Of a stretch of 64,000 nt of DNA, positions 1 to 64,000 are shown piece after piece. Both the position numbers and the translations under genes were made by a program. This DNA comes from Akkermansia muciniphila (GTDB lineage: Bacteria; Verrucomicrobiota; Verrucomicrobiia; Verrucomicrobiales; V1-33). The stretch lies in NCBI GenBank assembly GCA_945861415.1, contig CAMAUV010000001.1, forward strand, positions 45,389-109,388, read 5' to 3'. The notes below the pieces were generated by a model. That model was not told the DNA's origin, ran no database searches, and saw only the letters and a list, made by a program, of their open reading frames with translations. Positions within the stretch are counted from its first letter, which is position 1. Every line of letters begins with the position of its first letter.

Positions 1-1
1 C

Positions 2-142
2 ACCGCTCCTGGCGGCATGATGTTTGGCGATGACTACTCATGGGACGGCGTGAGGCTCGCAGTCCAGCGCTTTGCCGCCGAGGAGAGACTGAAAGTGGAG
101 TTCAGTGCAGACAAGTGGGTGCTGCGAAAGGCGGCGGCATAG
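2..142 (+). CDS. 3' end of a gene entering from outside the window; the tail resembles class I SAM-dependent (TylF/Methyltransf_24-like) methyltransferases
   Basis: The frame is open from the window edge to TAG at 140-142. The tail reads ...PGGMMFGDDYSWDGVRLAVQRFAAEERLKVEF..., which matches the GG-hydrophobic-DDY...GV..AV..F tail I recall for this family. Only 46 aa are visible. Confidence 0.3.
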   Translation, partial: TAPGGMMFGDDYSWDGVRLAVQRFAAEERLKVEFSADKWVLRKAAA

Positions 143-151
143 TGCCGGATG

Positions 152-781
152 TCATTCAAGGTGGTAGGTCATGGCTCCCTTTTCCATGATGGCGACTTTC
201 TTCAGGGAGACCAGCCGCGCAATGATTTCCTCCACCTCTGTCTCAGAGAGTTCCTTACCAAAGTGAGCGTGAATGCTGGACTTGAGCGTGGAGAGCTTTG
301 CCGGGCGGTTTTTCAACTGACGCGCGAGTTTTCCGAGCACAAACTCCACGCGGGCATCAAGCGTTGCGGGAATGACTTTCTTTCCCTTTTCGGGAATGGT
401 CTGGGAAATGCCAAGGGCAGGCACCGCGTCGAATCGCTCATGGCGGAGAACACAAATTCCGTGGTCATGCAGGTGTCCGATCACGGCATCGAATCCCTTG
501 TCTTTCGAAATAATGTGATAGGCTGCTTTGGGCTGCATGGCACACATGCCGCCAAGCTCGCAGGCCAGCACGAAATCGAGAGCGTTTTTTCCGGTGACCT
601 TTGTCTCCACGAGGCGCACCTGCGGAGCGTGTATCAACAACTCTTTGATGAGTTCCACTGGAAGTGTGTCCTGCCGGCTGCCGAGTACGAGGGTCAACGT
701 TACGGGATTTCCGGTGATCAGGGGCACCTGGATTTTCTGCACGTTCTCGTAATCGACGTAGATATGGTGGATAAGCTCCAT
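152..781 (-). CDS. NYN/LabA-like (PIN-fold) domain protein with a helical C-terminal domain
   Basis: The ORF track gives 152..826; I prefer the ATG at 781 (MELIHHIYVDYENV...). NYN/LabA hallmarks are present: IYVDYENV, TGKNALDFVL, and IISKDKGFDAVIGHLHDHGICV (an SgDsDF-like motif). The + strand ORF 149..784 is its antisense shadow. Confidence 0.7.
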   Translation of the reverse strand: MELIHHIYVDYENVQKIQVPLITGNPVTLTLVLGSRQDTLPVELIKELLIHAPQVRLVETKVTGKNALDFVLACELGGMCAMQPKAAYHIISKDKGFDAVIGHLHDHGICVLRHERFDAVPALGISQTIPEKGKKVIPATLDARVEFVLGKLARQLKNRPAKLSTLKSSIHAHFGKELSETEVEEIIARLVSLKKVAIMEKGAMTYHLE

Positions 782-839
782 TAGCCCATCTACTAACGCC
801 TTGTGTCCCGGTGTCCACGGCCACATTTGAAGTGTCTGC

Positions 840-2726
840 TCATTTCAGCTCCCAGCGCTCTCCGAAAAATCCGGCCGCGACTACTTTTCCCGGGAAGGTC
901 CCGTCGGTCGGTGTAGAAACATCCAGCACCGCCCAGTCCGGGAGCTTTGGGTTTTGCTGTGAGTTGGTTTTGCTGTGCGCCTCCCGGAACGTCAGGCCGC
1001 TGTTCAGCACCACGTAGCGGGCCGTGTTGAGAGGATTGGGATAGATGCAGACGGGCACCATGGTGTCCCCGGTGAAGATTTTAGGACCTGCGCTGACGCC
1101 TCCAGCAGTCCATTGTAGCGGAATGGAAGGAATGACTTTGGCGATGACACTGTTCGCAGCCGTATCGCCCCAGAGGATCAGGTTGAAATTCTTCACGTCG
1201 TCCGCGGTGAGTTCGCCGGCCTTTTTCTGGCGCAGGTTGCCTTGCATGAGCCAGCACCAGCGGTCGCGCTGGTGGGCGCATTCCCACTGCACCCAGCGGT
1301 CCACGGCGGGACTGGCGCAAGGCTTATCCGGCAGCACATAAAGAAACGGCGACGTGAACGCATCATCCACGGGCCCCTGCAGTCCGGGCCGTTTGCGCAG
1401 ACCGGGCGGCTCGGTGGCCGGACCGGTGCGCCACTGTGCGCCCTCTTTCATGAGCAGGACGGCTTTGCCTGCGCCGCCGCCGGTGAGTGTCTGTCCGTCG
1501 ATCGTGATACTGAGCGCACCGGAGAAATTTCCTTTCTCCGGGGATTCCAGCCGGAGCGAGGTGACGTTGCTGGTGGTGATAGTCACCCCTTTGGCAGCCG
1601 GCACCGGTGAGTCGAGTTGGGCATCGACGCGGGCCTCTTTCCAGTGTTCGCCGAGTACTGTCACATTCATCCAGTGCATGCGGCTGTAATCGAGGGTGCG
1701 TCCCTGCCATGAGATGCTGAGCGGATAAGCCGGGCGCGGTTTGAGCAATTCCGCCATCACGCGTTTCTGGATATCCTCCTGCACCTCCGGGTGATACTTG
1801 TGCTCCGTGCCGGGGCCGATGAGATGAGTCAGCGCCAAGCCCTCCCGTCTCAATTCCTCCGTCATGATTTCGGCGGAAGCTCGCTGTTTATCATTCTCGC
1901 CGCTATAGCTTACGATGGGGAGGTTGAGAAGATTCCTCCGGCAGTCCGGCACATCGTTCTGGCCCCACAGCGTCACCTCCCACGGAGGCATCGCCGCCTG
2001 CTTTTCCGGCATGATGTTTTGATAGCGCCGCACATCGACGAAACCCGCTCCCGTGTGCACGACAGCCCAGCGGTCCGTGTAATGCGCTTCCAGCAGCCAC
2101 GCACCGGCTCCGCCCATGCTGAATCCGGCAAGGGCCACCCGCCATGGATCGATTCGTCCTTCACGAACCATCAGAGCCGTCACGTCCAGCACATCCTGCT
2201 CGCCAGCATTCTTATATCCAGTGCAGAACCGGCCGAAGGGATGAACCACCACGCAACCGGGTGGCGAGAACTGCCCTTTTTTCTTCATGCGTTCGGCGAT
2301 GAAATGCAGATCCGTGCTCTTGTCCGCACGCCCGCGCAGCCACACCCAAGCGGGAGCTGCAGAAGACTGAGCATCGTCAGGAATTTCCAGTCCGAAAGGC
2401 TGCGGCGATCCATCAATCGGGCTGTAGTATCCCCTAACGACGAGCCCCTTTTGCTTCATCCATGGCGTTTGGCCGGCTCTCAGTGCATCGATGCGGCGCC
2501 TAGCTTCGTCCAGCAGTTCGCGGGCGGTCTCGGCCTCTTGCGGCTTTTGGAATTCATTGAGTTCGAGCGCAAACCGCACCGCCTTGAGCAACACCTCGGC
2601 ATTCGCATTTTCCCGCTTTTTTGGCAGCGAGGAAAACTCCTGTGTCAGCTGATTCAGCCGTATAGTGAGCGCAGCCTGATCCGCTGCCGGGAGAGGAACG
2701 CCGGGGGGCGGAAGAATGCGGACCAC
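840..2726 (-). CDS. alpha/beta-hydrolase, prolyl-oligopeptidase/esterase-like serine hydrolase (body of the gene; see the in-frame TAG finding)
   Basis: This is a 628-aa ORF with the nucleophile elbow GFSMGGAG in an alpha/beta-hydrolase context. The first codon on the track is GTG at 2726. A 16-aa signal peptide (MLKLVPLLLASALAGA, ATG at 2789) lies in the same frame, separated only by TAG at 2739-2741. Confidence 0.75.
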   Translation of the reverse strand: MVRILPPPGVPLPAADQAALTIRLNQLTQEFSSLPKKRENANAEVLLKAVRFALELNEFQKPQEAETARELLDEARRRIDALRAGQTPWMKQKGLVVRGYYSPIDGSPQPFGLEIPDDAQSSAAPAWVWLRGRADKSTDLHFIAERMKKKGQFSPPGCVVVHPFGRFCTGYKNAGEQDVLDVTALMVREGRIDPWRVALAGFSMGGAGAWLLEAHYTDRWAVVHTGAGFVDVRRYQNIMPEKQAAMPPWEVTLWGQNDVPDCRRNLLNLPIVSYSGENDKQRASAEIMTEELRREGLALTHLIGPGTEHKYHPEVQEDIQKRVMAELLKPRPAYPLSISWQGRTLDYSRMHWMNVTVLGEHWKEARVDAQLDSPVPAAKGVTITTSNVTSLRLESPEKGNFSGALSITIDGQTLTGGGAGKAVLLMKEGAQWRTGPATEPPGLRKRPGLQGPVDDAFTSPFLYVLPDKPCASPAVDRWVQWECAHQRDRWCWLMQGNLRQKKAGELTADDVKNFNLILWGDTAANSVIAKVIPSIPLQWTAGGVSAGPKIFTGDTMVPVCIYPNPLNTARYVVLNSGLTFREAHSKTNSQQNPKLPDWAVLDVSTPTDGTFPGKVVAAGFFGERWELK

Positions 2727-2945
2727 CGGATTGAAATCCTAAGCGCCGGCCAGAGCAGAGGCGAGAAGAAGAGGAACAAGCTTGAGCATTCTCTCCCGTC
2801 TTCCGGGTCTGTAGCAGCGCCACTCGTGACGGCTTCCGCGTCGGCGGATGGCACCAAAGTCCCGGGGACATGGCCGGGTGCAGGGAGAGGTGGCGACATC
2901 AATGTTTCGCTGGAAAACAGTCCGGGACGCGTCCGTAGGAAGCTC

Positions 2946-3779
2946 ATGAGAATTGCATTCCTTCTGCTCGCCGCCATCACTCTCACTTCCAGCGCCTCCG
3001 TCGCGGGAGAGGCATCGCACAAGGGCAAGGGTCTGACAGTCACCTTGGTGGCGGATGTGACGGCGGTGCAGTCGGGAAAAAGCTTCTATGCCGGCCTGCT
3101 GATTCGGCATGAGCGCGGTTACCACACCTACTGGAAGAATCCGGGGCTGGCCGGCGTGGCCACAAGGCTCGAGTGGTTACTGCCCGAGGGCTGGAAGGCG
3201 GGGGAGATCGAGTGGCCCGAGCCTGAAAAAGTCAAGATGGCCTCTATCAATACCCATGGCTATGAAAAGGACACCATCCTTCAGGTGAAAATCACGCCGC
3301 CGGCCAAACTGGACAAGACGGTCACACTGAAAACCAAAGCGTCGTGGATGTGCTGTGCAAAGTCCTGCCATCCCGGATTCACAGATCTCGAACTCGGGCT
3401 CCCCGTCGCTGAAAATGCACCCGCTTCAAAACTGGCCACGCGAATGAGCAGCGAACGCACGCAATATCCGGTGAAAGTCAGCGGCTGGAAATTCACCGCA
3501 GTGCGCGAGGACCAGATGATCATCCTCAGCGGGCAGCCTGACGGAGACGCCGTCAAGGTTCCGGAGGCCCCGCAGTTTTTCCCGGCGGACAACATGATCT
3601 GTTCCCATCCGGAGCAGCCCTGGACGACCGATGGCAGGGGATTCACGGCCAAACTGACCGCTTCCGAGTTCCCGCCGAAGGATCAGTCTGTGCTCCGCGG
3701 CCTGTTGGTTGGGAAGGGGGGCTGGAATGCCGGAGACAAGAGGGCGGTGGAAATCGAAGTGCCAGTCACAAGGAAATAA
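2946..3779 (+). CDS. DsbD/ScsB N-terminal-like (DsbC-type disulfide corrector) domain protein, secreted
   Basis: The ATG at 2946 is in frame with track ORF 1791..3779, whose 5' part is antisense to the hydrolase. The signal peptide is MRIAFLLLAAITLTSSASVAG. Motifs YHTYWKNPG...EWLLPEGW...EIEWPEP and SWMCCAKSCHPG are typical of the DsbD N-terminal family. Confidence 0.7.
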   Translation: MRIAFLLLAAITLTSSASVAGEASHKGKGLTVTLVADVTAVQSGKSFYAGLLIRHERGYHTYWKNPGLAGVATRLEWLLPEGWKAGEIEWPEPEKVKMASINTHGYEKDTILQVKITPPAKLDKTVTLKTKASWMCCAKSCHPGFTDLELGLPVAENAPASKLATRMSSERTQYPVKVSGWKFTAVREDQMIILSGQPDGDAVKVPEAPQFFPADNMICSHPEQPWTTDGRGFTAKLTASEFPPKDQSVLRGLLVGKGGWNAGDKRAVEIEVPVTRK

Positions 3780-4517
3780 TCACGCCATGCCACGCGCGCG
3801 CAGGATGTCCCAGAAGTGGCGGTCGCTTTCCTGCGGGAAAGTTTGCCTCAGCATCCGCACTTCACGCCAAGGACGGAGCGCCTGACCGCCCACTAGTGTC
3901 TCATTCAAGCTGGCCGGTGTGGTGATGCTGCGCACATCAGCAAAGTGGCTTACGAAGAACTTTCGGAAGGCGGACTGCATGGTGCGGTGGCCTTTTCCGA
4001 CCACTAGATTCACGGCGAAGAGTCCATCTGCGGCGGTAGTTCGCTCCAAAGCCGCCCGCAGAGCAGGGATGTAAAGGCCTGGGCGGATCACGTCATCGTG
4101 CGTGACGCCGTAAACGTCATCGAAGACCAAGTCGAATTTCCGGCGGTTCTTCTCCAGCCATGCGTAAGCATCACCCGTGATGACCTTCACCCCGATGTCA
4201 TCGAGACCCATGTATTCGCGGGCGAGCGCCACCATATCACCGTCAATTTCCACCGCGGTGATGTCGAGGTTCGGTTGGAGGTGCCGGAGGGTACGGAGAC
4301 TGGTGCCGCCACCGAGGCCGAGCATGAGCAGTGTCTGCGGGCGTCTCGGATGCGACATCACACCGGCGGCCATGTTGTCCCACGCAAGACCGGTGAGAAA
4401 TTTCTGGCGATGCCACCACGCATGCGTCGCTCCCGTGACACGGAATTCAACCTCGTCACGATCCCCCCAAATATCGATCCTTTGGTAGGGCGTGAGCTTC
4501 GATTTGATTTGGCGCAT
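3780..4517 (-). CDS. spermidine-synthase-like SAM-dependent methyltransferase
   Basis: 245-aa ORF. It carries the SAM-binding loop LMLGLGGGT followed by AVEIDGDMV and the acidic D-D-V-Y pattern seen in spermine/spermidine synthase family proteins. Confidence 0.6.
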   Translation of the reverse strand: MRQIKSKLTPYQRIDIWGDRDEVEFRVTGATHAWWHRQKFLTGLAWDNMAAGVMSHPRRPQTLLMLGLGGGTSLRTLRHLQPNLDITAVEIDGDMVALAREYMGLDDIGVKVITGDAYAWLEKNRRKFDLVFDDVYGVTHDDVIRPGLYIPALRAALERTTAADGLFAVNLVVGKGHRTMQSAFRKFFVSHFADVRSITTPASLNETLVGGQALRPWREVRMLRQTFPQESDRHFWDILRARGMA

Positions 4518-4559
4518 GCGGCGTGAGTCAATGCAATGCGGTCTGCGCGCCAGCCGAAA

Positions 4560-4991
4560 TTACTTTTCCACAGGCAGCCCGGCTTTTTTCCAGCCGGCGA
4601 ATCCGCCATGCATGTGGATGAGCGATTTAAAGCCTGCCTTCTCAAAAGCCGGGAGACTGCGAGTGCTGCGGCCGCCGCTCTGACAATGCACCAGATAAGT
4701 CGTCGACTTGTCTAGTTTCGCGATCTCCTCAGCGAACTTGGCCCCGTTGAAGTCAATGTTCACCGCGCCTGCGAGGTGGCCGTTCTTGAATTCTTCCGGT
4801 GTTCGTATGTCCAGAATGGTGATCGCCGCGCTTTTCTTTGCTGCGGCATCATCAAGGAGCTTCTTTGCCGCCGCCGCATCGGATTGCTTTACCCCGCCTA
4901 CAGGTTCCTCCGCTTTGGTGGCGGCGTAGATTGCGCCATCTGTAGTTAGCGGAATGGCGGCAAGGACGAGCAGAAAGAGAGTCGTTTTCAT
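4560..4991 (-). CDS. rhodanese-like sulfurtransferase domain protein, secreted
   Basis: The signal peptide MKTTLFLLVLAAIPL starts at ATG 4991 (the track ORF extends to 5015). The rhodanese active-site loop HCQSGGRS is present. Confidence 0.85.
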   Translation of the reverse strand: MKTTLFLLVLAAIPLTTDGAIYAATKAEEPVGGVKQSDAAAAKKLLDDAAAKKSAAITILDIRTPEEFKNGHLAGAVNIDFNGAKFAEEIAKLDKSTTYLVHCQSGGRSTRSLPAFEKAGFKSLIHMHGGFAGWKKAGLPVEK

Positions 4992-5021
4992 GATTGTGTG
5001 AATGGAAGGGTGCAATGTCTT

Positions 5022-6206
5022 TTAGCGTGCGTCTACACAGACCACGCTGCCTTTTGCATTTCGGCAGAATATGCGGCCGTTCGAGAGGACGGGCGTAGTC
5101 CAGCAGCGCCCGCTGAGAACTTCCGCTTTGGCTGACGGCTCGAATTTCGCAGGACTCACTGGTGCAATCATGAGTTCTCCGCGGTGGCTCAGGGCGATGA
5201 GCTTGCCGTCCGCCACCATCACACCGCCAACCCCGAAGCCCTTGTGCTCCCATTTTACTGTCCCGGTTTTCATCTCGACGCATTTGAGTGCACCTTTGTC
5301 TCCGTCATTGCCGTCCGGACCATAAAGATGACCGTCCACCAGAACACAGGAGTTGAACTGGGAGCGCATCACGCGGCTTTCCCACACCTTTTGAGGCTCG
5401 CCGCCGGAGGTGTCCAGTAGCGTGCAGCCTTTGTTATAGCCCGAAGCGATAAAGACACTGGTGCCGTCCACAATGGGCTCGGCAGCATTCACGCCATATT
5501 GCGTCTTCCACGGATACTCCCAGCGGATTGTACCCGTAGCCGCATCGACCGCGGAGTATGTCTTGCCGGAGGAAAAATAGATCAGTCCGTCGGCACCAGG
5601 CAGCGGCGTGGAATAACCGGCCGGCTTGTCTCCCGACTTCCATTTCACCTCACCACTCGCTTTGCTCAGGGCCATGCCTCGCTCCCCGATGGAGAGGTAA
5701 ACGAGGTCACCGTTCACCAGCGGCGATCCCGCAAATCCCCAATCGGGAATCGTCATGTTGTTATCCTTTGCGGCATTCTTTTGCCACACCGGTTTGCCGG
5801 TGGTGGCATCAAGGCACATGGCATCGCCCCAGCGGCTGAGGTGATAGACTTTGCCATCCGACACGGTCGGTGTCGCCGAGGTGCCGCCTTCGTAATATTT
5901 GTCTCCCAGTTCGGAGGGAAAGCTGTGTTTCCACACAACCTTTCCGGACTCTGCGTCGAGGCAGAAGACGGTGTCCTCATCTTTGGCAAAGCCAGCCGTG
6001 AAGACATGCTTTCCCGCGCTCGAAAACGAGGAGAATCCGATCCCCACTTCCACCTTCCATGCGATTTTCGGCCCGGCGTCTGGCCATGTGGTTTTCCATC
6101 CGGTTTCTTTGGAAATGCCGTTGTGGTCTGATCCCCGGTAGACGGGCCAGTCAGTGGCATTAACTGGGGCGGTGAGCAGGAGTAGCGAGGGAAGGATAGC
6201 TTTCAT
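5022..6206 (-). CDS. PQQ-like (BamB-like) beta-propeller repeat protein, secreted
   Basis: 394-aa ORF with a signal peptide followed by DWPVYRG. Repeated G..V...D..tG...W blades are typical of PQQ_2/PQQ_3 propellers. Confidence 0.8.
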   Translation of the reverse strand: MKAILPSLLLLTAPVNATDWPVYRGSDHNGISKETGWKTTWPDAGPKIAWKVEVGIGFSSFSSAGKHVFTAGFAKDEDTVFCLDAESGKVVWKHSFPSELGDKYYEGGTSATPTVSDGKVYHLSRWGDAMCLDATTGKPVWQKNAAKDNNMTIPDWGFAGSPLVNGDLVYLSIGERGMALSKASGEVKWKSGDKPAGYSTPLPGADGLIYFSSGKTYSAVDAATGTIRWEYPWKTQYGVNAAEPIVDGTSVFIASGYNKGCTLLDTSGGEPQKVWESRVMRSQFNSCVLVDGHLYGPDGNDGDKGALKCVEMKTGTVKWEHKGFGVGGVMVADGKLIALSHRGELMIAPVSPAKFEPSAKAEVLSGRCWTTPVLSNGRIFCRNAKGSVVCVDAR

Positions 6207-6336
6207 AAATTTCGGGAAGGCAATTTGGCTTTAGGCTTTCCGCTTCTGTCTTGCAAGGAGGCAGGCGGGTCCATTCTTCCGTTGCGCTGGGGTAAGCCTA
6301 CAGCAAGCACTTCCTGGCGTAGCTGCGCAGCCGACC

Positions 6337-7065
6337 ATGAAAACCCTCCCGCTTAATCTTCACCCGGACAGAGTCCCGCGGCACGTCGCCGTGATCATGG
6401 ACGGCAACGGGAGGTGGGCGAAAAAGTTCGGCTGGCAGCGCACCCGCGGTCACCGCGCCGGAGCGGACGCCGTCAGTCGCTGCGTGGAGGCCTGCGACGA
6501 CATCGGCACTGAATTTCTGACCCTCTACGCGTTCAGCACCGAGAACTGGCGGCGGCCAAAAACCGAGATCGAAGCACTGATGCGGTTGCTCGATAAATTT
6601 CTCAAAGAACGGACCCCCGAGATGATGGACAAAAATGTCCGCCTGCAAGCGATCGGGCGCATCACTGATCTGCCTGCAAATGTGCAGGAACGCCTGCACC
6701 AGAGCATCGAGACCACGGGCAAAAACACCGGTGTCACCATGGTCCTCGCGTTGAGCTATGGAGGCCGTGAGGAAATTGTGGACGGCATCCGGAGCATCGT
6801 GCGCAATCTCCGCGAGGGGCACCTCGACGAAGCCATGATCACCCCGGAGATGTTCGGGAAGCACCTTTATACCCGATACTATCCCGACCCTGACCTCCTC
6901 ATCCGGACGAGTGGCGAAATGCGACTTTCCAACTTCCTCCTTTGGCAGTGCAGTTATGCGGAGATCGTGGTCATGGAAAAACTCTGGCCTGATTTCCAGA
7001 AGGAGGATCTCTACAAGGCCGTTCAGGAATACCAGAAGCGGCACCGCAGATTCGGCGGTCTTTAG
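6337..7065 (+). CDS. uppS: isoprenyl transferase (undecaprenyl-diphosphate synthase)
   Basis: Canonical cis-prenyltransferase motifs are present: HVAVIMDGNGRWAK, LTLYAFSTENWRRP, and IRTSGEMRLSNFLLWQ. Confidence 0.95.
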   Translation: MKTLPLNLHPDRVPRHVAVIMDGNGRWAKKFGWQRTRGHRAGADAVSRCVEACDDIGTEFLTLYAFSTENWRRPKTEIEALMRLLDKFLKERTPEMMDKNVRLQAIGRITDLPANVQERLHQSIETTGKNTGVTMVLALSYGGREEIVDGIRSIVRNLREGHLDEAMITPEMFGKHLYTRYYPDPDLLIRTSGEMRLSNFLLWQCSYAEIVVMEKLWPDFQKEDLYKAVQEYQKRHRRFGGL

Positions 7066-7066
7066 C

Positions 7067-7085
7067 GGGTGGCACATGGCCACCC
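7067..7085. terminator. short GC hairpin between convergent genes (possible bidirectional terminator)
   Basis: GGGTGGC-acatg-GCCACCC forms a 7-bp perfect stem. It lies in the 22-nt gap between the uppS stop (7065) and the stop of the convergent gene (7088). There is no U-tract. Confidence 0.3.
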
Positions 7086-7087
7086 AC

Positions 7088-7834
7088 TCACCTGCCGGTG
7101 CGCTTGGTAGGCATGGGAACCCCTGCGCAGGCGGCGGGCCAATCTGCGCAGGGCCACTGGGCGAGCAGGGGATGCTTCCCCTCATCCAACCAGCGCAGCA
7201 CGCGCACCATGTCCGGCTCTGCCATGGCCGTGCACCCGCCGGTAGTGGCCCTGGGGCCTGTCCAGAGATGCAGGAAAATGCAAGACCCGCCGTGGGGAGC
7301 GCTGGCGGCATTGTGGTTCACCACCAATCCCCATCGATAGGCGCCACTGACAGGAATCATGTTTTCCGCACTAGTCCAGTCCTTTTGCACCTTACGGGAG
7401 TCCACGATTTTGTTGTAGTGTGCGCTCTTCACATCATCCACGCCGGCGTGGTGTGACGTCATCTGCTTCCAAGGCCATGAGGGCAATGCTGCCTGCTTTG
7501 CAGTGAAGGGGCCGAAGGCGTTTCCTAGGGTAAAGAGCCCGGCGGGAGAACAGCCGTCGCCTTCAACTTTCACTGCGGCTCCCGCAGAAATGGTGTGCAG
7601 TCCCCGGCCCCGCCGCAAACCGTTCCGGCCCAGCACCACAGGAATTTCGGTGTCCTCCTGATGCCACGGGGCGGCTGCATTTTCGCGACTCCACAGGCGC
7701 ATGATGGCGCGGGTAGATGTCCATGCGCTGGACTCTACGGTGATCAACTGCCGACAAACGCCTGCTTTTTTTACCGCTGCTTTGGTGAGCACGGGAGCGG
7801 CGGCTAGCAGTGCCATGGCGGCGCGGCGGGTCAT
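7088..7834 (-). CDS. L,D-transpeptidase catalytic-domain (YkuD-like, COG3786-type) protein, secreted
   Basis: The signal peptide is MTRRAAMALLAAAPVLTKAA. The C-terminal motif GSCIFLHLW...TTGGCTAM resembles the His/Cys catalytic region of YkuD-fold proteins. Confidence 0.6.
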   Translation of the reverse strand: MTRRAAMALLAAAPVLTKAAVKKAGVCRQLITVESSAWTSTRAIMRLWSRENAAAPWHQEDTEIPVVLGRNGLRRGRGLHTISAGAAVKVEGDGCSPAGLFTLGNAFGPFTAKQAALPSWPWKQMTSHHAGVDDVKSAHYNKIVDSRKVQKDWTSAENMIPVSGAYRWGLVVNHNAASAPHGGSCIFLHLWTGPRATTGGCTAMAEPDMVRVLRWLDEGKHPLLAQWPCADWPAACAGVPMPTKRTGR

Positions 7835-8991
7835 GGCAGGGCGCTTTTAAATCGCCGCAAGCCTTCCTCAAGGTTGCTCAGCGGGCAGCCGAAATTCAGC
7901 CGCACAAATCCTGTTCCAGGGACGCCAAAATCCGCCCCGTTGTTCATTGCCAGTCCGTAGGCCTCAAAGTGCGACGAAGCCGGCTGAGGCAGTCCCAGCG
8001 CCCGCACGTCCAGCCATGCCAGATAAGTGGACTCCATGTGCGGCATCACGACCCCGGGAGCGTTTTCCGAGAGGAAATGGACAATGGTGTCACGATTTCT
8101 CCGGAGGTAGCGGCAAAGCGATTGCCGCCAGCTCTCGCACTGGTTGAAGGCGGCCTCCGTCGCATGAAAGCTCAGCGGACTGATCTCCGCGACGAACGTA
8201 TTCTTCGTAAGTTGGAATCGACGGCGCAGTTTCTCGTCGGGAATTATAGCGAAGCAAAGTCCAAGCCCGGGAATATTGTAGGTCTTGCTCGCCGCCATGA
8301 GCGTGATGGTGCGGCTGCGAATGTCGCCCTCCAGTTTCAGCGCCGTAGTGTGTGGGGCAGTCTGCGGCTCAAGAAGCAGGTCCGCATGGATTTCATCACT
8401 GATGAGGAGCAGGTCATGGCGCAAACAGAACTCTGCCAGCGCGTCCAGTTCCGCGCGAGTCCAGACGCGTCCCACCGGATTGTGGGGACTGCACAGGAAT
8501 ACCATGCGGGTGCGCGGAGTCACCGCGGCCTCCATGGCATCGAAATCGAAGGTATAGCGTCCGCAATTCACTGCCAGCGGCACCTTGACCAGTGAGCGCC
8601 TAGCGTCCTTGTGGACCTTTAGGAAGGGAGGATAAACCGGAGTGAAGGTCATGATCTCATCGCCATCCTCACCGGCTAGAGTGGCCGCCTGAGCGAGGCC
8701 GACAACCATGCCGGGCATCCAATAAATCCAAGAGGGATCGATTTCCACGCCATGCACCCGGCGAAGGTGACCACATACTGCGACCGCCGGGCCTTCATGC
8801 GCGACACTGTAGCCGAACACTCCATGATCCACGCGCCGGTGCAGGGCATCCATGATGGGCTGCGCCGCACGGAAGTCCATGTCCGCCACCCACATGGGCA
8901 GCACCTCGCGTCCCGCATAGCGCGCCCACTTGAGGCTGCCGGTGCCTACCCGCTCCACGGGGGTGTCGAAGAGAGAAAAATCGTCTGTCAT
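7831..8991 (-). CDS. MalY/PatB-family PLP-dependent C-S lyase (cystathionine beta-lyase type aminotransferase)
   Basis: The N-terminus reads FDTPVERVGTGSLKWARY. The PLP-lysine region is AASKTYNIPGLG. The length of 386 aa is typical. It overlaps the downstream gene by 4 nt. Confidence 0.85.
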   Translation of the reverse strand: MTDDFSLFDTPVERVGTGSLKWARYAGREVLPMWVADMDFRAAQPIMDALHRRVDHGVFGYSVAHEGPAVAVCGHLRRVHGVEIDPSWIYWMPGMVVGLAQAATLAGEDGDEIMTFTPVYPPFLKVHKDARRSLVKVPLAVNCGRYTFDFDAMEAAVTPRTRMVFLCSPHNPVGRVWTRAELDALAEFCLRHDLLLISDEIHADLLLEPQTAPHTTALKLEGDIRSRTITLMAASKTYNIPGLGLCFAIIPDEKLRRRFQLTKNTFVAEISPLSFHATEAAFNQCESWRQSLCRYLRRNRDTIVHFLSENAPGVVMPHMESTYLAWLDVRALGLPQPASSHFEAYGLAMNNGADFGVPGTGFVRLNFGCPLSNLEEGLRRFKSALP

Positions 8992-9075
8992 ACAGGTCGT
9001 CTGTGTATGGCTGCAGACTCCGGCGAAAGAGGGAAATAGCCGTTGCGTAGACGGCCTGCGGTTTGTTTCTAAAGA

Positions 9076-9978
9076 ATGGATGTTTATGTCATGAAGAACG
9101 GGACAAGGCAGGGGCCGTTCCTTCCGTTTCGGCTCACCGAAATGCTGGAGGACGGATCGCTCGTGCCCCAGGACTTAGTATGGCATGACGGCATGGAGAA
9201 ATGGAAGCCGCTCGGAGAGGCCGAATCGCTGCGCACCGTTCTTAAATCCCCGGCTCCGGTCACGCAGGAATCCCCTCCCGGCATAGAGGACGCGGACCAG
9301 TCGGCCGACCCGCCGCCCATTCCTCGCCAGCGTGACCTCCCGCTCTCTCAAGGATCGGCGCTCCAAATTGCTAGGGAGCGCCGCCGTCTTGCATGGCGCC
9401 GGTTCTTTGCCCGGCAGATCGACTTCGGCATCGCAGCGGGCATCGCCATCGGCGGCACTGTGGCCACCGGCCTAGGTAGCGCATGGGAATTGCTCTCCGG
9501 GTTCGGTCCCGTTGCCATCACATTTGGCTGGATGTTCATGGAGGCCGTGTTGCTCAGCACCACCGGTAGCACTCCTGGCCGCGACATGCTGGGCATCCGT
9601 GTGTTTCATGGGGAGACGGAAAAGCCATCATTCCTCACAGCACTCAAGCGTTCAGCTCTCGTGCTCGCTGCCGGTCTCGGCCTTGGCTTGCCGTACATGC
9701 CGCTGATCATCGCGCAGTGGATGTTTTCGTTCTGGCAGTTTAATAGACTTGGCACCACCCTCTGGGACAGAGCCTGCGGCACGCGGGTGGCCTACCGTAA
9801 ACTCACGCTCATCCATGGCGGAGCCATAGCGACGTTCATGGCCGCTCTCTTTGCGCTCACCTTCTGGATGCAATACTACGCCCCGCTGCCCCAGAATATG
9901 TCACCCGAGCTGAGGAAGGGGATGGAGCAGGCTAGAAAGGAATTCTTCGAAAACATAAATCAGCGAAAGCAGGGCTGA
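9076..9978 (+). CDS. GYF_2 (DUF4339) domain fused to an RDD-family membrane domain
   Basis: The N-terminus NGTRQGPF...DLVWHDGMEKWKPLGE is the DUF4339 signature. The C-terminal half has RDD-type hydrophobic segments (RRFFARQIDF...). Confidence 0.7.
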   Translation: MDVYVMKNGTRQGPFLPFRLTEMLEDGSLVPQDLVWHDGMEKWKPLGEAESLRTVLKSPAPVTQESPPGIEDADQSADPPPIPRQRDLPLSQGSALQIARERRRLAWRRFFARQIDFGIAAGIAIGGTVATGLGSAWELLSGFGPVAITFGWMFMEAVLLSTTGSTPGRDMLGIRVFHGETEKPSFLTALKRSALVLAAGLGLGLPYMPLIIAQWMFSFWQFNRLGTTLWDRACGTRVAYRKLTLIHGGAIATFMAALFALTFWMQYYAPLPQNMSPELRKGMEQARKEFFENINQRKQG

Positions 9979-10636
9979 ACGACCCCCGCCAGTCTTGCCT
10001 TTGTCTCGGAGGAGTCCTTAACTGGGCGCATGAGAGCCGCCGCCTTCCTCTGTCTGCTGCCGTGCAGCACTGCCGTGGCTAATGGTTAGCATTCAGATCG
10101 CTTCGCGCCCACGCCGCCGGATCCGGTCGTGGTGAATCGCGTGCTCTTCGAACACAGCTGCGGCTCGCTGGAAGTGCGCAGGTTCTCCCAGCCGGGAGAT
10201 TTGCTTGCTTGGGAATTGCTCAAGGAAACGACGGCACCCGGCACGCCGCAACAGCTCCGGCATAGAAGTGGCCCGCGAATAGTATTGACGGCGCATCGCC
10301 GGCTACTGACCAAAACGATTCCGGGAGTTTCTGCGCCCGGACAGTGATGAAAAACTTTGGGGACCAGTCACTTCAGAGTTTGCGCACGTCCGTCCTAACA
10401 GCATTAGCGAAACGCTTGGCGGCGGCGGATTCATGTCCGTATGGGACACCCCATGCAGGATTCATACGTATACCCGCCCGGACCTCATGGAGAAGATCGC
10501 CCCGCAGATATCAAGAGGTGAACGGTATGGGCTGATGGTGGAAAAACGCCGGTAAGGCTGCCTGTAGCGACCGCCCCTCTAGAACCCTGCACGTTCCCCT
10601 CTTGTCAGCATGCCCGGCTAGCGCCCTCATCAGCGC

Positions 10637-11569
10637 ATGATCGAAGTGCAACACCTCACCAAACGCTTCGCCGGACGCACGGCAGTGGACGACATTTCCT
10701 TTTCCGTAGGGAAGGGGGAAATTGTCGGTTTTCTGGGGCCCAATGGCGCAGGAAAATCGACCACGATGCGGATGCTCACCGGCTACCTCCCGGCGACCGG
10801 CGGCGGAGCCCGCGTGGCGGGGCACGATGTATTCACCGATTCCCTCAAAGCCCGCCGGGAGATCGGATACATGCCGGAGAATGTGCCGGTCTACGATGAC
10901 ATGCGGGTGGAGGAGTTTCTGAAGTTTCGCGCCGGGCTGAAAGGTCTGCGAGGGCGCGATGTGAAGGATAGCATGGGCCGGGTGATGGACATGACCGGCC
11001 TCAAGGACGTTAGCCGCAAAATGGTGAGCAGCCTCAGCAAAGGCTATCGGCAGCGCCTCGGCCTCGCGGATGCGCTCATTCACAGGCCGCGCCTGCTCAT
11101 TCTCGACGAACCCACCAACGGCCTTGATCCGAATCAGATTCGTGCGGTGCGCACGCTCATTTCCCAACTCAGCCAGGAGCACACCATTTTGTTGAGCACC
11201 CACATTCTCGGCGAGGTGCAGATGAATTGCCGCCGGGTCATCATTATCCACAAAGGCAAAATTCGGGCGGATGACTCCCCGGACAACCTCGCAAAGAGCA
11301 GCCGGGCCGCCGCCACCATCACGGTGGAGGTCAAGGCTCCAGCAGAGGAAGCCGTCGATAAACTACAGGCCATCAAGGGCGTGCGCCGGGCCACCGTCAC
11401 ATCCGAGGAAGATGGCTGGCAGGTGCTGGAGGTCAAACCTGATGCCGAATGCGATGTCCGCGAATCCATCTGCCAAGCCGCGCGCGACAACAAATGGCCG
11501 TTGCGCGAACTGGGCCGCCGCCAAGCCACGCTGGAGGACGTCTTCGTTGAGATCACCCAGCGGGATTGA
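10637..11569 (+). CDS. ABC transporter ATP-binding protein (ABC-2/GldA-like), with no adjacent permease
   Basis: Walker A is GPNGAGKST, the signature is LSKGYRQRLGLA, and Walker B is LLILDEP. Confidence 0.9.
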   Translation: MIEVQHLTKRFAGRTAVDDISFSVGKGEIVGFLGPNGAGKSTTMRMLTGYLPATGGGARVAGHDVFTDSLKARREIGYMPENVPVYDDMRVEEFLKFRAGLKGLRGRDVKDSMGRVMDMTGLKDVSRKMVSSLSKGYRQRLGLADALIHRPRLLILDEPTNGLDPNQIRAVRTLISQLSQEHTILLSTHILGEVQMNCRRVIIIHKGKIRADDSPDNLAKSSRAAATITVEVKAPAEEAVDKLQAIKGVRRATVTSEEDGWQVLEVKPDAECDVRESICQAARDNKWPLRELGRRQATLEDVFVEITQRD

Positions 11570-11578
11570 TGCCGCTGA

Positions 11579-12217
11579 TCAGGCGTTGATATACTCGCGC
11601 ATGGCCCCGAGAATCACGACCACGGAGCAGGCACCGGCGTCCGGGTGACCAATGCTGGCTTCTCCCAGAGTCTTCGCACGCCCAAGCGTGGCGATCATGG
11701 CCTTGCTGGCTTCCCGTCCCGCTTCGGCTGCTGCTGCCACCGCGTCGATCGCTTCCGGCAGAGAAAGTCCCGTTAGTTCTGCCGCCCTAGCCGCAGCCGG
11801 ATGCAAGGCGTCCACCATAGTTTTGTCGCCGGGTTGGGCTTTGCCGCGGGCCTGAACGCCATCGCAGGCACCACGGAGGAACGCCGCCAGCCCTGCGGCA
11901 TCTAGGTCGGCCCGGCCAGCAAGCGCTTTGCCGCCATCACGGAACAGAGTGCCAAAGAGCGCACCGCTGGCCCCTCCCATGCTGGAAATCATGGCCATTC
12001 CGGCAGCGCTAAAGATCTTATCAATCGCCTCTTCAGCGCCCAGCGTGCCAATCTTTTCCTTCACCGCAGTGAACCCGCGCTGCATTCCGAGGCCGTGGTC
12101 ACCGTCGCCCAGATTCCGGTCGGCTTCGCTGAGATAAGGTTCAGCAGCGATCACGGCATCGGCCACGGCTAGTATCATGGCTTTGGCATGGTCAGGGGCG
12201 AGAGTAGTCTTGGGCAT
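11579..12217 (-). CDS. dhaL: dihydroxyacetone kinase subunit L (DAK2 domain)
   Basis: The DGDHGLGM motif sits in a DAK2-type helical protein. The ATG at 12217 (MPKTTLAP...) is preferred over the track start at 12268. Confidence 0.8.
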   Translation of the reverse strand: MPKTTLAPDHAKAMILAVADAVIAAEPYLSEADRNLGDGDHGLGMQRGFTAVKEKIGTLGAEEAIDKIFSAAGMAMISSMGGASGALFGTLFRDGGKALAGRADLDAAGLAAFLRGACDGVQARGKAQPGDKTMVDALHPAAARAAELTGLSLPEAIDAVAAAAEAGREASKAMIATLGRAKTLGEASIGHPDAGACSVVVILGAMREYINA

Positions 12218-12406
12218 AAGGTTGGGACAAATCTGCTTTTGAATAGCGGTTGGAGCGAACCAATGCAAGTCAGGAACGATTAAGAAACGCTCTCAGAAGA
12301 ACTGGAAACATCCGTATCCATCGGGAGTTTTAGAATCTCAATGGATCGTCCCAAAGGGTAAAATTGCTGAATTTCAAAGAAATTAGAGTCAAAATTGAAA
12401 AAACCC

Positions 12407-12434
12407 TTGCATTTCCATATAAAATTAGTAGAAT
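12407..12434 (+). promoter_or_regulatory. candidate sigma-70-type promoter within an AT-rich intergenic island
   Basis: TTGCAT (12407-12412), a 16-nt spacer and TAGAAT (12429-12434) lie about 100 nt upstream of the ATG at 12533. The flanks contain phased A/T tracts (AAATT/AAAATT repeats). This is a pattern match only. Confidence 0.3.
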
Positions 12435-12532
12435 TTAGAGCCTGCTTGGCGGCCATTTTATGATTTCCATAAATGACACTGCCTCCAGCACATTTCTTAC
12501 CGGCCTGCACCGTACACATCCACCATCTCAAT

Positions 12533-13093
12533 ATGCCAGAAGAAAAGCCAGAACTCATGACCGTGAAGGAAACCGCAGAATACCTGCGAATTCCTCTACC
12601 GACCGTTTATTACCTAGTCCAGCGCGGCCAGCTTCCAGCCATACAAATTGGCGGCCGCTGGCGCATTAAGCGTAGTCTGCTCGACCGCGATGTGCTCAAG
12701 AACGAAGGATCCGGCCAGCCTACCGTCCTCGTCGTGGACGATGACGCGCAGTTGCAGACCATCTTTAAGCAATTCCTCAAGAAAGCCGGTTTCGGACGCA
12801 TCGTCGTCGGGAGCGGGGCAGAAGCCATTTCCTTTGCGGAAAAGCAGCGATTTGACCTCGTCTTCCTTGACCTCCAACTGCCTGACATCCCAGGCGACGA
12901 AGTTTACGGTCGCCTCAAGGAAATCCATCCGGACCTGCCAATCGTCATCATCACCGGCTACCCCGACAGCGAAATCCTGAGCAAGATCCTGATGAAAGGT
13001 CCCGTGACCGTCATCAAGAAGCCGATCGAACTCGAGCAGCTCAACCGCACGGTGAAGCAACTCGGCCACAAGGGCATGGAAATGCCAGTCTGA
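12533..13093 (+). CDS. response regulator with an N-terminal excisionase-type (HTH_17/MerR-like) DNA-binding domain and a C-terminal receiver
   Basis: LMTVKETAEYLRIPLPTVYYLVQRGQLPAIQIGGRWRI is the excisionase-family HTH. The receiver has VLVVDDD, the phospho-acceptor context LVFLDLQLPD, IVIITG, and IKKP. Confidence 0.85.
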   Translation: MPEEKPELMTVKETAEYLRIPLPTVYYLVQRGQLPAIQIGGRWRIKRSLLDRDVLKNEGSGQPTVLVVDDDAQLQTIFKQFLKKAGFGRIVVGSGAEAISFAEKQRFDLVFLDLQLPDIPGDEVYGRLKEIHPDLPIVIITGYPDSEILSKILMKGPVTVIKKPIELEQLNRTVKQLGHKGMEMPV

Positions 13094-13129
13094 TTCGGCA
13101 GATCGACGATACCCCTCCTTAACCCCGGG

Positions 13130-13170
13130 CAGCGGAGTTCTCCATCGAGGAGCCTCCGCTGTTCGCTTTT
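13130..13170 (+). terminator. possible rho-independent terminator after the response regulator
   Basis: The stem is CAGCGGAG (13130-13137) paired with CTCCGCTG (13154-13161), followed by the T-rich TTCGCTTTT. The 16-nt loop is long, so confidence is low. Confidence 0.3.
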
Positions 13171-13441
13171 CCGGGTAGGTCAAAACCGCCAGCGCCAATT
13201 AGCTAAAAAAAACGCACCGCATCTATCCAAGGGCATGGATGCAGCGCTCCGAGGAAGGAAGTATCGCGATTTATACGATGCTATCCGGTCTGGCGAAGCA
13301 TAGCCGGAAAATTGTCCCCGCAAGAGACAGAAAATCTCAGCCAATGTCCGGCCACCCCGGATTCATTGCGGACCTGAATGAACTGCAATTTCGCAAAAAT
13401 TGCTGTCAGACCGGCCCCTAAGCGTGGTTGATACTGGTGAA

Positions 13442-13650
13442 ATGAGTCTGGACGGCACCGATGACCGCACGCTGCTCCTATCATGGGCGCGGGATGGTGC
13501 GCAGCCAGTCTTTGCCTCGCTGTCGCAACGGTATGCGGGGCTCATCTACCACGCGGCGCTGTGGCAGATGGCTCGACCGAAACTGGCGGAGTAGGTCGCA
13601 CAGCCTGCTATGAAGCGGCGAAACTGCTTCGCCGCGAAAACGGCCATGCT
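13442..13650 (+). pseudogene. decayed N-terminal remnant of an ECF sigma-70 factor
   Basis: MSLDGTDDRTLLLSWARDGAQPVFASLSQRYAGLIYHAALWQMARPKLAE-TAG-VAQ... matches the region 1.2/2 layout of PVC ECF sigmas (...LAE[D/E]VxQ). The frame is cut by TAG at 13592-13594 and TGA 22 codons later. No region 4 follows. Confidence 0.5.
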
Positions 13651-13842
13651 CTTCGTATGAAATGCGCTGCGCTGCCCGACTTCAACCACGATCCCGATCC
13701 CTGAGCCGCCGCCGCCATCGCGCGCCCTGAACTCCGCACTGGAGCCCTTCATCGCTTCTGCATGGCATGGCAATCAACCCATGCCGCAGTCGCGGCGGCA
13801 TAATTCAAAGAGAAAAACTTTCCCGTGCCTCCGCAGCGGAGC

Positions 13843-14859
13843 CTATAGTAGTTCGGCAATCTGCACGGCGTTGAGCGCCGCGCCCTTGAGGAGTTGGTCC
13901 CCGACGACCCAGAACGATAGGCCGTTTTCCATGGCGCAGTCTTTACGGATACGGCCCACGGCGCAGTTGTCGCGGCCGGCCACATGGAGGGGCAGGGGGT
14001 ATTTGCTGCTGGCGGGATCGTCGATGAGATCGAGGCCTGGGGCGGCGGCTAGCACTTCGCGGGCGGCTGCGACGCTGATGGGTTTGTCGAACTCTGCACT
14101 GACGGCGATGCTGTGGGCGCGGAAGACGGGGACGCGCACGCAGGTGACCGAGGCGCGGAAGGTCGGGTGATGCATGATCTTGCGGCCTTCGTTTTCCATT
14201 TTCATCTCTTCCTTCGTGTAGCCGGTATCGAGGAAGGAATCGACCTGCGGCAGGACGTTGAAGGCGATTTGGTAAGGGTAAACTTTTGACTCAAGGTCGA
14301 GCGCAGCCGCGTCCCATGCGCGGTCTTCCGCCGCCCACTGGCGGGATTGGGCGGCCAGTTCTTCAATAGCTTGGGCTCCAGTGCCGCTGACGGCCTGGTA
14401 GGTGCTGGCGAAAACGCGGCTGCAGCCGAAGGCTTTGTGCAGCGGATAGAGTGCCATGAGGGTGATGGCGGTGCTGCAGTTCGGATTGGCGATGATGCCC
14501 TTGTGATTCTTGGCGTCGGCTCCGTTCACCTCGGGCACCACGAGGGGCACATCCGGATCAATACGGAAGGCGGAGGAGTTGTCCACGACGATGGCACCGG
14601 CGTTCACGGCATGGGGGGCGTATTCTTTGGAAATGCCGCCGCCAGCACTAAAGAGGGCTATGTCCACACCGGCAAAGCTTTCCGGGGTCAGATATTTGAT
14701 CGTGATGTCCGCGCCTTTGTATTTCAGCTTCTTCCCGGCGCTGCGGGCGCTGGCGAGGAGGGTGAGTTCGCGCACGGGAAATCCGCGGCGCTCAAGGCAC
14801 TGGATCATTTCGACGCCGACGGCTCCGGTGGCGCCCACGATGGCTACGTGTTTGGACAT
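13843..14859 (-). CDS. asd: aspartate-semialdehyde dehydrogenase
   Basis: The NAD(P) loop is VAIVGATGAVG, the active-site region is ANPNCSTAI, and the C-terminus is GAALNAVQIAELL. The length is 338 aa. Confidence 0.95.
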   Translation of the reverse strand: MSKHVAIVGATGAVGVEMIQCLERRGFPVRELTLLASARSAGKKLKYKGADITIKYLTPESFAGVDIALFSAGGGISKEYAPHAVNAGAIVVDNSSAFRIDPDVPLVVPEVNGADAKNHKGIIANPNCSTAITLMALYPLHKAFGCSRVFASTYQAVSGTGAQAIEELAAQSRQWAAEDRAWDAAALDLESKVYPYQIAFNVLPQVDSFLDTGYTKEEMKMENEGRKIMHHPTFRASVTCVRVPVFRAHSIAVSAEFDKPISVAAAREVLAAAPGLDLIDDPASSKYPLPLHVAGRDNCAVGRIRKDCAMENGLSFWVVGDQLLKGAALNAVQIAELL

Positions 14860-14948
14860 GTTTGGCAGGTAGGATGTAAGAGGTTGGAGGGAACAGGGAT
14901 TGAGGGAGGAGTTGAGGCTACCGGTTTGAGATTAGCCCCTGTCGGCAT

Positions 14949-14989
14949 AAAAAAAGCCTCCCGTTTCCCTTCGCCGGGAAACGGGAGGC
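14949..14989 (-). terminator. rho-independent terminator of the 66-aa gene
   Basis: A perfect 14-bp stem pairs GCCTCCCGTTTCCC (14956-14969) with GGGAAACGGGAGGC (14976-14989) around a 6-nt loop. A7 on the + strand (14949-14955) gives a U7 tail on the - strand transcript. The hairpin begins 22 nt after the stop at 15011. Confidence 0.8.
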
Positions 14990-15010
14990 GCATGAAACAA
15001 TGGAGGCGGC

Positions 15011-15211
15011 TTACTTCTTCTTGAGCATCGGGAGACCAGTGCGCTCATGTTCGATGGTCATGTAGCCATCAGGAAGACTGTCTATGGCTCCATCCTTCGC
15101 TTCACCGGCGAAATAATAAAGGGTGGTGATCCCGCCATCAGCGCGCTTTGTTTCGCGCTTGTGGAGGAAGTAGGTTTTGGCGGATTTTTTGCTGACGACG
15201 CTGAATGCCAT
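15011..15211 (-). CDS. small conserved hypothetical protein (66 aa)
   Basis: An ATG-started ORF with a strong terminator immediately downstream. The basic tail is LPMLKKK. No family is recognised with certainty. Confidence 0.55.
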   Translation of the reverse strand: MAFSVVSKKSAKTYFLHKRETKRADGGITTLYYFAGEAKDGAIDSLPDGYMTIEHERTGLPMLKKK

Positions 15212-15288
15212 AGTGGTGGTGTGTGTTGAGTTAGGTTGGGAGGAAAGAGGGAAGGTATACTCTGCGAGACCAAAAATACTTACGGATC

Positions 15289-15552
15289 CTAAACGAGCCC
15301 TGCCTCTTTGAGAACCGAAAAAGCACCATTTTTTGTCACTGTTTTCAGGGCACGTGCTGTGAGGCGCACCCGCACAAATTTCTTCAACTCAGGCACCCAG
15401 ATGCGCTTGTCGCGCAGGTTGGGGGAGAAGGTGCGATTCACTTTCTTGACGTGATTGAGACCGATACCACCGGACTTCTTGGACTTACCGCTGTGGTGAA
15501 TGCGGCGGCCGCGGTATTTACGGGCTCCTGTGACTTGGCAGACTTTAGCCAT
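15289..15552 (-). CDS. rpmB: 50S ribosomal protein L28
   Basis: MAKVCQVTGARKYRGRRIHHSGKSKK...RTFSPNLRDKRIWVPE is the L28 pattern. The gene ends at a TAG stop. Confidence 0.9.
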   Translation of the reverse strand: MAKVCQVTGARKYRGRRIHHSGKSKKSGGIGLNHVKKVNRTFSPNLRDKRIWVPELKKFVRVRLTARALKTVTKNGAFSVLKEAGLV

Positions 15553-15881
15553 GGTGATTTAGGTAAAAAGTTACGATTTTCTGGGGAAGGGGGCAGTCTG
15601 ATTAATCCATTCTCCGCCTTGGTCAAGAGATTTCCAAGGGGCAATATGGAGCTTTTTAGGGGCCGACGCCAGGGCTATTTGCCGATCAGTATGGCTACTC
15701 CGGTCTTTCGGAGCAGAGAATGGGTGCCGGTTTGGCCGTTAGTTCAGATGTAGCCGGGGCGATAAGCTTTTTTAATCCGGGTGCCCGATCTGCCGTCCTC
15801 GCTGCCATTCTGCACCCGGGCGCCGAGCGGAGCAAAATCGACCCGCGAGGAAAAGCTGGAACTAGTCTTTGCTTTTAGCCA

Positions 15882-18800
15882 ATGCCGCGTGCTAGGGTGT
15901 GCGCCCCATTTTCCCCTCCCTCAGACCTCCGCATGGAAATAGATCGCCCCACTCAAGTCTTTCTCGCACGTTTTCCTGAAACTGTGAACCGCGAAGCAGA
16001 ACGGTTGCGCTCAGAAAAGGCCGTGAAGCAGATTTTTGGCAGCCAGCACTTGATTCATGGCCGCGTGGAGGATGGCAGCGATGTCTATCAAATTACCTTG
16101 CGCCGCGGCTCCTCCGGCTGGGAATGGAGCGTGCAGGGACCGGAGGATCAATATCCGGCCGGTGTGGCGGCGGTGATGATGGAGCGCATCTCGCTGGGCG
16201 ACAAACTTCCGGAGAACCCCGATGGCAGCGCCGACGGATCGTCGCTCACAGAGATCCTCGAGTCCAAACTGGAACGTGCACTGACTGCCCAGGAGGACGT
16301 GCTGGTGGATAAAATTGAGAAGCGCTACCGCCGCTGGCTCATCGAGCAGAAGCTGTTTGATACCGACCTTATACGCATCAATCCCAAGTGGCCGGTGGAG
16401 AACTACGATCCCATAACCATCTGGCCGCAGCCGCCGCGGGACATTGTGCAATTTTGGAATTACATCGCGGCAGCTTTTCTGAAGCGGAAGTTGTTCGTGC
16501 CGAAGTTTCTCGACGTGCTGCTGCAGGCGGAGGAACAAACGGCCGAGCAGCTCAAGGCATGGGAGAGGCAGCGGGAACTGGAGGCATGGCAGCAACGGAT
16601 GCAGCGCCTGTCCGGTGAACGCGAAGCTGGGGTGCAGCATGGTGAATTGCGTGGCATGGTAACTACTCGGGAAGTGCGTCTGCAATACCGCCGCACGGAT
16701 GCCCTCGAAGGCCCGGAGCCATGGGCTGCACTACAGGGGGAGTTGTATCTCTCGCAGCTGCGCGAGGATGTGGCGTCGGGTGCCGTCTGCCTAACGCCGC
16801 TGAGCGAATCTCTCCTCAGCCAGTGGACCAGCCACTGGCCGGAGGGCGAGGTCCCGGCCCCCTCGCTAAGGCTGGAGGGCGCGCGCGACCGTGCTTTTCT
16901 CGGTCGTCTGCTTCGTCAGCCGGCTTTGAATGATCTGGTGGTCACGCTCGACGAGTTGGCCTTCCAGCACAGCGCCGAGCCGCTGCACTGGACCTGCGAA
17001 GCGCCTGATGCGGAGGACGAGGAGCAGGAAGTCTGGCTGCTTCAGCTGAATACTGCGGACGCTATGAGTGTAGTGTATGCCCTCACGGTGCTGCCCGGCC
17101 CGCGTCCCCAGTATCTGGCGGATGATACCGTTTATAATGGTCCTCCTCCGTGGATGGACGGTGCGGAGGCCATGCCTCGCACTGCGGTGCCCAAAGAGGT
17201 GATCGAAAGCGCGCAGGGGCTCGAATTCCTGCGCCGTCTGGGTGCACCTCTGCCGGAGGGCTTGCGCTCGCGGGTGGTGGAAATTGTGATGCATCCCCGC
17301 TTCAATCTGCGCATTGCCAAACGCGCCGGCAGCGGACCGGATGCTGAAGTTATTTTCGCTGAAGTCACCGCTAGTCATGCCGAGGGACTGCGCACGGAGG
17401 TGCTTGAGCGTGACGAATGGAATGTCTCCGCCAACAACACCCCGAATGACGGTCGCCTGCCGTGGTTTGACCGGCGGCTGCTTTATCCGGTGGCGGGTCT
17501 CATGGAGGACCTTGGCCTTGCGTGGGACCATACCGGCCGCCGGTTCCGTTCCCGCCTCACCAAGACCTTCCCCGACAAGTTCGTGAAATGGCTCGACCGC
17601 CTCCCACCGGGATCTGAAGTGGAACTGGACGACGACCTTAAGTCCCTGCGTGCAGATCCGGTTAAGGCCAGTGTTCGCTTTGAACTCACCGAGTCCGGCG
17701 AGATCGACTGGTTCGACCTCAAGGTCCTCGTGGATGTGGAGGGCATGGACCTCACCAAAGAACAAATCCGAGAACTCGTGGAGGCCCGTGGAGGCTTTGT
17801 TCGGATGCCCGACGGCCGTTGGCTGCGCCTGCAGCTCAGCCTCACCGAGGATCAGGAAAAAGCAGTCAATCACCTCGGGCTCGACGTTTACGATCTCTCA
17901 GACGAGACCCACCGCATGCACGTGCTCCAGTTGGCCGAGCCGCGGGCGCAGGAGATTTTTGACCCGGCCATCTGGGGGAATCTCGTCGAACGCGCTGGTC
18001 GCCTCAAGCTCCAGGTGCGGCCGCCGGTGCCGGCCATGTTCCAGCTCAATCTGCGTCCCTATCAAATCGAAGGCTTTCACTTCCTTGCCTACCTCACGAG
18101 CAATAATTTCGGCGGCATTCTCGCTGACGACATGGGTCTCGGGAAGACCGCGCAGGCCATCTGCTGGATGCTCTGGCTCCGCGAGCGCGCCGCCGCAGAA
18201 GCCGGCGACAACACAGATGTTCAGATCAAGCCCATCCTCGTCGTCGCTCCCAAATCCGTGCTTGATGTCTGGGCCGGTGAAACGCAAAAATTTTCCCCCG
18301 GTCTCCGCGTCCAGGTCATCCGCGACAAAGCAGAACTCGACGTTGAGAGACTGGGCAGAGAGATTGATCTCCTAGTCCTCAACTACAGCCAGTTGCGCGT
18401 GAATGGGGACAAGCTCAAAGCCATCGACTGGCTCAGTGTGGTGCTCGACGAAGGCCAGCAGATCAAGAACCCGGACAGCCTCGCGGCCCGTGCGGCGCGG
18501 GAATTGAAAAGCGAAACCCGCCTCGTTCTCTCTGGCACCCCGATCGAAAACCGCCTGCTCGACGTGTGGAGCCTCATGGCTTTTGCCATGCCGGGTGTGC
18601 TCGGAAACCGGAAGTATTTCCGCGACCGCTTTGACCGGCGCAAAGACGGCGGTGCGCAGCAGCGTCTCAGTGCGCGGCTCCGCCCGTTCCTTCTCCGCCG
18701 GACGAAAAATCAGGTGGCGCTCGATCTCCCAAGCCGCACGGAGGAGGACATCCTGACAAATCTGGAGGAAGCCCAGCAGGAACTTTACAACGCCGAGCTT

Positions 18801-19523
18801 CAGAAGATGCAGCGACTCGTCCTCGGTTTCGGCAGTGACACCGAGATGAAGCAGCAGAGCTTTGCCATTCTTCAAGGTCTCATGCGCCTGCGCCAGATCT
18901 GCTGTCACCCCGGCCTCGCGGAGGATGACCACATGGACAAGCCCAGCGCCAAGATGGATGCCCTTTTCTATCTGCTCGACCAGTTGCGCGACTCCGGCCA
19001 GAAGGTGCTCGTCTTCTCCCAGTTCACGTCCATGCTCGACATTATTAAGGCCCGCCTCGTTGCCGAGGAGCGGCCGCATGTCATGCTCACGGGCCAGACG
19101 AAGGACCGTAGCGAAGTCGTCCGCACCTTCCACACCAGCAAAGACCCCGTCGTCTTCCTGCTCAGCCTCAAAGCCGGCGGCACCGGTCTCAACCTCACTG
19201 CCGCCAGCTATGTCGTGCTCTACGATCCCTGGTGGAATCCCGCCGTCGAAGCGCAGGCCATCGATCGGACGCACCGTATCGGCCAGACAAATCCGGTTAT
19301 GGCCTACCGGCTGCTCGCCCGGAACACCGTCGAGGAAAAAATCCGAAAGCTCCAGGCGCAGAAGCAACTCCTTGTCACCAGTGTCCTCGGCGAAGAAAGT
19401 TTCACCACCAACCTCTCTCTCACCGAAGTCCGTTCCCTCTTCATGCCGGACGAGCCGATGGAGGAAACCCCAAAGAAAAAGCCCCGCCGTATTCCCAAAA
19501 AGCGCGTGGAGTTTGATGTGTGA
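15882..19523 (+). CDS. SNF2-family helicase with a long N-terminal region and an SNF2-helicase-associated domain
   Basis: Helicase motifs are LRPYQIEGFHFL, ADDMGLGKTAQAI, and DEGQQIKN, with a helicase-C block LSLKAGGTGLNLTAASYVVLYDPWWNPAVEAQAIDRTHRIGQ. An upstream DWFDLKVLVDVEG...GGFVRMPDGRWLRLQ segment is typical of the SNF2-associated domain. An alternative start is the ATG at 15933. Confidence 0.9.
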   Translation: MPRARVCAPFSPPSDLRMEIDRPTQVFLARFPETVNREAERLRSEKAVKQIFGSQHLIHGRVEDGSDVYQITLRRGSSGWEWSVQGPEDQYPAGVAAVMMERISLGDKLPENPDGSADGSSLTEILESKLERALTAQEDVLVDKIEKRYRRWLIEQKLFDTDLIRINPKWPVENYDPITIWPQPPRDIVQFWNYIAAAFLKRKLFVPKFLDVLLQAEEQTAEQLKAWERQRELEAWQQRMQRLSGEREAGVQHGELRGMVTTREVRLQYRRTDALEGPEPWAALQGELYLSQLREDVASGAVCLTPLSESLLSQWTSHWPEGEVPAPSLRLEGARDRAFLGRLLRQPALNDLVVTLDELAFQHSAEPLHWTCEAPDAEDEEQEVWLLQLNTADAMSVVYALTVLPGPRPQYLADDTVYNGPPPWMDGAEAMPRTAVPKEVIESAQGLEFLRRLGAPLPEGLRSRVVEIVMHPRFNLRIAKRAGSGPDAEVIFAEVTASHAEGLRTEVLERDEWNVSANNTPNDGRLPWFDRRLLYPVAGLMEDLGLAWDHTGRRFRSRLTKTFPDKFVKWLDRLPPGSEVELDDDLKSLRADPVKASVRFELTESGEIDWFDLKVLVDVEGMDLTKEQIRELVEARGGFVRMPDGRWLRLQLSLTEDQEKAVNHLGLDVYDLSDETHRMHVLQLAEPRAQEIFDPAIWGNLVERAGRLKLQVRPPVPAMFQLNLRPYQIEGFHFLAYLTSNNFGGILADDMGLGKTAQAICWMLWLRERAAAEAGDNTDVQIKPILVVAPKSVLDVWAGETQKFSPGLRVQVIRDKAELDVERLGREIDLLVLNYSQLRVNGDKLKAIDWLSVVLDEGQQIKNPDSLAARAARELKSETRLVLSGTPIENRLLDVWSLMAFAMPGVLGNRKYFRDRFDRRKDGGAQQRLSARLRPFLLRRTKNQVALDLPSRTEEDILTNLEEAQQELYNAELQKMQRLVLGFGSDTEMKQQSFAILQGLMRLRQICCHPGLAEDDHMDKPSAKMDALFYLLDQLRDSGQKVLVFSQFTSMLDIIKARLVAEERPHVMLTGQTKDRSEVVRTFHTSKDPVVFLLSLKAGGTGLNLTAASYVVLYDPWWNPAVEAQAIDRTHRIGQTNPVMAYRLLARNTVEEKIRKLQAQKQLLVTSVLGEESFTTNLSLTEVRSLFMPDEPMEETPKKKPRRIPKKRVEFDV

Positions 19524-19763
19524 GTCCCCGCTGACGCCCCTTGAGTCGCTCATGGTAAAAGATCCGGGAGCTGTCCGGCGTTTCTACATGGCCCGCAAGC
19601 TGTAGCCCGCGCCTGCAACGGATTCCGTTCGGCGGAAGTATTCTACAAACTTCTTACTACTTCCGTGTCCGGGCTGCGGGAAGTGTGTTGAGTTCAGATT
19701 CGTTGAGGAATCAAACATCCCGGGTTTGTTTCTGTTCCGAGCCGACTTCCCCAATCCTATTCC

Positions 19764-20123
19764 ATGAAACTCCGCTCTGTCCTTGCACTCGCCCTGCCGT
19801 TTTCCGTTCTCGCTCAGGACCCTGTGCCACCCGTTCCGGAAGCTGTAGCGCCACCACCGTGAAGGAGCGGACGATCTATGTGCCTTGCGAGAACCTGACG
19901 AAAGCCATGGGTGATAAGAGCCGGGGTCTTCCTGCCCGGTAGTCTGGACGCGAATTGCAAAGACGCCGGTTCGCTCAATCCGGAGGATGCGCAAAAGATC
20001 GTGGATCGTCTGCCGGTGCCGTCGGGGGTAAAATCCGGCGGCGTTCCGGTGCTGGCATTTCGTGATCGCGCTGGTTGGCGTCCAGAGTGCTCGCCGCAGG
20101 CCTTGGAATCCCGTGATTGGTGA
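19764..20123 (+). pseudogene. frameshifted N-terminal stub of a secreted protein
   Basis: The signal peptide MKLRSVLALALPFSVLAQDP... ends at TGA (19860-19862). Sense continues in a second frame (KERTIYVPCENLTKAMGDKSRG...) and then in a third (GVFLPGSLDANCKD...) up to TGA at 20121-20123. The second shift falls at a G-run (CCGGGG). Confidence 0.45.
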
Positions 20124-20265
20124 ACCGCAAGTGGCGCCGGGTTCCCGTGCGCCGCTGGGGTTGGAACTGGCTAGCGCGGCAGCGTCACGCGGCGGCGGGT
20201 GGCAGCGTTGTAGACTTCCGGTAGCACAGGTGCATCGTCACACCGCTTATTTCAGCAAGTATTTG

Positions 20266-21042
20266 TTAGAGTCCCCGTGCGTAGGAGTCGCAGCGATTGA
20301 ACCATCCGGCGCGCCAGCGGCCCTCATCTTTTTGGGCTGCCGCAATCCGTCTAACCAGAGTGCGTTTTGCTGCCGCGGCAAATGCGGCCGGTGCTCCTGC
20401 GGCATCGGTGGCCGGCATTTCCTGAAGAACCTGCAGCAGACCCCAGCCGATTTTGCCGTAGCGTTCGGAGGGATTCGTGCCCTCGCCTTTGAAGTTCACA
20501 TAGTCCATGAGGCAGTAAAGGCCAGCTCCGGTTGCGCTCAGGGCCTTGAATTTGGCCCGTATTGTCTCGCGTTCCTCTTTTGGTGCGGCAGCGAGTATTT
20601 TTGGCAGGGAATCCACCGACCGCGCGGCCGCGTGCTCGGCCTGCAGCGCGACCGTATTGGCAAGGAGACTACGCAGTTCTACCATTCGGGGCGAATGCTT
20701 CGCGGCCTCAAATGCGGCCAAGGTTGGCCAGGGGCAGGCTTTCGCCTCAGCCAGCCACCCGGGCACGGGGGCGCTGCGGGTGATGAGTAGCCTTACCAGC
20801 CCGGGAAAGCTTTCCTCGTAGGGCCCGCGCACCCCCGCCGGATACCAGATGAAATGCCCGATGCCCAGAGAGGCGAAATTTTCTCCGGCGTTCCAGCTTG
20901 TGAGCCCAGTGACGCTGCCGCCGCACTCGTTCTCCCAAATGCGCTGACCAATCTTTGCAGAGGTCTGCGGGGCAATGCGGAACTCCTGTGCCGTGAGGGG
21001 CGCGCTCAGCAGCAAGAGCGCGAGGAGGACGGACAGACGCAT
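20266..21042 (-). CDS. secreted conserved hypothetical protein
   Basis: The ATG at 21042 gives the signal peptide MRLSVLLALLLLSAPLTAQ. Conserved-looking blocks include IWENECGG...SWNAGENFASLGIGHFIW. The family is not identified. Confidence 0.6.
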   Translation of the reverse strand: MRLSVLLALLLLSAPLTAQEFRIAPQTSAKIGQRIWENECGGSVTGLTSWNAGENFASLGIGHFIWYPAGVRGPYEESFPGLVRLLITRSAPVPGWLAEAKACPWPTLAAFEAAKHSPRMVELRSLLANTVALQAEHAAARSVDSLPKILAAAPKEERETIRAKFKALSATGAGLYCLMDYVNFKGEGTNPSERYGKIGWGLLQVLQEMPATDAAGAPAAFAAAAKRTLVRRIAAAQKDEGRWRAGWFNRCDSYARGL

Positions 21043-21055
21043 GGAAAGAGTGAAG

Positions 21056-21436
21056 TCAGGAAATGAAGCGCACGCTAGCTTTTGCCGCTGCTGCCGCGTC
21101 TTCGGCCGCAGCCTGGGCTGCGTGGATTTCCGGGCTGCACGAGGCATTGGTTGGGGCATCCGCCTCGCGGTCCACGGACTCCACCAGTTTATGGCTCAGA
21201 AGAAACTCTTCGACCTCGGCTCCGCTGATGTCCGGAAGCACGGTGCCGTTCACGACGACGCACGGGCTCATGGGCTGACCGCTCTTTTGTTCCATCTCCC
21301 AGCGGAAGGCGGGGTTTTTGATGATGTCCTTCTCTTCAAAAGCGAGGTCATACTTGCGCATGATGGCGCGGATGCCTTCGCTCCAGCCGCACCAGGTTTT
21401 GAGATAGGCGGTGATTTCGGGATTTGTTTTGCTCAT
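21056..21436 (-). CDS. glutaredoxin/thioredoxin-fold protein with a CGWS (single-Cys) active-site position
   Basis: MSKTNPEITAYLKTWCGWSEGIRAIMRKYDLAFEEKDI...PCVVVNG has a Grx-like fold pattern. The C-terminal tail is Ala-rich. The ATG at 21436 is preferred over 21508. Confidence 0.65.
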   Translation of the reverse strand: MSKTNPEITAYLKTWCGWSEGIRAIMRKYDLAFEEKDIIKNPAFRWEMEQKSGQPMSPCVVVNGTVLPDISGAEVEEFLLSHKLVESVDREADAPTNASCSPEIHAAQAAAEDAAAAAKASVRFIS

Positions 21437-21589
21437 GGTCTTGGGGGAATATTGGTTGTTTGAGAGGGAGTTATAGTGGCGCCGCTGGAGAATGCAACCC
21501 GCGGCCACGCTTGCGGGGGAGTTCAGGGGAGTTCACGCGGCTGCACTGTTCCGTTGCAATTTTGCCGGGATTCCGTTTTGCTATCTGAA

Positions 21590-22105
21590 ATGAATCGTTT
21601 GCTGCGTCTCCTCATTCGTGCCCTTACTTTCGTGGTGGCCGCCCCTTTGCTCCACGCTTCTGGCGGCTCGCCCGATGCCTACATTGGCCTCCATGCTCAG
21701 GGGGAGGAATACGAGGGCCCCAAGTTTGTGGTGCCATCTCAGGTGGCAGGTAAACCGTATTTTTTTCGTGTGGTCCCGGATGTCTCCGCCCGGCACTTCA
21801 AAGCCTTCCGTGCCTTCCCCGCGGAGGATGGGTCCTTCGGCGTCATTCTCCATCTGAGTGAGAACGGTCAGCGGGCGATGGACATCATGACGCAGACCAA
21901 CCGCGGACGTTTGATGCGCACCATCATCAATGGCCGCGCGGTGGGCACGCTGACGATTGATGGCGATGTTAGAGACGGAAGACTTGTCGTCTGGAGCGGA
22001 CTTGATGCGCCAGACCTCAAGCTCATGGCCAAGAAGCTGAAACGCCTGGATATCCCCGCCCCCGGAGAGCGAAGCGGCGAGCTGGAGAAAAAGAAGAAGC
22101 GATAA
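21590..22105 (+). CDS. secreted hypothetical protein with a Lys-rich tail
   Basis: The ATG at 21590 gives the signal peptide MNRLLRLLIRALTFVVAAPLLHA. The ORF is in frame with track ORF 21476..22105. No family is recognised. Confidence 0.5.
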   Translation: MNRLLRLLIRALTFVVAAPLLHASGGSPDAYIGLHAQGEEYEGPKFVVPSQVAGKPYFFRVVPDVSARHFKAFRAFPAEDGSFGVILHLSENGQRAMDIMTQTNRGRLMRTIINGRAVGTLTIDGDVRDGRLVVWSGLDAPDLKLMAKKLKRLDIPAPGERSGELEKKKKR

Positions 22106-22126
22106 CCAGACTGCGATCAGCCACGC

Positions 22127-23419
22127 ATGCGTTTTCGGCCCCTCTTCTCCCAGCCCGTTGCTGCGGCCATTGCCGTTATGGGACTCGGTTTATTATTTCT
22201 GAGTTCCTGCGGCCGGAAAACTCCGACAACAGTCAGCACGGAAGGGGAAACCTCTTCGCCTGAGCCTGTCCTGAGCGTGCCTGACAAAGTCCAAAACCCC
22301 GAATCGTCATCGCCGGCTGTCACGCTCAATCCATCAGGCGCGGTGCGGCCTAGGCTACTGAGAAACGGTCCTGTCTTCTCGCTGCCCACCAAAAATGATG
22401 CGCTGCTGAGCGGAAAGCCGGATGCGTTCTACATGTTTGTGGACCGTTACACACCCGACGGGACCGTTCAGGTCTGGCAGGGAGGTAGCTACGGTTATGT
22501 CAGGAATCCGCGTACGACCTCCAGCGGTGAAGTGTTCACCAAGTTCCACGAAGGCATCGACATTGCTCCCATGGACAGGAATGCTTCGGGAGAACCGCTC
22601 GATCTGGTTAGTGCCATTGCGGACGGAACGGTGGTCTTTTGTTCCCCCAATGCCCAAAGCAATTATGGCAACTACCTAGTCATCGCTCATCCCTGCGGAG
22701 AGGACCACGGCACCTTCTACAGTCTGTATGCCCACCTGAAGCGGATTGATGCAAAGGAAGGCCTCAAAGTGAAGCGGGGCGAACCCGTCGGGCTGATGGG
22801 CCATACGGGTGAAGGTCTCGACCGTCGGCGTGCCCATTTACATCTGGAACTTTGCCTGCTGCTCAGTGAGCGCTTCAACGACTATTATGGCACTCACTAC
22901 AAGCTGGCTAATCCATTCGCCAATTTTCACGGACACAACCTCATCGGCATGGATGTAGCGGCGTTTCTTAAAGCGGCTCACGATGAACCGGGGCTCCGTC
23001 CGGACGAGTTTCTGAAATCTTCCGGGAAACCCTATTACCGCGTACGCATCCCGAATCGCACTGGCCGGGAGCTGGAAATCGCGGCCAGCTATCCATGGCT
23101 GCGCAAGCCCGGGCTGGCCGCAGCCTCATGGGAAATAAGCGTCGGCGCTACGGGGCTACCTCTGGCGATTGCGCCTTCCAAAGAGGCCTGTACCCAGCCC
23201 GCGGTGGTCTGGGTCCAGCCTTTCACTGGCTACCACTCCTGGAATACGCGCAGTCATCTTGCCGGCAGCGGCAATTCCGCCACACTCGCATCCGAGGGGC
23301 AGCGGTATTTGCAACTGGTCACAGGAGACTTTCCGGTGTCGCCTCGATCAGCAACGGTACCGGGCGTGACGAAGCCATCAGGAGCGAAACCCTCACCTGC
23401 TCCACGCGGAGTCCGGTAA
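22127..23419 (+). CDS. M23-family metallopeptidase, lipoprotein
   Basis: A lipobox-like LFLSSC is present. The M23 motifs are HEGIDIAP, YSLYAHL, and GHTGEG...AHLHLEL. Confidence 0.85.
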   Translation: MRFRPLFSQPVAAAIAVMGLGLLFLSSCGRKTPTTVSTEGETSSPEPVLSVPDKVQNPESSSPAVTLNPSGAVRPRLLRNGPVFSLPTKNDALLSGKPDAFYMFVDRYTPDGTVQVWQGGSYGYVRNPRTTSSGEVFTKFHEGIDIAPMDRNASGEPLDLVSAIADGTVVFCSPNAQSNYGNYLVIAHPCGEDHGTFYSLYAHLKRIDAKEGLKVKRGEPVGLMGHTGEGLDRRRAHLHLELCLLLSERFNDYYGTHYKLANPFANFHGHNLIGMDVAAFLKAAHDEPGLRPDEFLKSSGKPYYRVRIPNRTGRELEIAASYPWLRKPGLAAASWEISVGATGLPLAIAPSKEACTQPAVVWVQPFTGYHSWNTRSHLAGSGNSATLASEGQRYLQLVTGDFPVSPRSATVPGVTKPSGAKPSPAPRGVR

Positions 23420-26400
23420 GAAGGGCCGCGGCTTTGCGGTAGAGCGAGCTTTGCCCGCCGTGCCGCTCTCGCGCAGCCGCTGCATCGCACCCGAAATGGT
23501 CAGTTTTGAATTCGTAAACATGGACTGAGGCTACGGCACCGCCGGTGCGCTCTAGCACCACACGGTCAAAAACTCCACTGACCAGCGCTCCGTCAATGAT
23601 TGCCTCAAACGGACGTTCGCGCCAGATTTCAGTGCCGCCGGTGAAGGCGCTGCCGGTCTCGCGGAGGCAGCGCAGGGCGCAGTCCAGCGCCTCATGCTGC
23701 CATGCTTCGGGTTTTTGGTGCGACAGCCTGAACCACCGCAGCAGCAGCTCCGGAGTATCCGGCGCCGCGCGTTCCACCCGTTGCAGGAGTTCGTGCACCA
23801 GTACCCCGAAGCGTCTCGCCTCGCGGCGTGCCGCAATGCGGCGGCCCTTCCACGGCCGGGTCCAGTCGGAGGGCCTCACCCGCGGCGCCGGCTTGCCTGC
23901 GGACCCGGGCTCCATGGCAAATAAATCGGTCTCTACAACGGGAGAGGTCCGCACATCGCGAATGAAGGACACAGCCTGCATCCAATCCGGGTCCCCATCG
24001 GCGCTCAGCACCTCACAATCGCGCCCGCCAAAATTCATCGTGCCTTGCGCGCCCTGTGTCAGCATGTGCCGGACAAGGCGGGCCATGGTGACGGATTCCG
24101 AATTCTCCGACGCGGGCGGCAGGATCAAATAATTAGCCCTCCGGGCGCGCGTCACCGCCACGTAGAGTTGGGCGAGGCGTTCGCGCCACTGCTGCGCCTC
24201 CATTTCCTCCAAAGCATCTGCTATCACCGGATCCGCAGCCGCGATGTCCTTGCCGGGCAGCAGGGTCAGCCAGTCAATTTCCCGCTGGGCTCCGCGTCCT
24301 ATGCCAATGCGCTGATGATGCTGGAACATGCTTTTGTCATGCAGGTCCGGGAGCAGCACGATGTCAAAAGTAAGGCCCTTGCTCTTGTGCAGCGTCATCA
24401 CCTGCACGGCCCGCGGATGGCTCGACTCGCGCACCGTCCATGCAGCGGCGAATTCGAGGAATTCATCCACATCCCGGCTCCCGCCGGCATCAAACTCCTG
24501 CGCGGCGCGGCAGAGTTCCTCCGTGCGTCCACGGCTGAATCCATCGATCCCTGGTTCCTCATGCAAGAGCCGGCAAATCCACTTCCGAAGGGTCTTTTCA
24601 AAGCCCTCTGCGGCCACCGAATCCAGCAGCGCCATGGTAAACGGTATCCGGCGGCTGCGCGCCCGTGCGACTTCCGTTTCGCCTTCGCCGGGCCACTCCA
24701 AAGCGATTGTCCCGCCCAGCGGCGACATGCTCACATGCTGCCATGAGTAATCATCACCTGGATGAGCTGCGGCCTTGAGCATGGCCAGTAACGAGGTGTT
24801 GGCCGGGTTGTCCTCCGCGATTTTGACATCGCTTTCGCACACCACCTCCGCGCCTGCGCGCGCACGAAGGAAATCGGCGATCTTAGCCGCCCTTTTGTTG
24901 CGGTGGCAGATCACGGCTACCGTGAGTCCGCGCCGGAGCGGCTCATTCTGGAGCAGCCACTCCGCGCATGCGCCCCAGACGGCTTCGTCTTTGTCTTCCT
25001 CTTTGCCCACCGGTACTTCCAGCAGCAGGCCGCAACCGGTTCGCTCCGGGTGTGCGCTCGTGTGTTCTTTCCACGGCCAGCGCTGCACCGCCTTCTCCAG
25101 TCCGCCCAGTTCCGCGAGCCGGCGCCGGTCGCCGTACAGTCGGTTCACCATGGAGATGACCGGCGGCCCGCTGCGCTGCGACAAGGCCAGCGGACGCTCC
25201 GCGATTCTTCCGGCATAATGCGCCATGATTTCGCCGAACAACCCCGGCTCTGCTCCCCTCCATGTGAAAATGCTCTGCTTCTCATCCCCCACCGCGAAGA
25301 ACGTGCGTTTTCCCTCAGCATCCTGAATGGCCTCATCGCACAAATTCTGAATCACCCGCCACTGCACGCGGCTGGTATCTTGAAACTCATCCAGCATCCA
25401 GTGATCATAGCGCGCATCCAGCCGGTAGTCGATGCCCTCGCGCATCCAGCCGCCTCCGGATTCCTCCCCGATGTCGCCGCTCAGATAGAACTGCACATCC
25501 TGAAACGTCAGCCGCCCTTGCCGCCGCACAAGGTCGTGATAAGTCAGGTCATAGATGCTCAGCAGCCGGTGAATTCCTGCAGTTTGGTGCAGACAAACCA
25601 TCAGCGTATCATGCACGAACCGGCACAGCACATCGTAGAGCCGGTCACTGAATGGCGGCGCCAGTTCCACCTTCTTACGGTTGATGGTGATCTCCACCGC
25701 CCCGCGCGGCAGGTCCGCGAATACCTCAAGACATTTGCCAAGCATCGACTTCCAGCTTTTGTCAGGCGGCGTGCCCGGTGTGTGGCAGCCGATTCCGGCC
25801 AGCAGTGACTCAAGTTTCTCTCGCTGCGCGGCCGTTAGCGCAAGGGTGTGCAGTGCCCGCACTGCGGCCGTGATGAGATTCGGCATCGGCTCCGGCGGCA
25901 ACGTCAGTCCCCTGTGGCCCCGCCAGATGCGCGATGGCTGCCCCCATTTCTCATCCTGCGGAACTATCAGAAAGAGCCCGTGCCAGGCATCTATAAAGTC
26001 GTCCAGAAGCTGCCGCAGCTTCACTTCATCCTTGCCCCATGTCGCCTGCTTGAACGCCTCTAAGAATGCGCGCTGCTCCTCGGCCTTCACCGTGCCCGGT
26101 GCGAAAACCCTCGCCAGAACGCGGCCCTGCTCCACGCGACGCTGGTGGTCATCCAGCAGCGCGAAGTCACTGGTGAGCCCCAACTCCAGCGGAAAACTGC
26201 GGGCGATCCTGACGAAGAAGGAATCCAGAGTGCCGAGAGTAAGTTGCGGCATGTCGCGCACCATGGCCGCCAGCAGCCGGACAAAGTCTTTCCGCCCCAG
26301 TTGAGGTAATTCAATATCCCGCGCCAGCCTTGCCGCTTCTGATTCTTGCGCCCCGGCCAGCGCCAGCCGGTGGAGAATGGCGGTGAAAAATTCCCCCGCG

Positions 26401-26534
26401 GCCTTCCGGCTGAATGTCAGCGCAATGATCGAAGCCGGTGCCGCCCCCAGCGCCAGCAGCCGGATATACCGGACGGTCAGACTCCACGTCTTGCCCGCCC
26501 CCGCGCTCGCTGTGATGATTTCATGGCCGATCAT
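23319..26534 (-). CDS. UvrD/AddA-like helicase fused to a C-terminal PD-(D/E)XK nuclease
   Basis: Walker A is ASAGAGKTW, with UvrD-type motifs such as LDEFQDTS. The C-terminal nuclease block is GVFDRVVLER...VHVYEFKTD. The 3' end overlaps the convergent M23 gene by 101 nt. Confidence 0.85.
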   Translation of the reverse strand: MIGHEIITASAGAGKTWSLTVRYIRLLALGAAPASIIALTFSRKAAGEFFTAILHRLALAGAQESEAARLARDIELPQLGRKDFVRLLAAMVRDMPQLTLGTLDSFFVRIARSFPLELGLTSDFALLDDHQRRVEQGRVLARVFAPGTVKAEEQRAFLEAFKQATWGKDEVKLRQLLDDFIDAWHGLFLIVPQDEKWGQPSRIWRGHRGLTLPPEPMPNLITAAVRALHTLALTAAQREKLESLLAGIGCHTPGTPPDKSWKSMLGKCLEVFADLPRGAVEITINRKKVELAPPFSDRLYDVLCRFVHDTLMVCLHQTAGIHRLLSIYDLTYHDLVRRQGRLTFQDVQFYLSGDIGEESGGGWMREGIDYRLDARYDHWMLDEFQDTSRVQWRVIQNLCDEAIQDAEGKRTFFAVGDEKQSIFTWRGAEPGLFGEIMAHYAGRIAERPLALSQRSGPPVISMVNRLYGDRRRLAELGGLEKAVQRWPWKEHTSAHPERTGCGLLLEVPVGKEEDKDEAVWGACAEWLLQNEPLRRGLTVAVICHRNKRAAKIADFLRARAGAEVVCESDVKIAEDNPANTSLLAMLKAAAHPGDDYSWQHVSMSPLGGTIALEWPGEGETEVARARSRRIPFTMALLDSVAAEGFEKTLRKWICRLLHEEPGIDGFSRGRTEELCRAAQEFDAGGSRDVDEFLEFAAAWTVRESSHPRAVQVMTLHKSKGLTFDIVLLPDLHDKSMFQHHQRIGIGRGAQREIDWLTLLPGKDIAAADPVIADALEEMEAQQWRERLAQLYVAVTRARRANYLILPPASENSESVTMARLVRHMLTQGAQGTMNFGGRDCEVLSADGDPDWMQAVSFIRDVRTSPVVETDLFAMEPGSAGKPAPRVRPSDWTRPWKGRRIAARREARRFGVLVHELLQRVERAAPDTPELLLRWFRLSHQKPEAWQHEALDCALRCLRETGSAFTGGTEIWRERPFEAIIDGALVSGVFDRVVLERTGGAVASVHVYEFKTDHFGCDAAAARERHGGQSSLYRKAAALLTGLRVEQVRVSLLMASSRPVPLLIEATPESLL

Positions 26535-26602
26535 GCGGCTCCAGTAGCAGGCGCGGGCCGCGCTGCCAGGAGATTATCAGCCGACTCTACGCTCTGACCG
26601 CA

Positions 26603-27178
26603 TTAACGCTTCACAGCCTTCCATCGATAGTGGCCGGTGAGGGGGAACGCGAAAAGTTTGTCCTCCTCCTGAGCACCCGCCCCAATGTTATGGATGATGA
26701 GCGGGCGGCCACCGGCGGTGCGTTTGTCGCTCACAATCATGATGTGCGGAAGTTTGCCGGCCACAGTGCAGGCGACGAGATCCCCGGGCTGGTAGTTTTC
26801 TGCCTTCTGTGTAACGGGCAGGTTGTAGCCGCGGCGTTTGAAGAAGGTCATCAGGTTGGGCACACGACGGTGGTCGATGTTGCGATCCGTCCGTTCGAGG
26901 CCCCACTTTTTCGGATAGGTGGAAAAGTTGGCCGCCATGTCCTCGTGAACTTCCTTTTGAAGGTCGATCTTCCACGCGCTGCGCATGGCCCGGATGACGA
27001 CATCAGTGCAGACCCCGCGGTCCTCCGGCAAGTCGCCGCCGGGATAGCTGAGCGCAACGTAGGGGGGGTAATAGGTCACCGTTTTGCCAACTTGGGATCG
27101 CGCAGCGGTGACCAAGGGAGCGGGTTCCTGCGCAAGGGCAGGCAGGACCAGCAGGCAAAGCAGGAGCAGGATTTTCAC
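26603..27178 (-). CDS. DUF1287 domain protein, secreted
   Basis: A signal peptide is followed by YYPPYVALSYPGGDLPEDRGVCTDVVIRA...NIDHRRVPNL...GDLV...PHIMIV, which matches my recollection of the DUF1287 family. Confidence 0.7.
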   Translation of the reverse strand: MKILLLLCLLVLPALAQEPAPLVTAARSQVGKTVTYYPPYVALSYPGGDLPEDRGVCTDVVIRAMRSAWKIDLQKEVHEDMAANFSTYPKKWGLERTDRNIDHRRVPNLMTFFKRRGYNLPVTQKAENYQPGDLVACTVAGKLPHIMIVSDKRTAGGRPLIIHNIGAGAQEEDKLFAFPLTGHYRWKAVKR

Positions 27179-27190
27179 CTCCAGCCTCCC

Positions 27191-28660
27191 CTAGGCGAAG
27201 AGTTTCGTAACGGCGGCGGCCTTTACGAGTTCGCGTGGCTGGTTGAGATGATTGTAAACAATCGTTTCCGGGTCGATGCCGAACGCGTGGTAGATCGTCG
27301 CCAGTAGTTCCGTTGGGTGCACGGGTTCCTCCACGGGCGCGCTGCCGGTGGCGTCGCTCTTTCCGTGCACGTAGCCGCGCTTGATGCCGGCCCCGGCGAT
27401 GACACTGGTGTAGCAATATGGCCAGTGATCCCGGCCATCCGGGCCATTGTCATTGCCGCTGGTGCTGACACCTTTCTGCGGGCTGCGGCCGAATTCTCCC
27501 ACCGCCACCACAAGGGTGCTGTCGAGCAGGCCACGCTGGTCGAGGTCGGCGATGAGAGTGCTGAGCCCTGAGTCCAGCATGGGAGCCGCCTGATTTTTCA
27601 TTCGTTGGAAGAGTCCCTGGTGGACGTCCCATGAGTGGTTGTCGCTATTGGCCACTTTGGGCCAGATGACCTCTACCACTCGGGTCCCTGCCTCCACCAG
27701 CCGGCGTGCCAGCAGCAGACTTTGGCCAAAAGTATTGCGGCCGTATTCATCGCGGAGTTTATCCGGCTCGCTGGTGAGTTCAAAGGCTTGGCGAGCCTTC
27801 CCACTCACGATCAGGTTGAGCGCGCGGTCATAGTATTCATCGAGCTTGTAGCCGGCCACAGCCTTCTCGATCTCCGGCATTTGCTTCTCAATGGCGCTGC
27901 GTAATTTCGCACGCCGCTGGAGGCGGGCGGTGAAGACATCGGGCCGTAGTTGCAGGTCATCGATGCGGATACGGCTCATTTTGTCCATATCCATGTCGTC
28001 GCCTTCCGGGTAGAGTGTATATGGATCGAAGGCCTTTCCGAGGAAGCCCGCCGTGCCGGCCTTGCCTACGACGTTGCTTTCCTGGAGCGGTCGCGGCAGC
28101 ATCACGAACGGGAGCATGGGCTCGTCCATCGGCTTCATCTTCACGATGTTGCTGCCGAAGTTAGGGAAGTCCTTGGGGCTCGGAGGTTCCAACTGGCCGC
28201 TGGGGCTGACTTTATCCGTCGTGTAACCTGTCATCATCTGGTAAATGGCCGCAGTGTGATTGAAAAGCCCGTTAGGCGTGTAACTCATGCTGCGGATCAT
28301 GGTGAACTTGTCATTCACCTGCGCCAGTTTCGGCATCAGTTCGGTAAAGTTCACCCCGGGAACCTTGGTGGAGATGGCCTTAAACTCTGATTTCACATTG
28401 GTCGGAACATTTTCCTTCGGGTCCCACAAATCAAGGTGGCTTGGCCCGCCCTGAAGATAGACTAGGATAATGCTTTTTGCCTTGCCCCAGCCGGGGCCGC
28501 CGCTGGCGGCGCTTTCGTTGGCCACAGCCTGAGCGCGCAGGATATTATTGAGCGTGAGCCCCATCATGGCGCTGCCGCCTATGCGCAGAATATCGCGGCG
28601 ACTGGTGCCGATACCTTTATCGCAGAGGTCTTTGCCCGGAATGCCTGGAATACGGAACAT
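27191..28660 (-). CDS. DUF1501 (sulfatase/alkaline-phosphatase-fold) protein with a Tat-like signal
   Basis: The N-terminus [17 protein letters not shown] is Tat-like. Blocks [12 protein letters not shown] and GEFGRSP...GRDHWP are typical of DUF1501. Confidence 0.85.
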
Positions 28661-28833
28661 ATAAGGTGGTGGTTGTTGTATGGCTGACTGCTACCAAGCT
28701 CATTTTAGGCCCGGGATCGGGTATTGGAAACTACGGAAGTGCGGAGCCGGATGATTCTCGCAACGCGCAGGTCACGCTCAACGCGGGCCTTCTTGCCGCG
28801 AGGGGGAGTGAACCACGGAGGTTACGCTTCCTT

Positions 28834-29556
28834 TTAAATCCAGTTGAGGTCAATCTTGCCACTCAGACCCAGCTCCCCTATTCGTTTTCTCAGCGCCGTA
28901 TCAACAAGCTTTAGGGATGGAATAGAATGGGCGTGAGTCTCGACGTAAACGGACTCGATTAGCTCCATTGCGCCCCGGTCGATGAGACCATTGAGGAGGT
29001 CATACTCAGCTCCTTCAATATCAATCTTCAAGAGCTTCACCGGCCGGTCGAGGCGCAGTATAAAATCTACAAGGTCGATCACTTCGACCTTCACGCCGCC
29101 TGTATCATCCACGTTGCGTTTTTCGCTCAGTAATGAAGACCGGGAGGAAAAGCGTTTAGGGTTGAGGTGGTAGTTGACGTGTAGATGCAGGGTCATGTGA
29201 CCGGCCCGGTCCAGCACTGCTTGATTATGGCGAATGACATTCGCCATAGCGCTCGTCCGTTCAGTTAAAGCGCTAAAGGCATCCGGGTTTGGCTCGAATG
29301 CATGGACCGTCGCGCCGTGCTGGCCGAGAATCTGGGAGATAATGCCAAGGTTCGCGCCGCAGTCGATTGCTACATCTCCGGGCCGCAAACTATGGAATTG
29401 GGGGATGTCCACTACCCGGTTTTCTTCTGCTTTTCCCGGTTTTAGTCGGTATGCGATTTCACCTGCCCAGCGTCTCAGGGTTTTCTTAAAGCTCATTCCG
29501 TTAGAGGTTAAAGCTACTGGGGAGCGCGTCAATACCCTTCTTATAAGCCTTTCCAC
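28834..29556 (-). CDS. FkbM-family methyltransferase
   Basis: DCGANLGIISQILGQHGATVHAFEPNPDAF and the later LKIDIEGAEYDLL are FkbM hallmarks. The gene looks less GC-rich than its neighbours by eye. The start is uncertain (29556 or 29496). Confidence 0.75.
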   Translation of the reverse strand: MERLIRRVLTRSPVALTSNGMSFKKTLRRWAGEIAYRLKPGKAEENRVVDIPQFHSLRPGDVAIDCGANLGIISQILGQHGATVHAFEPNPDAFSALTERTSAMANVIRHNQAVLDRAGHMTLHLHVNYHLNPKRFSSRSSLLSEKRNVDDTGGVKVEVIDLVDFILRLDRPVKLLKIDIEGAEYDLLNGLIDRGAMELIESVYVETHAHSIPSLKLVDTALRKRIGELGLSGKIDLNWI

Positions 29557-29613
29557 TTTTCCGTAAACCCGGACTAAATCCCGGCGCGTAAAGCGAGAAC
29601 TGGCGGAACCGGT

Positions 29614-30072
29614 TCAGCGCGGCAGGAGTGTGATCTGTTTCATGCGGCAGTCGTCCTCCGGTGACCATGTTTTGATGCCGGAATCGTCTTTAAAGAGGTT
29701 GTGCACGAGGCGGCGCTGGTAGCTGTTCATGAGTTCCAGCTTCCATGGCTGCTGGGTTTCCCGGACTTTGTCGCCGCAGCGGCGGACTTCGGTCAGGAAT
29801 TGATCATCTTTACCGGTCCGGAAGTGGTTTACATCAACGCGGACGCGAGGAGCGTCCGGCATTTTCTGGTGCAGCAGTTTGTTCACAAGGTGCTGCAGGT
29901 CATCCAGCCGCTCGCCTTTTTTTCCGGTGAGGGCATTGGCAGATTTTTCGTCTGCGATCGTCACTTGGAGGCCGGGCACATCACAGTCCGGTTCTATGGC
30001 CACCTCGGCTGAGTAACCAAGATGGTGGAGCATGATCTGGAGGATTTCTTGGGCGGCGGATTCGGCGTTCAT
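29614..30072 (-). CDS. Jag-like KH/R3H RNA-binding protein
   Basis: The C-terminal R3H block is NSYQRRLVHNLFKDDSGIKTWSPED. The ATG at 30072 is preferred; the track start at 30090 is GTG. Confidence 0.7.
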   Translation of the reverse strand: MNAESAAQEILQIMLHHLGYSAEVAIEPDCDVPGLQVTIADEKSANALTGKKGERLDDLQHLVNKLLHQKMPDAPRVRVDVNHFRTGKDDQFLTEVRRCGDKVRETQQPWKLELMNSYQRRLVHNLFKDDSGIKTWSPEDDCRMKQITLLPR

Positions 30073-30177
30073 GGTTGGTATAGGCACCACCTTCTATAAC
30101 CAGCTTTTGCCGACTGCCAAATCCGTGCGGTTATTTTTTCTGCTGTTGGTGCCCGGTTGCGTTGTGGGCTTTCGTGC

Positions 30178-31758
30178 TTATTTAAGCGGCCCGGAAAAGG
30201 GAGGCAGATCGTAGATTTTGCCTGATCCAGTGACCCGCGGATCCCCGCTTTGCTGCAGCAAAGCCATTAGCTGTGCGGACATCTCCGCCTTTCGTTCTGC
30301 ATAACTGTGGCTGGCAGCCAAGTTTTTGATTTGGTGAGGGTCGGCGGCAAGATCGTACAGCTCCTCCCCGGGCCGCAGGGAGAAGGCGTAGTCGTAGTGC
30401 CATTTCCATTGAGCGTCGCGTCTGTTCTGTATCAGCCATGCCTTGGTGGGACTGGCGTCCATGTCGGGAAACGTGAGGCGGGTGTTGCTCGCGAGTTGCT
30501 TCGCCGGTGGAGTAAACACGTCTGTGACCGCGAGGGGCTCACCCATCGGCCAGCGTTCTGGTTTAAAATTCCGTATATACAGGAAGTCCTTCGTTCTCAG
30601 AGCCCGCATGGGATAAGGCAGTCCACCGGTGCGGGCGCTCTCTACGTGCCGTTCACGGCCTGTGATCACCCGGTCGCGGGTGGGATCGACCCAGCCGGAC
30701 TTTTCAGACTTGAGCTGTGGCAGGATGCTGCGGCCGTCGATGCCCCCCGGCACTTTTACCCCTGCAGCTTCAAGAAACGTAGGGGCGAGATCCATGAGAT
30801 TCACGAAGTCCTCGACGACGCGGCCGCCTTTTCCTCCGGGCATCAGGGCGATCAACTCCACTCCGGTTCCAAAATCGTAGAGGTTGCACTTGCCGCCGGG
30901 GAAACCGGGCATGCCGTGGTCCCCGCTGAGAATGACGAGGGTGCGCTCCAGTTCGCCCGATTCCTCGAGGCGTTTCAAAATGGTGCCTACTTGAGCGTCC
31001 CATGCCTGGACTTCGCCGAGAGCGTCTGCAAGATCGGCGCGGATCTCTGGAACATCCGGCAGGTGGGGCGGAAGCTTTCCTTTCAGGGATTCTGGATCAA
31101 TGCCCCACAGTTTTTGGCCACTGCCTCTCTCCCAGGGTCGATGCACGGTGGTGCTGCCAAACCAGTAGCACCAAGGTTTGCCAGCCGGCCGGTCCTTGAG
31201 GAAAGCATCGAAATTCCCGCGCACTTCTCCCATCAGCAAGCCTTTGGCTTCCGCGAACGTTTTTCCCTGAGCCATCATTTTGGAGGTATTTTCGCCGAAG
31301 TTGTTGAACTGCCGACCAGCCTTTTCATAGGCATAACTCTGCCCGCCGAAAGGGGCGTCAGCAGGAGTGCCCGGGCCCCAAACCTTGCCGGTTTTGCCAA
31401 TATGGTAGCCTTTGTCACGCAGCAGCAGCGGCCATGAGGGAATCGCGGCATCCCATTTTGCGCCCCGGAGGATGGCTCCCTGACCAGTGCGCCAGAACCA
31501 GCGCCCTGATAGCAATGCACTCCGGCAAGGGGTGCAACTCGGCGCCGGCACAAAGGCGTTGCGGAACCGGACGCCCTCCCGCGCCAGTCGATCGATGCCG
31601 GGCGTGCGGACCACATCGTTCAGCGAGGGCTTCCCCGGCTCTGCGCGGCACCCGGCGTAGCGCCCCCAGTCGTCCGCGAAAAGAAACAGAATGTTTGGCC
31701 GTTCGGCAGCCCCATCAGCGTGGAGGATCAGTGTAAAGAAAAAGAGAAGTCGCAGCAT
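30178..31758 (-). CDS. formylglycine-type sulfatase
   Basis: A signal peptide is followed by PNILFLFADDWG and the CxPxR motif SCTPCRSALLSGR. Confidence 0.9.
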   Translation of the reverse strand: MLRLLFFFTLILHADGAAERPNILFLFADDWGRYAGCRAEPGKPSLNDVVRTPGIDRLAREGVRFRNAFVPAPSCTPCRSALLSGRWFWRTGQGAILRGAKWDAAIPSWPLLLRDKGYHIGKTGKVWGPGTPADAPFGGQSYAYEKAGRQFNNFGENTSKMMAQGKTFAEAKGLLMGEVRGNFDAFLKDRPAGKPWCYWFGSTTVHRPWERGSGQKLWGIDPESLKGKLPPHLPDVPEIRADLADALGEVQAWDAQVGTILKRLEESGELERTLVILSGDHGMPGFPGGKCNLYDFGTGVELIALMPGGKGGRVVEDFVNLMDLAPTFLEAAGVKVPGGIDGRSILPQLKSEKSGWVDPTRDRVITGRERHVESARTGGLPYPMRALRTKDFLYIRNFKPERWPMGEPLAVTDVFTPPAKQLASNTRLTFPDMDASPTKAWLIQNRRDAQWKWHYDYAFSLRPGEELYDLAADPHQIKNLAASHSYAERKAEMSAQLMALLQQSGDPRVTGSGKIYDLPPFSGPLK

Positions 31759-31881
31759 TCGCGAAACTCATCGGGATCAACCCCGGGCGCAAGTCCCGCC
31801 TCCGCGGCCCCTGACCACGATGTGCAGATTGTACGACAAGAAACGCACAAAGCGTCGGTAGTATCGTACCCTGCACCCGTC

Positions 31882-33186
31882 ATGAAACCATCCCCTCTTC
31901 TTTCTGCCGCCCTCTTGGTCGCTGCGGCTCTCCCCGCCGCTGCCCAACGTGTGGACTATGAAGATGAACCGCACAACTACTTCAGCGTAGAACTGTATGA
32001 TGCCTGCACGAAATTTGATCTCGCCCTACGAGACGGAAAGGCTACGATCGAGCTGAAAGACGAAAAACAGATGGTACGCGATGTTCTCAAGCACCTGAAC
32101 GTAAACCTCGCGAGTCAGGTGATGGTGTTTTCCAAGAGCAGTCTGCAAAAAGACCTTATGGGGCCCCGTTCTCCCCGCTGTGTGTGGTTCAACGACGAAA
32201 CCTATGTGGGCTGGGTCCCCGGTGGGCTGATGGAGTTTGGATCGGTGGATCCCCGCCTTGGCCCAGTCTTCTATTCTTTGAATCCTAACCGTCCGGACCG
32301 CGCCGTGCCGCGGCTCGACCGTTCCGAGAGTTGCATGAACTGCCACGGCGGCAGCATGACGAACAACGTGCCAGGGTTCATGCTGCGCTCTGTTTTTCCT
32401 GACAAGGACGGTCAGATGCTTCTTCGGGCGGGCACCAGCCTCATCGACCACACCACACCTATTAAAGAAAGATGGGGCGGCTGGTATGTCACCGGTAATC
32501 ACGGCACCATGAAACACATGGGCAATTCCTTCGCCGCGCCCGGAGCGGATGGCAATGTGATCCTCAACACAGAGGGTAGCTTCAATTTGAAATCGCTCGG
32601 GAAATTCTTCGACACCAAACCGTATCTCCGCGCAGACAGCGATATCGTGGCGCTCATGGTCATGGAGCATCAGGTTGCAATGCAGAGCCGCCTGACCGAG
32701 GCTGCCTACGATCTGCGCTCTGCGATCGTGCGTCAAAAGGGACTGCGTGAGGAACTGGAGGAGCCGCCTACCGACGAATTTTTCGGCAGCACCAAAGTGG
32801 TGGCCGACAGTCATATGGAGAAGGTGCTGAAGTGTCTTCTGTTCGTGGGCGAAGCACTCATGCCCGATGGCGGCGTAGATGGCGGCATGGAGTTTCAGGA
32901 AGCATTTCGCGCCAATAAGCAGGCCGCTCCGGACGGCAAATCTCTCAAAGACCTTCAGTTGCTCACCCATATCTTCAAACACCGTTGTAGCTATCAAATC
33001 TACACCGCTCAATGGGACGCGTTGCCGGTCAAGTTTCTTGAGCAAACCTATCGTCGGCTCTACGACATCCTGACGGCCGCCGAAACGGTGAAAGGCTATG
33101 GGCACCTGAGCGCGGGTGAGCGAAAGGAAATTCTGGAAATCCTGCGTGCCACCAAGCCGGGCCTGCCCGCATACTGGAAAAGCTAA
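31882..33186 (+). CDS. secreted protein with a single CXXCH heme-binding motif
   Basis: The ATG at 31882 gives the signal peptide MKPSPLLSAALLVAAALPAAAQ. CMNCH is encoded at 32332-32346. The 5' part of track ORF 31720..33186 is leader. Confidence 0.6.
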   Translation: MKPSPLLSAALLVAAALPAAAQRVDYEDEPHNYFSVELYDACTKFDLALRDGKATIELKDEKQMVRDVLKHLNVNLASQVMVFSKSSLQKDLMGPRSPRCVWFNDETYVGWVPGGLMEFGSVDPRLGPVFYSLNPNRPDRAVPRLDRSESCMNCHGGSMTNNVPGFMLRSVFPDKDGQMLLRAGTSLIDHTTPIKERWGGWYVTGNHGTMKHMGNSFAAPGADGNVILNTEGSFNLKSLGKFFDTKPYLRADSDIVALMVMEHQVAMQSRLTEAAYDLRSAIVRQKGLREELEEPPTDEFFGSTKVVADSHMEKVLKCLLFVGEALMPDGGVDGGMEFQEAFRANKQAAPDGKSLKDLQLLTHIFKHRCSYQIYTAQWDALPVKFLEQTYRRLYDILTAAETVKGYGHLSAGERKEILEILRATKPGLPAYWKS

Positions 33187-33239
33187 TTGCCGGATGACAT
33201 TTCGGCACTGGCCGGCAGCGTGGGGCATTCTTTGACGCG

Positions 33240-34103
33240 ATGACTTTGCCCCCTCTGGAATCCATTCCTTCGCCTCCATGGTCTTTTGATCTCGCGGCCA
33301 CTCTTGGTTCCGGGCAGGTGTTTCACTGGCAGTCTCACGGCGCCGGCTTTGCGGCCGCAGCCGGAGAGGTGCCACTCTATCTGGAGCAGCAGGGCCATGA
33401 GCTTCGATGCACTGCAGGGCAGGGGATACTGGCCTCCCACTATCTTGGACTGGATCACGACATGGGAAAAATAACGGCAGCATTTCCCTCCGAGGATGCT
33501 GTGTTGCAGCGCGCCATGAACTGGTGTCCTAGCCTTCGTATTCTGAGGCAGCCACGATGGGAGTGTCTCGCCACATTTATCACCTCCTCGCTTAAGCAGG
33601 TGCCGCATATCCGAAAGATTTCGCTCGCTCTCCGCGAGTCCTTCGGCCGCCGCATAGAGTCGCCCGGACTGCCGGTGCTTTACTCTTATCCTTCCCCGGC
33701 AGTCCTTGCTGCCGCTGGCGAGGAGGCGTTACGCAAGCATGGGCTGGGCTATCGTGCGGCATTTCTCCATCAGGCCGCCGTGGCCGTGGCGAGAGGGAAA
33801 CTTGATCTCAATGCGGTGGTTGCCATGGAGGATGCCGATGCTCTGGAAGCGCTTCGCTCTCTAAAAGGGGTGGGTGAAAAAGTGGCCTCCTGCGCACTGC
33901 TTTTCGGCTGGGAGAGGCACGGGGCATTCCCCATCGATGTGTGGGTGGACCGCGTGTTGCGGCAGCTCTATCCGCGCTGCCGCCGGATGAAACCGCCCCG
34001 CCTGCGCGACTTTGCGCGCCGACACTTTGGCCCCATGCGCGGCTACGCGCAGCAGTTCCTCTTTCACTGGGCGAGGCTCACCGACTGCGGCGCGAAAGAG
34101 TAG
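33240..34103 (+). CDS. ogg: 8-oxoguanine DNA glycosylase (OGG, HhH-GPD superfamily)
   Basis: The HhH-GPD block is LKGVGEKVASCALLFGW...FPIDVWVDRV. The N-terminal OGG_N-like GQVFHWQ is also present. Confidence 0.8.
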   Translation: MTLPPLESIPSPPWSFDLAATLGSGQVFHWQSHGAGFAAAAGEVPLYLEQQGHELRCTAGQGILASHYLGLDHDMGKITAAFPSEDAVLQRAMNWCPSLRILRQPRWECLATFITSSLKQVPHIRKISLALRESFGRRIESPGLPVLYSYPSPAVLAAAGEEALRKHGLGYRAAFLHQAAVAVARGKLDLNAVVAMEDADALEALRSLKGVGEKVASCALLFGWERHGAFPIDVWVDRVLRQLYPRCRRMKPPRLRDFARRHFGPMRGYAQQFLFHWARLTDCGAKE

Positions 34104-34135
34104 CGCCCTGTTCGGCTAAGTGTGTGGCGACTCCG

Positions 34136-35071
34136 TCAGTCTTCCGTGAGTGCATCCCAGCCCTGAGGCATGTCGAGGCCCACTTCGGCGAATTCCTGCC
34201 GGGCTTTGGCGATGCGTTCGCTGCGCCAGTTTTTGTAGGCTTGTTGCTGGTCCTGGCTTAGCGCCTGCATGATCGCCGCATCCCGGTCCGCGCCCGGGTT
34301 GGCGTCCGCGCTGACTCCTTCGATCTGCATCTGTGGGTCAAAGTAAGGCGAACTGCGCGCCATGATGGAGAAGACTCTGTCCTGCTGCTCTTCATCAAGA
34401 TTCACCGTCTGGTGCAGTCGCTGCATTTTCCAATCAGCTTCGTGCTGCACCTGGTTCGCGCGTTGCGTGAGGCGGTCTCTACGAAATGCGGCAAGTTTTT
34501 CCCCCGAGAGCTGCTTTTCCATGAAGCCATCCACTCCGTCGTCCCAGCGGTGGTTGCGCCCTGCTTTCACGAGGTCATCGAGCCGTGTCGAATCCGCAAG
34601 CGAGAGAGATTTGAAAATGGCTGCGCTCTTTTCTGACTGGTCTTTCAGCCAATCAGTGAGCTTCGCTTGTTGATTACTGTTCAGATCGTAGAGCCGAGCA
34701 TATTCTCCGGCCATGGCTTCGAACCGGCGGCGCTCATCCCTGCGCCGGATGTTGTCGAATAACGGGGACAAATCGCGGAGCAGTGGCTTGGTGGAATTGA
34801 AGAGCATGTTAATATCCACAGGGCGTCCGGCCTTCAAATCCGTCAGTGCCTGGCGCACTCCTCGGCCGAGAGCATGGCCGGTGTCCTCTCTCGGGCGGGC
34901 CTGTTCGGGATCCATCTTCGCGAGCTTCATGCGGGTGTCGCGCAGCTCATTTTTGAGGGTGAGGATGCGGGCCTCCGGCGTCTCGCCAGCGGGAGGAATG
35001 CTGCCGCGAATGAGGATGGCGCCGGCAGCGCCAATCACGAGGCCGAGGAGGATTTGGAGGGCATTTCGCAT
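34136..35071 (-). CDS. membrane-anchored periplasmic protein with repeated LxxxQ (LTXXQ-like, Spy/CpxP-type) motifs
   Basis: The N-terminal TM segment is ALQILLGLVIGAAGAILI. Repeats are LNSNQQAKL, LDEEQQDRV, and LSQDQQQAY. The family call is tentative. Confidence 0.5.
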   Translation of the reverse strand: MRNALQILLGLVIGAAGAILIRGSIPPAGETPEARILTLKNELRDTRMKLAKMDPEQARPREDTGHALGRGVRQALTDLKAGRPVDINMLFNSTKPLLRDLSPLFDNIRRRDERRRFEAMAGEYARLYDLNSNQQAKLTDWLKDQSEKSAAIFKSLSLADSTRLDDLVKAGRNHRWDDGVDGFMEKQLSGEKLAAFRRDRLTQRANQVQHEADWKMQRLHQTVNLDEEQQDRVFSIMARSSPYFDPQMQIEGVSADANPGADRDAAIMQALSQDQQQAYKNWRSERIAKARQEFAEVGLDMPQGWDALTED

Positions 35072-35146
35072 AGCTTCGCATTCTCGCGTGCTATTTTCCG
35101 TTGTCCAGTAACCAGGTGACCCCCATCATGATGTATATCAAACAGC

Positions 35147-36094
35147 ATGAGCGCACCCAATCCAGCCATCGACATCCGTGAACTGCGCGTGGACTACGGG
35201 CAATTCGTCGCCGTGAATGACCTCACGCTCTCTGTGCCGGAGGGTCAAGTCTTCGGACTCGTTGGTCCCAATGGCGCAGGCAAGACGAGTACATTTCGGG
35301 TGCTGGCCACCCTCCAGACGCCCACTTACGGCTCTGTGAAGCTCAGCGGGTTGGATATTTCTGAAGAGCCGGAAGAAGCGCGCCGCATTCTCGGTTACAT
35401 GCCGGACCTCGCTCCGGTGCCATCGGACATGAAGGCGTGGGAGTTCCTCGATCTGTCTTGCGAATCCTTCCTTGGCGGCAGTGCGGCTGAGCGCCGGTCC
35501 CGGTGGGAGGAATGCCTTGAGCAGGTGCAACTTGCCGACCGGGCGAAGGCCATGTGCAAGTCCCTGAGCCGCGGGCAAACCCAGCGGCTAGTGCTTGCCC
35601 GCACGCTGCTGCATCGCCCACGGGTCATGGTGCTGGATGAACCCGCCAGCGGCATGGACCCGCTCTCCCGGCGGAATCTCCGCCTCACCCTGCGCCAGCT
35701 CGCCGCCCAGGGCACCACGATCTTCATCAGCTCTCACATTCTCGGCGAACTCGCGGAGATGTGTAGCTCCCTTTGTGTGATGAATCGCGGCGCGCTTCTC
35801 TCCTCGGGCACCGTCGATGAAGTGCGGCAGGCTCTCGGACGCCAGCAGCGCGGTCTTACCATCGCCGTGATCTCGCGCAAGGAAGAGGCAGCGGAATGGC
35901 TGCGCTCCCAGCCGGACGTCCTTGAGGTAGAATGCCATGCCGAACGTCTCGTCCTAGGATACACCGGCACGCAGGAAGGCCAATCGGATCTGCTGGAAGG
36001 ACTTTTCAGGGAGGGCTTTCGCGTGAGTCTCTGCGAGGAGCGGAAATCGAGTTTCGAAGATATTCTCATCACCGTGGCTGAAAAAAACCAATGA
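35147..36094 (+). CDS. ABC transporter ATP-binding protein
   Basis: Walker A is GPNGAGKTST, the signature is LSRGQTQRLVLA, and Walker B is VMVLDEP. An ATGA overlap joins it to the downstream permease. Confidence 0.9.
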   Translation: MSAPNPAIDIRELRVDYGQFVAVNDLTLSVPEGQVFGLVGPNGAGKTSTFRVLATLQTPTYGSVKLSGLDISEEPEEARRILGYMPDLAPVPSDMKAWEFLDLSCESFLGGSAAERRSRWEECLEQVQLADRAKAMCKSLSRGQTQRLVLARTLLHRPRVMVLDEPASGMDPLSRRNLRLTLRQLAAQGTTIFISSHILGELAEMCSSLCVMNRGALLSSGTVDEVRQALGRQQRGLTIAVISRKEEAAEWLRSQPDVLEVECHAERLVLGYTGTQEGQSDLLEGLFREGFRVSLCEERKSSFEDILITVAEKNQ

Positions 36095-37824
36095 CCTCTG
36101 CTCCCTCCACTTCCAGTCCGGCCCCAGCGTGGTGCTTGTGGCGCAATCCCATCCTTCGCCGGTTCCTTCGCACGCGTCTGCGCCCGCGAGCCTTGGGGGC
36201 CTCGCTTCTCATTGTGCTCATCATCGCCGGGTTCATTTTTGCCATGGCCCGCACTTTAGGAAAATCACAGATGGAAACGCAGGCCTATTACGCGCGGGCT
36301 GAATTGGCCGAAGGACTTCCCGCCTCGCCCCTTCAGATGACCATGGACTCAGTGGAGCGTATGTATCTCATCCCCCTGCTGATTCTTCAAGGGTTTATCC
36401 TTTTCGTGGTGGGAACTGGACAGGTCGCCGGTGGCATGACAGCGGATGCGGATGAGGGCACCATGGACTACATGCGACTGTCTCCCATGACACCGCTGGC
36501 CAAAGTTTTGGGTTACCTCTTTGGCCTGCCCGTCCGGGAGTGGCTTATGTTTGCCGTCACCCTTCCGTTTTCGGCATGGGGAATCTGGAAAGGGGCCGTG
36601 CCTGCATCCAACTGGGTGCCGGTCTATGCTGTCGTGCTCTCTGCCGCCGTGCTCTACCATCTCACCGGTCTCACGGCCGGCACTGTATTGCGGAACCGGC
36701 GCTGGGCCTTTCTTGTTAGCATGGGCGGCGTCTTTTTGCTCTACACGCTCATCCCCCAACTCGCAAAACTGGGCCTAGTTTACTGTGAATACCTCACCAT
36801 CATGCCGGTAGTCACCGAGAACTTGTCCGGCTTTCTCCCTCTGAGTGCCGGCGCTGCGCTGAGAACGGTTCAGGAATTCGAGGCGGATGTCAGTTTTTTC
36901 GGACTCGATTTCCCCGAGGCCATATTCACCATTCTCTCCCAACTCGTGCTCTGCCTCACTTTTATTGTGATGCTGTGGCGGAGATGGAAAAAGCCGGAGT
37001 CCCATCTTCTGGGCAAGGCATGGGCGTCGGGGCTCTCAGTATGGATCCAGATTGTTCTCCTCGGCTGTGCGCTGCCGCTCATTTCCCCCGGACTGCTTTT
37101 CATTAGCCGGCGCTTTACGATGGGGGTAGGGAGAATCTACCGGAACATGGGAAACTGGGAACCGCAACTCTCCGAAGCCACCGCCATGATTATAATTTAT
37201 GGCACGGTCTCACTGCTCGGCGTGATTCTGCTGAGTCTCCTCATCGCCCCGGCAAGAGATAGCCAGATCACAGGTCTGCGGCGCGCGCAGCGACTCAGCA
37301 GTCAGCGCATTCCCCGATTCTCCGATGAGGCACCGTCGCTACCCTTTGTCTGCTTCATGTCCCTTGCCGCTGCCGCTGGCTGGACCCTGTTTGCGCGTGG
37401 TGTTATTGAATCCCACTGGTTTCCGGGCCAATTCCTGCCGTCATGGACGCCTTTCGTTTTCGGCTTGGTGATCCTTACCACCAGCGTCTGTGGCGCCCTG
37501 CTGTATGAACTGCGGGGAGCCAAAGGCATTTTCCTTGCCTTAATTCTGGCGGGTGTGCTACCGGTGCTCATCGGTTCCGTGATGGCCGCTGCCGCCCGTG
37601 AATTTTCTGTCGCCTCGGTGTGGATCACCAGTGCCTCCCCGTTTATGGCTCCAGCAAATGCCGTAACTACTGCACTGCCCGACGCGATTGGCAATCATAC
37701 GCCAATGCAGGTGGCCGGGCCGCGTGCTTTTATTTTCTGGCAGGGTCTGATGGTTTTGGCTGCCATTTGGTTGTGGCGGAAGCACCGCGCAGAGTCCCAT
37801 AGGCGGGCGGAGGCAGGGGATTAA
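36091..37824 (+). CDS. multi-pass membrane protein, putative ABC permease partner
   Basis: 577-aa ORF with many hydrophobic segments. It is translationally coupled (ATGA at 36091-36094) to the ATPase. Confidence 0.7.
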   Translation: MTSAPSTSSPAPAWCLWRNPILRRFLRTRLRPRALGASLLIVLIIAGFIFAMARTLGKSQMETQAYYARAELAEGLPASPLQMTMDSVERMYLIPLLILQGFILFVVGTGQVAGGMTADADEGTMDYMRLSPMTPLAKVLGYLFGLPVREWLMFAVTLPFSAWGIWKGAVPASNWVPVYAVVLSAAVLYHLTGLTAGTVLRNRRWAFLVSMGGVFLLYTLIPQLAKLGLVYCEYLTIMPVVTENLSGFLPLSAGAALRTVQEFEADVSFFGLDFPEAIFTILSQLVLCLTFIVMLWRRWKKPESHLLGKAWASGLSVWIQIVLLGCALPLISPGLLFISRRFTMGVGRIYRNMGNWEPQLSEATAMIIIYGTVSLLGVILLSLLIAPARDSQITGLRRAQRLSSQRIPRFSDEAPSLPFVCFMSLAAAAGWTLFARGVIESHWFPGQFLPSWTPFVFGLVILTTSVCGALLYELRGAKGIFLALILAGVLPVLIGSVMAAAAREFSVASVWITSASPFMAPANAVTTALPDAIGNHTPMQVAGPRAFIFWQGLMVLAAIWLWRKHRAESHRRAEAGD

Positions 37825-37858
37825 TCGACATCGCCGATTGCTTTAGCAGACGGCGCGT

Positions 37859-38809
37859 TCAGTTCACCACATTCACCGGCTCTCCGGCGAGAAAGGCGCG
37901 GATGTTTTCCTCCACCGTTTGCAGAAGGCGCTGGCGCGAGGCTTTGGGTGCCCATGCAATGTGCGGGGTCACTAGGCAGTTCGGCGCAGTGAGCAGCGGA
38001 TTGTCCGCAGCGGGAGGTTCCGTGGAGAGCACATCGACGGCGGCTCCCGCCAGTGTCCCCGCACGGAGCGCTACAGCGAGTTCGGCCTCAATGATGAGCG
38101 GCCCCCGACCCGTGTTGATGAGAAATGCGCCGGGCTTCATCGTCGCGAGGCGTGCGGAGTTCACGAGGCCCTGCGTATCCGGCGTCAGCGGACAGTGCAG
38201 GCTCACGGCATCAGCGCGGCGGAAAAGTTCGTCCGTGCCGACAAACTCCACACCTTCTTCCGCCGCCCGCGGCGTGCGGGTGGCGGCGATGACCTTCATG
38301 CCAAACGCCTGCGCGATCCGCGCCACTGCACGACCGATGGCACCATACCCAACGATGCCCATGGTCAGCCCCGCCAGCTCCACCAGCGGCGTGCGCCAGT
38401 AGCACCAATCGGGAGATTGCGCCCAGTCCCCTGCCTTCGCGCTCGCAGTGTGAAGTCCGGTCTGCTGCGTGAGTTCCAGCAGCAGTGCGAAGACATGCTG
38501 CGCCACCGCCGTGGTGCCGTAGCCAGGAACATTCGTCACCGGAATCCCGCGTTCCCTTGCCGCCGCTGTATCCACCACGTTGTAGCCCGTCGCCAGCACC
38601 CCGATGTATTTCAACTCCGGCAGCGCGGCGATCGTCTCGCGCGTTAACGCTACCTTGTTCGTCAGTAAAATCTCTGCCCCCGCGGCCCGCTCCACGATGA
38701 GTTCGCGCGGCGTGCGGTCATGCACCGTGAGACCTCCCAAAGCGGAAAGCCATTCCCACGAGAGGTCCCCGGGATTCAGTGTGTAGCTATCAAGTATAGT
38801 GATATTCAT
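37859..38809 (-). CDS. D-2-hydroxyacid dehydrogenase (glycerate dehydrogenase/hydroxypyruvate reductase type)
   Basis: The NAD loop is GIVGYGAIGRAVA. The catalytic-domain pattern runs ...NTGRGPLI... to ...TPHIAW. Confidence 0.85.
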   Translation of the reverse strand: MNITILDSYTLNPGDLSWEWLSALGGLTVHDRTPRELIVERAAGAEILLTNKVALTRETIAALPELKYIGVLATGYNVVDTAAARERGIPVTNVPGYGTTAVAQHVFALLLELTQQTGLHTASAKAGDWAQSPDWCYWRTPLVELAGLTMGIVGYGAIGRAVARIAQAFGMKVIAATRTPRAAEEGVEFVGTDELFRRADAVSLHCPLTPDTQGLVNSARLATMKPGAFLINTGRGPLIIEAELAVALRAGTLAGAAVDVLSTEPPAADNPLLTAPNCLVTPHIAWAPKASRQRLLQTVEENIRAFLAGEPVNVVN

Positions 38810-38872
38810 AAATTCGTTATTTTAGCGCGAAGCAGCAGCCCAGATTTCATACTTCGCACTTCATAATTTGTC

Positions 38873-39118
38873 CTACCCTCCCTGCACAGGGGGCATGACT
38901 GCTACTTCAGCACCCGGGGGAATGACTTCCTGCCGCCGGGCATAGCTCAAATTCACCGCTACCATCAGGCTGGCGTCCCAGTCACGCAGCGCCGGCCATT
39001 TTTGAAAAAGCGCCTCCAGAAAGTCCTGCACGCTACACTTTTCCGGTAGGGGAAACTCATGCGGACCACTGCCGGCGATGTCTGTCAGAAGACCAAAGAA
39101 AAGCACCCGCACACTCAT
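38873..39118 (-). CDS. moaD: MoaD/ThiS-family sulfur-carrier protein
   Basis: This 81-aa ORF starts VRVLFFGLLTDIAG and ends EVAVMPPVQGG, giving a C-terminal Gly-Gly. Confidence 0.8.
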   Translation of the reverse strand: MSVRVLFFGLLTDIAGSGPHEFPLPEKCSVQDFLEALFQKWPALRDWDASLMVAVNLSYARRQEVIPPGAEVAVMPPVQGG

Positions 39119-39657
39119 GACTGATAGGCCTCCGGTTTGAGCACGCCGATGTAAGGCAGGTTACGGTAGCGCCCCCGATAATCGAGCCCATAGCCCACAA
39201 CGAACTCGTCATTAATGTCGAACCCCACATAGTCCGCCTCAACCACGCAGGCCCGCTGCTTGCGCTTACGCAGCAGCACACAGATGCGCACACTGGCTGG
39301 GCGGCACTCCGCTTCAAATCTCCCACGGATCGCATGCAGCGTGCGCCCACTGTCAAGGATGTCATCCAGCAGAATGACATGGCGGCCATTTAGGTCCGGT
39401 AAGCGCGTTTGATTGAATGTCACCGTACCTGTGCTCTCGGTTCCTCCGTGGTAGCTGGAAACGGAGAGGCTCTCGATTTGCAGCGGCAATTGCACCCGGC
39501 GCAGCAGGTCCGCCATGAGGATCAGCCCGCCCTGCAGAATCGCCACCACCGTCAGTTCCTTGCCGCGGTAGTCGCGCATGATGTCGCGCGCCATGCCGTC
39601 CAATCGGCTGAGGATGGTGGTTTCGTGATGGAGAACGCATTCGATATCGTCATTCAT
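39115..39657 (-). CDS. hpt: hypoxanthine phosphoribosyltransferase
   Basis: The PRPP loop is VILLDDILDSGRTL, preceded by LTVVAILQGGLILMADLLR. The ATG at 39657 is preferred over 39708. Confidence 0.9.
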   Translation of the reverse strand: MNDDIECVLHHETTILSRLDGMARDIMRDYRGKELTVVAILQGGLILMADLLRRVQLPLQIESLSVSSYHGGTESTGTVTFNQTRLPDLNGRHVILLDDILDSGRTLHAIRGRFEAECRPASVRICVLLRKRKQRACVVEADYVGFDINDEFVVGYGLDYRGRYRNLPYIGVLKPEAYQS

Positions 39658-39743
39658 AAGTGGCGGAAATTTTCCCTGGCAGGCAAGGCGGTGCTGGAGC
39701 GTATGCACTTCATTCCCCCGCTGCCCACAGAAAACTTTACTCC

Positions 39744-40382
39744 ATGCACGACCTCGCCAGCCTCCGCCAGGATTACACCCTCCACAGCCTCGATGCCGCT
39801 GATGTGGATCCCGATCCTTTCCGCCAATTTCACCTCTGGTTTGGCGAGGCCAAGGCCGCAGAAATCGACGAACCCAATGCCATGAGCGTGGCCACCGTCG
39901 GTGCAGATGGACAACCCAGTTGCCGCACAGTCCTGCTCAAGGGACTGGACGACCGCGGCTTTACTTTTTTCACCAACTACGCCAGCCGCAAAGGCCATGA
40001 ACTGGCCGAAAACCCGCGCGCCGCCATCACCTTCCTCTGGAAGGAACTCCAGCGTCAGGTGCAGGTGCGCGGCCGCATTGAAAAAACTACCTTCGAGGAG
40101 AGTGCCGCCTACTTCGCCGTGCGTCCCTATGGCAGCCAGATTGGGGCACATGCTAGCGCCCAGAGCAGTGTCATTGCCACCCGTGCTGAACTCGAAATCC
40201 GCTTTACAGAATTGCAGGTGCGCTACCCCGAGGGCACCGTCCCCCTGCCGGATAAATGGGGCGGCTACCGCCTTGTGCCGGAAGTCATCGAATTCTGGCA
40301 GGGCCGCCCCTCCCGCCTGCACGACCGCATCTGCTACACCCGGACAGGTGCAGGCTGGCGCATTGAGCGGCTGTGCCCGTGA
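39744..40382 (+). CDS. pdxH: pyridoxamine 5'-phosphate oxidase
   Basis: The protein reads LRQDY...DPF.QF..WF...[23 protein letters not shown]...[10 protein letters not shown] and has the C-terminal [14 protein letters not shown]. The ATG is at 39744. Confidence 0.9.
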
Positions 40383-40498
40383 TGTATCCGGGCCAATACA
40401 CGGCGGCAGAATCCGTCGGGAGTGGGTCGTAGTGACACCTTACATCTTCTTTACAAACTCCCTTAGGCAAAGCGCGCGGAGACAGTTATGATGAAGGT

Positions 40499-43400
40499 AT
40501 GAACACGCGTTATCTCTTGCTCCTCTTGTCTTTTTTTGCGGCCCTGATGCCCATGAAATCGGACGCCGCCACGCTCGAGGAACGCCGCGCCGCTGGCGAT
40601 AAGGCGATGACAGACGGGAATTGGAGCGATGCCCTAAAGGTGTGGCGCGAAACCCTCCTTCTGCCGGAGCATGTCGGCGAAAACCTCGCCTCAGACCTCA
40701 GCAAGGCGGTTCAATGCGTGCAGCAACTCAACAAATGGGAACTCTGGGACGCCGTGGTGGAAGACACGGTGAAAGCCCACGCGCAAGACTGGCGCTTGCT
40801 CCAGGCCGCGGCGGTCCATTTCCAAAGCACACAGTCAGGGGGCACCATCATCAGCGGTGAATTCCAGCGCGGGCAGCAAGCCGGAGGGAAGCTTGTGAGC
40901 AGCGAGGACCGCGACCGCGTGCGCAGCCTCCAGCTATTCGAGCAGGCCGTGAAATCCGTGGAGACAGCGGATGAGAAGCCGGAGGTGAAGGCCGGCTTCT
41001 ACGCTCAGGTCGTGCAATCCATTATCCAGCGCGCCGGCTGGGAACTCCAAGCACTCACTGACCTGACAAAGCTGCCGGACTACGAAGAAAATCAGCACGG
41101 CCAATTCGGCCGCGGTCGCTGGCGCGGGCATCATTCCTACGGCGGCGACCGGGGCGCTCCAGTGGATGAAAAAGGCGAGCCTGTCTTTTACAAGGCGCCT
41201 GAGTCATGGGCCACAGCGAAGTCCGATGGCGAGCGCTTCCGTTGGCTGCTCGTGCAGCAGGCAAAACAGGGCGCGAAGCACTTGCTGCAAGCGGACATTA
41301 CCTTCGCGCGCTGGCTGCGAGGACAGTTCGACGTGCAGACCATCGCCCAATACTGGCGTGCGCCGGAGAATGAGGACAACGCCCGTCAGGACGGCATCCT
41401 GACGCTGCACACGCTCAAGGAAACCGAGACCATCGCTCGACTCGCCACCGGCGTGAAGCGGTTCACGCTGGCGGATGAGTTCAACTTCATTTTCATTATA
41501 GAGCGCGTCTTTAAAAGCGATCCCGGTCTCGGCCTCGCCAACGATGTCGTGGAAGAATTCGCAGACCTCTTCCGCAATCGCCGCCAATATGATCGCGCTG
41601 CGGCCATTTATGTTGAAGCTTTGGAGCGCCTCAGTCAGCACGCGGACGTGAACGTGAAGGAAAGCTGGCAGGCTCAGCTTAATCAGATCGTCAAGAACTG
41701 GGCTCGCTTCGACGGCTCCTCCACCCAACTCCCCGGCACCGGCGCGAAACTTGGCTTCGTCTTCCGCAACGGCACCCAAGTCTCGCTAGTTGCGCGGAAG
41801 GTGAAATTCGCTGAACTGCTGGTTGACGTGAAGGCATACCTGAAATCGAATCCGGAAAACCTCGACTGGGAGAAGGTTAACATCGGCAATATTGGCTACC
41901 AGATCGTGGAGAAGAACATGGCGAAGTATCTCGGCGCATCGGTGGCGCAGTGGGAACTCGACCTTGAGCCCCGCAAAGCGCACTGGGACCGCCGCATTGA
42001 CATCACCACGCCCCTGCAGACCGCCGGCGCTTACTTTGTCGAAGCTGCGCTCAAGGACGGCAACAAAGTCGGATGCATCGTGTGGATCACGGACACCGCC
42101 ATCGTTTCCAAACAGGGCACCGATGAGCAGCAATATTTCGTGGTGGATGCGAAAACCGGTGCGCCGGTGGCGAAGGCAAACATGGAGTTCTTCGGCTACT
42201 ACCAGCAGCAGCTTGACAATAAGCAGCGCGCCGGAAAGCGCTACGCCAACATCATCACCCGAAACTTCGCGGAGTTCACCGACGCCAGTGGCCAACTCTT
42301 CGCCGGCACCAAACTGCTCAAAGACATACAGAATAACCACCAGTGGCTCATCACCGCCACCACGCCGGAGGGGCGCTTCGCGCATCTCGGATTTCAAGGC
42401 GTCTGGTTTAGCGGCCGGCAGCAGCAGGAGTGGGCGCAGCGGAAGATTCATCTCATCACCGACCGGCCCGTCTATCGCCCGGGGCAGGAGGTGAAATGGA
42501 AAGCTTGGGCGCGGTTGGCGAAGTACGACTCGCCCGAGGACAAGTCGGAGTTCGCAAAGCAGACATTTACTGCCCGCATCTACAATCCGAAGAACGAAAA
42601 AGTCTTCGAAAAAGAATACACCAGCGACCAGTGGGGCGGTCTCGCCGATGCCCTGAAGCTCGAAGACGGCGCTACGCTTGGCGTCTATCGACTCGAATTC
42701 AACGGACCTGAGGACTTCATCCAGCAGGGCAGCTTCCGCGTCGAGGAATATAAAAAGCCAGAGTTTGAGGTGAAGGTGGACGCGCCCACCGATCCTGTGA
42801 TGCTCGGCGAGAAGGTTACAGCGAAGATGACGGCTACCTATTACTTCGGCGCGCCGGTGGTGAACGCGAAGGTGAAATACAAAGTGCAGCGCAGCGCCCA
42901 CACCGCGCGATGGTATCCAAAACGTGCGTGGGACTGGTTCTACGGCCCTGGCTACTGGTGGTTCGGCTACGACTACGACTGGTATCCCGGTTTCCGCGTG
43001 TGGGGCTGCCTAGCGCCCACCTGGTGGTGGTGGCCACAGCGAAACGATCCGCCGGAGTTGGTCATGGAAAGCGAAGGTGCCATCGGCCCAGACGGCAAGC
43101 TGGAGATCGCCATAGACACTTCATTGGCCAAAGAACTCCACGGGGACGAGGACCACCGCTACGAAATCAGCGTGGAAGTCACCGACGAAAGCCGCCGCAC
43201 CATCCTTGGCAGCGGTCAGGTGCTCGTGGCGCGTCGGCCTTTCTCAGTCAACACATGGGCGGACCGCGGACACTACGAAATCGGCAACCCGATCGAGATC
43301 GGCGTGCGTGCCATGACGCTCGACCAGAAAGGCGTGAAAGGCATGGGCCGCGCTTCTCTTCTTAAACTCAGCTACAACGAGAAAGGCGAGCCGCAGGAGA

Positions 43401-46400
43401 AGGAAGTCATAGGCAAGGATATCACTACGAACGACGACGGCATGGCAACAGTCAAATTCAGCGCCACCGAATCCGGCCAGTATCGCCTTTCCGCCAAGGT
43501 GAAGGACGCCAAGGGTCGCGAACAGGAGGGCGGCGTGCTCTTTGTCATCCGCGGCGGCGCGAATGATGGGCGCGACTACCGCTTCGCGCAGATCGAACTC
43601 GTCCCGGAGAAGGCCGAATACGCGCCCGGCGAGGAAGTGAAACTGCTTATCAACACCGAGCGCGCCGACAGTCACGTCTTTTTGTACATCAAGCCCAGCG
43701 CCGGCATCGCGCCACGCCCGCAACTGATCAAAGTCGCCGGAAAGAGCAGCACGCAGAAGATCACTGTGGCGCTGGGTGACATGCCGAACTTCTTCTTCGA
43801 GGCCTTCACTGTCTGCGACGGCAAGGTCCACTCCGCCATGCGTGAGATTGCGGTGCCACCGGCTAGGCGAGTGCTCAACATGGAAGTCCTAGCCAACGCT
43901 GAACGCTACCGGCCGCGCGACAAGGCGAAGGTGAAAATCAAACTCACCGACACCAACGGCAAAGCCTTCATCGGCAGCACCGTCGTCACCGTCTATGATA
44001 AGTCGCTCGAATACATCTCCGGCGGCTCCAACGTCCCGAAGATCGCCGACTACTTCTGGAAATGGCGACGGCAGCACAATCAGAGCAGCCAGTCGAATCT
44101 CGGGGCGGGGTTCGGATCGCTGAACATCCCGTCCGACAAGCCCGGCTGGCAGGCGCTGGGGATGTTTGGCGACATGGTGCAGGACATGGGAGAGCCTTTC
44201 GCATTCGGTGATGGTCGCGGGGGCGGCGTCGGCCGGAGTAAAGAGTACAGCGGCGGTCTCGGTAGGGAGCCCCGCTCTGCAATGAAGCTTATGCTCGCCG
44301 ACGCACCAATGGCAACGGCAGCGGCAGCGCCCGCGCCTATGGCCGAAAAAGCGGAGGCCGATCCCCTTCAAGCCAACCAAGCCGTCAGTCTAGGAGCCCC
44401 TTCAGAAGGCGGAGGGAGCGCGCAACCCGTGATGATCCGCAGCGACTTCGCCGACAGCGCGTTCTGGACACAGTCCCTCGAAACGAACTCCGATGGCCTT
44501 GCTGAAATCGAAGTCCCGCTGCCGGACAACCTGACGACATGGAAGATCAAAGCCTGGGCCATGGGCCACGGCACGAAAGTCGGCGAAGCCGAAGCCGAGA
44601 TCATCACCAGCAAGGACCTCATCATCCGCCTCCAGGCGCCGCGCTTCTTTGTGGAAAAGGACGAAGTCACACTCAGCGCCAATGTTCACAACTACCTCGA
44701 CGGGAAGAAGGAAGTGAAGGTCTCGCTCGAACTGGAAGGAGCCTGTCTCGAACCCCTCGCCGCGCAGGAACTGACAAAAACGATCAGCCTCGAAAGCAAA
44801 AAGGAGCAGCGCGTGGACTGGCGCGTGAAAGCCGCCAAGGAAGGCACCGCCGTGGTCCGCATGAAGGCGATCACGGATTCCGACAGCGACGCCATGGAGA
44901 TGAAATTCCCCGTGCATGTGCACGGCATGTTGAAGACCGAAAGCTGGAGCACCGCCATTCGCCCGGATGACGAGGAGGCAAAAATCGCCTTCACCGTTCC
45001 CAACGAGCGCCGCCCGGATCAGTCGCGTCTGGAGGTGCGCTACTCGCCCAGCCTCGCCACCGCCATGGTGGATGCCCTGCCCTATCTCGTGGACTATCCC
45101 TACGATTGCACCGAGCAGACGCTGAATCGCTTCGTCCCCGCCGTTATCGCCCGGAAAGTGCTCATTGATATGGGAGTGGACCTTGCCGCCGTGAAGGAGA
45201 AGCGCACCAACCTCAACGCCCAGGAGATCGGCGATCCGCAGAAGCGCGCCGCGCAGTGGAAGGAACTCCGCTGGTCCGACAAGAACCCCGTCTTCGATGA
45301 CGCCGAGCACAAGATGATCGTGAAGGTCGGCCTCGAGCGCATCACGAGCATGCAGAACCGCGACGGCGGCTGGGGATGGTTCAGCGGCGACCGCGAGTAT
45401 TCGTATCCGCACACCACCGCGGTCGTTGTTCACGGACTCCAGGTCGCCAAAGCCGCGGACCTCGCCATCGTGCCCGGCGTGCTGGAGAATGGCGTCGCCT
45501 GGCTCAGCGGCTACGAAGCGAAGGAAGTGAGCCGCATTCAACGCTGGCGGGAAAAGGACACGCCCGCCGATTCCAAAAAGCAGGCCGACAACACCGACGC
45601 CCTCGTCCGCATGATCCTCGCCGACGCCGGAGTGAAGAACGACACGATGACCGACTTCCTCTATCGCGACCGCAACGACCTCAGCGTTTATGCGAAGTGC
45701 GTTTTCGGCCTCGCGCTCGACACCGAAAAGAACACCGAAAAGCGCGACATGCTCCTGCAAAACATCGAGCAGTTCCTGGTCAAAGACGACGAAAACCAAA
45801 CCGCCCGTCTCGACCTGCGCAATGGCGGCTACTGGTGGTGGTGGTACGGCAGCGAGATCGAAGCCCACGCCTTTTACCTGAAACTCCTCGCCCGCGTGAA
45901 ACCCAAGAGCGCCGAAGCCTCCGGCCTCGTGAAATTTCTGCTCAACAACCGCAAGAACAGCACCTGGTGGAACAGCACCCGCGACACTGCCTACTGCATC
46001 GAAGCGATGGCGGACTATATAGCAGCCACCGGCGAGAACACGCCCGACATGACCGTCGCCATCCTCGTGGACGGCCAGGAAAAGAAGTCCGTCAAAATCA
46101 CCAAAGACAACCTCTTCAGCTTCGACGGCACCCTCCTCATGGAAGGCACCGCCGTCACCGCTGGAAAACACGAGATCACCATTCGCCGCACCGGCGGCGG
46201 CCCGGTCTATGCCAACGTCTATTCTACCAACTTCACGCTCGAAGACCGCATCACCAAAGCCGGCCTCGAAGTGAAAGTGGACCGCGCCTACTTCAAACTC
46301 GTCGAGCGCAAAGACGCCACCGCCCTCGTCAGCGGCGCGAGAGGTCAGGCCATTGATCAGAAAGTCCTCAAATACGACCGCGTCCCCATCAAAGACGGCG

Positions 46401-46741
46401 ACACCCTCAAGAGCGGCGAACTCGTCGAAGTTGAACTCACCCTCGAAAGCAAAAACGACTACGAATACCTGCTCTTCGAAGACATGAAACCCGCCGGCTT
46501 CGAACCCGACGACGTCCGCAGCGGCTACACTTGGGAAGGCCTCGGCGCCTACCGCGAATTCCGCGACAACCGCGTCGGCTTCTTCGTGCGCGCCCTGCCC
46601 CTGGGGAAACACAACCTCAGCTACCGCCTCCGCGCCGAGATCCCAGGCAAGTTCTCAGCCCTCCCCGCCAAGGGCAACGGAATGTATGCCCCGGAGCTGC
46701 GAGCGAACAGCGACGAGATGAAGATCGGGGTGGAGGATTGA
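40499..46741 (+). CDS. alpha-2-macroglobulin family protein (2080 aa) with a thioester motif and a long N-terminal helical extension
   Basis: A signal peptide precedes MG-domain-like beta-rich repeats. The IRSDFADSAFW block is present. The thioester motif CTEQ is encoded at 45107-45118 in YPYDCTEQTLNRF. The C-terminal receptor-binding-like region is ...EDMKPAGFEP... Confidence 0.9.
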   Translation: MNTRYLLLLLSFFAALMPMKSDAATLEERRAAGDKAMTDGNWSDALKVWRETLLLPEHVGENLASDLSKAVQCVQQLNKWELWDAVVEDTVKAHAQDWRLLQAAAVHFQSTQSGGTIISGEFQRGQQAGGKLVSSEDRDRVRSLQLFEQAVKSVETADEKPEVKAGFYAQVVQSIIQRAGWELQALTDLTKLPDYEENQHGQFGRGRWRGHHSYGGDRGAPVDEKGEPVFYKAPESWATAKSDGERFRWLLVQQAKQGAKHLLQADITFARWLRGQFDVQTIAQYWRAPENEDNARQDGILTLHTLKETETIARLATGVKRFTLADEFNFIFIIERVFKSDPGLGLANDVVEEFADLFRNRRQYDRAAAIYVEALERLSQHADVNVKESWQAQLNQIVKNWARFDGSSTQLPGTGAKLGFVFRNGTQVSLVARKVKFAELLVDVKAYLKSNPENLDWEKVNIGNIGYQIVEKNMAKYLGASVAQWELDLEPRKAHWDRRIDITTPLQTAGAYFVEAALKDGNKVGCIVWITDTAIVSKQGTDEQQYFVVDAKTGAPVAKANMEFFGYYQQQLDNKQRAGKRYANIITRNFAEFTDASGQLFAGTKLLKDIQNNHQWLITATTPEGRFAHLGFQGVWFSGRQQQEWAQRKIHLITDRPVYRPGQEVKWKAWARLAKYDSPEDKSEFAKQTFTARIYNPKNEKVFEKEYTSDQWGGLADALKLEDGATLGVYRLEFNGPEDFIQQGSFRVEEYKKPEFEVKVDAPTDPVMLGEKVTAKMTATYYFGAPVVNAKVKYKVQRSAHTARWYPKRAWDWFYGPGYWWFGYDYDWYPGFRVWGCLAPTWWWWPQRNDPPELVMESEGAIGPDGKLEIAIDTSLAKELHGDEDHRYEISVEVTDESRRTILGSGQVLVARRPFSVNTWADRGHYEIGNPIEIGVRAMTLDQKGVKGMGRASLLKLSYNEKGEPQEKEVIGKDITTNDDGMATVKFSATESGQYRLSAKVKDAKGREQEGGVLFVIRGGANDGRDYRFAQIELVPEKAEYAPGEEVKLLINTERADSHVFLYIKPSAGIAPRPQLIKVAGKSSTQKITVALGDMPNFFFEAFTVCDGKVHSAMREIAVPPARRVLNMEVLANAERYRPRDKAKVKIKLTDTNGKAFIGSTVVTVYDKSLEYISGGSNVPKIADYFWKWRRQHNQSSQSNLGAGFGSLNIPSDKPGWQALGMFGDMVQDMGEPFAFGDGRGGGVGRSKEYSGGLGREPRSAMKLMLADAPMATAAAAPAPMAEKAEADPLQANQAVSLGAPSEGGGSAQPVMIRSDFADSAFWTQSLETNSDGLAEIEVPLPDNLTTWKIKAWAMGHGTKVGEAEAEIITSKDLIIRLQAPRFFVEKDEVTLSANVHNYLDGKKEVKVSLELEGACLEPLAAQELTKTISLESKKEQRVDWRVKAAKEGTAVVRMKAITDSDSDAMEMKFPVHVHGMLKTESWSTAIRPDDEEAKIAFTVPNERRPDQSRLEVRYSPSLATAMVDALPYLVDYPYDCTEQTLNRFVPAVIARKVLIDMGVDLAAVKEKRTNLNAQEIGDPQKRAAQWKELRWSDKNPVFDDAEHKMIVKVGLERITSMQNRDGGWGWFSGDREYSYPHTTAVVVHGLQVAKAADLAIVPGVLENGVAWLSGYEAKEVSRIQRWREKDTPADSKKQADNTDALVRMILADAGVKNDTMTDFLYRDRNDLSVYAKCVFGLALDTEKNTEKRDMLLQNIEQFLVKDDENQTARLDLRNGGYWWWWYGSEIEAHAFYLKLLARVKPKSAEASGLVKFLLNNRKNSTWWNSTRDTAYCIEAMADYIAATGENTPDMTVAILVDGQEKKSVKITKDNLFSFDGTLLMEGTAVTAGKHEITIRRTGGGPVYANVYSTNFTLEDRITKAGLEVKVDRAYFKLVERKDATALVSGARGQAIDQKVLKYDRVPIKDGDTLKSGELVEVELTLESKNDYEYLLFEDMKPAGFEPDDVRSGYTWEGLGAYREFRDNRVGFFVRALPLGKHNLSYRLRAEIPGKFSALPAKGNGMYAPELRANSDEMKIGVED

Positions 46742-46861
46742 GACGGCGACGACCTAATTTTTCTGCGTAGGCCATCACCGAAGACATCCGCTGGGAAGGC
46801 AGGGCAGCGCCACGAATGTTTAATGAATCCATGTTGCCTCTGGAGTCGTTAAAATTTTTCT

Positions 46862-47467
46862 ATGAATGTCGCTTCCATCCACCAGTCAGTTCTCGCCACC
46901 TTTGCTTTGGCGCTGAGTTGCTCAGTTGTCGGAGGATCGGTTGACGATTCAGTAGCGACTTTGGGGCAGTCGATCACGGAGTTTGATGGCAAGGACGGAC
47001 TGAAATGGAAGGTCGTAAATGACGGAGTGATGGGCGGACTTTCGGAGGGTAAACTTACGCCGGATGGTGGAGGCACGATGAGATTTAGCGGCGTAATATC
47101 TCTCGAGAACAACGGTGGGTTTTCGTCTTTTCGCAGCGGCGATATGAAGCTGGACCTCAGCGGCGCCGCCGGACTTCTACTGCGCGTGAGAGGTGACGGC
47201 CGGACCTATCAGGCACGTCTGGCTACGGACGCTCGGTTTCGCGGGATGGAGGTATCCTTCTCCGCCGAGGTCGGCACGCGAAAAGGCGAGTGGATCGACG
47301 TGAAGGTTCCCTTCGCCGATTTCAAAGGAAGCTTCCGCGGCCTTGCCCTGCCCGACGAACGTCTTGATCCGTCCAAAGTCCGCCGAGTCAGCATTATGCT
47401 CGGTGACAAAAAACAGGGGCCCTTCGAGGTCGAGATTGATTACATCCGGACCAACCCAAAGAGCTGA
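46862..47467 (+). CDS. CIA30 (complex I intermediate-associated protein 30-like) domain protein, secreted
   Basis: WKVVNDGVMGGLSEG...FSGVISLENNGGFSSFRS matches the CIA30 family pattern. Confidence 0.75.
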   Translation: MNVASIHQSVLATFALALSCSVVGGSVDDSVATLGQSITEFDGKDGLKWKVVNDGVMGGLSEGKLTPDGGGTMRFSGVISLENNGGFSSFRSGDMKLDLSGAAGLLLRVRGDGRTYQARLATDARFRGMEVSFSAEVGTRKGEWIDVKVPFADFKGSFRGLALPDERLDPSKVRRVSIMLGDKKQGPFEVEIDYIRTNPKS

Positions 47468-47595
47468 TCCATGCGCTGTGCATGCCGGACTGGCTTGTCA
47501 TGTAGGCGGCGGCAATTATGGGCTTCCTGAAAAGTTCTGGCTAACGCACCGGCCATTCCGGAAAGTGGCATCTCACCATCACCTTCCCCCCACCT

Positions 47596-49290
47596 TTGCT
47601 CGGCTCGAATGGATTTGATTCCATAGATTCTTGCGGCAGTCTGCCTCATGTCTCTCCGCAAACCGATGCAGAACTTCTTCAGGCTTCTTGCCGCCCTTTT
47701 TTCGCGCCGTTGGCCGCTTTGTGTGCCGATGAGACCAGCATCGCCGGGAAATCGGACGTCATCGTTTATGGCTCCACACCCGGCGGGTTTTGCGCGGCCA
47801 TCGCTGCAGCGCGGGAAGGCGCTTCGGTCATTCTGGTGGAGCCGACGCAGCACATCGGCGGACTAAGCACTGGCGGTTTGAGCCATTGCGACTCTCACCA
47901 GATGCGGCGCGAGACGCTGATGGGACTCTTCGATGAATGGCATACGCGGATCGTCAAAGACTACACTGACCGGGGCCTGACCGCGCCCTACGATCCCAAG
48001 CTCAAGAACCAGGCGCTTTGGACCTTTGAGCCGCATGTCGCCATGCGTGTGACGCTGGGGATGCTTAAGGAGGCGGGCGTGGTGGTCCAAACCGGGAGGT
48101 ATTTGAAATCGGTCACCAAGGACGGTGCACGCATCACGTCGCTCGTCACCAAGGACGGTACTTTCCGTGCTAAGGTATTCGTAGATGGCACCTATGAGGG
48201 CGATCTCATGGCGGCGGCGGGCGTGGACTGGACCATCGGGCGCGAGGGCCGTGCGGAGTTCGGCGAATCCTATGCCGGGAAGCAGTATCCCAAAAAGAAG
48301 ATGGAGATCAGTGGCTTTGATGATGAGGGTAAACTATTGCCTCTCGTGACGACCAGCGATGCCGGACCCGACGACGCGGGCGACAAGAATATCATGACCA
48401 ACAGTTTCCGGCTCTGCCTCACGCGCGACCCTGCGAAGCTCGTGCCGATGCCTGCACCGGCGAAATACGACCCCGCTCGCTTCGAACTCGCGCGCCGTGC
48501 TTTTGCCGCGGGCATACGCGGCATTGGCCTCGATCTTTATCCGCTGCCCGGCGGCAAGCAGGATGGCAACAACTCCATCGGTGGGCAGATTTCGCTCGGT
48601 CTTGTCGGTGGCTGCAATACCTGGCACAGCGCAGGTGAAGAGGGGCGCGCAAAGATCTGGGAGGACCACAAACAATACACACTCGAGTTTCTCCACTTCC
48701 TCCGCACCGACCCCGCTGTGCCGGCACAGGTTCGCGATAAGTTTGCAGGCCTGGGGCTGTGCAAGGATGAGTTTCTGGAGACCGCCCACTTTCCCCCCGC
48801 GCTCTACGTGCGTGAGTCGCGGCGCATGAAGGGCCAGTATGTGATCTCACAAAAGGACATCCTCGACTCGCCGGAGAAAGACGACCCTATCGCCATCTCG
48901 TCGTTCCCGATTGATTCGCACGACTGCCAGCGCGTGGCGTTGAAAGAGGGCGGCGTCATCAATGAGGGCACTATTTTTCCCGTACGCTTCGCGAACCCCA
49001 AGGTCGGCTACGCTTACCACGTGCCCTACCGCTCGGTGCTGCCGCAGCCTGCGCAGTGCGGCAATCTGCTCGTGCCCATCGCTCTCTCCTGCACTCATGT
49101 TGCCATTTCATCGCTGCGCATCGAAGGAGCGTGGATGGCTATCGGCCAGGGCGCGGGTGTCGCGGCGGCGCTGGCGGCGAAACGGGACGTCTCCGTGCAG
49201 GAACTGCCGTATCCTGTCCTGCGCGAACGCCTCCTCGCCCAGAGACACGTTCTCAAGCTGCCACCCCCTCCCCCTAAGAAGACAGACTGA
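47596..49290 (+). CDS. FAD-dependent oxidoreductase (FAD_oxidored type); the N-terminal signal peptide is in another frame
   Basis: The dinucleotide loop is DVIVYGSTPGGFCAAIAAAREGASVILVEP..HIGGLSTGG. The track start is TTG with no signal peptide. MQNFFRLLAALF is encoded in the +1 frame upstream of the T6 run at 47697-47702. Confidence 0.75.
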   Translation: MLGSNGFDSIDSCGSLPHVSPQTDAELLQASCRPFFAPLAALCADETSIAGKSDVIVYGSTPGGFCAAIAAAREGASVILVEPTQHIGGLSTGGLSHCDSHQMRRETLMGLFDEWHTRIVKDYTDRGLTAPYDPKLKNQALWTFEPHVAMRVTLGMLKEAGVVVQTGRYLKSVTKDGARITSLVTKDGTFRAKVFVDGTYEGDLMAAAGVDWTIGREGRAEFGESYAGKQYPKKKMEISGFDDEGKLLPLVTTSDAGPDDAGDKNIMTNSFRLCLTRDPAKLVPMPAPAKYDPARFELARRAFAAGIRGIGLDLYPLPGGKQDGNNSIGGQISLGLVGGCNTWHSAGEEGRAKIWEDHKQYTLEFLHFLRTDPAVPAQVRDKFAGLGLCKDEFLETAHFPPALYVRESRRMKGQYVISQKDILDSPEKDDPIAISSFPIDSHDCQRVALKEGGVINEGTIFPVRFANPKVGYAYHVPYRSVLPQPAQCGNLLVPIALSCTHVAISSLRIEGAWMAIGQGAGVAAALAAKRDVSVQELPYPVLRERLLAQRHVLKLPPPPPKKTD

Positions 49291-49324
49291 AGCAGAACCG
49301 AATAGCAACGCAGTAACGCCCGGG

Positions 49325-50242
49325 TTATCCTCCAGACGTCATTTTGACCGGACGGATCAGTCCTTCCTGATCGTACTCGATTTTCTCCACGGCGATCTTT
49401 CTTCCACCCTGGAGCGGCGAGTTTTTCGACGACGTCTCCCAACGGTGATAAACGATGAACCACTCTCCAGTGTTCGGTTTCTCGACGAAGGAGTGATGGC
49501 CAGGCCCCTGGCGGGTGGCATCGCTTTCCAGGATCTTGCCGCGGTATTCCCACGGGCCGACCGGAGTCGATGATGTCGCATAGTGGACGCAGTAACCTAG
49601 GTTGTTCCACCGCCCCTGGCTGTAGCTGAGGTAGTAGGTATCTCCCCGGCGGTGCATGAAGGGTGCCTCTGTGAAATGCGGCGGCTGGGTTACCGTCACC
49701 TCGCTTTTGAAGCTGATCATGTCCTCCGCCAGTTCAAACACGCGAAGTTTCGACCCTGCGCTGCCGCCGGCGTAGAGCCAGGCCTTGTCGCCTTCCGCGA
49801 ATACCATTGGATCGATCGCCTCGAAGCCATTGCCGCCCGTGAGCAGCGGCTTGCCGCTGTCGGTAAATGGGCCGGCTGGCGAGGTGCCGACCGCCACGCC
49901 GATCCGGCTGGGAGTGGGATTTTGCGGGCCGACTGAGTAGTAGAAGTAGAATCGGCCTTTCTTTTCCGTGATGGCTGGTGCCCACGCTCCGTGCCAGGGC
50001 GCGCCGTCAGCTTTCACCCATGGGACCTGATCGAGGTCGAGGATGGTGCCTTCGCGTTTCCACGTCCGCAGATCCGATGAGCGGTAGGCGGCGAAAATCG
50101 GCCGCCGGGTGTGCGCTTCGGTCGGGTAAATCCAGAAGTCCTTTCCCACCACGCAGATATGAGGGTCCGCACCGTCCATCACGGGGTTTGCGGAAAGCGG
50201 GCAGTTCAGAGCGAGTAAAGCGGCGATGCTGCGGCAGTTCAT
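49325..50242 (-). CDS. glycoside hydrolase family 43
   Basis: The ATG at 50242 gives a signal peptide followed by NPVMDGADPHI...WIYPT. Later blocks are WAPAI...GRFYFYYS and the EAP..H region. Confidence 0.8.
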   Translation of the reverse strand: MNCRSIAALLALNCPLSANPVMDGADPHICVVGKDFWIYPTEAHTRRPIFAAYRSSDLRTWKREGTILDLDQVPWVKADGAPWHGAWAPAITEKKGRFYFYYSVGPQNPTPSRIGVAVGTSPAGPFTDSGKPLLTGGNGFEAIDPMVFAEGDKAWLYAGGSAGSKLRVFELAEDMISFKSEVTVTQPPHFTEAPFMHRRGDTYYLSYSQGRWNNLGYCVHYATSSTPVGPWEYRGKILESDATRQGPGHHSFVEKPNTGEWFIVYHRWETSSKNSPLQGGRKIAVEKIEYDQEGLIRPVKMTSGG

Positions 50243-50394
50243 GTTCCTGTCGATACCTGACGCCTTGCCCCGGTCAAGAACCTTGGGCGTGCCGGAGCCC
50301 GCCACCACCAATTCTCCGGATAACCGCAGATGCGTCGCACTTGAACTTCGACATGGCAGTGTGCTCCATCGCATCCATCAAAGGCTCCGCACTC

Positions 50395-52287
50395 ATGAAA
50401 CTCTCTATCCTCTTCCTGATATTCGCTGCACTCCACCGCGCCGACGCAGCAAAACCCAACGTCATCTACATAATGGCAGACGAACTCGGTTACTACGAGC
50501 CGGGATTCATGGGCGGGAAGACTATCAAAACGCCGAACCTCGACCGCATGGCGAAGGAGGGCATCATTTTCCGCAATCTCTTCGCCGGCTCCTCGGTGTG
50601 CGCGCCGACGCGATGCTCCCTTCTCACCGGTAAACACAGCGGGCACATGTCCGTGCGCTCGAATGGCGGCGGCACGCCGTTGCGCGCGGACGAGACGACC
50701 ATCGCCTCAATGCTGAAGCCCCTGGGCTATGCGACGGGCGGCTATGGCAAATGGGGCTGCGGCGGGCGCGACTCGACGGGTGTGCCGGAGAAGCACGGGT
50801 TCGATGAATTCCTCGGCTATTACGACCAGGTTCACGCGCACACGTTTTTCCCGCCCTACCTCATCCGCAACAGTGAGGAGGTGCCGCTCGCGGGCAACAG
50901 CGGCGGCAGCGCCGGCAAGACCTACTCGCAATACGTCATCCACGACGCGGCGGTGAAGTTCATCCGCGCCAACAAGGACAAGTCGTTCTTCGCCTACCTG
51001 CCCTACACCCCGCCGCATGGCAATTTCGACATTCCCGACACCGATCCAGCATGGGAGTTTTACAAGGACGCGCCGTGGCCCGAACCCGCGCGCCGCTACG
51101 CCGCCATGGCCACGATGCTAGACCGCCAGGTCGGCGAAATCCTCGCGCTGCTGAAGGAACTCGGCCTCGATGAAAACACGCTCGTCTTCTTCAGCGGCGA
51201 CAATGGCGGCGCGAATTATTTCGCGTCGAAGGAATTTCCGCGTGGCGTTCACAGCGCGAACAAGCATCCGGAAACCAGCGTCGAGTATCGTGGCAGCAAG
51301 GGCAGCCTCTACGAAGGCGGCCTGCGCATCCCGTTCATCGCGCGCTGGCCGGGAAAAATCGCCCCGGGCCGTGTGACCGAGCACCTCGGCTACTTTCCTG
51401 ACATCCTGCCGACCATCGCCGAAGTCACGGGAGCCAAAACGCCTGCGGACGTTGATGGCATCAGCATTCTGCCAGAGCTGACCGGCGACAAAGAGGCGGG
51501 CCGCGCACAGAAGCAGCACGAGTTTTTGTATTGGGAAATCAATAACTCGATCGCGATCCGTCAGGACACCTGGCGCGCCGTGCGCCCCAAAGCCAACACG
51601 GCATGGGAACTCTACGACCTCGCAACAGATCCGGGCGAGTCGAAGGATCTCGCGAAGATGAATCCTGATGTGCTCGCAAAACTCACCGCCCTCGCGGAGA
51701 AAGCACACGAGCCGGTGCGCGAGGGTACTTTCTCCAGCACCGACCGCCACAAGCGCGACCAGCGCGCCAAATTTGGGAAGCAGGACGAAGCGGAGGCACC
51801 GAAGAGCAAGGCTAAGAGAAAGAAGAAGGCCGCCGCCGCGATGAAAGTCGAGGGACTGCTTGCGAATGCGGGTTGGAAAATCGTGCGCGCGAGCAGCGAG
51901 AACGTGGACAACCAGAAGTTCGCGGCCAATGCCATCGACGGCGACGTGGACACGCTGTGGCACACGAAGTTTGCGGGTGGAATCACGCCGCCGCCGCACG
52001 AACTGGTGATTGATCTCGGTGCGCAGCGCACCATCCGGGGGTTCGCCTACCTCGCGCGTCAGGACGAAGGATGGAACGGCGCGGTGAAGGACGCTGAGTT
52101 TTGCGTGAGTGATTCGCCGGACAAGTTCGGGCCACCTGTCGCGAAGAGTGCGCTCGCGAAAAGCAAGGAGCCGCAGAAGGTCGAGTGTCCGGCGTGCAAA
52201 GGCCGCTACGTCCTGCTCCGCGCTTTGTCCGCCCATACCGAGGGACAATACGCCACCGCCGCCGAGTTGGGCATCATAGGCGAATAA
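50395..52287 (+). CDS. formylglycine-type sulfatase with a C-terminal F5/8 type C (discoidin) domain
   Basis: The ATG at 50395 gives a signal peptide. Sulfatase motifs are PNVIYIMADELG and SVCAPTRCSLLTGKH. A Lys-rich linker precedes AIDGDVDTLWHTKF...PHELVIDLG... Confidence 0.9.
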   Translation: MKLSILFLIFAALHRADAAKPNVIYIMADELGYYEPGFMGGKTIKTPNLDRMAKEGIIFRNLFAGSSVCAPTRCSLLTGKHSGHMSVRSNGGGTPLRADETTIASMLKPLGYATGGYGKWGCGGRDSTGVPEKHGFDEFLGYYDQVHAHTFFPPYLIRNSEEVPLAGNSGGSAGKTYSQYVIHDAAVKFIRANKDKSFFAYLPYTPPHGNFDIPDTDPAWEFYKDAPWPEPARRYAAMATMLDRQVGEILALLKELGLDENTLVFFSGDNGGANYFASKEFPRGVHSANKHPETSVEYRGSKGSLYEGGLRIPFIARWPGKIAPGRVTEHLGYFPDILPTIAEVTGAKTPADVDGISILPELTGDKEAGRAQKQHEFLYWEINNSIAIRQDTWRAVRPKANTAWELYDLATDPGESKDLAKMNPDVLAKLTALAEKAHEPVREGTFSSTDRHKRDQRAKFGKQDEAEAPKSKAKRKKKAAAAMKVEGLLANAGWKIVRASSENVDNQKFAANAIDGDVDTLWHTKFAGGITPPPHELVIDLGAQRTIRGFAYLARQDEGWNGAVKDAEFCVSDSPDKFGPPVAKSALAKSKEPQKVECPACKGRYVLLRALSAHTEGQYATAAELGIIGE

Positions 52288-52300
52288 CTAGCTCTGTTTC

Positions 52301-55300
52301 ATGCCCGTGTTGATTCATCGCACACTTCCCTTCTTCCTGTTCGCAGCCACGGCCTCGTCGCGTGACGATGTGCCGAACTTCAGTCGCGACATCCTCCCGC
52401 TGATATCCGATAACTGCCTCGCCTGCCACGGCCCGGATGAGAGCCATCGCAAGGCGGACCTCCGGCTGGACACTCGCGAGGGAGCCACGGCGCTGAATGA
52501 CGGCGTCGCCGCCATTGTCCCCGGCAAGCCGCAGGAGAGTGAATTGCTCAAACGGCTCCTTTCTAACGACCCCGACGAGGTGATGCCGCCGCCGGAAGCT
52601 CACAAGAAAAAGCTCACCGCAGAGCAAATCGAATTGATCACCAGCTGGATCGAAGCCGGTGCGCCATGGGGAAAGCACTGGGCGTTTGAGAAGCCGCAAC
52701 GTGAAGCGCAACTGCCCGTCAGCGCCGACAATCCCATCGACGCCTTCGTCCTTGCCCGGCTCAAGGCGGAGAACCTTGCACCATCACCCGAGGCTCCGCG
52801 GCACACGCTGGCGCGGCGGGCAGCTTTCGATCTCACCGGGCTGCCGCCGGCGGCGGAAGTTCTGGCCGCTTTTGAAAAGGATGCCACTCCTGGTGCCTAC
52901 GTTCGTTATGTGGACCAGTTGCTGGCCTCTCCGCATTTTGGCGAGCGCATGGCCATGTGGTGGCTCGATGCTGCGCGCTATGCCGACACCGATGGTTTCC
53001 AGGCTGATTCGAACCGGACCAACTGGCCGTGGCGCGACTACGTGGTGGATGCGTTCAATACAAACAAACCGTTCGATCAATTCACGATCGAGCAGTTCGC
53101 CGGCGACCTGCTTCCCGACGCCACTCCCGAGCAGAAAGTGGCCACCTGCTTTCACCGCAATCACATGACGAACGGCGAAGGCGGGCGTGACCCGGAGGAA
53201 TCACGCGTGGACTATGTGATCGACCGGGTGAATACCACCGGTACGCTCTGGCTCGGGCTCACGCTCGGCTGCACGCAGTGCCACTCGCACAAGTTCGATC
53301 CCATCTCGCATAGCGACTACTACTCGCTGACCGCATTCTTTAACAGCATCGACGAGGATGGGAGAGCCGGGAACGACGCCAAGCCCTATCTCTCCTACAA
53401 GTCCCCGCTCGCCGCACGCGCTGTGCAGGAAGCGCAACTCCTGGTGAATGAACGCAAACCCCGCGAAGTCGCAGCGCGAAAAGCTGCAGAGACTCCGTTC
53501 GCCGGGTGGTTGGACGCGCGCTGGGCGGAAGTGCGCGAAGGATTCACCGCGTGGCATCCGGTGATCGTGTCCGAACTCGAATCAATCGAGGGCACGGAAC
53601 TCACGCAGACACCGGATGGCACCGTGCTCGCGGGTGGTCCAAATCCACGCCACGACGACTACCGCCTGGCCGCGCCGGTGAAGCTGCCGCGCATTACGGG
53701 TCTGAAACTCGAGGTTCTTCCGCACGCTTCAAACACCGGTGGCGCGCTCGCGCGGGGCAGCTCTGGCGAATTCATCCTCACCGACATCAAGGTGCAGGTC
53801 CGGCGCCGCGGCAGCTCGCAAATCCGGGACATCACGGTGTCGGGCGCGGTGGCCGATGCATCTGCAGAGCAGAAGGGCGCGCGCGATTATGGCGATATCA
53901 AAGGAGTGCTCGACGACGACCCGCGCAACGGATGGACGACAAAGGGTCTCGATCCAAAGAAGCCTTACAGCGCAGTTTTCGAGTTCGAGGAGCCTCTAGT
54001 GCTGGATGCGGATGAGGAACTCGTCTTTGAAATGCGCCAGCGCTCCACATCAGGCGACGCGAACATCGGCTGCTTCCGCGTGTCCGTGACCGACCAGGCG
54101 GGCGAAGCCGTGCGCAGTATCGAAGTCGCGCCGCTGGAGCGATTGGCGAATGCGAAGCTCTCGGATCTCTCTCAACTCGATGCGAAACTGTGTGCGAAGC
54201 TATTCGAGCAGTTCCTCGCCGACCATGAGCCCTATCAGATTGAGCGGTCCTCATGGGACCGGGCGACGCGCCAGTTGAATGAGGTAAAGAAGAGCGCCGG
54301 CGCATTGAACGTGATGGTGCTCGCCGGGCGCAAGGAGCCACGGGAAACGCATGTGCTCATTCGCGGAGTATGGGACAAGAAAGGGGAAAAGGTCGGACCC
54401 GGCGTGCCGCCCGCCGTGGCACCGTGGCCGGAAAACCAGGATAAGACGCGAGCCGGTCTGGCCCGCTGGCTCGTCTCGCGTGAGAACCCGCTCACCGCGC
54501 GCGTCATTGTAAATCACCTCTGGCAGATGTGCTTCGGCGCCGGACTGGTGCGAACGCCGGATGATTTCGGCCTGCAAGGGGAGCGACCCACGCACCCAGA
54601 GTTGCTCGACTGGCTCGCCGTCGAATTCATGGAGAGCGGCTGGGATGTGAAGCACATCCTGAAGCTCATCGTGACGAGTGCGACGTATCGGCAGTCGTCC
54701 TCCGTGACGCCGGCGATGCTTGCGCGCGACCCGGAGAACCGCCTGCTCGCGCGCGCTTCGCGATTCCGTCTGCCGAGCTGGATGCTGCGCGACGCCGCGC
54801 TCGCCAATGCCGGTCTGCTGAATCCCGCGCTCGGCGGTCCGCCTGTTAAGCCGTATCAGCCGGATGGGGTGTGGGAGGAAATGTTCATGGGCCGTTTCCG
54901 CTACGAGCCCAGCGAAGGCGCGGCGCAATACCGCCGCACGCTCTACGCCTTCTGGAGGCGGGCCATCGCCCCCACCTTCCTGTTCGACAACGCTCAGCGC
55001 CGCGTTTGTGAGGTCGGCAACGCCCGCACGAATACCCCGCTCCATGCGCTCACGCTGCTCAATGACGCCGGCTACCTCGAAGCCTCCCGCGCCCTAGCTG
55101 CACACTCTCTCCGCGCCACCGACCCGCTGCGGGAGATGACGCGCCGGGTGCTGGGCCGCGAGCCGACTGCGCAGGAGAGCACCGTGCTCCAGCGTGAAAG
55201 GGATCGCGCCCTCAGCCACTATCGTTCGCATCCCGATGATGCCGCAAAGTTCCTCGCCATTGGCCAGATGCCGCCCGATTCCACTCTGAACGCTGCGGAG

Positions 55301-55366
55301 CTCGCCGCGCACACAACGGTCGCCAGCCTCATCCTGAACCTCGATGAAACCATCACCCATGAATGA
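52301..55366 (+). CDS. PSCyt1 + PSCyt2/DUF1549 + PSD1/DUF1553 protein (planctomycete-type cytochrome c domain protein)
   Basis: CLACH is encoded at 52415-52429 in [20 protein letters not shown]. The DUF1549-type block is [12 protein letters not shown]. The DUF1553-type block is [36 protein letters not shown]. Confidence 0.9.
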   Translation: [1021 protein letters not shown]

Positions 55367-56804
55367 CCCGCTGCAATCCACCCGCCGCTACTTCTTGGGC
55401 CAATGCACCGGTGTCTCGCTCGGCGCCATGGCTCTGTCCTCGCTGCTTGGAGGCAGTGCTGGCGCCACGACGGAGTCCGCGGACGCCACCGGCCTGCCTG
55501 GCTTTCCGCATTTCGCCCCAAAGGCGAAGCGCGTCATTTTCCTCACTCAGTCCGGCGGGCCGTCACAGATCGAACTCTTCGATGAAAAACCCGGCCTCGC
55601 CAAATGGGCCGGCATCGAGCTGCCCGATTCCGTCCGCCAGGGCCAGCGCCTCACGACGATGACGTCTTCGCAGAAGCAACTCATCATGCCGGCGCGGACA
55701 AAGTTTGAGCGCTGTGGCAAGAGCGGCGCGACCATCGGCGAATGGCTGCCGCACCTTCGCGGAATCGCGGACGATTTGTGTTTCATCAAGTCCATGCAAA
55801 CGGACGAGATCAATCACGCCCCGGCGATGACGAAGTTCCTCACTGGCCACCAGCTTCCCGGGCGCCCGAGCATGGGAGCATGGATGAGCTACGGTCTCGG
55901 CAGCACGAATCGCAACCTGCCGGACTTCCTCGTCCTGATTTCCAAATTGCAGCGTCCGAGCGACCAACCGCTCTACGACCACTACTGGGGCAGCGGGTTC
56001 CTTCCTTCGCGCTACCAGGGGGTGAAACTGCGCAATGCGAAGGATCCCGTCCTCTATCTCCGGGACCCCGACGGCCTGCCGCGCGAACTCCGTCGCGGGA
56101 TGCTCGACGGGCTCGGAGAATTGAATCAGATGCGTCTCGCCGAAACGGGTGACCCGGAAATCGCCACGCGCATTCGCCAATATGAAATGGCGTATCGCAT
56201 GCAGAGCAGCGTGCCGGAATTGACTGACCTCAGCGACGAGCCGGATTCCACCTTTGCTCTCTACGGCCCAGATTCGCGGCGCCCCGGCAGCTATGCCGCG
56301 AACTGCATCCTCGCGCGCCGGCTCGCCGAGCGCGGTGTGCGTTTTATCCAGCTCTTCCATCCCGACTGGGATCATCACAGCCGCCTGCCGTCGTGGTGCG
56401 TCGCGCGCTGCCGCGATACCGACCAGCCCAGCACAGCGCTCATCAAGGACCTCAAACAGCGCGGCCTGCTCGACGACACTCTGGTGATCTGGGGAGGCGA
56501 ATTCGGACGCGGCGTGGCCGGCCAGGGCAAGTGGGACAGCCTCGAAGCCGGACGCGACCATCACCCGCGCTGCTTCACCATGTGGATGGCGGGCGGCGGC
56601 GTGAAGCCCGGCACCACCTACGGCGCCACTGACGACTTCAGCTACAACGTTGCCGAGAATCCCGTCCACGTGCGCGATCTGCACGCCACCGTGATGCGAT
56701 TGCTCGGCATCGATCACGAACGTTTCACCTTCCGCAGTCAGGGCCTGGACTTCCGCCTCACCGGCGTGGAAAAAGCGAACGTAGTGAAGGGCATTCTGGC
56801 GTGA
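55359..56804 (+). CDS. DUF1501 (sulfatase-fold) protein with a Tat-like signal
   Basis: TRRYFLGQCTGVSLGAMAL is Tat-like. Blocks GGPSQIELFDEKP and GGEFGRG...GRDHHP fit DUF1501. The start overlaps the upstream stop by 8 nt; an alternative ATG is at 55344. Confidence 0.9.
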   Translation: MNDPLQSTRRYFLGQCTGVSLGAMALSSLLGGSAGATTESADATGLPGFPHFAPKAKRVIFLTQSGGPSQIELFDEKPGLAKWAGIELPDSVRQGQRLTTMTSSQKQLIMPARTKFERCGKSGATIGEWLPHLRGIADDLCFIKSMQTDEINHAPAMTKFLTGHQLPGRPSMGAWMSYGLGSTNRNLPDFLVLISKLQRPSDQPLYDHYWGSGFLPSRYQGVKLRNAKDPVLYLRDPDGLPRELRRGMLDGLGELNQMRLAETGDPEIATRIRQYEMAYRMQSSVPELTDLSDEPDSTFALYGPDSRRPGSYAANCILARRLAERGVRFIQLFHPDWDHHSRLPSWCVARCRDTDQPSTALIKDLKQRGLLDDTLVIWGGEFGRGVAGQGKWDSLEAGRDHHPRCFTMWMAGGGVKPGTTYGATDDFSYNVAENPVHVRDLHATVMRLLGIDHERFTFRSQGLDFRLTGVEKANVVKGILA

Positions 56805-56904
56805 ACAGGCAACCGGCGCTGCGTGAGGACTTGCGATTTTATTGCACAAACCGCAAAGTTCGGCTGTAACATTCCCTCTATACACATCCCCCGGCTATTA
56901 CACC

Positions 56905-58629
56905 ATGAAACGAACTCTATCCACTCCCGGGGCCAAATGGCTCGCGTCTCTGCTGCTGCTAACTTCCCTCTTTGGCTCCGCCTTCTGCCGGGCGGCCACA
57001 AAGCCCAACGTCGTCATCATCCTCTCTGACGACATGGGATACTCGGACATCGGCTGCTATGGTTCAGAAATCGCCACGCCGAGTCTGGACGCACTGGCGA
57101 AGAATGGCCTGCGCTTCACCCAGTTCTACAATGGCGCTCGCTGTTGTCCCACCCGCGCCTCGTTGCTCACCGGCTTGTATGCGCATCAGGCCGGCATCGG
57201 CTTGATGGAGGGTGACTCTGGCTTCGATGGTTATCGGGGAGAACTGAGCCGGAAGGCGGTCACGGTGGCCGAGGTGCTGCGGCCCGCCGGTTATCGCACC
57301 TACATGAGCGGCAAGTGGCATGTCACTTCCGCCAAGGGACCGAAGGCGGATAACTCGAATTGGCCCGTTCAGCGGGGCTTTAATCGCTTCTACGGAACCA
57401 TCGCCGGTGCGGGCAGTTTCTACGACCCGGCCACGCTTTGCCGCGACAATAAGTTCATCACCCCGGTCAACGATCCGGAATACGAACCAAAGCGGTATCA
57501 CTACACCGATGCCATCAGCGACAACGCGGTGAAGTTTATGGAAGATCACGGCAAGCAACATGCCGAACAGGCCCTTTTTCTATACGTCGCCTACACGAGC
57601 GCCCACTGGCCGATGCACGCGTGGCCGGAGGACATCGCCAGATACAAGGGCCGTTATGACGCCGGCTACGACACCATCCGCCAGGCGCGGTTCAAACGGG
57701 CGCGCGAACTCGGTGTGATCGATCCGCGCTGGAAGATGTCCCCCACGGCAGGCAATTGGGACAGCGTCAGAGACCGCGAGTGGGAAATCCAATGCATGGA
57801 AGTCTATGCCGCGATGGTTGAGGCCATGGACCGCGGCATCGGGCGCATCGTCGCCGAGTTGAAACGGCAAGGCCGACTGGAAAACACGCTGTTCGTCTAT
57901 CTGCAGGACAACGGCGGTTGCTCTGAGGGCCTTGGCCGGAAGTCAAATGCCGATGAGGTTAAAGACAAGGTCTTCAAGCTCATAGGGCCGGACGAGTTCC
58001 AAACGAAAATCTGGCCACCGATGCAGACCCGCGATGGCCGTCCGGTCTTGACCGGCCCGGGAGTCGCTCCCGGTGGCGAGGACACTTACATCGCCTATGG
58101 CGGCGGCTGGGCCAATGTCTCGAACACGCCATTCCGTGGATACAAGCATGATGGCCTGGAAGGCGGCATCAGCACGCCATTTATCGTCCACTGGCCGGCG
58201 GGAACTCCCGAGTCGCGACGCAATGCCGTGGTCAACTCCCCCGCCCATCTCATCGACCTGATGGCCACCTGCGTGGACGTCTCCAAGGCGGACTATCCAA
58301 AGGAGTTCAAAGCCGAGAACATCAAGCCGCTGGAAGGCGTCAGCCTCATGCCCGCGTTCCTCGGCAGAGACTTGCAGCGGACCGCCCCGCTCGCATGGGA
58401 GCACCACGGCAACAGTGCCTTGCGCGACGGCAAATGGAAGATTGTCACAGAATACCGGGACAACCAGCCCACGAAATGGGAACTCTACGACATGGACGCC
58501 GACCGCACCGAACTGTACGACCTCGCCGCCGCGCACCCGGAAAAGATGAAGGAACTCGTCGCCGAATGGCAAGCTTGGGCGGATCGTGTTGGCGTGCAGC
58601 CCTGGCCGCTGAAACGCGCCGCCAAATAG
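56905..58629 (+). CDS. arylsulfatase (formylglycine type)
   Basis: The ATG at 56905 gives a signal peptide. Sulfatase motifs are PNVVIILSDDMGYSD and ARCCPTRASLLTG. Confidence 0.9.
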   Translation: MKRTLSTPGAKWLASLLLLTSLFGSAFCRAATKPNVVIILSDDMGYSDIGCYGSEIATPSLDALAKNGLRFTQFYNGARCCPTRASLLTGLYAHQAGIGLMEGDSGFDGYRGELSRKAVTVAEVLRPAGYRTYMSGKWHVTSAKGPKADNSNWPVQRGFNRFYGTIAGAGSFYDPATLCRDNKFITPVNDPEYEPKRYHYTDAISDNAVKFMEDHGKQHAEQALFLYVAYTSAHWPMHAWPEDIARYKGRYDAGYDTIRQARFKRARELGVIDPRWKMSPTAGNWDSVRDREWEIQCMEVYAAMVEAMDRGIGRIVAELKRQGRLENTLFVYLQDNGGCSEGLGRKSNADEVKDKVFKLIGPDEFQTKIWPPMQTRDGRPVLTGPGVAPGGEDTYIAYGGGWANVSNTPFRGYKHDGLEGGISTPFIVHWPAGTPESRRNAVVNSPAHLIDLMATCVDVSKADYPKEFKAENIKPLEGVSLMPAFLGRDLQRTAPLAWEHHGNSALRDGKWKIVTEYRDNQPTKWELYDMDADRTELYDLAAAHPEKMKELVAEWQAWADRVGVQPWPLKRAAK

Positions 58630-58662
58630 ACTGGTAAAAATCGATTATCCTACGCGAGGACG

Positions 58663-59118
58663 TCAGGCTCTCTGACCCGTGAACACACGGATGATATGTG
58701 AACGCGGGCTGCGACGAGGCGGGCTTTTTTCAATATTGATGGTGAGCCCGGTCTCTGTGCTGCTTAGATTGAAGGTGGCCGTGTTCTCGTTAGCCTCGAC
58801 AATCTTCAGCGGGATGTTGCAAGTGAGGCGGACGTGGGGCGTGTTGCTCTTTTCGTTGATACGGTTGTGGACTCGGTTGGTGCATCTGAGCCAGTTCTGG
58901 TCGCCGACCATCTCTACCGGAAGATAGAACCTTGAGACTATGAAGGGCGCGCAGATTATTGTGAGTCCAGAGTGGCGGACTGGCGGAAGCACATTAGGAT
59001 TGCGGGTTTCAATCTTGGCCCCACTCTTGCGCTCGATAAAACCCAAATGATCAGGCAAATCCACACCCCGGCAAGTCCGCTTCGATGGGCCGGGTTTGGA
59101 GTTGCGCGAGTTAATCAT
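58663..59118 (-). CDS. hypothetical protein (151 aa) in a visibly lower-GC patch
   Basis: This is the longest ORF in the interval and starts with ATG. No family is recognised, so coding status is uncertain. Confidence 0.35.
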   Translation of the reverse strand: MINSRNSKPGPSKRTCRGVDLPDHLGFIERKSGAKIETRNPNVLPPVRHSGLTIICAPFIVSRFYLPVEMVGDQNWLRCTNRVHNRINEKSNTPHVRLTCNIPLKIVEANENTATFNLSSTETGLTINIEKSPPRRSPRSHIIRVFTGQRA

Positions 59119-59126
59119 TTAATGCT

Positions 59127-59681
59127 ATGAGTAAATCGCTTCTTGCATCCACTTACGCCCCGCGGCTGTCGGACCGGAAGGCCTGCGTGTCGGCGGCACA
59201 TGTTAAGGCGAGGTTGTCAGTAAACCGCGAGTTGATTTCCCCTTTCTGGTACATTGGGCGGGAGATTCTGAATTCGCCGAAAGCTGGAGGCCGGGGAACG
59301 AAGGTTGTTGAACGACTGGCGAAGGACGTGGCAGCGGAGTTCCCGGAAATGGGCGGGTTTGCTTACACGAACGTGAAGCGGATGCGCACATTCGCTGAAG
59401 CGAATGAGGCCATCGAAATTAGCCCACAGGCTGTGGGCCTATTGAAGGCTTCGAAGGTGGAAAGCGGAATTGGGTCAAGAAACGGCGAAGCCGGTGCGAA
59501 AGGCAAAAGTGCAGGCTTCATGGTGGATCCCGACCCTGAATTCGTCCGGCTCTGGATTCGCCATCAAGGCAGGGTGGCGCTCTACGTCTCGTTGATGCCG
59601 CGCTCTGCCTCTACCCGCACTGCGAGGCGACACCGAATTATACATCTCCTTAACCAAATTCCGCAGCACCAACAACTATGA
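59127..59681 (+). pseudogene. truncated DUF1016/YhcG-like (PDDEXK nuclease family) gene; only the N-terminal domain is recognisable
   Basis: VNRELISPFWYIGREIL...GRGTKVVERLAKDVAAEFPEMGGFAYTNVKRMRTFAE matches the YhcG N-terminal pattern (VN.EL..YW.IG..I...WG..V.E.L..DL..EFP...GFS..NL..MR.F). Recognisable sequence stops after about 100 aa, and the 184-aa ORF lacks the C-terminal nuclease domain. Confidence 0.55.
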
Positions 59682-61257
59682 AAAAAACCGGGAAACCTGA
59701 TTTCATTCACCTTTTCGTCATCCTGCTTTTCTTCGTTTCCATAGCGACGATCGCCCCGGCCGCCGATTGGAACCGCTTTCGTGGGCCGAACGGTTCAGGG
59801 GTGGCGGAGGGATGTCAGCCACCGATGCTGTTGGGTAAGGATTGTCAGGCGTGGCGTGTGCCCGTCCCGCCGGGCCTGTCGTCGCCCGCACTCTCCGGCG
59901 ACCGCACTCTCCGGCGACCGCACTCTCCGGCGACCGCATCTTCCTCACCGCTGAGAAGGAGGGCGAACTGCTGACGCTCGCATTTGACAAGGCGGACGGA
60001 AAGGAACTTTGGCGACGCGTCTCACCCGCAAAGGCAACCGAGAAAGTCCACCGCGCTGCCAGCCAAGCGTCACCGACGCCTCTGGTCGATGGAGAGCGCG
60101 TCATTGTGTATTTCGGATCTTACGGATTGCTGTGCTACGGCCACAATGGGGAGGAGCTTTGGAAGAAGCCGATTCCAACGCCACAGACCTTGTATGGCAT
60201 GGCCACCTCGCCGATCGGGTTCGGGAACACGGTCATCATGGTGCTGGACGACGACCGGGACTTGCCGGACAGTAAATTGAGCCGGTCGAAGGTCATCGCC
60301 CTCGACAAGGTAACGGGAAACGAAGTGTGGGAGACGGCGCGTCCGTTCTCTCGCAGCGGATGGTCCACTCCGATCATCTGGAACCACAAGGATGGGACAG
60401 ATCTCGCTATCCTGGGACAAGGCAGGCTCGATGGCTACGACCCGGCCACCGGCAAAGGGAAGTGGTACGCCACCGGCTTCTCGCACGAAACGATCGCTGT
60501 CCCCGTTGCGAACCGTGATCACGTCTTCGGATCTTCATCACGGCGAGGTGGTGATGGCGATGCCGACACCGACCCGAAGCCATTCTGGCAATCGATCCTG
60601 CCTTTCGACGAAGACAAGAACGGGAAGATCGAGCGGACGGAAATGAAGCCACCATTCACGTTCCCTTTTCGACCGGAACTTCCGATCGGCCATCCGGGTT
60701 TCGGATTTCCCATGCCGGATAACCTAAAGGATCGGGAGGAGCGCGTGGACTGGATCCTCAGCTGGTTCGACAAGGATAAGGACCGTGCCTGGAGCCAAGA
60801 GGAGTTCATGCAGGGCTTTAAGAAAAAGCCCGGCGAGCCGCTCCTCATGGCGGTTCGTCCCGGCGGATCGGGTGATGTCACCGAGTCTCACGCAAGCTGG
60901 TCTGCGAACAGCCATATCCCCGAGATTCCCTCTCCGCTTCTCCACGACGGCATTCTCTATCTCATCCGGGCAGGTGGTGTCCTCGCAGCGATGGATGCCA
61001 CGAACGGGGAGATGTTCTATCGCGAAAGAGTTGATGCACTCGGCGGCCAGTGCGCAGCATCCCCCGTCTGCGCCAATGATCACGTTTACCTCGTCTCCAC
61101 TCCCGGTGTCATCTCCGTTGTCGCGACTGGAAAAAATTTCAGGGAAATCCACTCCCACGAACTCGGCGAGCCGACTGAGACTACCCCCGCCATCGACCGG
61201 AATTCGATCTACATCCGCACAGAGAAGCACCTGATCGCCTTCCGCAGCAAAAAGTGA
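59678..61257 (+). pseudogene. PQQ-like beta-propeller protein with an internal EF-hand pair, frameshifted by a 16-bp tandem triplication
   Basis: Track ORFs 59678..59974 and 59842..61257 are the two halves. With a single repeat copy the frames join as ...GLSSPALSGDRIFLTAEKEG..., giving one 515-aa ORF. The N-terminal ADWNRFRGPNGSG is typical of the family. Confidence 0.8.
59886..59938. repeat. direct tandem repeat, 16-bp unit GCACTCTCCGGCGACC x3 plus partial copies
   Basis: Exact copies lie at 59888-59903, 59904-19 and 59920-35, flanked by partial matches (CC before, GCA after). The unit length is not a multiple of 3. Confidence 0.95.
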
Positions 61258-61334
61258 AAAATTCTCCGGCAGGTGGGGAACTCGACGGGAATAGTAGGGT
61301 GAATCACCGGCTACACAGTAGCCGGCCTGTTGCT

Positions 61335-61865
61335 ATGGATGAAGAAAAAGAAGCCGAATTCATGGGATTGTTCGTCACGCACGAGCCCGAATTGCGGGCT
61401 TTTCTTCGCACGCTCCTGCCCAGCTGGGAGGCGGTGGATGACGTGCTTCAGGAGGCCAGCGTGGTGATGTGGAAGAAGCTCGATCAGCTTGAGGACGAGG
61501 AGGGATTCCTGCCATGGGCGAAGGTGATCCTGCGCTTCAAGGCGATGCATGCACGGCGCACCGCTGCGCGCGATCGCCTCGTCCTGAGTGAGGAGACGGT
61601 GGCACTGCTGGCCGAGGAGGCGCTCGATTTGGAGCCGGATCAAATGGGCAGAGAACGTAAAGCGCTGGACGCTTGCTTGCAGAAACTCTCCAATGAGAAT
61701 CGGGAGCTCGTTCTCTTGCCGTATCGCAGGCCGGGCGGGTTGACCGAACTGGCGCAGCAGACCAGCCGCTCGTCCAACAGCCTTTACAAGCTGCTCGGCC
61801 GCCTGCGTGAGAAGCTGCGACTTTGTGTGGAGCGCGAACTTGCTTCAGGAGGAGCGCGCCTATGA
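61335..61865 (+). CDS. ECF sigma-70 factor (Rhodopirellula/Verrucomicrobium-type)
   Basis: The protein reads FMGLFVTHEPELRAFLRTLLPSWEAVDDVLQEASVVMWKK and has a C-terminal region 4 (SNSLYKLLGRLREKL). An alternative GTG start at 61254 overlaps the upstream stop. Confidence 0.85.
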   Translation: MDEEKEAEFMGLFVTHEPELRAFLRTLLPSWEAVDDVLQEASVVMWKKLDQLEDEEGFLPWAKVILRFKAMHARRTAARDRLVLSEETVALLAEEALDLEPDQMGRERKALDACLQKLSNENRELVLLPYRRPGGLTELAQQTSRSSNSLYKLLGRLREKLRLCVERELASGGARL

Positions 61866-63178
61866 ACGAGGACAGGTCAGGCGAACTCGTCCAGAGCTAC
61901 TTTCTCGGTTCGATCTCGGACGACGAGGTGGCGGAGCTCGATCGGCGCTTGAAGGAGGATGCGACCGTGCGCGCACTGTTCGCGGCAACCGCACGGCTGG
62001 AAACCAATCTGCGTGATGCGGCCTCGAGTGTGCCCACCGCCAGTGAGGCTCCCCGGCAGGTCGCTCGCCGCCCAAGGCGCCACCTTTTGATCGGACTTGG
62101 GGCTGCTGCGGCGATCACACTCAGCGCGATTCTTGTTTCTCAATTCCGCCCCGGCTCATCTCCTCAACCGATCGCGCGAGTTGCCGAGTTGAGCGGAACG
62201 GTCACTTGGATCGCGGATGGCAGGCAGGAGGATGAGCGCCTGGGGGATGGTGCTGAATTGACCGGTGGCACGCTCGAGGTCTCCTCTCAGGATTCCTGGG
62301 CCGAGGTGGTCTTCAGAGACGGTTCCATCGTTTGGGTGTCTGGTCCCGCCGTGGTGACCCTCTCAGATGGAGAGGCTGGCAAGCTGATCCGTGTCCGGGA
62401 AGGCTATCTGTCCCTCGATGTGTTACCGCAGCCGCCGGACAAACCGATGCGGGTGACCACGCCATCGGCCGAGGCAGTCGTGCTAGGCACTCAGTTCAAC
62501 ATCTCAGCGAACTCGAGCTCGACGAGCCTCACGGTGAACGAAGGTCAGGTCCGCGTAACGCGGCTCGCTGACGGAAGTGTCCAGGAGGTCGGTGCCGACC
62601 AACGCGTCGTCGCGGCGTTGGAACAGGAAAGCCAGTTCGAGGCCCGTCCACGTGGCGAACACGTGCGGATCTGGAAGAGCGAGCTTCCTCGCGATGCGCG
62701 ACAGGGTGAATGGAAGCCAGGAGACGTTGGGAGGGCTGGGGCGTTGCGAGCCGAGGCACACCTCTTCCGAGGTGACCACGGGGAGCAAATCGATCCCATC
62801 CTGCTGCATACTGCGGTGTTGGGACCCTCCGTCGGGGCAATGTCCCCAGTTCTGCTCAGCGAGGGGGCACGCTTCCGAATCCATGGAAGGCTTGATCGGA
62901 GCTTTCGCGTGAACTTTGGGTTCGGAACGCATCACGCACGCGGCGGGTTTTCGGGCAAGTTTGCGACCGAGCGCGAGATCGAGATCGATCAGAATGCCGA
63001 GGGGCTTTTCGAGATCGAGTTCTCCGTCGATGAGTTCCCGCGCATGAGGAGTCGCTTCCCTGAGTCCGCCGTCGGCCATGAACTGGTCTGGTTCTGGATC
63101 CAGACACCCAGAAAGGACGTGGGCTTGCAAGTATTCGGTGTCGAGCTCACCTCACCGGAAGAACCTTCGAAGCGCTAG
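61862..63178 (+). CDS. FecR-family anti-sigma factor / transmembrane sensor
   Basis: An ATGA overlap links it to the sigma gene. The N-terminal anti-sigma helix is YFLGSISDDEVAELDRRLKED. A TM segment LLIGLGAAAAITLSAILV follows. The FecR beta-domain is TTPSAEAVVLGTQFNISA...LTVNEGQVRV. Confidence 0.85.
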   Translation: MNEDRSGELVQSYFLGSISDDEVAELDRRLKEDATVRALFAATARLETNLRDAASSVPTASEAPRQVARRPRRHLLIGLGAAAAITLSAILVSQFRPGSSPQPIARVAELSGTVTWIADGRQEDERLGDGAELTGGTLEVSSQDSWAEVVFRDGSIVWVSGPAVVTLSDGEAGKLIRVREGYLSLDVLPQPPDKPMRVTTPSAEAVVLGTQFNISANSSSTSLTVNEGQVRVTRLADGSVQEVGADQRVVAALEQESQFEARPRGEHVRIWKSELPRDARQGEWKPGDVGRAGALRAEAHLFRGDHGEQIDPILLHTAVLGPSVGAMSPVLLSEGARFRIHGRLDRSFRVNFGFGTHHARGGFSGKFATEREIEIDQNAEGLFEIEFSVDEFPRMRSRFPESAVGHELVWFWIQTPRKDVGLQVFGVELTSPEEPSKR

Positions 63179-63187
63179 GCAGACAAT

Positions 63188-64000
63188 ATGAAGCAAGCCA
63201 TTTTCAAACACAGCCTGTGGGCATCAGTGACGATCAGTGCCTTTTTCATCGGGCAACGCATGTCGGATTCGCTGAGCAACCCGAACGCCGGGGAGCCGCA
63301 GCAACGGCACAGGAGCCTCTCCACGTCCTCAAACGGGACTACTTCGGCCACCGCGACCGACGCAAGGTTGTTTGACCCCAGCTCAAGCAGCGCGCGAGCC
63401 GGAGGGGACAAAGCGCACGGGTCGCTAGGCTCCGACCCACTTTCGCAGGAAATGATCGAATCTTTGGTCAGAGCCTCCATCAAGTCTGGCAGTCCGCTGG
63501 ATCGCCGGCTGGCCTTCGATAATATCCTTCGGGAGATGCAATCTCCCGGCTTCACGACGGAGCAAGCCATGGCGATTCGGAATGCGATGCTCAAGGGTGG
63601 CGCAAACGAAGAGGATTTGAAGCTCTTCGATTACGCATGGGCAGCGAAAAATCCGGATGCTGCGTTGGCTTATCTCAAGGAGATCCCGGAGCAGCAGCGC
63701 TACGCATTCCTCAACAACATGCTTCCAGGACTGGCGAGCCAGAATCCCCGGATGGCGATCGATCTCTTCAAATCGTTGGAACCCGAGTTGCAGACCAGAA
63801 CCCGGCCCAGGTTCCTCGAAGGGCTCGTCGATAACGATGCGGAGGTCGCTACAGACTATCTTTACAAATCCACTGACGCAGAGAACTACAACTGGCGTCC
63901 CATGGACGAACTGGCTCGGGAACTGGTGCGAGACCGGGGTCTGGACGCAACCCTGGAGTGGGCCGGGGAGCTTCCGGATGGTCCCCTGCGGGGTAGCGCC
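63188..64000 (+). CDS. membrane-anchored hypothetical protein with a helical-repeat-like body (3' end outside the window)
   Basis: The ATG at 63188 lies 9 nt after the FecR stop. The frame is open to the window edge (271 codons by my manual translation). The N-terminal TM is SLWASVTISAFFIG. The ORF is absent from the track because it has no stop; track ORF 63175..63594 (-) is its shadow. Confidence 0.6.
   Translation, partial: MKQAIFKHSLWASVTISAFFIGQRMSDSLSNPNAGEPQQRHRSLSTSSNGTTSATATDARLFDPSSSSARAGGDKAHGSLGSDPLSQEMIESLVRASIKSGSPLDRRLAFDNILREMQSPGFTTEQAMAIRNAMLKGGANEEDLKLFDYAWAAKNPDAALAYLKEIPEQQRYAFLNNMLPGLASQNPRMAIDLFKSLEPELQTRTRPRFLEGLVDNDAEVATDYLYKSTDAENYNWRPMDELARELVRDRGLDATLEWAGELPDGPLRGSA

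Follow-up and report, generated by a model that had tools for sequence, protein, structure and literature searches.

A PSCyt-DUF1501 gene pair lying between two sulfatases in Akkermansia muciniphila: a putative periplasmic cytochrome/metalloprotein module of PVC type

We analyzed a window of 64,000 nt (the whole stretch of DNA presented here), in which the genes for a multidomain cytochrome-motif protein (PSCyt) and a DUF1501 protein lie between two sulfatase genes. The features considered below, with the evidence for each in brackets, are:

27191..28660, minus strand: second DUF1501 protein, Tat signal (Pfam 1e-104)
47596..49290, plus strand: FAD-dependent oxidoreductase, PF12831 (Pfam)
49325..50374, minus strand: GH43 glycoside hydrolase, divergent from the upstream sulfatase gene (Pfam)
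50395..52287, plus strand: Cys-type S1 sulfatase, CAPTR motif, C-terminal F5/8 type C domain (PF00884)
52301..55366, plus strand: PSCyt1-PSCyt2(DUF1549)-beta-sandwich-PSD1(DUF1553) protein, 1021 aa, ATG start (ORF list, Pfam, translation)
52415..52429, plus strand: haem motif 1, C39-L-A-C-H43, in the PSCyt1 class-I-like cytochrome c domain (translation)
53270..53302, plus strand: haem motif 2, C324-T-Q-C-H328-S-H-K-F-D-P, aa 324-334, inside PSCyt2/DUF1549 (alignment)
53552..54100, plus strand: central beta-sandwich, ~aa 418-600, lectin/CBM-like, with invariant L-D-D-D-P-R-N-G-W (AF2, Foldseek)
55359..55366, plus strand: 8-nt overlap of PSCyt stop and DUF1501 start, ATGAATGA, translational coupling (sequence)
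55359..56804, plus strand: DUF1501 protein, Tat signal, 481 aa, alternative start 55344, sulfatase-derived fold (Pfam 8.7e-153, hhalign against sulfatases)
55815..55817, plus strand: His153 codon, the His aligning with the formylglycine Cys of sulfatases (hhalign, family alignment)
56905..58629, plus strand: Cys-type S1 sulfatase, CCPTR motif (PF00884)
61254..63178, plus strand: ECF sigma factor and FecR-type anti-sigma pair (DNA window)

A first-pass annotation of this sequence had placed the pair between formylglycine-type sulfatases, and both flanking proteins indeed match PF00884, carry the C-x-P-x-R motif (CAPTR and CCPTR) and have a Sec signal peptide; its coordinates all agreed with the ORF list, the Pfam matches and the motif positions. 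The overlap that it described was also confirmed on the sequence: the DUF1501 ATG (55359) shares 8 nt with the end of the PSCyt gene (TGA, 55364..55366), and an in-frame alternative ATG lies 15 nt upstream at 55344. Because the four genes share one strand and are spaced by 13 nt (upstream sulfatase to PSCyt), -8 nt (PSCyt to DUF1501) and ~100 nt (DUF1501 to downstream sulfatase), a sulfatase-PSCyt-DUF1501-sulfatase operon is plausible, and from this local layout co-expression of the pair with the sulfatases is plausible in this organism only.

The earlier description of a CLACH motif and DUF1549/DUF1553 blocks in the 1021-aa protein was borne out by Pfam, which matched PSCyt1 (aa 39-99, 4e-19), PSCyt2/DUF1549 (aa 145-351, 2e-83) and PSD1/DUF1553 (aa 716-964, 4e-92); the E-values exclude chance for the domain assignments of the pair. 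PSCyt1 is only weakly similar to Cytochrom_C/CBB3, and haem attachment is predicted from two conserved CxxCH motifs. The second of these, overlooked in the first-pass annotation, is invariant across 30 orthologues, and 82 of the 92 PSCyt2 proteins examined have it in the form CxxCHxH[KR]. In PSCyt1, the candidate distal haem ligand M95 is invariant in the orthologue alignment. The hydrophobic N-terminus, which ends in ATASS, is a predicted Sec signal peptide. The central region has no Pfam match; AF2 placed strands over aa 425-597 (pLDDT 70.7 for the whole model), and in Foldseek this region weakly resembled CBM6/11/27 and ConA-like lectins (E 0.03-0.1, probability ~0.9).

The DUF1501 assignment and its Tat signal were likewise upheld (Pfam 8.7e-153; Tat motif S-T-R-R-Y-F-L-G), and the twin arginine is kept in 77-78 of 79 family members. 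The sulfatase-like fold proposed for this protein gained support from hhalign against S1 sulfatases (93.6% probability, E 2e-7, with low confidence in the N-terminal half) and from Foldseek, whose top 50 matches to a low-confidence model were mostly sulfatases, with a few other members of the alkaline-phosphatase superfamily (LtaS/LtaP, phosphoglycerate mutase). Since the AF2 model is poor (pLDDT 50), the active-site geometry is taken from alignments of sequences and profiles. DUF1501 and the S1 sulfatases (PF00884) share the superfamily fold, and their signatures align as H-A-P-A-M-T-K-F-L-T-G against C-x-P-x-R-x-x-x-L-T-G, with Pro at +2 and L-T-G at +8 to +10; a strand and a "G(D/E)xGR" segment also align. 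The catalytic residues, however, differ. His occupies position 153 in 85/85 ungapped DUF1501 sequences, so that both the formylglycine Cys/Ser and the CxPxR Arg are absent at H153-A-P-A-M, and in the alignment the sulfatase metal motifs are replaced, the N-terminal DD by Q-S/G-G and the C-terminal DH by E381-F382. DUF1501 also has an additional invariant G-R-D-H motif and uses Tat rather than Sec export. Because an invariant His stands where the formylglycine Cys belongs, and the Arg, DD and DH are lost, we rejected DUF1501 as a canonical formylglycine sulfatase.

Across 87 diverse DUF1501 proteins, H153, G163, D338, H340, D355, E381, G383, R384, G398, R399 and H401 are at least 95% conserved, and by sequence the His/Asp/Glu constellation around H153 looks like a metal centre rather than a hydrolytic nucleophile site. 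The conserved Asp, His and Glu are also reminiscent of bimetal sites and, together with the alkaline-phosphatase/sulfatase superfamily fold, could point to a hydrolytic enzyme of that superfamily (a phosphatase, phosphodiesterase or similar) used in nutrient scavenging, with PSCyt as a non-redox scaffold or substrate-binding partner. Tat export would suit such an enzyme, as some secreted phosphatases are Tat-exported. We regard this as improbable, since no Ser/Thr/Cys nucleophile is conserved (His153 is invariant instead, and S69 of GGPS varies), the associated regulators are of AraC or ECF sigma type and not Pho-type, and the strict conservation of both haem motifs is hard to square with a purely structural partner.

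The domains of this module were reportedly first defined by Studholme et al. in 2004. A PSCyt1/PSCyt2/PSD1 and DUF1501 module of PVC bacteria has been described earlier (Kamneva et al. 2012, PMC3542564), "Group II" PSCyt2-PSD1 genes adjoin DUF1501 (He et al. 2017, PMC5615132), and electron transfer or carbohydrate roles have been proposed for the module (PMC3542564; PMC5615132). Up to 71 copies per genome are reported in the literature, with dozens of paralogues per genome, many of them carrying lectin/CBM domains; the literature thus agrees with the earlier statement that the module is abundant and its function not established. The Akkermansia pair has the published "two-gene" architecture, with the same domains in the same order: PSCyt1 (PF07635), PSCyt2 (PF07583) and PSD1 (PF07587), an adjacent same-strand DUF1501 (PF07394), a twin-arginine signal on DUF1501 and a predicted signal peptide on the cytochrome. 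We found no structural difference from the published module; the sulfatase embedding is local, and the orthogroup is unusually conserved and reaches outside PVC to Acidobacteriota and Bacteroidota. The window brings no new kind of system.

With 25,033 clusters at 50% identity, the DUF1501 family is very large. The orthogroup to which this protein belongs spans Verrucomicrobiota, Planctomycetota, Acidobacteriota and Bacteroidota at 56-89% identity; orthologues found in the protein database are 81-99% identical, and PSCyt orthologues 65-72%. The pair is kept in 62 of the 70 orthologous loci with sufficient upstream DNA, almost everywhere in the order PSCyt then DUF1501. The tight coupling claimed for it extends across these loci: the PSCyt stop and the DUF1501 Tat motif are a median of 43 nt apart (less than 100 nt in 59/75), and the -8 overlap recurs in eight other genomes (L001, L002, L011, L012, L014, L016, L021 and L025). 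The closest orthologous pairs adjoin AraC-type regulators, which are probably small-molecule-responsive, and in other genomes the pair often occurs with an NHL-type beta-propeller gene. In Bacteroidota, extended operons contain an extra membrane-anchored DUF2231-PSCyt1 cytochrome and an NHL propeller, an arrangement that fits an electron-transfer chain. PSCyt homologues were found in Prosthecobacter fusiformis and Humisphaera borealis, and DUF1501 homologues in Dyadobacter sp. 3J3 and Gelatiniphilus marinus, where the upstream PSCyt gene was confirmed; the orthogroup therefore appears to occur in cultured strains.

Related pairings are found elsewhere. In Proteobacteria, Actinobacteria and SAR202, DUF1501 of the same family is reported to pair with DUF1800, a helical, haem-less upstream partner without cytochrome domains; if so, electron transfer may be dispensable for the core chemistry. 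COG5267 (DUF1800), COG4102 (DUF1501) and the beta-propeller COG3391 co-vary in abundance in SAR202 genomes. PSCyt3-PSD2-5 and DUF1552 pairs form a parallel two-gene system in genomes that also carry the present module: a Tat-type DUF protein comes after a multidomain protein with a cytochrome motif. They belong to other Pfam families, and none lies in this window.

The first-pass annotation had taken the position of the pair as a hint of action on sulfated glycans or sulfatase substrates. We surveyed sulfatases in the flanks of 80 species-representative orthologous loci, comparing near with far positions within the flanks. A sulfatase was present within 10 kb in 13 loci and absent from that interval in the other 67, and it was directly adjacent in two; no orthologous locus among the 80 had sulfatases on both sides. 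A conserved pair-sulfatase neighbourhood is therefore not upheld, and sandwiching between two sulfatases is a peculiarity of this lineage and no conserved functional clue. Sulfatases are nonetheless the commonest single accessory neighbour and lie within 1.5 kb in 7/80 loci, so a modest real association is possible, as is a weak enrichment of sulfatases in the immediate vicinity of the pair.

These counts bear on two explanations. The pair might be a two-component periplasmic enzyme, combining haem and a sulfatase fold, whose targets are sulfated glycans or else what the neighbouring sulfatases consume or release. The compact same-strand layout beside GH43 speaks for this, as do same-strand adjacent sulfatases, which turn up again independently in two loci, one from Solibacteraceae (L047) and one from Roseivirgaceae (L079), the seven loci with a sulfatase within 1.5 kb, the weakly CBM-like domain of the cytochrome, and the CAZyme genes near several close orthologues (PL8, PcRGLX-type lyase, BNR sialidase). 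We nevertheless consider it unlikely: most loci have no sulfatase nearby and the double flanking recurs in none of the 80, flank sulfatase density is 1.8 per 100 kb with a near/far ratio of only ~2 (13 vs 6 counts), in the three nearest orthologues (87-89% identical) no sulfatase adjoins the pair, the orthogroup is common in sulfatase-free Acidobacteriota and Bacteroidota loci, and DUF1501 lacks the formylglycine motif. The original inference from position is not supported, in view of this same context and of the missing Cys/Ser, Arg, DD and DH. Alternatively, the pair could mature or repair the neighbouring Cys-type sulfatases by a haem-dependent route to formylglycine. Only its position between two CxPxR sulfatases and its redox cofactor motifs favour this idea, which we find very hard to credit, as most orthologues lie far from sulfatases, the orthogroup also occurs in sulfatase-poor lineages, and a maturation factor would not be expected to have dozens of paralogues per genome.

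What Kamneva et al. originally proposed, an electron-transport or membrane-compartment system with no specific catabolic substrate, would account for the haem motifs, the Tat and Sec signals and the membrane-anchored PSCyt1 protein of the extended operons, and one DUF1501 subfamily correlates with intracellular membranes (r = 0.852; PMC3542564). For the present orthogroup it seems quite improbable, because Acidobacteriota and Bacteroidota, in which the orthogroup abounds, have no such compartments, because the many paralogues so often carry lectin/CBM domains, and because AraC-type regulators adjoin the closest orthologues.

We favour, at about an even chance, the reading of the locus as an ordinary PVC-type PSCyt2/PSD1 and DUF1501 module whose products form a cytochrome/metalloprotein complex in the periplasm, perhaps with links to redox chemistry and to glycans, that was recruited into a sulfatase operon. 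The domains, export signals, coupling and conservation are observed, as are the absence of sulfatase catalytic residues and the non-conserved sulfatase context; from these we infer complex formation, a metal centre, a redox role and the substrate class. The Sec-exported PSCyt protein, with its two c-type haem motifs, lectin/CBM-like beta-sandwich and large helical DUF1549/DUF1553 regions, would assemble ~1:1 in the periplasm with DUF1501, which, given its Tat export, would probably fold and acquire metal in the cytoplasm. Catalysis would fall to DUF1501, built on a sulfatase/alkaline-phosphatase scaffold in which the formylglycine nucleophile was swapped for His153, set within a putative constellation of H153, D338, H340, E381 and H401 with D75, K77, R384 and R399. 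PSCyt would bind substrate with the beta-sandwich and would probably carry electrons by way of its pair of haems. As to the chemistry, a metal-dependent and possibly redox-linked conversion of a carbohydrate-derived substrate seems likelier than hydrolysis of sulfate esters, and the flanking sulfatases would reflect lineage-specific recruitment into one operon.

A functional analogy may be drawn with cytochrome-c-linked sugar dehydrogenases (GSDH-cytochrome c fusions; Tat-exported GFO/IDH/MocA oxidoreductases), in which a periplasmic catalytic subunit hands electrons to a c-type haem; genes of this type lie near several orthologous pairs. Their catalytic folds (beta-propeller or Rossmann) are, however, unrelated to the DUF1501 sulfatase fold, and DUF1501 contains no PQQ, FAD or NAD binding motif. 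A bolder and rather doubtful extension of the favoured reading is that DUF1501 represents a new enzyme class, in which His153 with D338, H340, E381 and H401 ligates a redox-active metal and dihaem PSCyt shuttles electrons, making the pair a periplasmic oxidoreductase on glycan-derived substrates and no hydrolase. If that were true, polysaccharide degradation would have an unrecognised oxidative arm, made up of the dozens of paralogous pairs in each PVC genome.

In Planctomycetota, Verrucomicrobiota, Acidobacteriota and Bacteroidota, few uncharacterised gene families are as large as the DUF1501/PSCyt pairs. The present results narrow the problem: by its sequence the presumed catalytic subunit is no formylglycine sulfatase and holds a His-centred putative metal site, and sulfatase neighbours are an unreliable functional clue. 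Owing to its high conservation, its usual AraC-type regulator upstream and its apparent presence in cultured strains, this orthogroup offers a practical entry for biochemistry and genetics.

Two further observations concern the surroundings of the pair. An ECF sigma/FecR-type anti-sigma pair, like that downstream in the window, directly follows DUF1501 in an Opitutaceae locus (L090) whose orthologue is 87% identical. The second DUF1501 (27191..28660) is a distant relative, 28% identical to the protein at 55359..56804, and the earlier remark that it has no partner holds within the window, where a Pfam scan found no further PSCyt/DUF1549/DUF1553 ORF; its orthologue in Roseimicrobium sp. ORNL1 has a PSCyt1-WD40-PSCyt2-PSD1 partner.

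The window carries a cytochrome gene of PSCyt1-PSCyt2(DUF1549)-PSD1(DUF1553) type, referred to here as PSCyt, followed by a DUF1501 gene, and the pair lies in the following surroundings:

47596..49290, FAD oxidoreductase (PF12831), just upstream of the cluster
49325..50374 (-), GH43 by Pfam, just upstream of the cluster
50395..52287, upstream sulfatase (PF00884) with CAPTR (CxPxR), a Sec signal peptide and a C-terminal F5/8 type C domain
52301..55366 (+), PSCyt gene, 1021 aa
55359..56804, first DUF1501 gene, 481 aa
56905..58629, downstream sulfatase (PF00884) with CCPTR (CxPxR) and a Sec signal peptide

The ORF map, the raw sequence and Pfam agreed with the first-pass annotation on the architecture and coordinates of the pair and on the sulfatases at both sides of it. 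Pfam placed PSCyt1 at aa 39-99, PSCyt2/DUF1549 at aa 145-351 and PSD1/DUF1553 at aa 716-964 of the cytochrome (E 4e-19 to 4e-92), with the reported haem motif CLACH at aa 39-43. The next gene encodes a full-length DUF1501 protein (Pfam E 8.7e-153) with the Tat motif S-T-R-R-Y-F-L-G; its ATG at 55359 gives the claimed 8-nt overlap with the PSCyt TGA (55364..55366), and an in-frame ATG at 55344 is another possible start. Because the successive gaps between sulfatase, PSCyt, DUF1501 and sulfatase are 13, -8 and ~100 nt, co-transcription of the pair with both sulfatases is locally plausible in this organism; a promoter and terminator scan of 47000..60000 gave signal at shuffle level. The annotated starts of the divergent GH43 and sulfatase genes lie ~20 nt apart (50374..50395), which leaves no space for two promoters: either the annotation of one start is wrong, or the promoters fall within the adjoining coding regions.

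The locus is a typical instance of a module that is already known but lacks functional characterisation. Kamneva et al. 2012 (PMC3542564) described DUF1501 and PSCyt1/PSCyt2/PSD1 modules in PVC bacteria, including the exact two-gene architecture; they recorded the signal peptides and Tat signals, suggested a part in electron transport and called the function unknown. In He et al. 2017 (PMC5615132), PSCyt2-PSD1 genes next to DUF1501 form 'Group II'. Our search of the full-text literature found descriptive work and no functional study of DUF1501, DUF1549, DUF1553, PSCyt or DUF1800, and in an exhaustive search 25,033 clusters at 50% identity matched the window DUF1501 at E <= 1e-3; the earlier description of the pair as abundant and without an established function therefore holds. 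Conservation in the orthogroup of the window pair is very high: more than 120 database relatives of the first DUF1501, named from Opitutaceae to Planctomycetaceae, are 81-99% identical, and relatives of the cytochrome (65-72%) occur, among others, in the cultured species Humisphaera borealis and Prosthecobacter fusiformis. A species scan, taking one genome per species, yielded 80 loci (DUF1501 identity 56-84%) from Verrucomicrobiota, Planctomycetota, Acidobacteriota (many Bryobacterales) and Bacteroidota; among the Bacteroidota are the isolates Dyadobacter sp. 3J3 and Gelatiniphilus marinus. Of the 70 loci whose DNA reached far enough upstream, 62 had a PSCyt gene (~1000-1100 aa) directly before DUF1501, the median distance from PSCyt stop to DUF1501 Tat motif was 43 nt (< 100 nt in 59/75 loci), and the identical -8 overlap was found in eight other genomes. 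Such tight and conserved coupling between a Sec and a Tat substrate speaks for their production in stoichiometric amounts and suggests that the two proteins may form a periplasmic complex. For the closest species-representative DUF1501 (84%; L009 6172..7593, Verrucomicrobiaceae MAG), the 6 kb upstream contain a truncated divergent DUF1501 paralogue and no PSCyt gene; this is either a true exception to pairing or a MAG assembly artefact.

The sulfatase neighbourhood, from which the first-pass annotation had inferred a role on sulfated glycans or sulfatase substrates, is not conserved. An HMM was trained on sulfatase sequences from both the window and the loci; in 1,056 kb of flanking DNA it detected 19 sulfatase ORFs (1.8 per 100 kb). 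At least one lay within 10 kb in 13/80 loci, a same-strand sulfatase directly adjoined the pair only in L047 (Solibacteraceae) and L079 (Roseivirgaceae), and none of the 80 had sulfatases on both sides. Thirteen of the ORFs were within 4 kb of the pair and six beyond, an approximately 2-fold and statistically weak difference at similar exposure; flank counts from the 80 loci are compatible with a modest enrichment as well as with none. The closest non-conspecific orthologues (87-89% identical) have neighbours that differ from the window's: an AraC regulator and a PL8 lyase in L089; a PcRGLX-type lyase, a GFO oxidoreductase and an NHL propeller, then an ECF sigma/FecR pair, in L090; and a DUF7133-HEAT-cytochrome c protein and an FG-GAP protein in L091. 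In further close orthologues the pair stands behind a divergent AraC-type regulator, beside unrelated housekeeping genes. In a seed-based census of the 80 loci (unsupervised ORF clustering was dropped because of antisense-ORF contamination in high-GC genomes), no accessory family accompanied the pair in more than ~16%: sulfatase 13, DUF2231-PSCyt1-LRR membrane cytochrome 11, NHL propeller 10, Tat-GFO oxidoreductase 9, AraC regulator 8 and BD-FAE esterase 6. A conserved functional linkage of the pair to sulfatases is not supported. That the pair serves sulfatase maturation is barely credible in view of the number of paralogues and the absence of co-localisation.

The sulfatase-like fold previously ascribed to DUF1501 was upheld: a profile of 20 diverse DUF1501 proteins aligned full length with an S1 sulfatase profile (hhalign probability 93.6%, E 2e-7). 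In the PDB, sequence searches with the single protein and the 20-sequence profile reached sulfatase/LtaS entries at marginal significance at best (E 0.05-0.3), and PSCyt matched nothing, so neither protein has a solved relative detectable by sequence; NCBIfam has no model for either except a weak cytochrome match. The S1 motif C-x-P-x-R-x-x-x-L-T-G falls in the same register as H153-A-P-A-M-T-K-F-L-T-G of DUF1501, indicating that a His stands for the formylglycine Cys and that the Arg is lost; hhalign confidence is low around H153, and the placement is supported by the shared register and the strand-then-helix position. In addition, the sulfatase N-terminal DD is replaced by Q-S/G-G and the 'GDHG' strand end by G-E381-F-G-R384, after which DUF1501, unlike sulfatases, has an extra invariant motif, G-R399-D-H401. 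Residues conserved in >= 95% of 87 family-wide proteins are H153 (85/85), G163, D338, H340, D355, E381, G383, R384, G398, R399 and H401; S69, in the GGPS motif, is not fully conserved. Three His with carboxylates, Tat export and the lack of a Ser/Thr/Cys nucleophile suggest that the protein would use a metal centre instead of a covalent hydrolytic mechanism. DUF1501 has a sulfatase fold but is not a canonical sulfatase. The AF2 model was poor (pLDDT 50), built from shallow alignments of 81-90% identical sequences, and for this reason gives no active-site geometry; it still retrieved mostly sulfatases, plus LtaS/LtaP and phosphoglycerate mutase. A plain phosphatase or phosphodiesterase is improbable given the missing nucleophile. 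An enzyme specific for sulfated glycans is unlikely: the only thing that speaks for it is a neighbourhood peculiar to this lineage, and the active-site analysis speaks against it. The His-for-formylglycine substitution and the cultured carriers make the function of the DUF1501/PSCyt family testable.

In the cytochrome subunit, the first-pass annotation had listed CLACH and missed a second haem motif, C324-T-Q-C-H-S-H-K-F-D-P, inside PSCyt2. This motif is invariant in 30 orthologues and present in 82 of the 92 PSCyt2 proteins collected; two CxxCH per protein are the norm (75 of the 92). The AF2 model (pLDDT 70.7) comprises five regions: an N-terminal small cytochrome domain, the helical DUF1549, a long coiled segment, a beta-sandwich (~aa 418-600) with an invariant LDDDPRNGW, and the helical DUF1553. 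Foldseek left the helical parts without a structural relative and matched the beta-sandwich weakly to CBM6/11/27 and ConA-like domains, with which carbohydrate binding by the modelled domain is compatible, without proof. The top matches of the model, to BIRC6, were meaningless (TM ~0.1).

A ~360-aa NHL-type six-bladed beta-propeller, which the window lacks, recurs as a third member of the orthologous operon. Opitutaceae-like genomes have its gene between PSCyt and DUF1501 (L003 8875..9978, L007 8607..9692, L090 6887..7981); in Bacteroidota/Acidobacteriota it comes after DUF1501 (L055, L077, L084, L085, L086), and the operon there often also gains a DUF2231/PSCyt1/LRR membrane protein. Across SAR202 genomes, the COGs of DUF1501 and DUF1800 co-vary with a COG of beta-propellers (COG3391; PMC6946804). 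The extended operon fits an electron-transfer chain to the membrane; general electron transport as the role of the pair itself is decidedly improbable. The earlier proposal of a periplasmic two-component enzyme, haem plus sulfatase fold, offers a reasonable frame once its tie to sulfated glycans or sulfatase substrates is set aside. We see about an even chance that the pair is a cytochrome/metalloprotein complex that catalyses, on a substrate derived from carbohydrate, a reaction that depends on a metal and may be redox-linked. In the window organism this complex would have been recruited into the sulfatase operon.

The second DUF1501 (27191..28660, -), a distant relative of the first, is a real gene and, as had been noted, has no partner: the whole window holds no other PSCyt/DUF1549/DUF1553 ORF. 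The genes upstream encode an FkbM-type methyltransferase and another sulfatase, with a small ORF that carries no annotation. Its orthogroup is very conserved (77-100% identity in Verrucomicrobiales). The Roseimicrobium sp. ORNL1 orthologue (78%; locus L093 1808..8470) is preceded by a 1715-aa PSCyt1-WD40-PSCyt2-PSD1 gene, whereas an 88%-identical relative (L094 7001..8470) is solitary like the window copy, so the partner was lost or moved in the window lineage.

The right flank of the cluster shows signs of rearrangement. A metagenomic contig, L008, matches 53617..59121 at 97.7% identity over its positions 728..6254 and departs at both ends: upstream within the PSCyt gene and downstream exactly at 59121, where it has an IS1595 transposase and the window a DUF1016_N fragment (59127..59681). 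Its sulfatase and PSCyt genes are split into pieces; these differences could be strain-level rearrangement, pseudogenisation or assembly error. Further downstream lies:

61254..63178 (+), ECF sigma factor and FecR-type anti-sigma gene, 4.4 kb downstream of DUF1501

In L090 (Opitutaceae, 87% identical; 9484..11108) a sigma/FecR pair of this kind comes immediately after DUF1501, suggesting that an older gene order, PSCyt-DUF1501-sigma-FecR, may have received the downstream sulfatase and the segment at 58.6-61.2 kb as insertions. In R. baltica, too, an ECF sigma factor was linked to a PSCyt2/PSD1 gene by Studholme et al. (cited in PMC2754498).

Elsewhere in the window, long ORFs (297-577 aa) without a Pfam match at E <= 1e-3 lie at 31720..33483 (both strands), 36091..37824 (+), 34136..35071 (-), 6298..7311 (-) and 20266..21159 (-); at 31720..33483 the overlapping opposite-strand ORFs are ~485 aa each and cannot both be genes. 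Upstream of the cluster, 40499..46741 (+) encodes a 2080-aa bacterial alpha-2-macroglobulin with MG2, A2M, bait region, TED and bMG10 domains.

Follow-up and report, generated by a model that had tools for sequence, protein, structure and literature searches.

Two perfect tandem copies of a sequence easily gain or lose units by slipped-strand mispairing (misalignment mutagenesis), and phase-variable repeats located within open reading frames (ORFs) typically lie near the 5' end. Phase variation of the pneumococcal capsule by duplication is said to go back to the work of Waite et al. in 2001 and 2003. As later papers describe it, spontaneous tandem duplication in the pneumococcal capsule genes cap3A, cap8E/wchA and tts gives the OFF state and reversion the ON state (PMC11163986, PMC4243769, PMC4022640). 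Simple-sequence-repeat contingency loci, as in Neisseria, Haemophilus and Campylobacter, are built from units of 1-9 nt in many copies, with tracts that persist across strains and mutate in both directions at high rate (PMC4700210). In Mycobacterium tuberculosis, longer tandem repeats are polyphyletic across strains and present as subpopulations at frequencies of 10^-2 to 10^-3 (PMC12817950). The locus described here adds a further case to a known class of mutation, a segregating, unstable, frame-shifting duplication, and its host is an uncultivated freshwater Verrucomicrobiales bacterium.

We analysed a 64-kb stretch of DNA, here called the window, in which a 16-nt repeat interrupts a beta-propeller gene. 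The features needed to follow the analysis are these, in window coordinates:

59127..59681, + strand: upstream neighbour, a DUF1016_N-only ORF of 184 aa whose stop overlaps the propeller ATG
59678..61257, + strand: the whole disrupted gene, which with one copy of the unit encodes a 515-aa PQQ_2/BamB-like 8-bladed beta-propeller, predicted to be exported, with an internal EF-hand pair
59678..59974, + strand: 5' fragment ORF of the three-copy allele, 98 aa, with N-terminus MKKTGKPDFIHLFVILLFFVSIATIAPAAD, out of frame after ...SSPALSGDR
59842..61257, + strand: 3' fragment ORF of the three-copy allele, 471 aa from TTG 59842, without the signal peptide and native residues 1-70
59886..59938, + strand: perfect tract of period 16 in which GCACTCTCCGGCGACC stands three times in full, preceded by the shared CC and followed by GCA
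61335..61865, + strand: downstream neighbour, an ECF-type sigma factor (Sigma70_r2) of 176 aa, 78 nt past the propeller stop
61862..63178, + strand: FecR-like anti-sigma gene, which carries SNPs at 62112 and 62247

Read directly from the window, positions 59870-59945 are ccgggcctgtcgtcgccc-GCACTCTCCGGCGACC-GCACTCTCCGGCGACC-GCACTCTCCGGCGACC-gcatcttcctcacc. The exact 16-nt unit thus occurs in three tandem copies at 59888-59935, with starts at 59888, 59904 and 59920, flanked by tcgtcgccc 5' of the first copy and gcatcttcc 3' of the third, and the pentamer CCGCA recurs within the tract at 59886, 59902, 59918 and 59934. Tandem Repeats Finder returned the same array, 53 nt in total (59886-59938, period 16, 3.3 copies, 100% matches), with a score of 106; the second-best array in the 64-kb window scored 46. 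The run of lag-16 identity in the array spans 37 consecutive positions, compared with a maximum of 15 in the rest of the window and 14 for the longest run in 100 first-order Markov simulations, and the array is therefore not a product of chance. The unit, its coordinates and its three exact copies are as the original prediction, made from the sequence of the window, had described them. Scans for promoters and terminators gave hits at shuffle level only.

A unit of 16 nt does not divide into whole codons, and alleles with two or three copies are therefore out of frame. We rebuilt alleles in silico by copy number: one copy gave a full-length product of 515 aa and four copies one of 531 aa, whereas alleles with 0, 2, 3 or 5 copies met an early stop at 82-102 aa. 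The frame shifts at codon 77, and translation ends at 86 aa with two copies and at 98 aa with three. Removing two units from the window restores the one-copy junction, GLSSPALSGDRIFLTAEKEG. These reconstructions agree with the earlier frame arithmetic, in which one or four copies were in frame and two or three out, and with the two fragment ORFs listed above, both of which are present at 98 and 471 aa; the repaired 515-aa protein and its junction were likewise reproduced, and an identical protein is found in public data.

Pfam matched the one-copy product to PQQ_2 (E 6.5e-22, 78.8 bits against a gathering cut-off of 27.6) and, weakly, to the EF-hand. A profile built from 39 homologues matched BamB chains, and its residues ~296-372 matched EF-hand calcium sensors. 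The AlphaFold2 model made from this alignment (pLDDT 86.4, pTM 0.82) retrieved tetrathionate hydrolase, BamB and YxaL in Foldseek, with E values of 6e-18 to 1e-14. By its Pfam score and modelled fold, the product is assigned to the PQQ_2/BamB-like 8-bladed propeller superfamily. It appears to share with these three proteins the 8-bladed PQQ-like fold and the repeat motif, and it differs from BamB in its low identity (11-15% over the Foldseek matches), in its inserted EF-hand pair and in being encoded next to sulfatases. BamB proper was rejected, as scores fell far below the equivalog cut-offs (47.6 bits against 285.2 for TIGR03300, 33.3 against 423 for NF008351), and so was a PQQ-dependent alcohol dehydrogenase (TIGR03075, 22.8 bits against a cut-off of 480). 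More than 2,000 matches make this a large family, whose named members come mostly from Verrucomicrobiota and Planctomycetota. The N-terminus resembles a Sec signal peptide, with a charged N-region, a hydrophobic helix at residues 9-23 in the model and an A-x-A motif. Since the ORF that remains in the two- and three-copy alleles lacks this signal peptide and residues 1-70, we infer that both alleles are nulls, that is, OFF.

In the window strain, the propeller gene lies between a sulfatase and the ECF sigma/FecR pair. In the nearest species, known from contig L009, its orthologue lies between two sulfatases, which suggests that the conserved association is with sulfatase genes and not with the sigma factor. 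An operon logic with the ECF sigma/FecR pair was rejected on the same comparison, as the L009 orthologue is flanked by sulfatases with no sigma factor. The wider locus (49678-64000 together with contigs L012 and L014) encodes a GH43 protein, two sulfatases, a PSCyt1/PSCyt2/PSD1 and DUF1501 pair, the ECF sigma/FecR pair and a giant PQQ_2-ankyrin protein, a gene content typical of a PVC-type glycan-degradation neighbourhood. Between 58630 and 59665 stand an orphan 151-aa minus-strand ORF and the 184-aa ORF that holds only the DUF1016 N-terminal part. Neither has a counterpart beside the L009 orthologue, where the upstream sulfatase is inverted, and these ORFs may be what is left of an insertion or a rearrangement.

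Public data contain an allelic series at this site. Once two copies are deleted from the window, the resulting 515-aa protein matches P0121 in a public protein collection residue for residue. At 90% identity, the cluster of P0121 has only two further members: P0001 (468 aa) and P0122 (461 aa), the latter the product of a two-copy allele. For the census of contigs we used as handles the upstream DUF1016_N ORF, which is independent of the repeat allele, and the downstream ECF-type sigma factor. P0121 itself is encoded on at least nine contigs, and the alleles are distributed as follows:

One copy: ERZ27280257, ERZ27280224, ERZ27280310, ERZ27265269, ERZ27265270
One copy: SRR15198247, SRR15198275, ERR4405442, and the NCBI MAG GCA_947484705.1
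Two copies: ERZ27280287, ERZ27265271, ERZ27280264, ERZ27280294 (at least four assemblies)

Independent samples are fewer than contigs, as some of the ENA (ERZ) assemblies may share runs with Logan contigs. Runs SRR15198238-275 come from Spanish lakes and reservoirs (PRJNA721863; PMC10581226). Exact-pattern scans of genome contigs and of JGI metagenome contigs gave no match, which indicates that the strain is not a GTDB representative. Variation in copy number, which the original prediction had proposed to look for among reads, is present among near-identical genomes, where one, two and at least three copies occur.

Repeat aside, contigs carrying different alleles are almost indistinguishable. 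Over 14.3 kb, the two-copy contig L012 is free of differences from the window, and so are the one-copy contigs L002 and L017 over 4.9 and 7.1 kb, respectively. Between the flanks of alleles with one, two and at least three copies, 0-3 SNPs were counted per 14-21 kb; the most divergent contig, L015 (GCA_947484705.1), has 8 SNPs in 21.5 kb. Throughout these comparisons, which extend up to 21.5 kb, the repeat is the sole indel. The SNPs at 62112 and 62247 in the FecR-like gene mark two haplotypes. On the C/A background we found one copy (L002, L017), two copies (L012, L013) and at least three (the window, L033); the T/T background has one copy in L014, and L034 from ERR3719150 shows there the signature of at least three. 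As one-, two- and three-copy alleles share a single C/A haplotype, the repeat events postdate almost all point substitutions, and as the series arose in a lineage with essentially no other substitutions, the repeat site mutates much faster than its background.

The same contigs yielded several observations apart from the repeat. The haplotype-marking SNPs lie 135 nt apart and are both nonsynonymous (A84V, D129V), with about one other SNP in 21 kb, a pattern that suggests a small tract of recombination or else selection acting on the anti-sigma factor. Clonality in this population is striking, as only 0-8 SNPs in 21 kb separate runs of several accession prefixes (SRR15198xxx, ERR3719150, ERR4405442 and ERR58631xx). 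The population also carries a second, unrelated loss-of-function polymorphism in L015, where a C>A SNP at window position ~51006 (L014 position 1329) splits a 644-aa sulfatase/F5_F8_type_C gene (~50353-52287) into 217 and 393 aa. Several independent short contigs, namely L016, L017 and the Logan contigs from which L033 and L034 derive, stop at one place, L014 position ~16930, beyond the 3' end of the window and within a 1599-aa PQQ_2/ankyrin gene, which suggests a further assembly-breaking repeat or variable site.

We consider it probable (roughly 0.72) that the array is a real and recent tandem duplication whose copy number is still changing in a near-clonal natural population, and that it arose by accident and is not an evolved tract. 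The ancestral gene held one 16-nt segment bracketed by the 5-nt direct repeat CCGCA, and replication slippage between the two CCGCA sites may have led from one copy to two. The resulting perfect repeat of 32-37 nt, once formed, would be open to slipped-strand mispairing and so to expansion to at least three copies. The frame shift would then remove a BamB-like, EF-hand propeller, predicted to be exported and encoded among sulfatase genes. Loss of copies would restore the wild-type sequence exactly, which would make the array reversible in principle, a mutational toggle.

Counting the CCGCA pair with its spacing of 16, the gene has 60 comparable pairs, with 11 longer ones. An exceptional microhomology hotspot is ruled out by this count, and CCGCA alone does not explain why the duplication occurred at this site. 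With microhomology so unremarkable, the first duplication step was probably rare. DNA of the array region folded no better than its shuffles (z = 0.04) and showed no unusual secondary structure; a hairpin or quasi-palindrome was accordingly discarded as the cause of the duplication, and plain slippage fits.

The main alternative is an evolved contingency switch, in which selection keeps the repeat and the propeller is toggled ON with one copy, or perhaps four, and OFF with two or three. The gain might lie, for example, in escape from phage or grazers that recognise the propeller, or in cost saved where the sulfated-glycan substrate is missing. We regard this as unlikely. Copy number does vary against a near-clonal background, and at codon 71 of 515 the tract lies close to the 5' end of the ORF, yet the ON state is a single copy and hence offers no standing tract on which high-rate mutation could act. 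In ~7 of ~17 sampled assemblies, including several datasets from different sequencing projects, the assembled (majority) form is an OFF allele, and the 90% cluster consists of the three repeat alleles only, with no other loss-of-function allele of the gene recorded. The presence of an expanded allele on two SNP backgrounds could mean recurrent expansion, but recombination across 2.2 kb or mixed-strain contigs would account for it just as well. Together, the frequency of OFF alleles and the second background are more than a simply deleterious accident predicts, and this leaves room for selection.

Orthologues weigh against a maintained tract. All of those inspected, at 73-82% identity with one further sequence at 59%, have a single copy of the motif GLSSPVLSxxxxFLTA. 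The closest different species, a Verrucomicrobiales MAG (L009) at 88% identity and the sole close relative from a protein-based contig scan, also has one copy; its DNA at the site reads GCACTCTCCCAGGACCGACTC, in which the second CCGCA, and with it the microhomology, is missing. As every orthologue inspected carries one copy, this is the ancestral state, and a standing repeat tract is absent from the family. An orthologue alignment had been proposed with the original prediction, and its outcome is that relatives at 73-88% identity are single-copy. The standing, conserved, short-unit tract expected of a contingency locus is thus replaced here by a single copy in most assemblies and in all orthologues at 73-88% identity.

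Contingency loci are also expected to have more than one in-frame repeat number, and here one copy is the only ON number seen. Exact look-ups in a collection of 15 billion proteins found no product of 0, 4, 5, 6 or 7 copies and no N-terminal fragment of the two-copy allele, so that the further in-frame forms, with four and seven copies, are absent from it. P0002 (531 aa), a candidate for the four-copy allele by its length, was rejected: its additional residues are C-terminal and it has one copy of the motif, so the length is a coincidence. In the AlphaFold2 model, the duplicated codons correspond to A71-R76, which form strand 71-73, a turn at G74-D75 and the first part of strand 76-83, a core beta-hairpin modelled with a block pLDDT of 95-96. 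These residues are flanked by invariant G66, S68, S69 and P70 on one side and by F78 and L79 (at least 90% conserved) and invariant T80 on the other. The conserved propeller strand that had been proposed at the repeat site is thus apparent in the alignment of 39 homologues. A four-copy allele, though in frame, would insert 16 residues into this hairpin.

One-copy and duplicated forms coexist on a shared SNP haplotype, with the repeat as their only difference, and in these data a revertant is indistinguishable from the ancestor. Reversion and use as an adaptive switch are plausible, and a one-copy allele may instead be the ancestor. A working switch, which we hold as a tentative idea, would mean that planktonic cells toggle the propeller of a sulfated-glycan locus, predicted to be exported and calcium-binding, by slippage. 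OFF alleles would then rise to majority in some lakes or seasons, under phage, grazers or absence of substrate, and exact revertants would restore the gene; duplication-type phase variation would in that case be visible in environmental metagenomes, outside host-associated pathogens.

There is only a slight chance that the three-copy allele retains its function, whether because translation restarts at GTG 59851 or TTG 59842 or because the ribosome shifts frame. The 471-aa downstream ORF stays open, AAGGA lies ~10 nt upstream of GTG 59851, and the public gene call P0001 is this 3' fragment started at that GTG, giving 468 aa. The product, however, would lack not only the signal peptide but all of residues 1-70, which hold eleven invariant positions (W31, R35, G36, G41, P48, P49, W59, G66, S68, S69 and P70), and with them strand 57-62 of the AlphaFold2 model. 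By inspection only, no slippery heptamer was seen in 59886-59974.

An assembly or sequencing artefact, by which the true genome would have one copy and the assembler would have made the extra units, is very unlikely, as the array of 53 nt is shorter than both a short read and the final k-mer of the assembly. Typical short reads are longer than 53 nt, and 'k141' in contig names stands for the final MEGAHIT k-mer. The exact three-copy gene product P0001 is recorded from a single contig, that of the window's own assembly; against this, at least four ENA assemblies independently give two copies, and L033, which like L034 derives from a 6,731-nt Logan contig, matches the window over 3,657 nt with no difference.

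Logan contigs provide separate evidence for at least three copies. In ERR5863118 and ERR5863101 they break off after 28 nt of the array, and in ERR5863101 and ERR3719150 they start with its last 27 nt. All 31-mers within a Logan accession are distinct by construction (PMC12424806), and for this reason an array of at least three copies cannot fit into one Logan contig. De Bruijn graphs at k=31 were simulated, both for single alleles with 1-5 copies and for mixed alleles. Pure one- or two-copy alleles were read through and mixtures with the one-copy allele broke at +19/-18, whereas the observed breakpoints at +28/-27 need an allele of at least three copies. This signature requires reads across at least 47 nt of periodic sequence. 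These results show that three sequencing runs (ERR5863118, ERR5863101 and ERR3719150) carry at least three copies, independently of the window's assembler, and that contig breakpoints at k=31 are a usable trick for inferring a copy number of three or more.

A fixed, decaying pseudogene, dead throughout its lineage and with the triplication as one lesion among others, has next to no probability: the gene is interrupted in the window, but it has no other lesion, yields a protein identical to a public intact allele once 32 nt are removed, and occurs intact in DNA of the same SNP haplotype that shows no further difference. That outcome, which the original prediction had named as contradicting its view, is rejected by the intact alleles in near-identical DNA. 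From the three readings that had been offered at the outset, the recent inactivating duplication stands, with instability as part of it, the assembly artefact falls, and the reversible switch is plausible.

Frameshifted genes in MAGs are usually dismissed as pseudogenes or assembly errors, and this lesion is a real allelic series of one, two and at least three copies. Public assemblies alone suffice to show that the series segregates in a near-clonal wild population. The unstable duplication that we favour makes the array a PCR-sized marker for slippage dynamics, and possibly for ON/OFF selection, in an uncultivated freshwater bacterium. Were OFF alleles to track environment or season, duplication-type phase variation as known from pathogens would reach into free-living plankton, and a selectable role would be indicated for a very large Verrucomicrobiota/Planctomycetota propeller family. 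The locus becomes more interesting still if reads show heterogeneity within samples or reversion.

Compared with known systems, the locus has features of several. As in the longer tandem repeats of M. tuberculosis, units expand and contract, and there too detection came from comparison of assemblies and reads (PMC12817950); those repeats lie in promoters and tune expression, whereas the repeat described here lies in an ORF and shifts its frame. With simple-sequence-repeat contingency loci it has in common that intragenic copy number near the 5' end sets the reading frame and that alleles differ among otherwise identical genomes (PMC4700210), and it departs from them in its 16-nt unit, its one-copy ON allele and its relatives without a tract.

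The closest precedent is duplication phase variation of the pneumococcal cap3A type. At both loci a perfect tandem duplication within an ORF would turn the gene off, here with two- and three-copy alleles that stop at 86 and 98 aa. Exact loss of the pneumococcal duplication gives the wild type, and loss of copies would do so here. In both cases the ON state has no repeat tract, and the duplication spans tens of bases and is not a microsatellite of 1-6 nt. Pneumococcal duplications vary in position and length and their switching was measured in culture and biofilm, whereas the array described here is a single duplication that expands to at least three copies and is known from sequences of an uncultivated bacterium alone. 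Its setting also differs: the host is a free-living freshwater bacterium, and the interrupted gene encodes a propeller and not a capsule protein.
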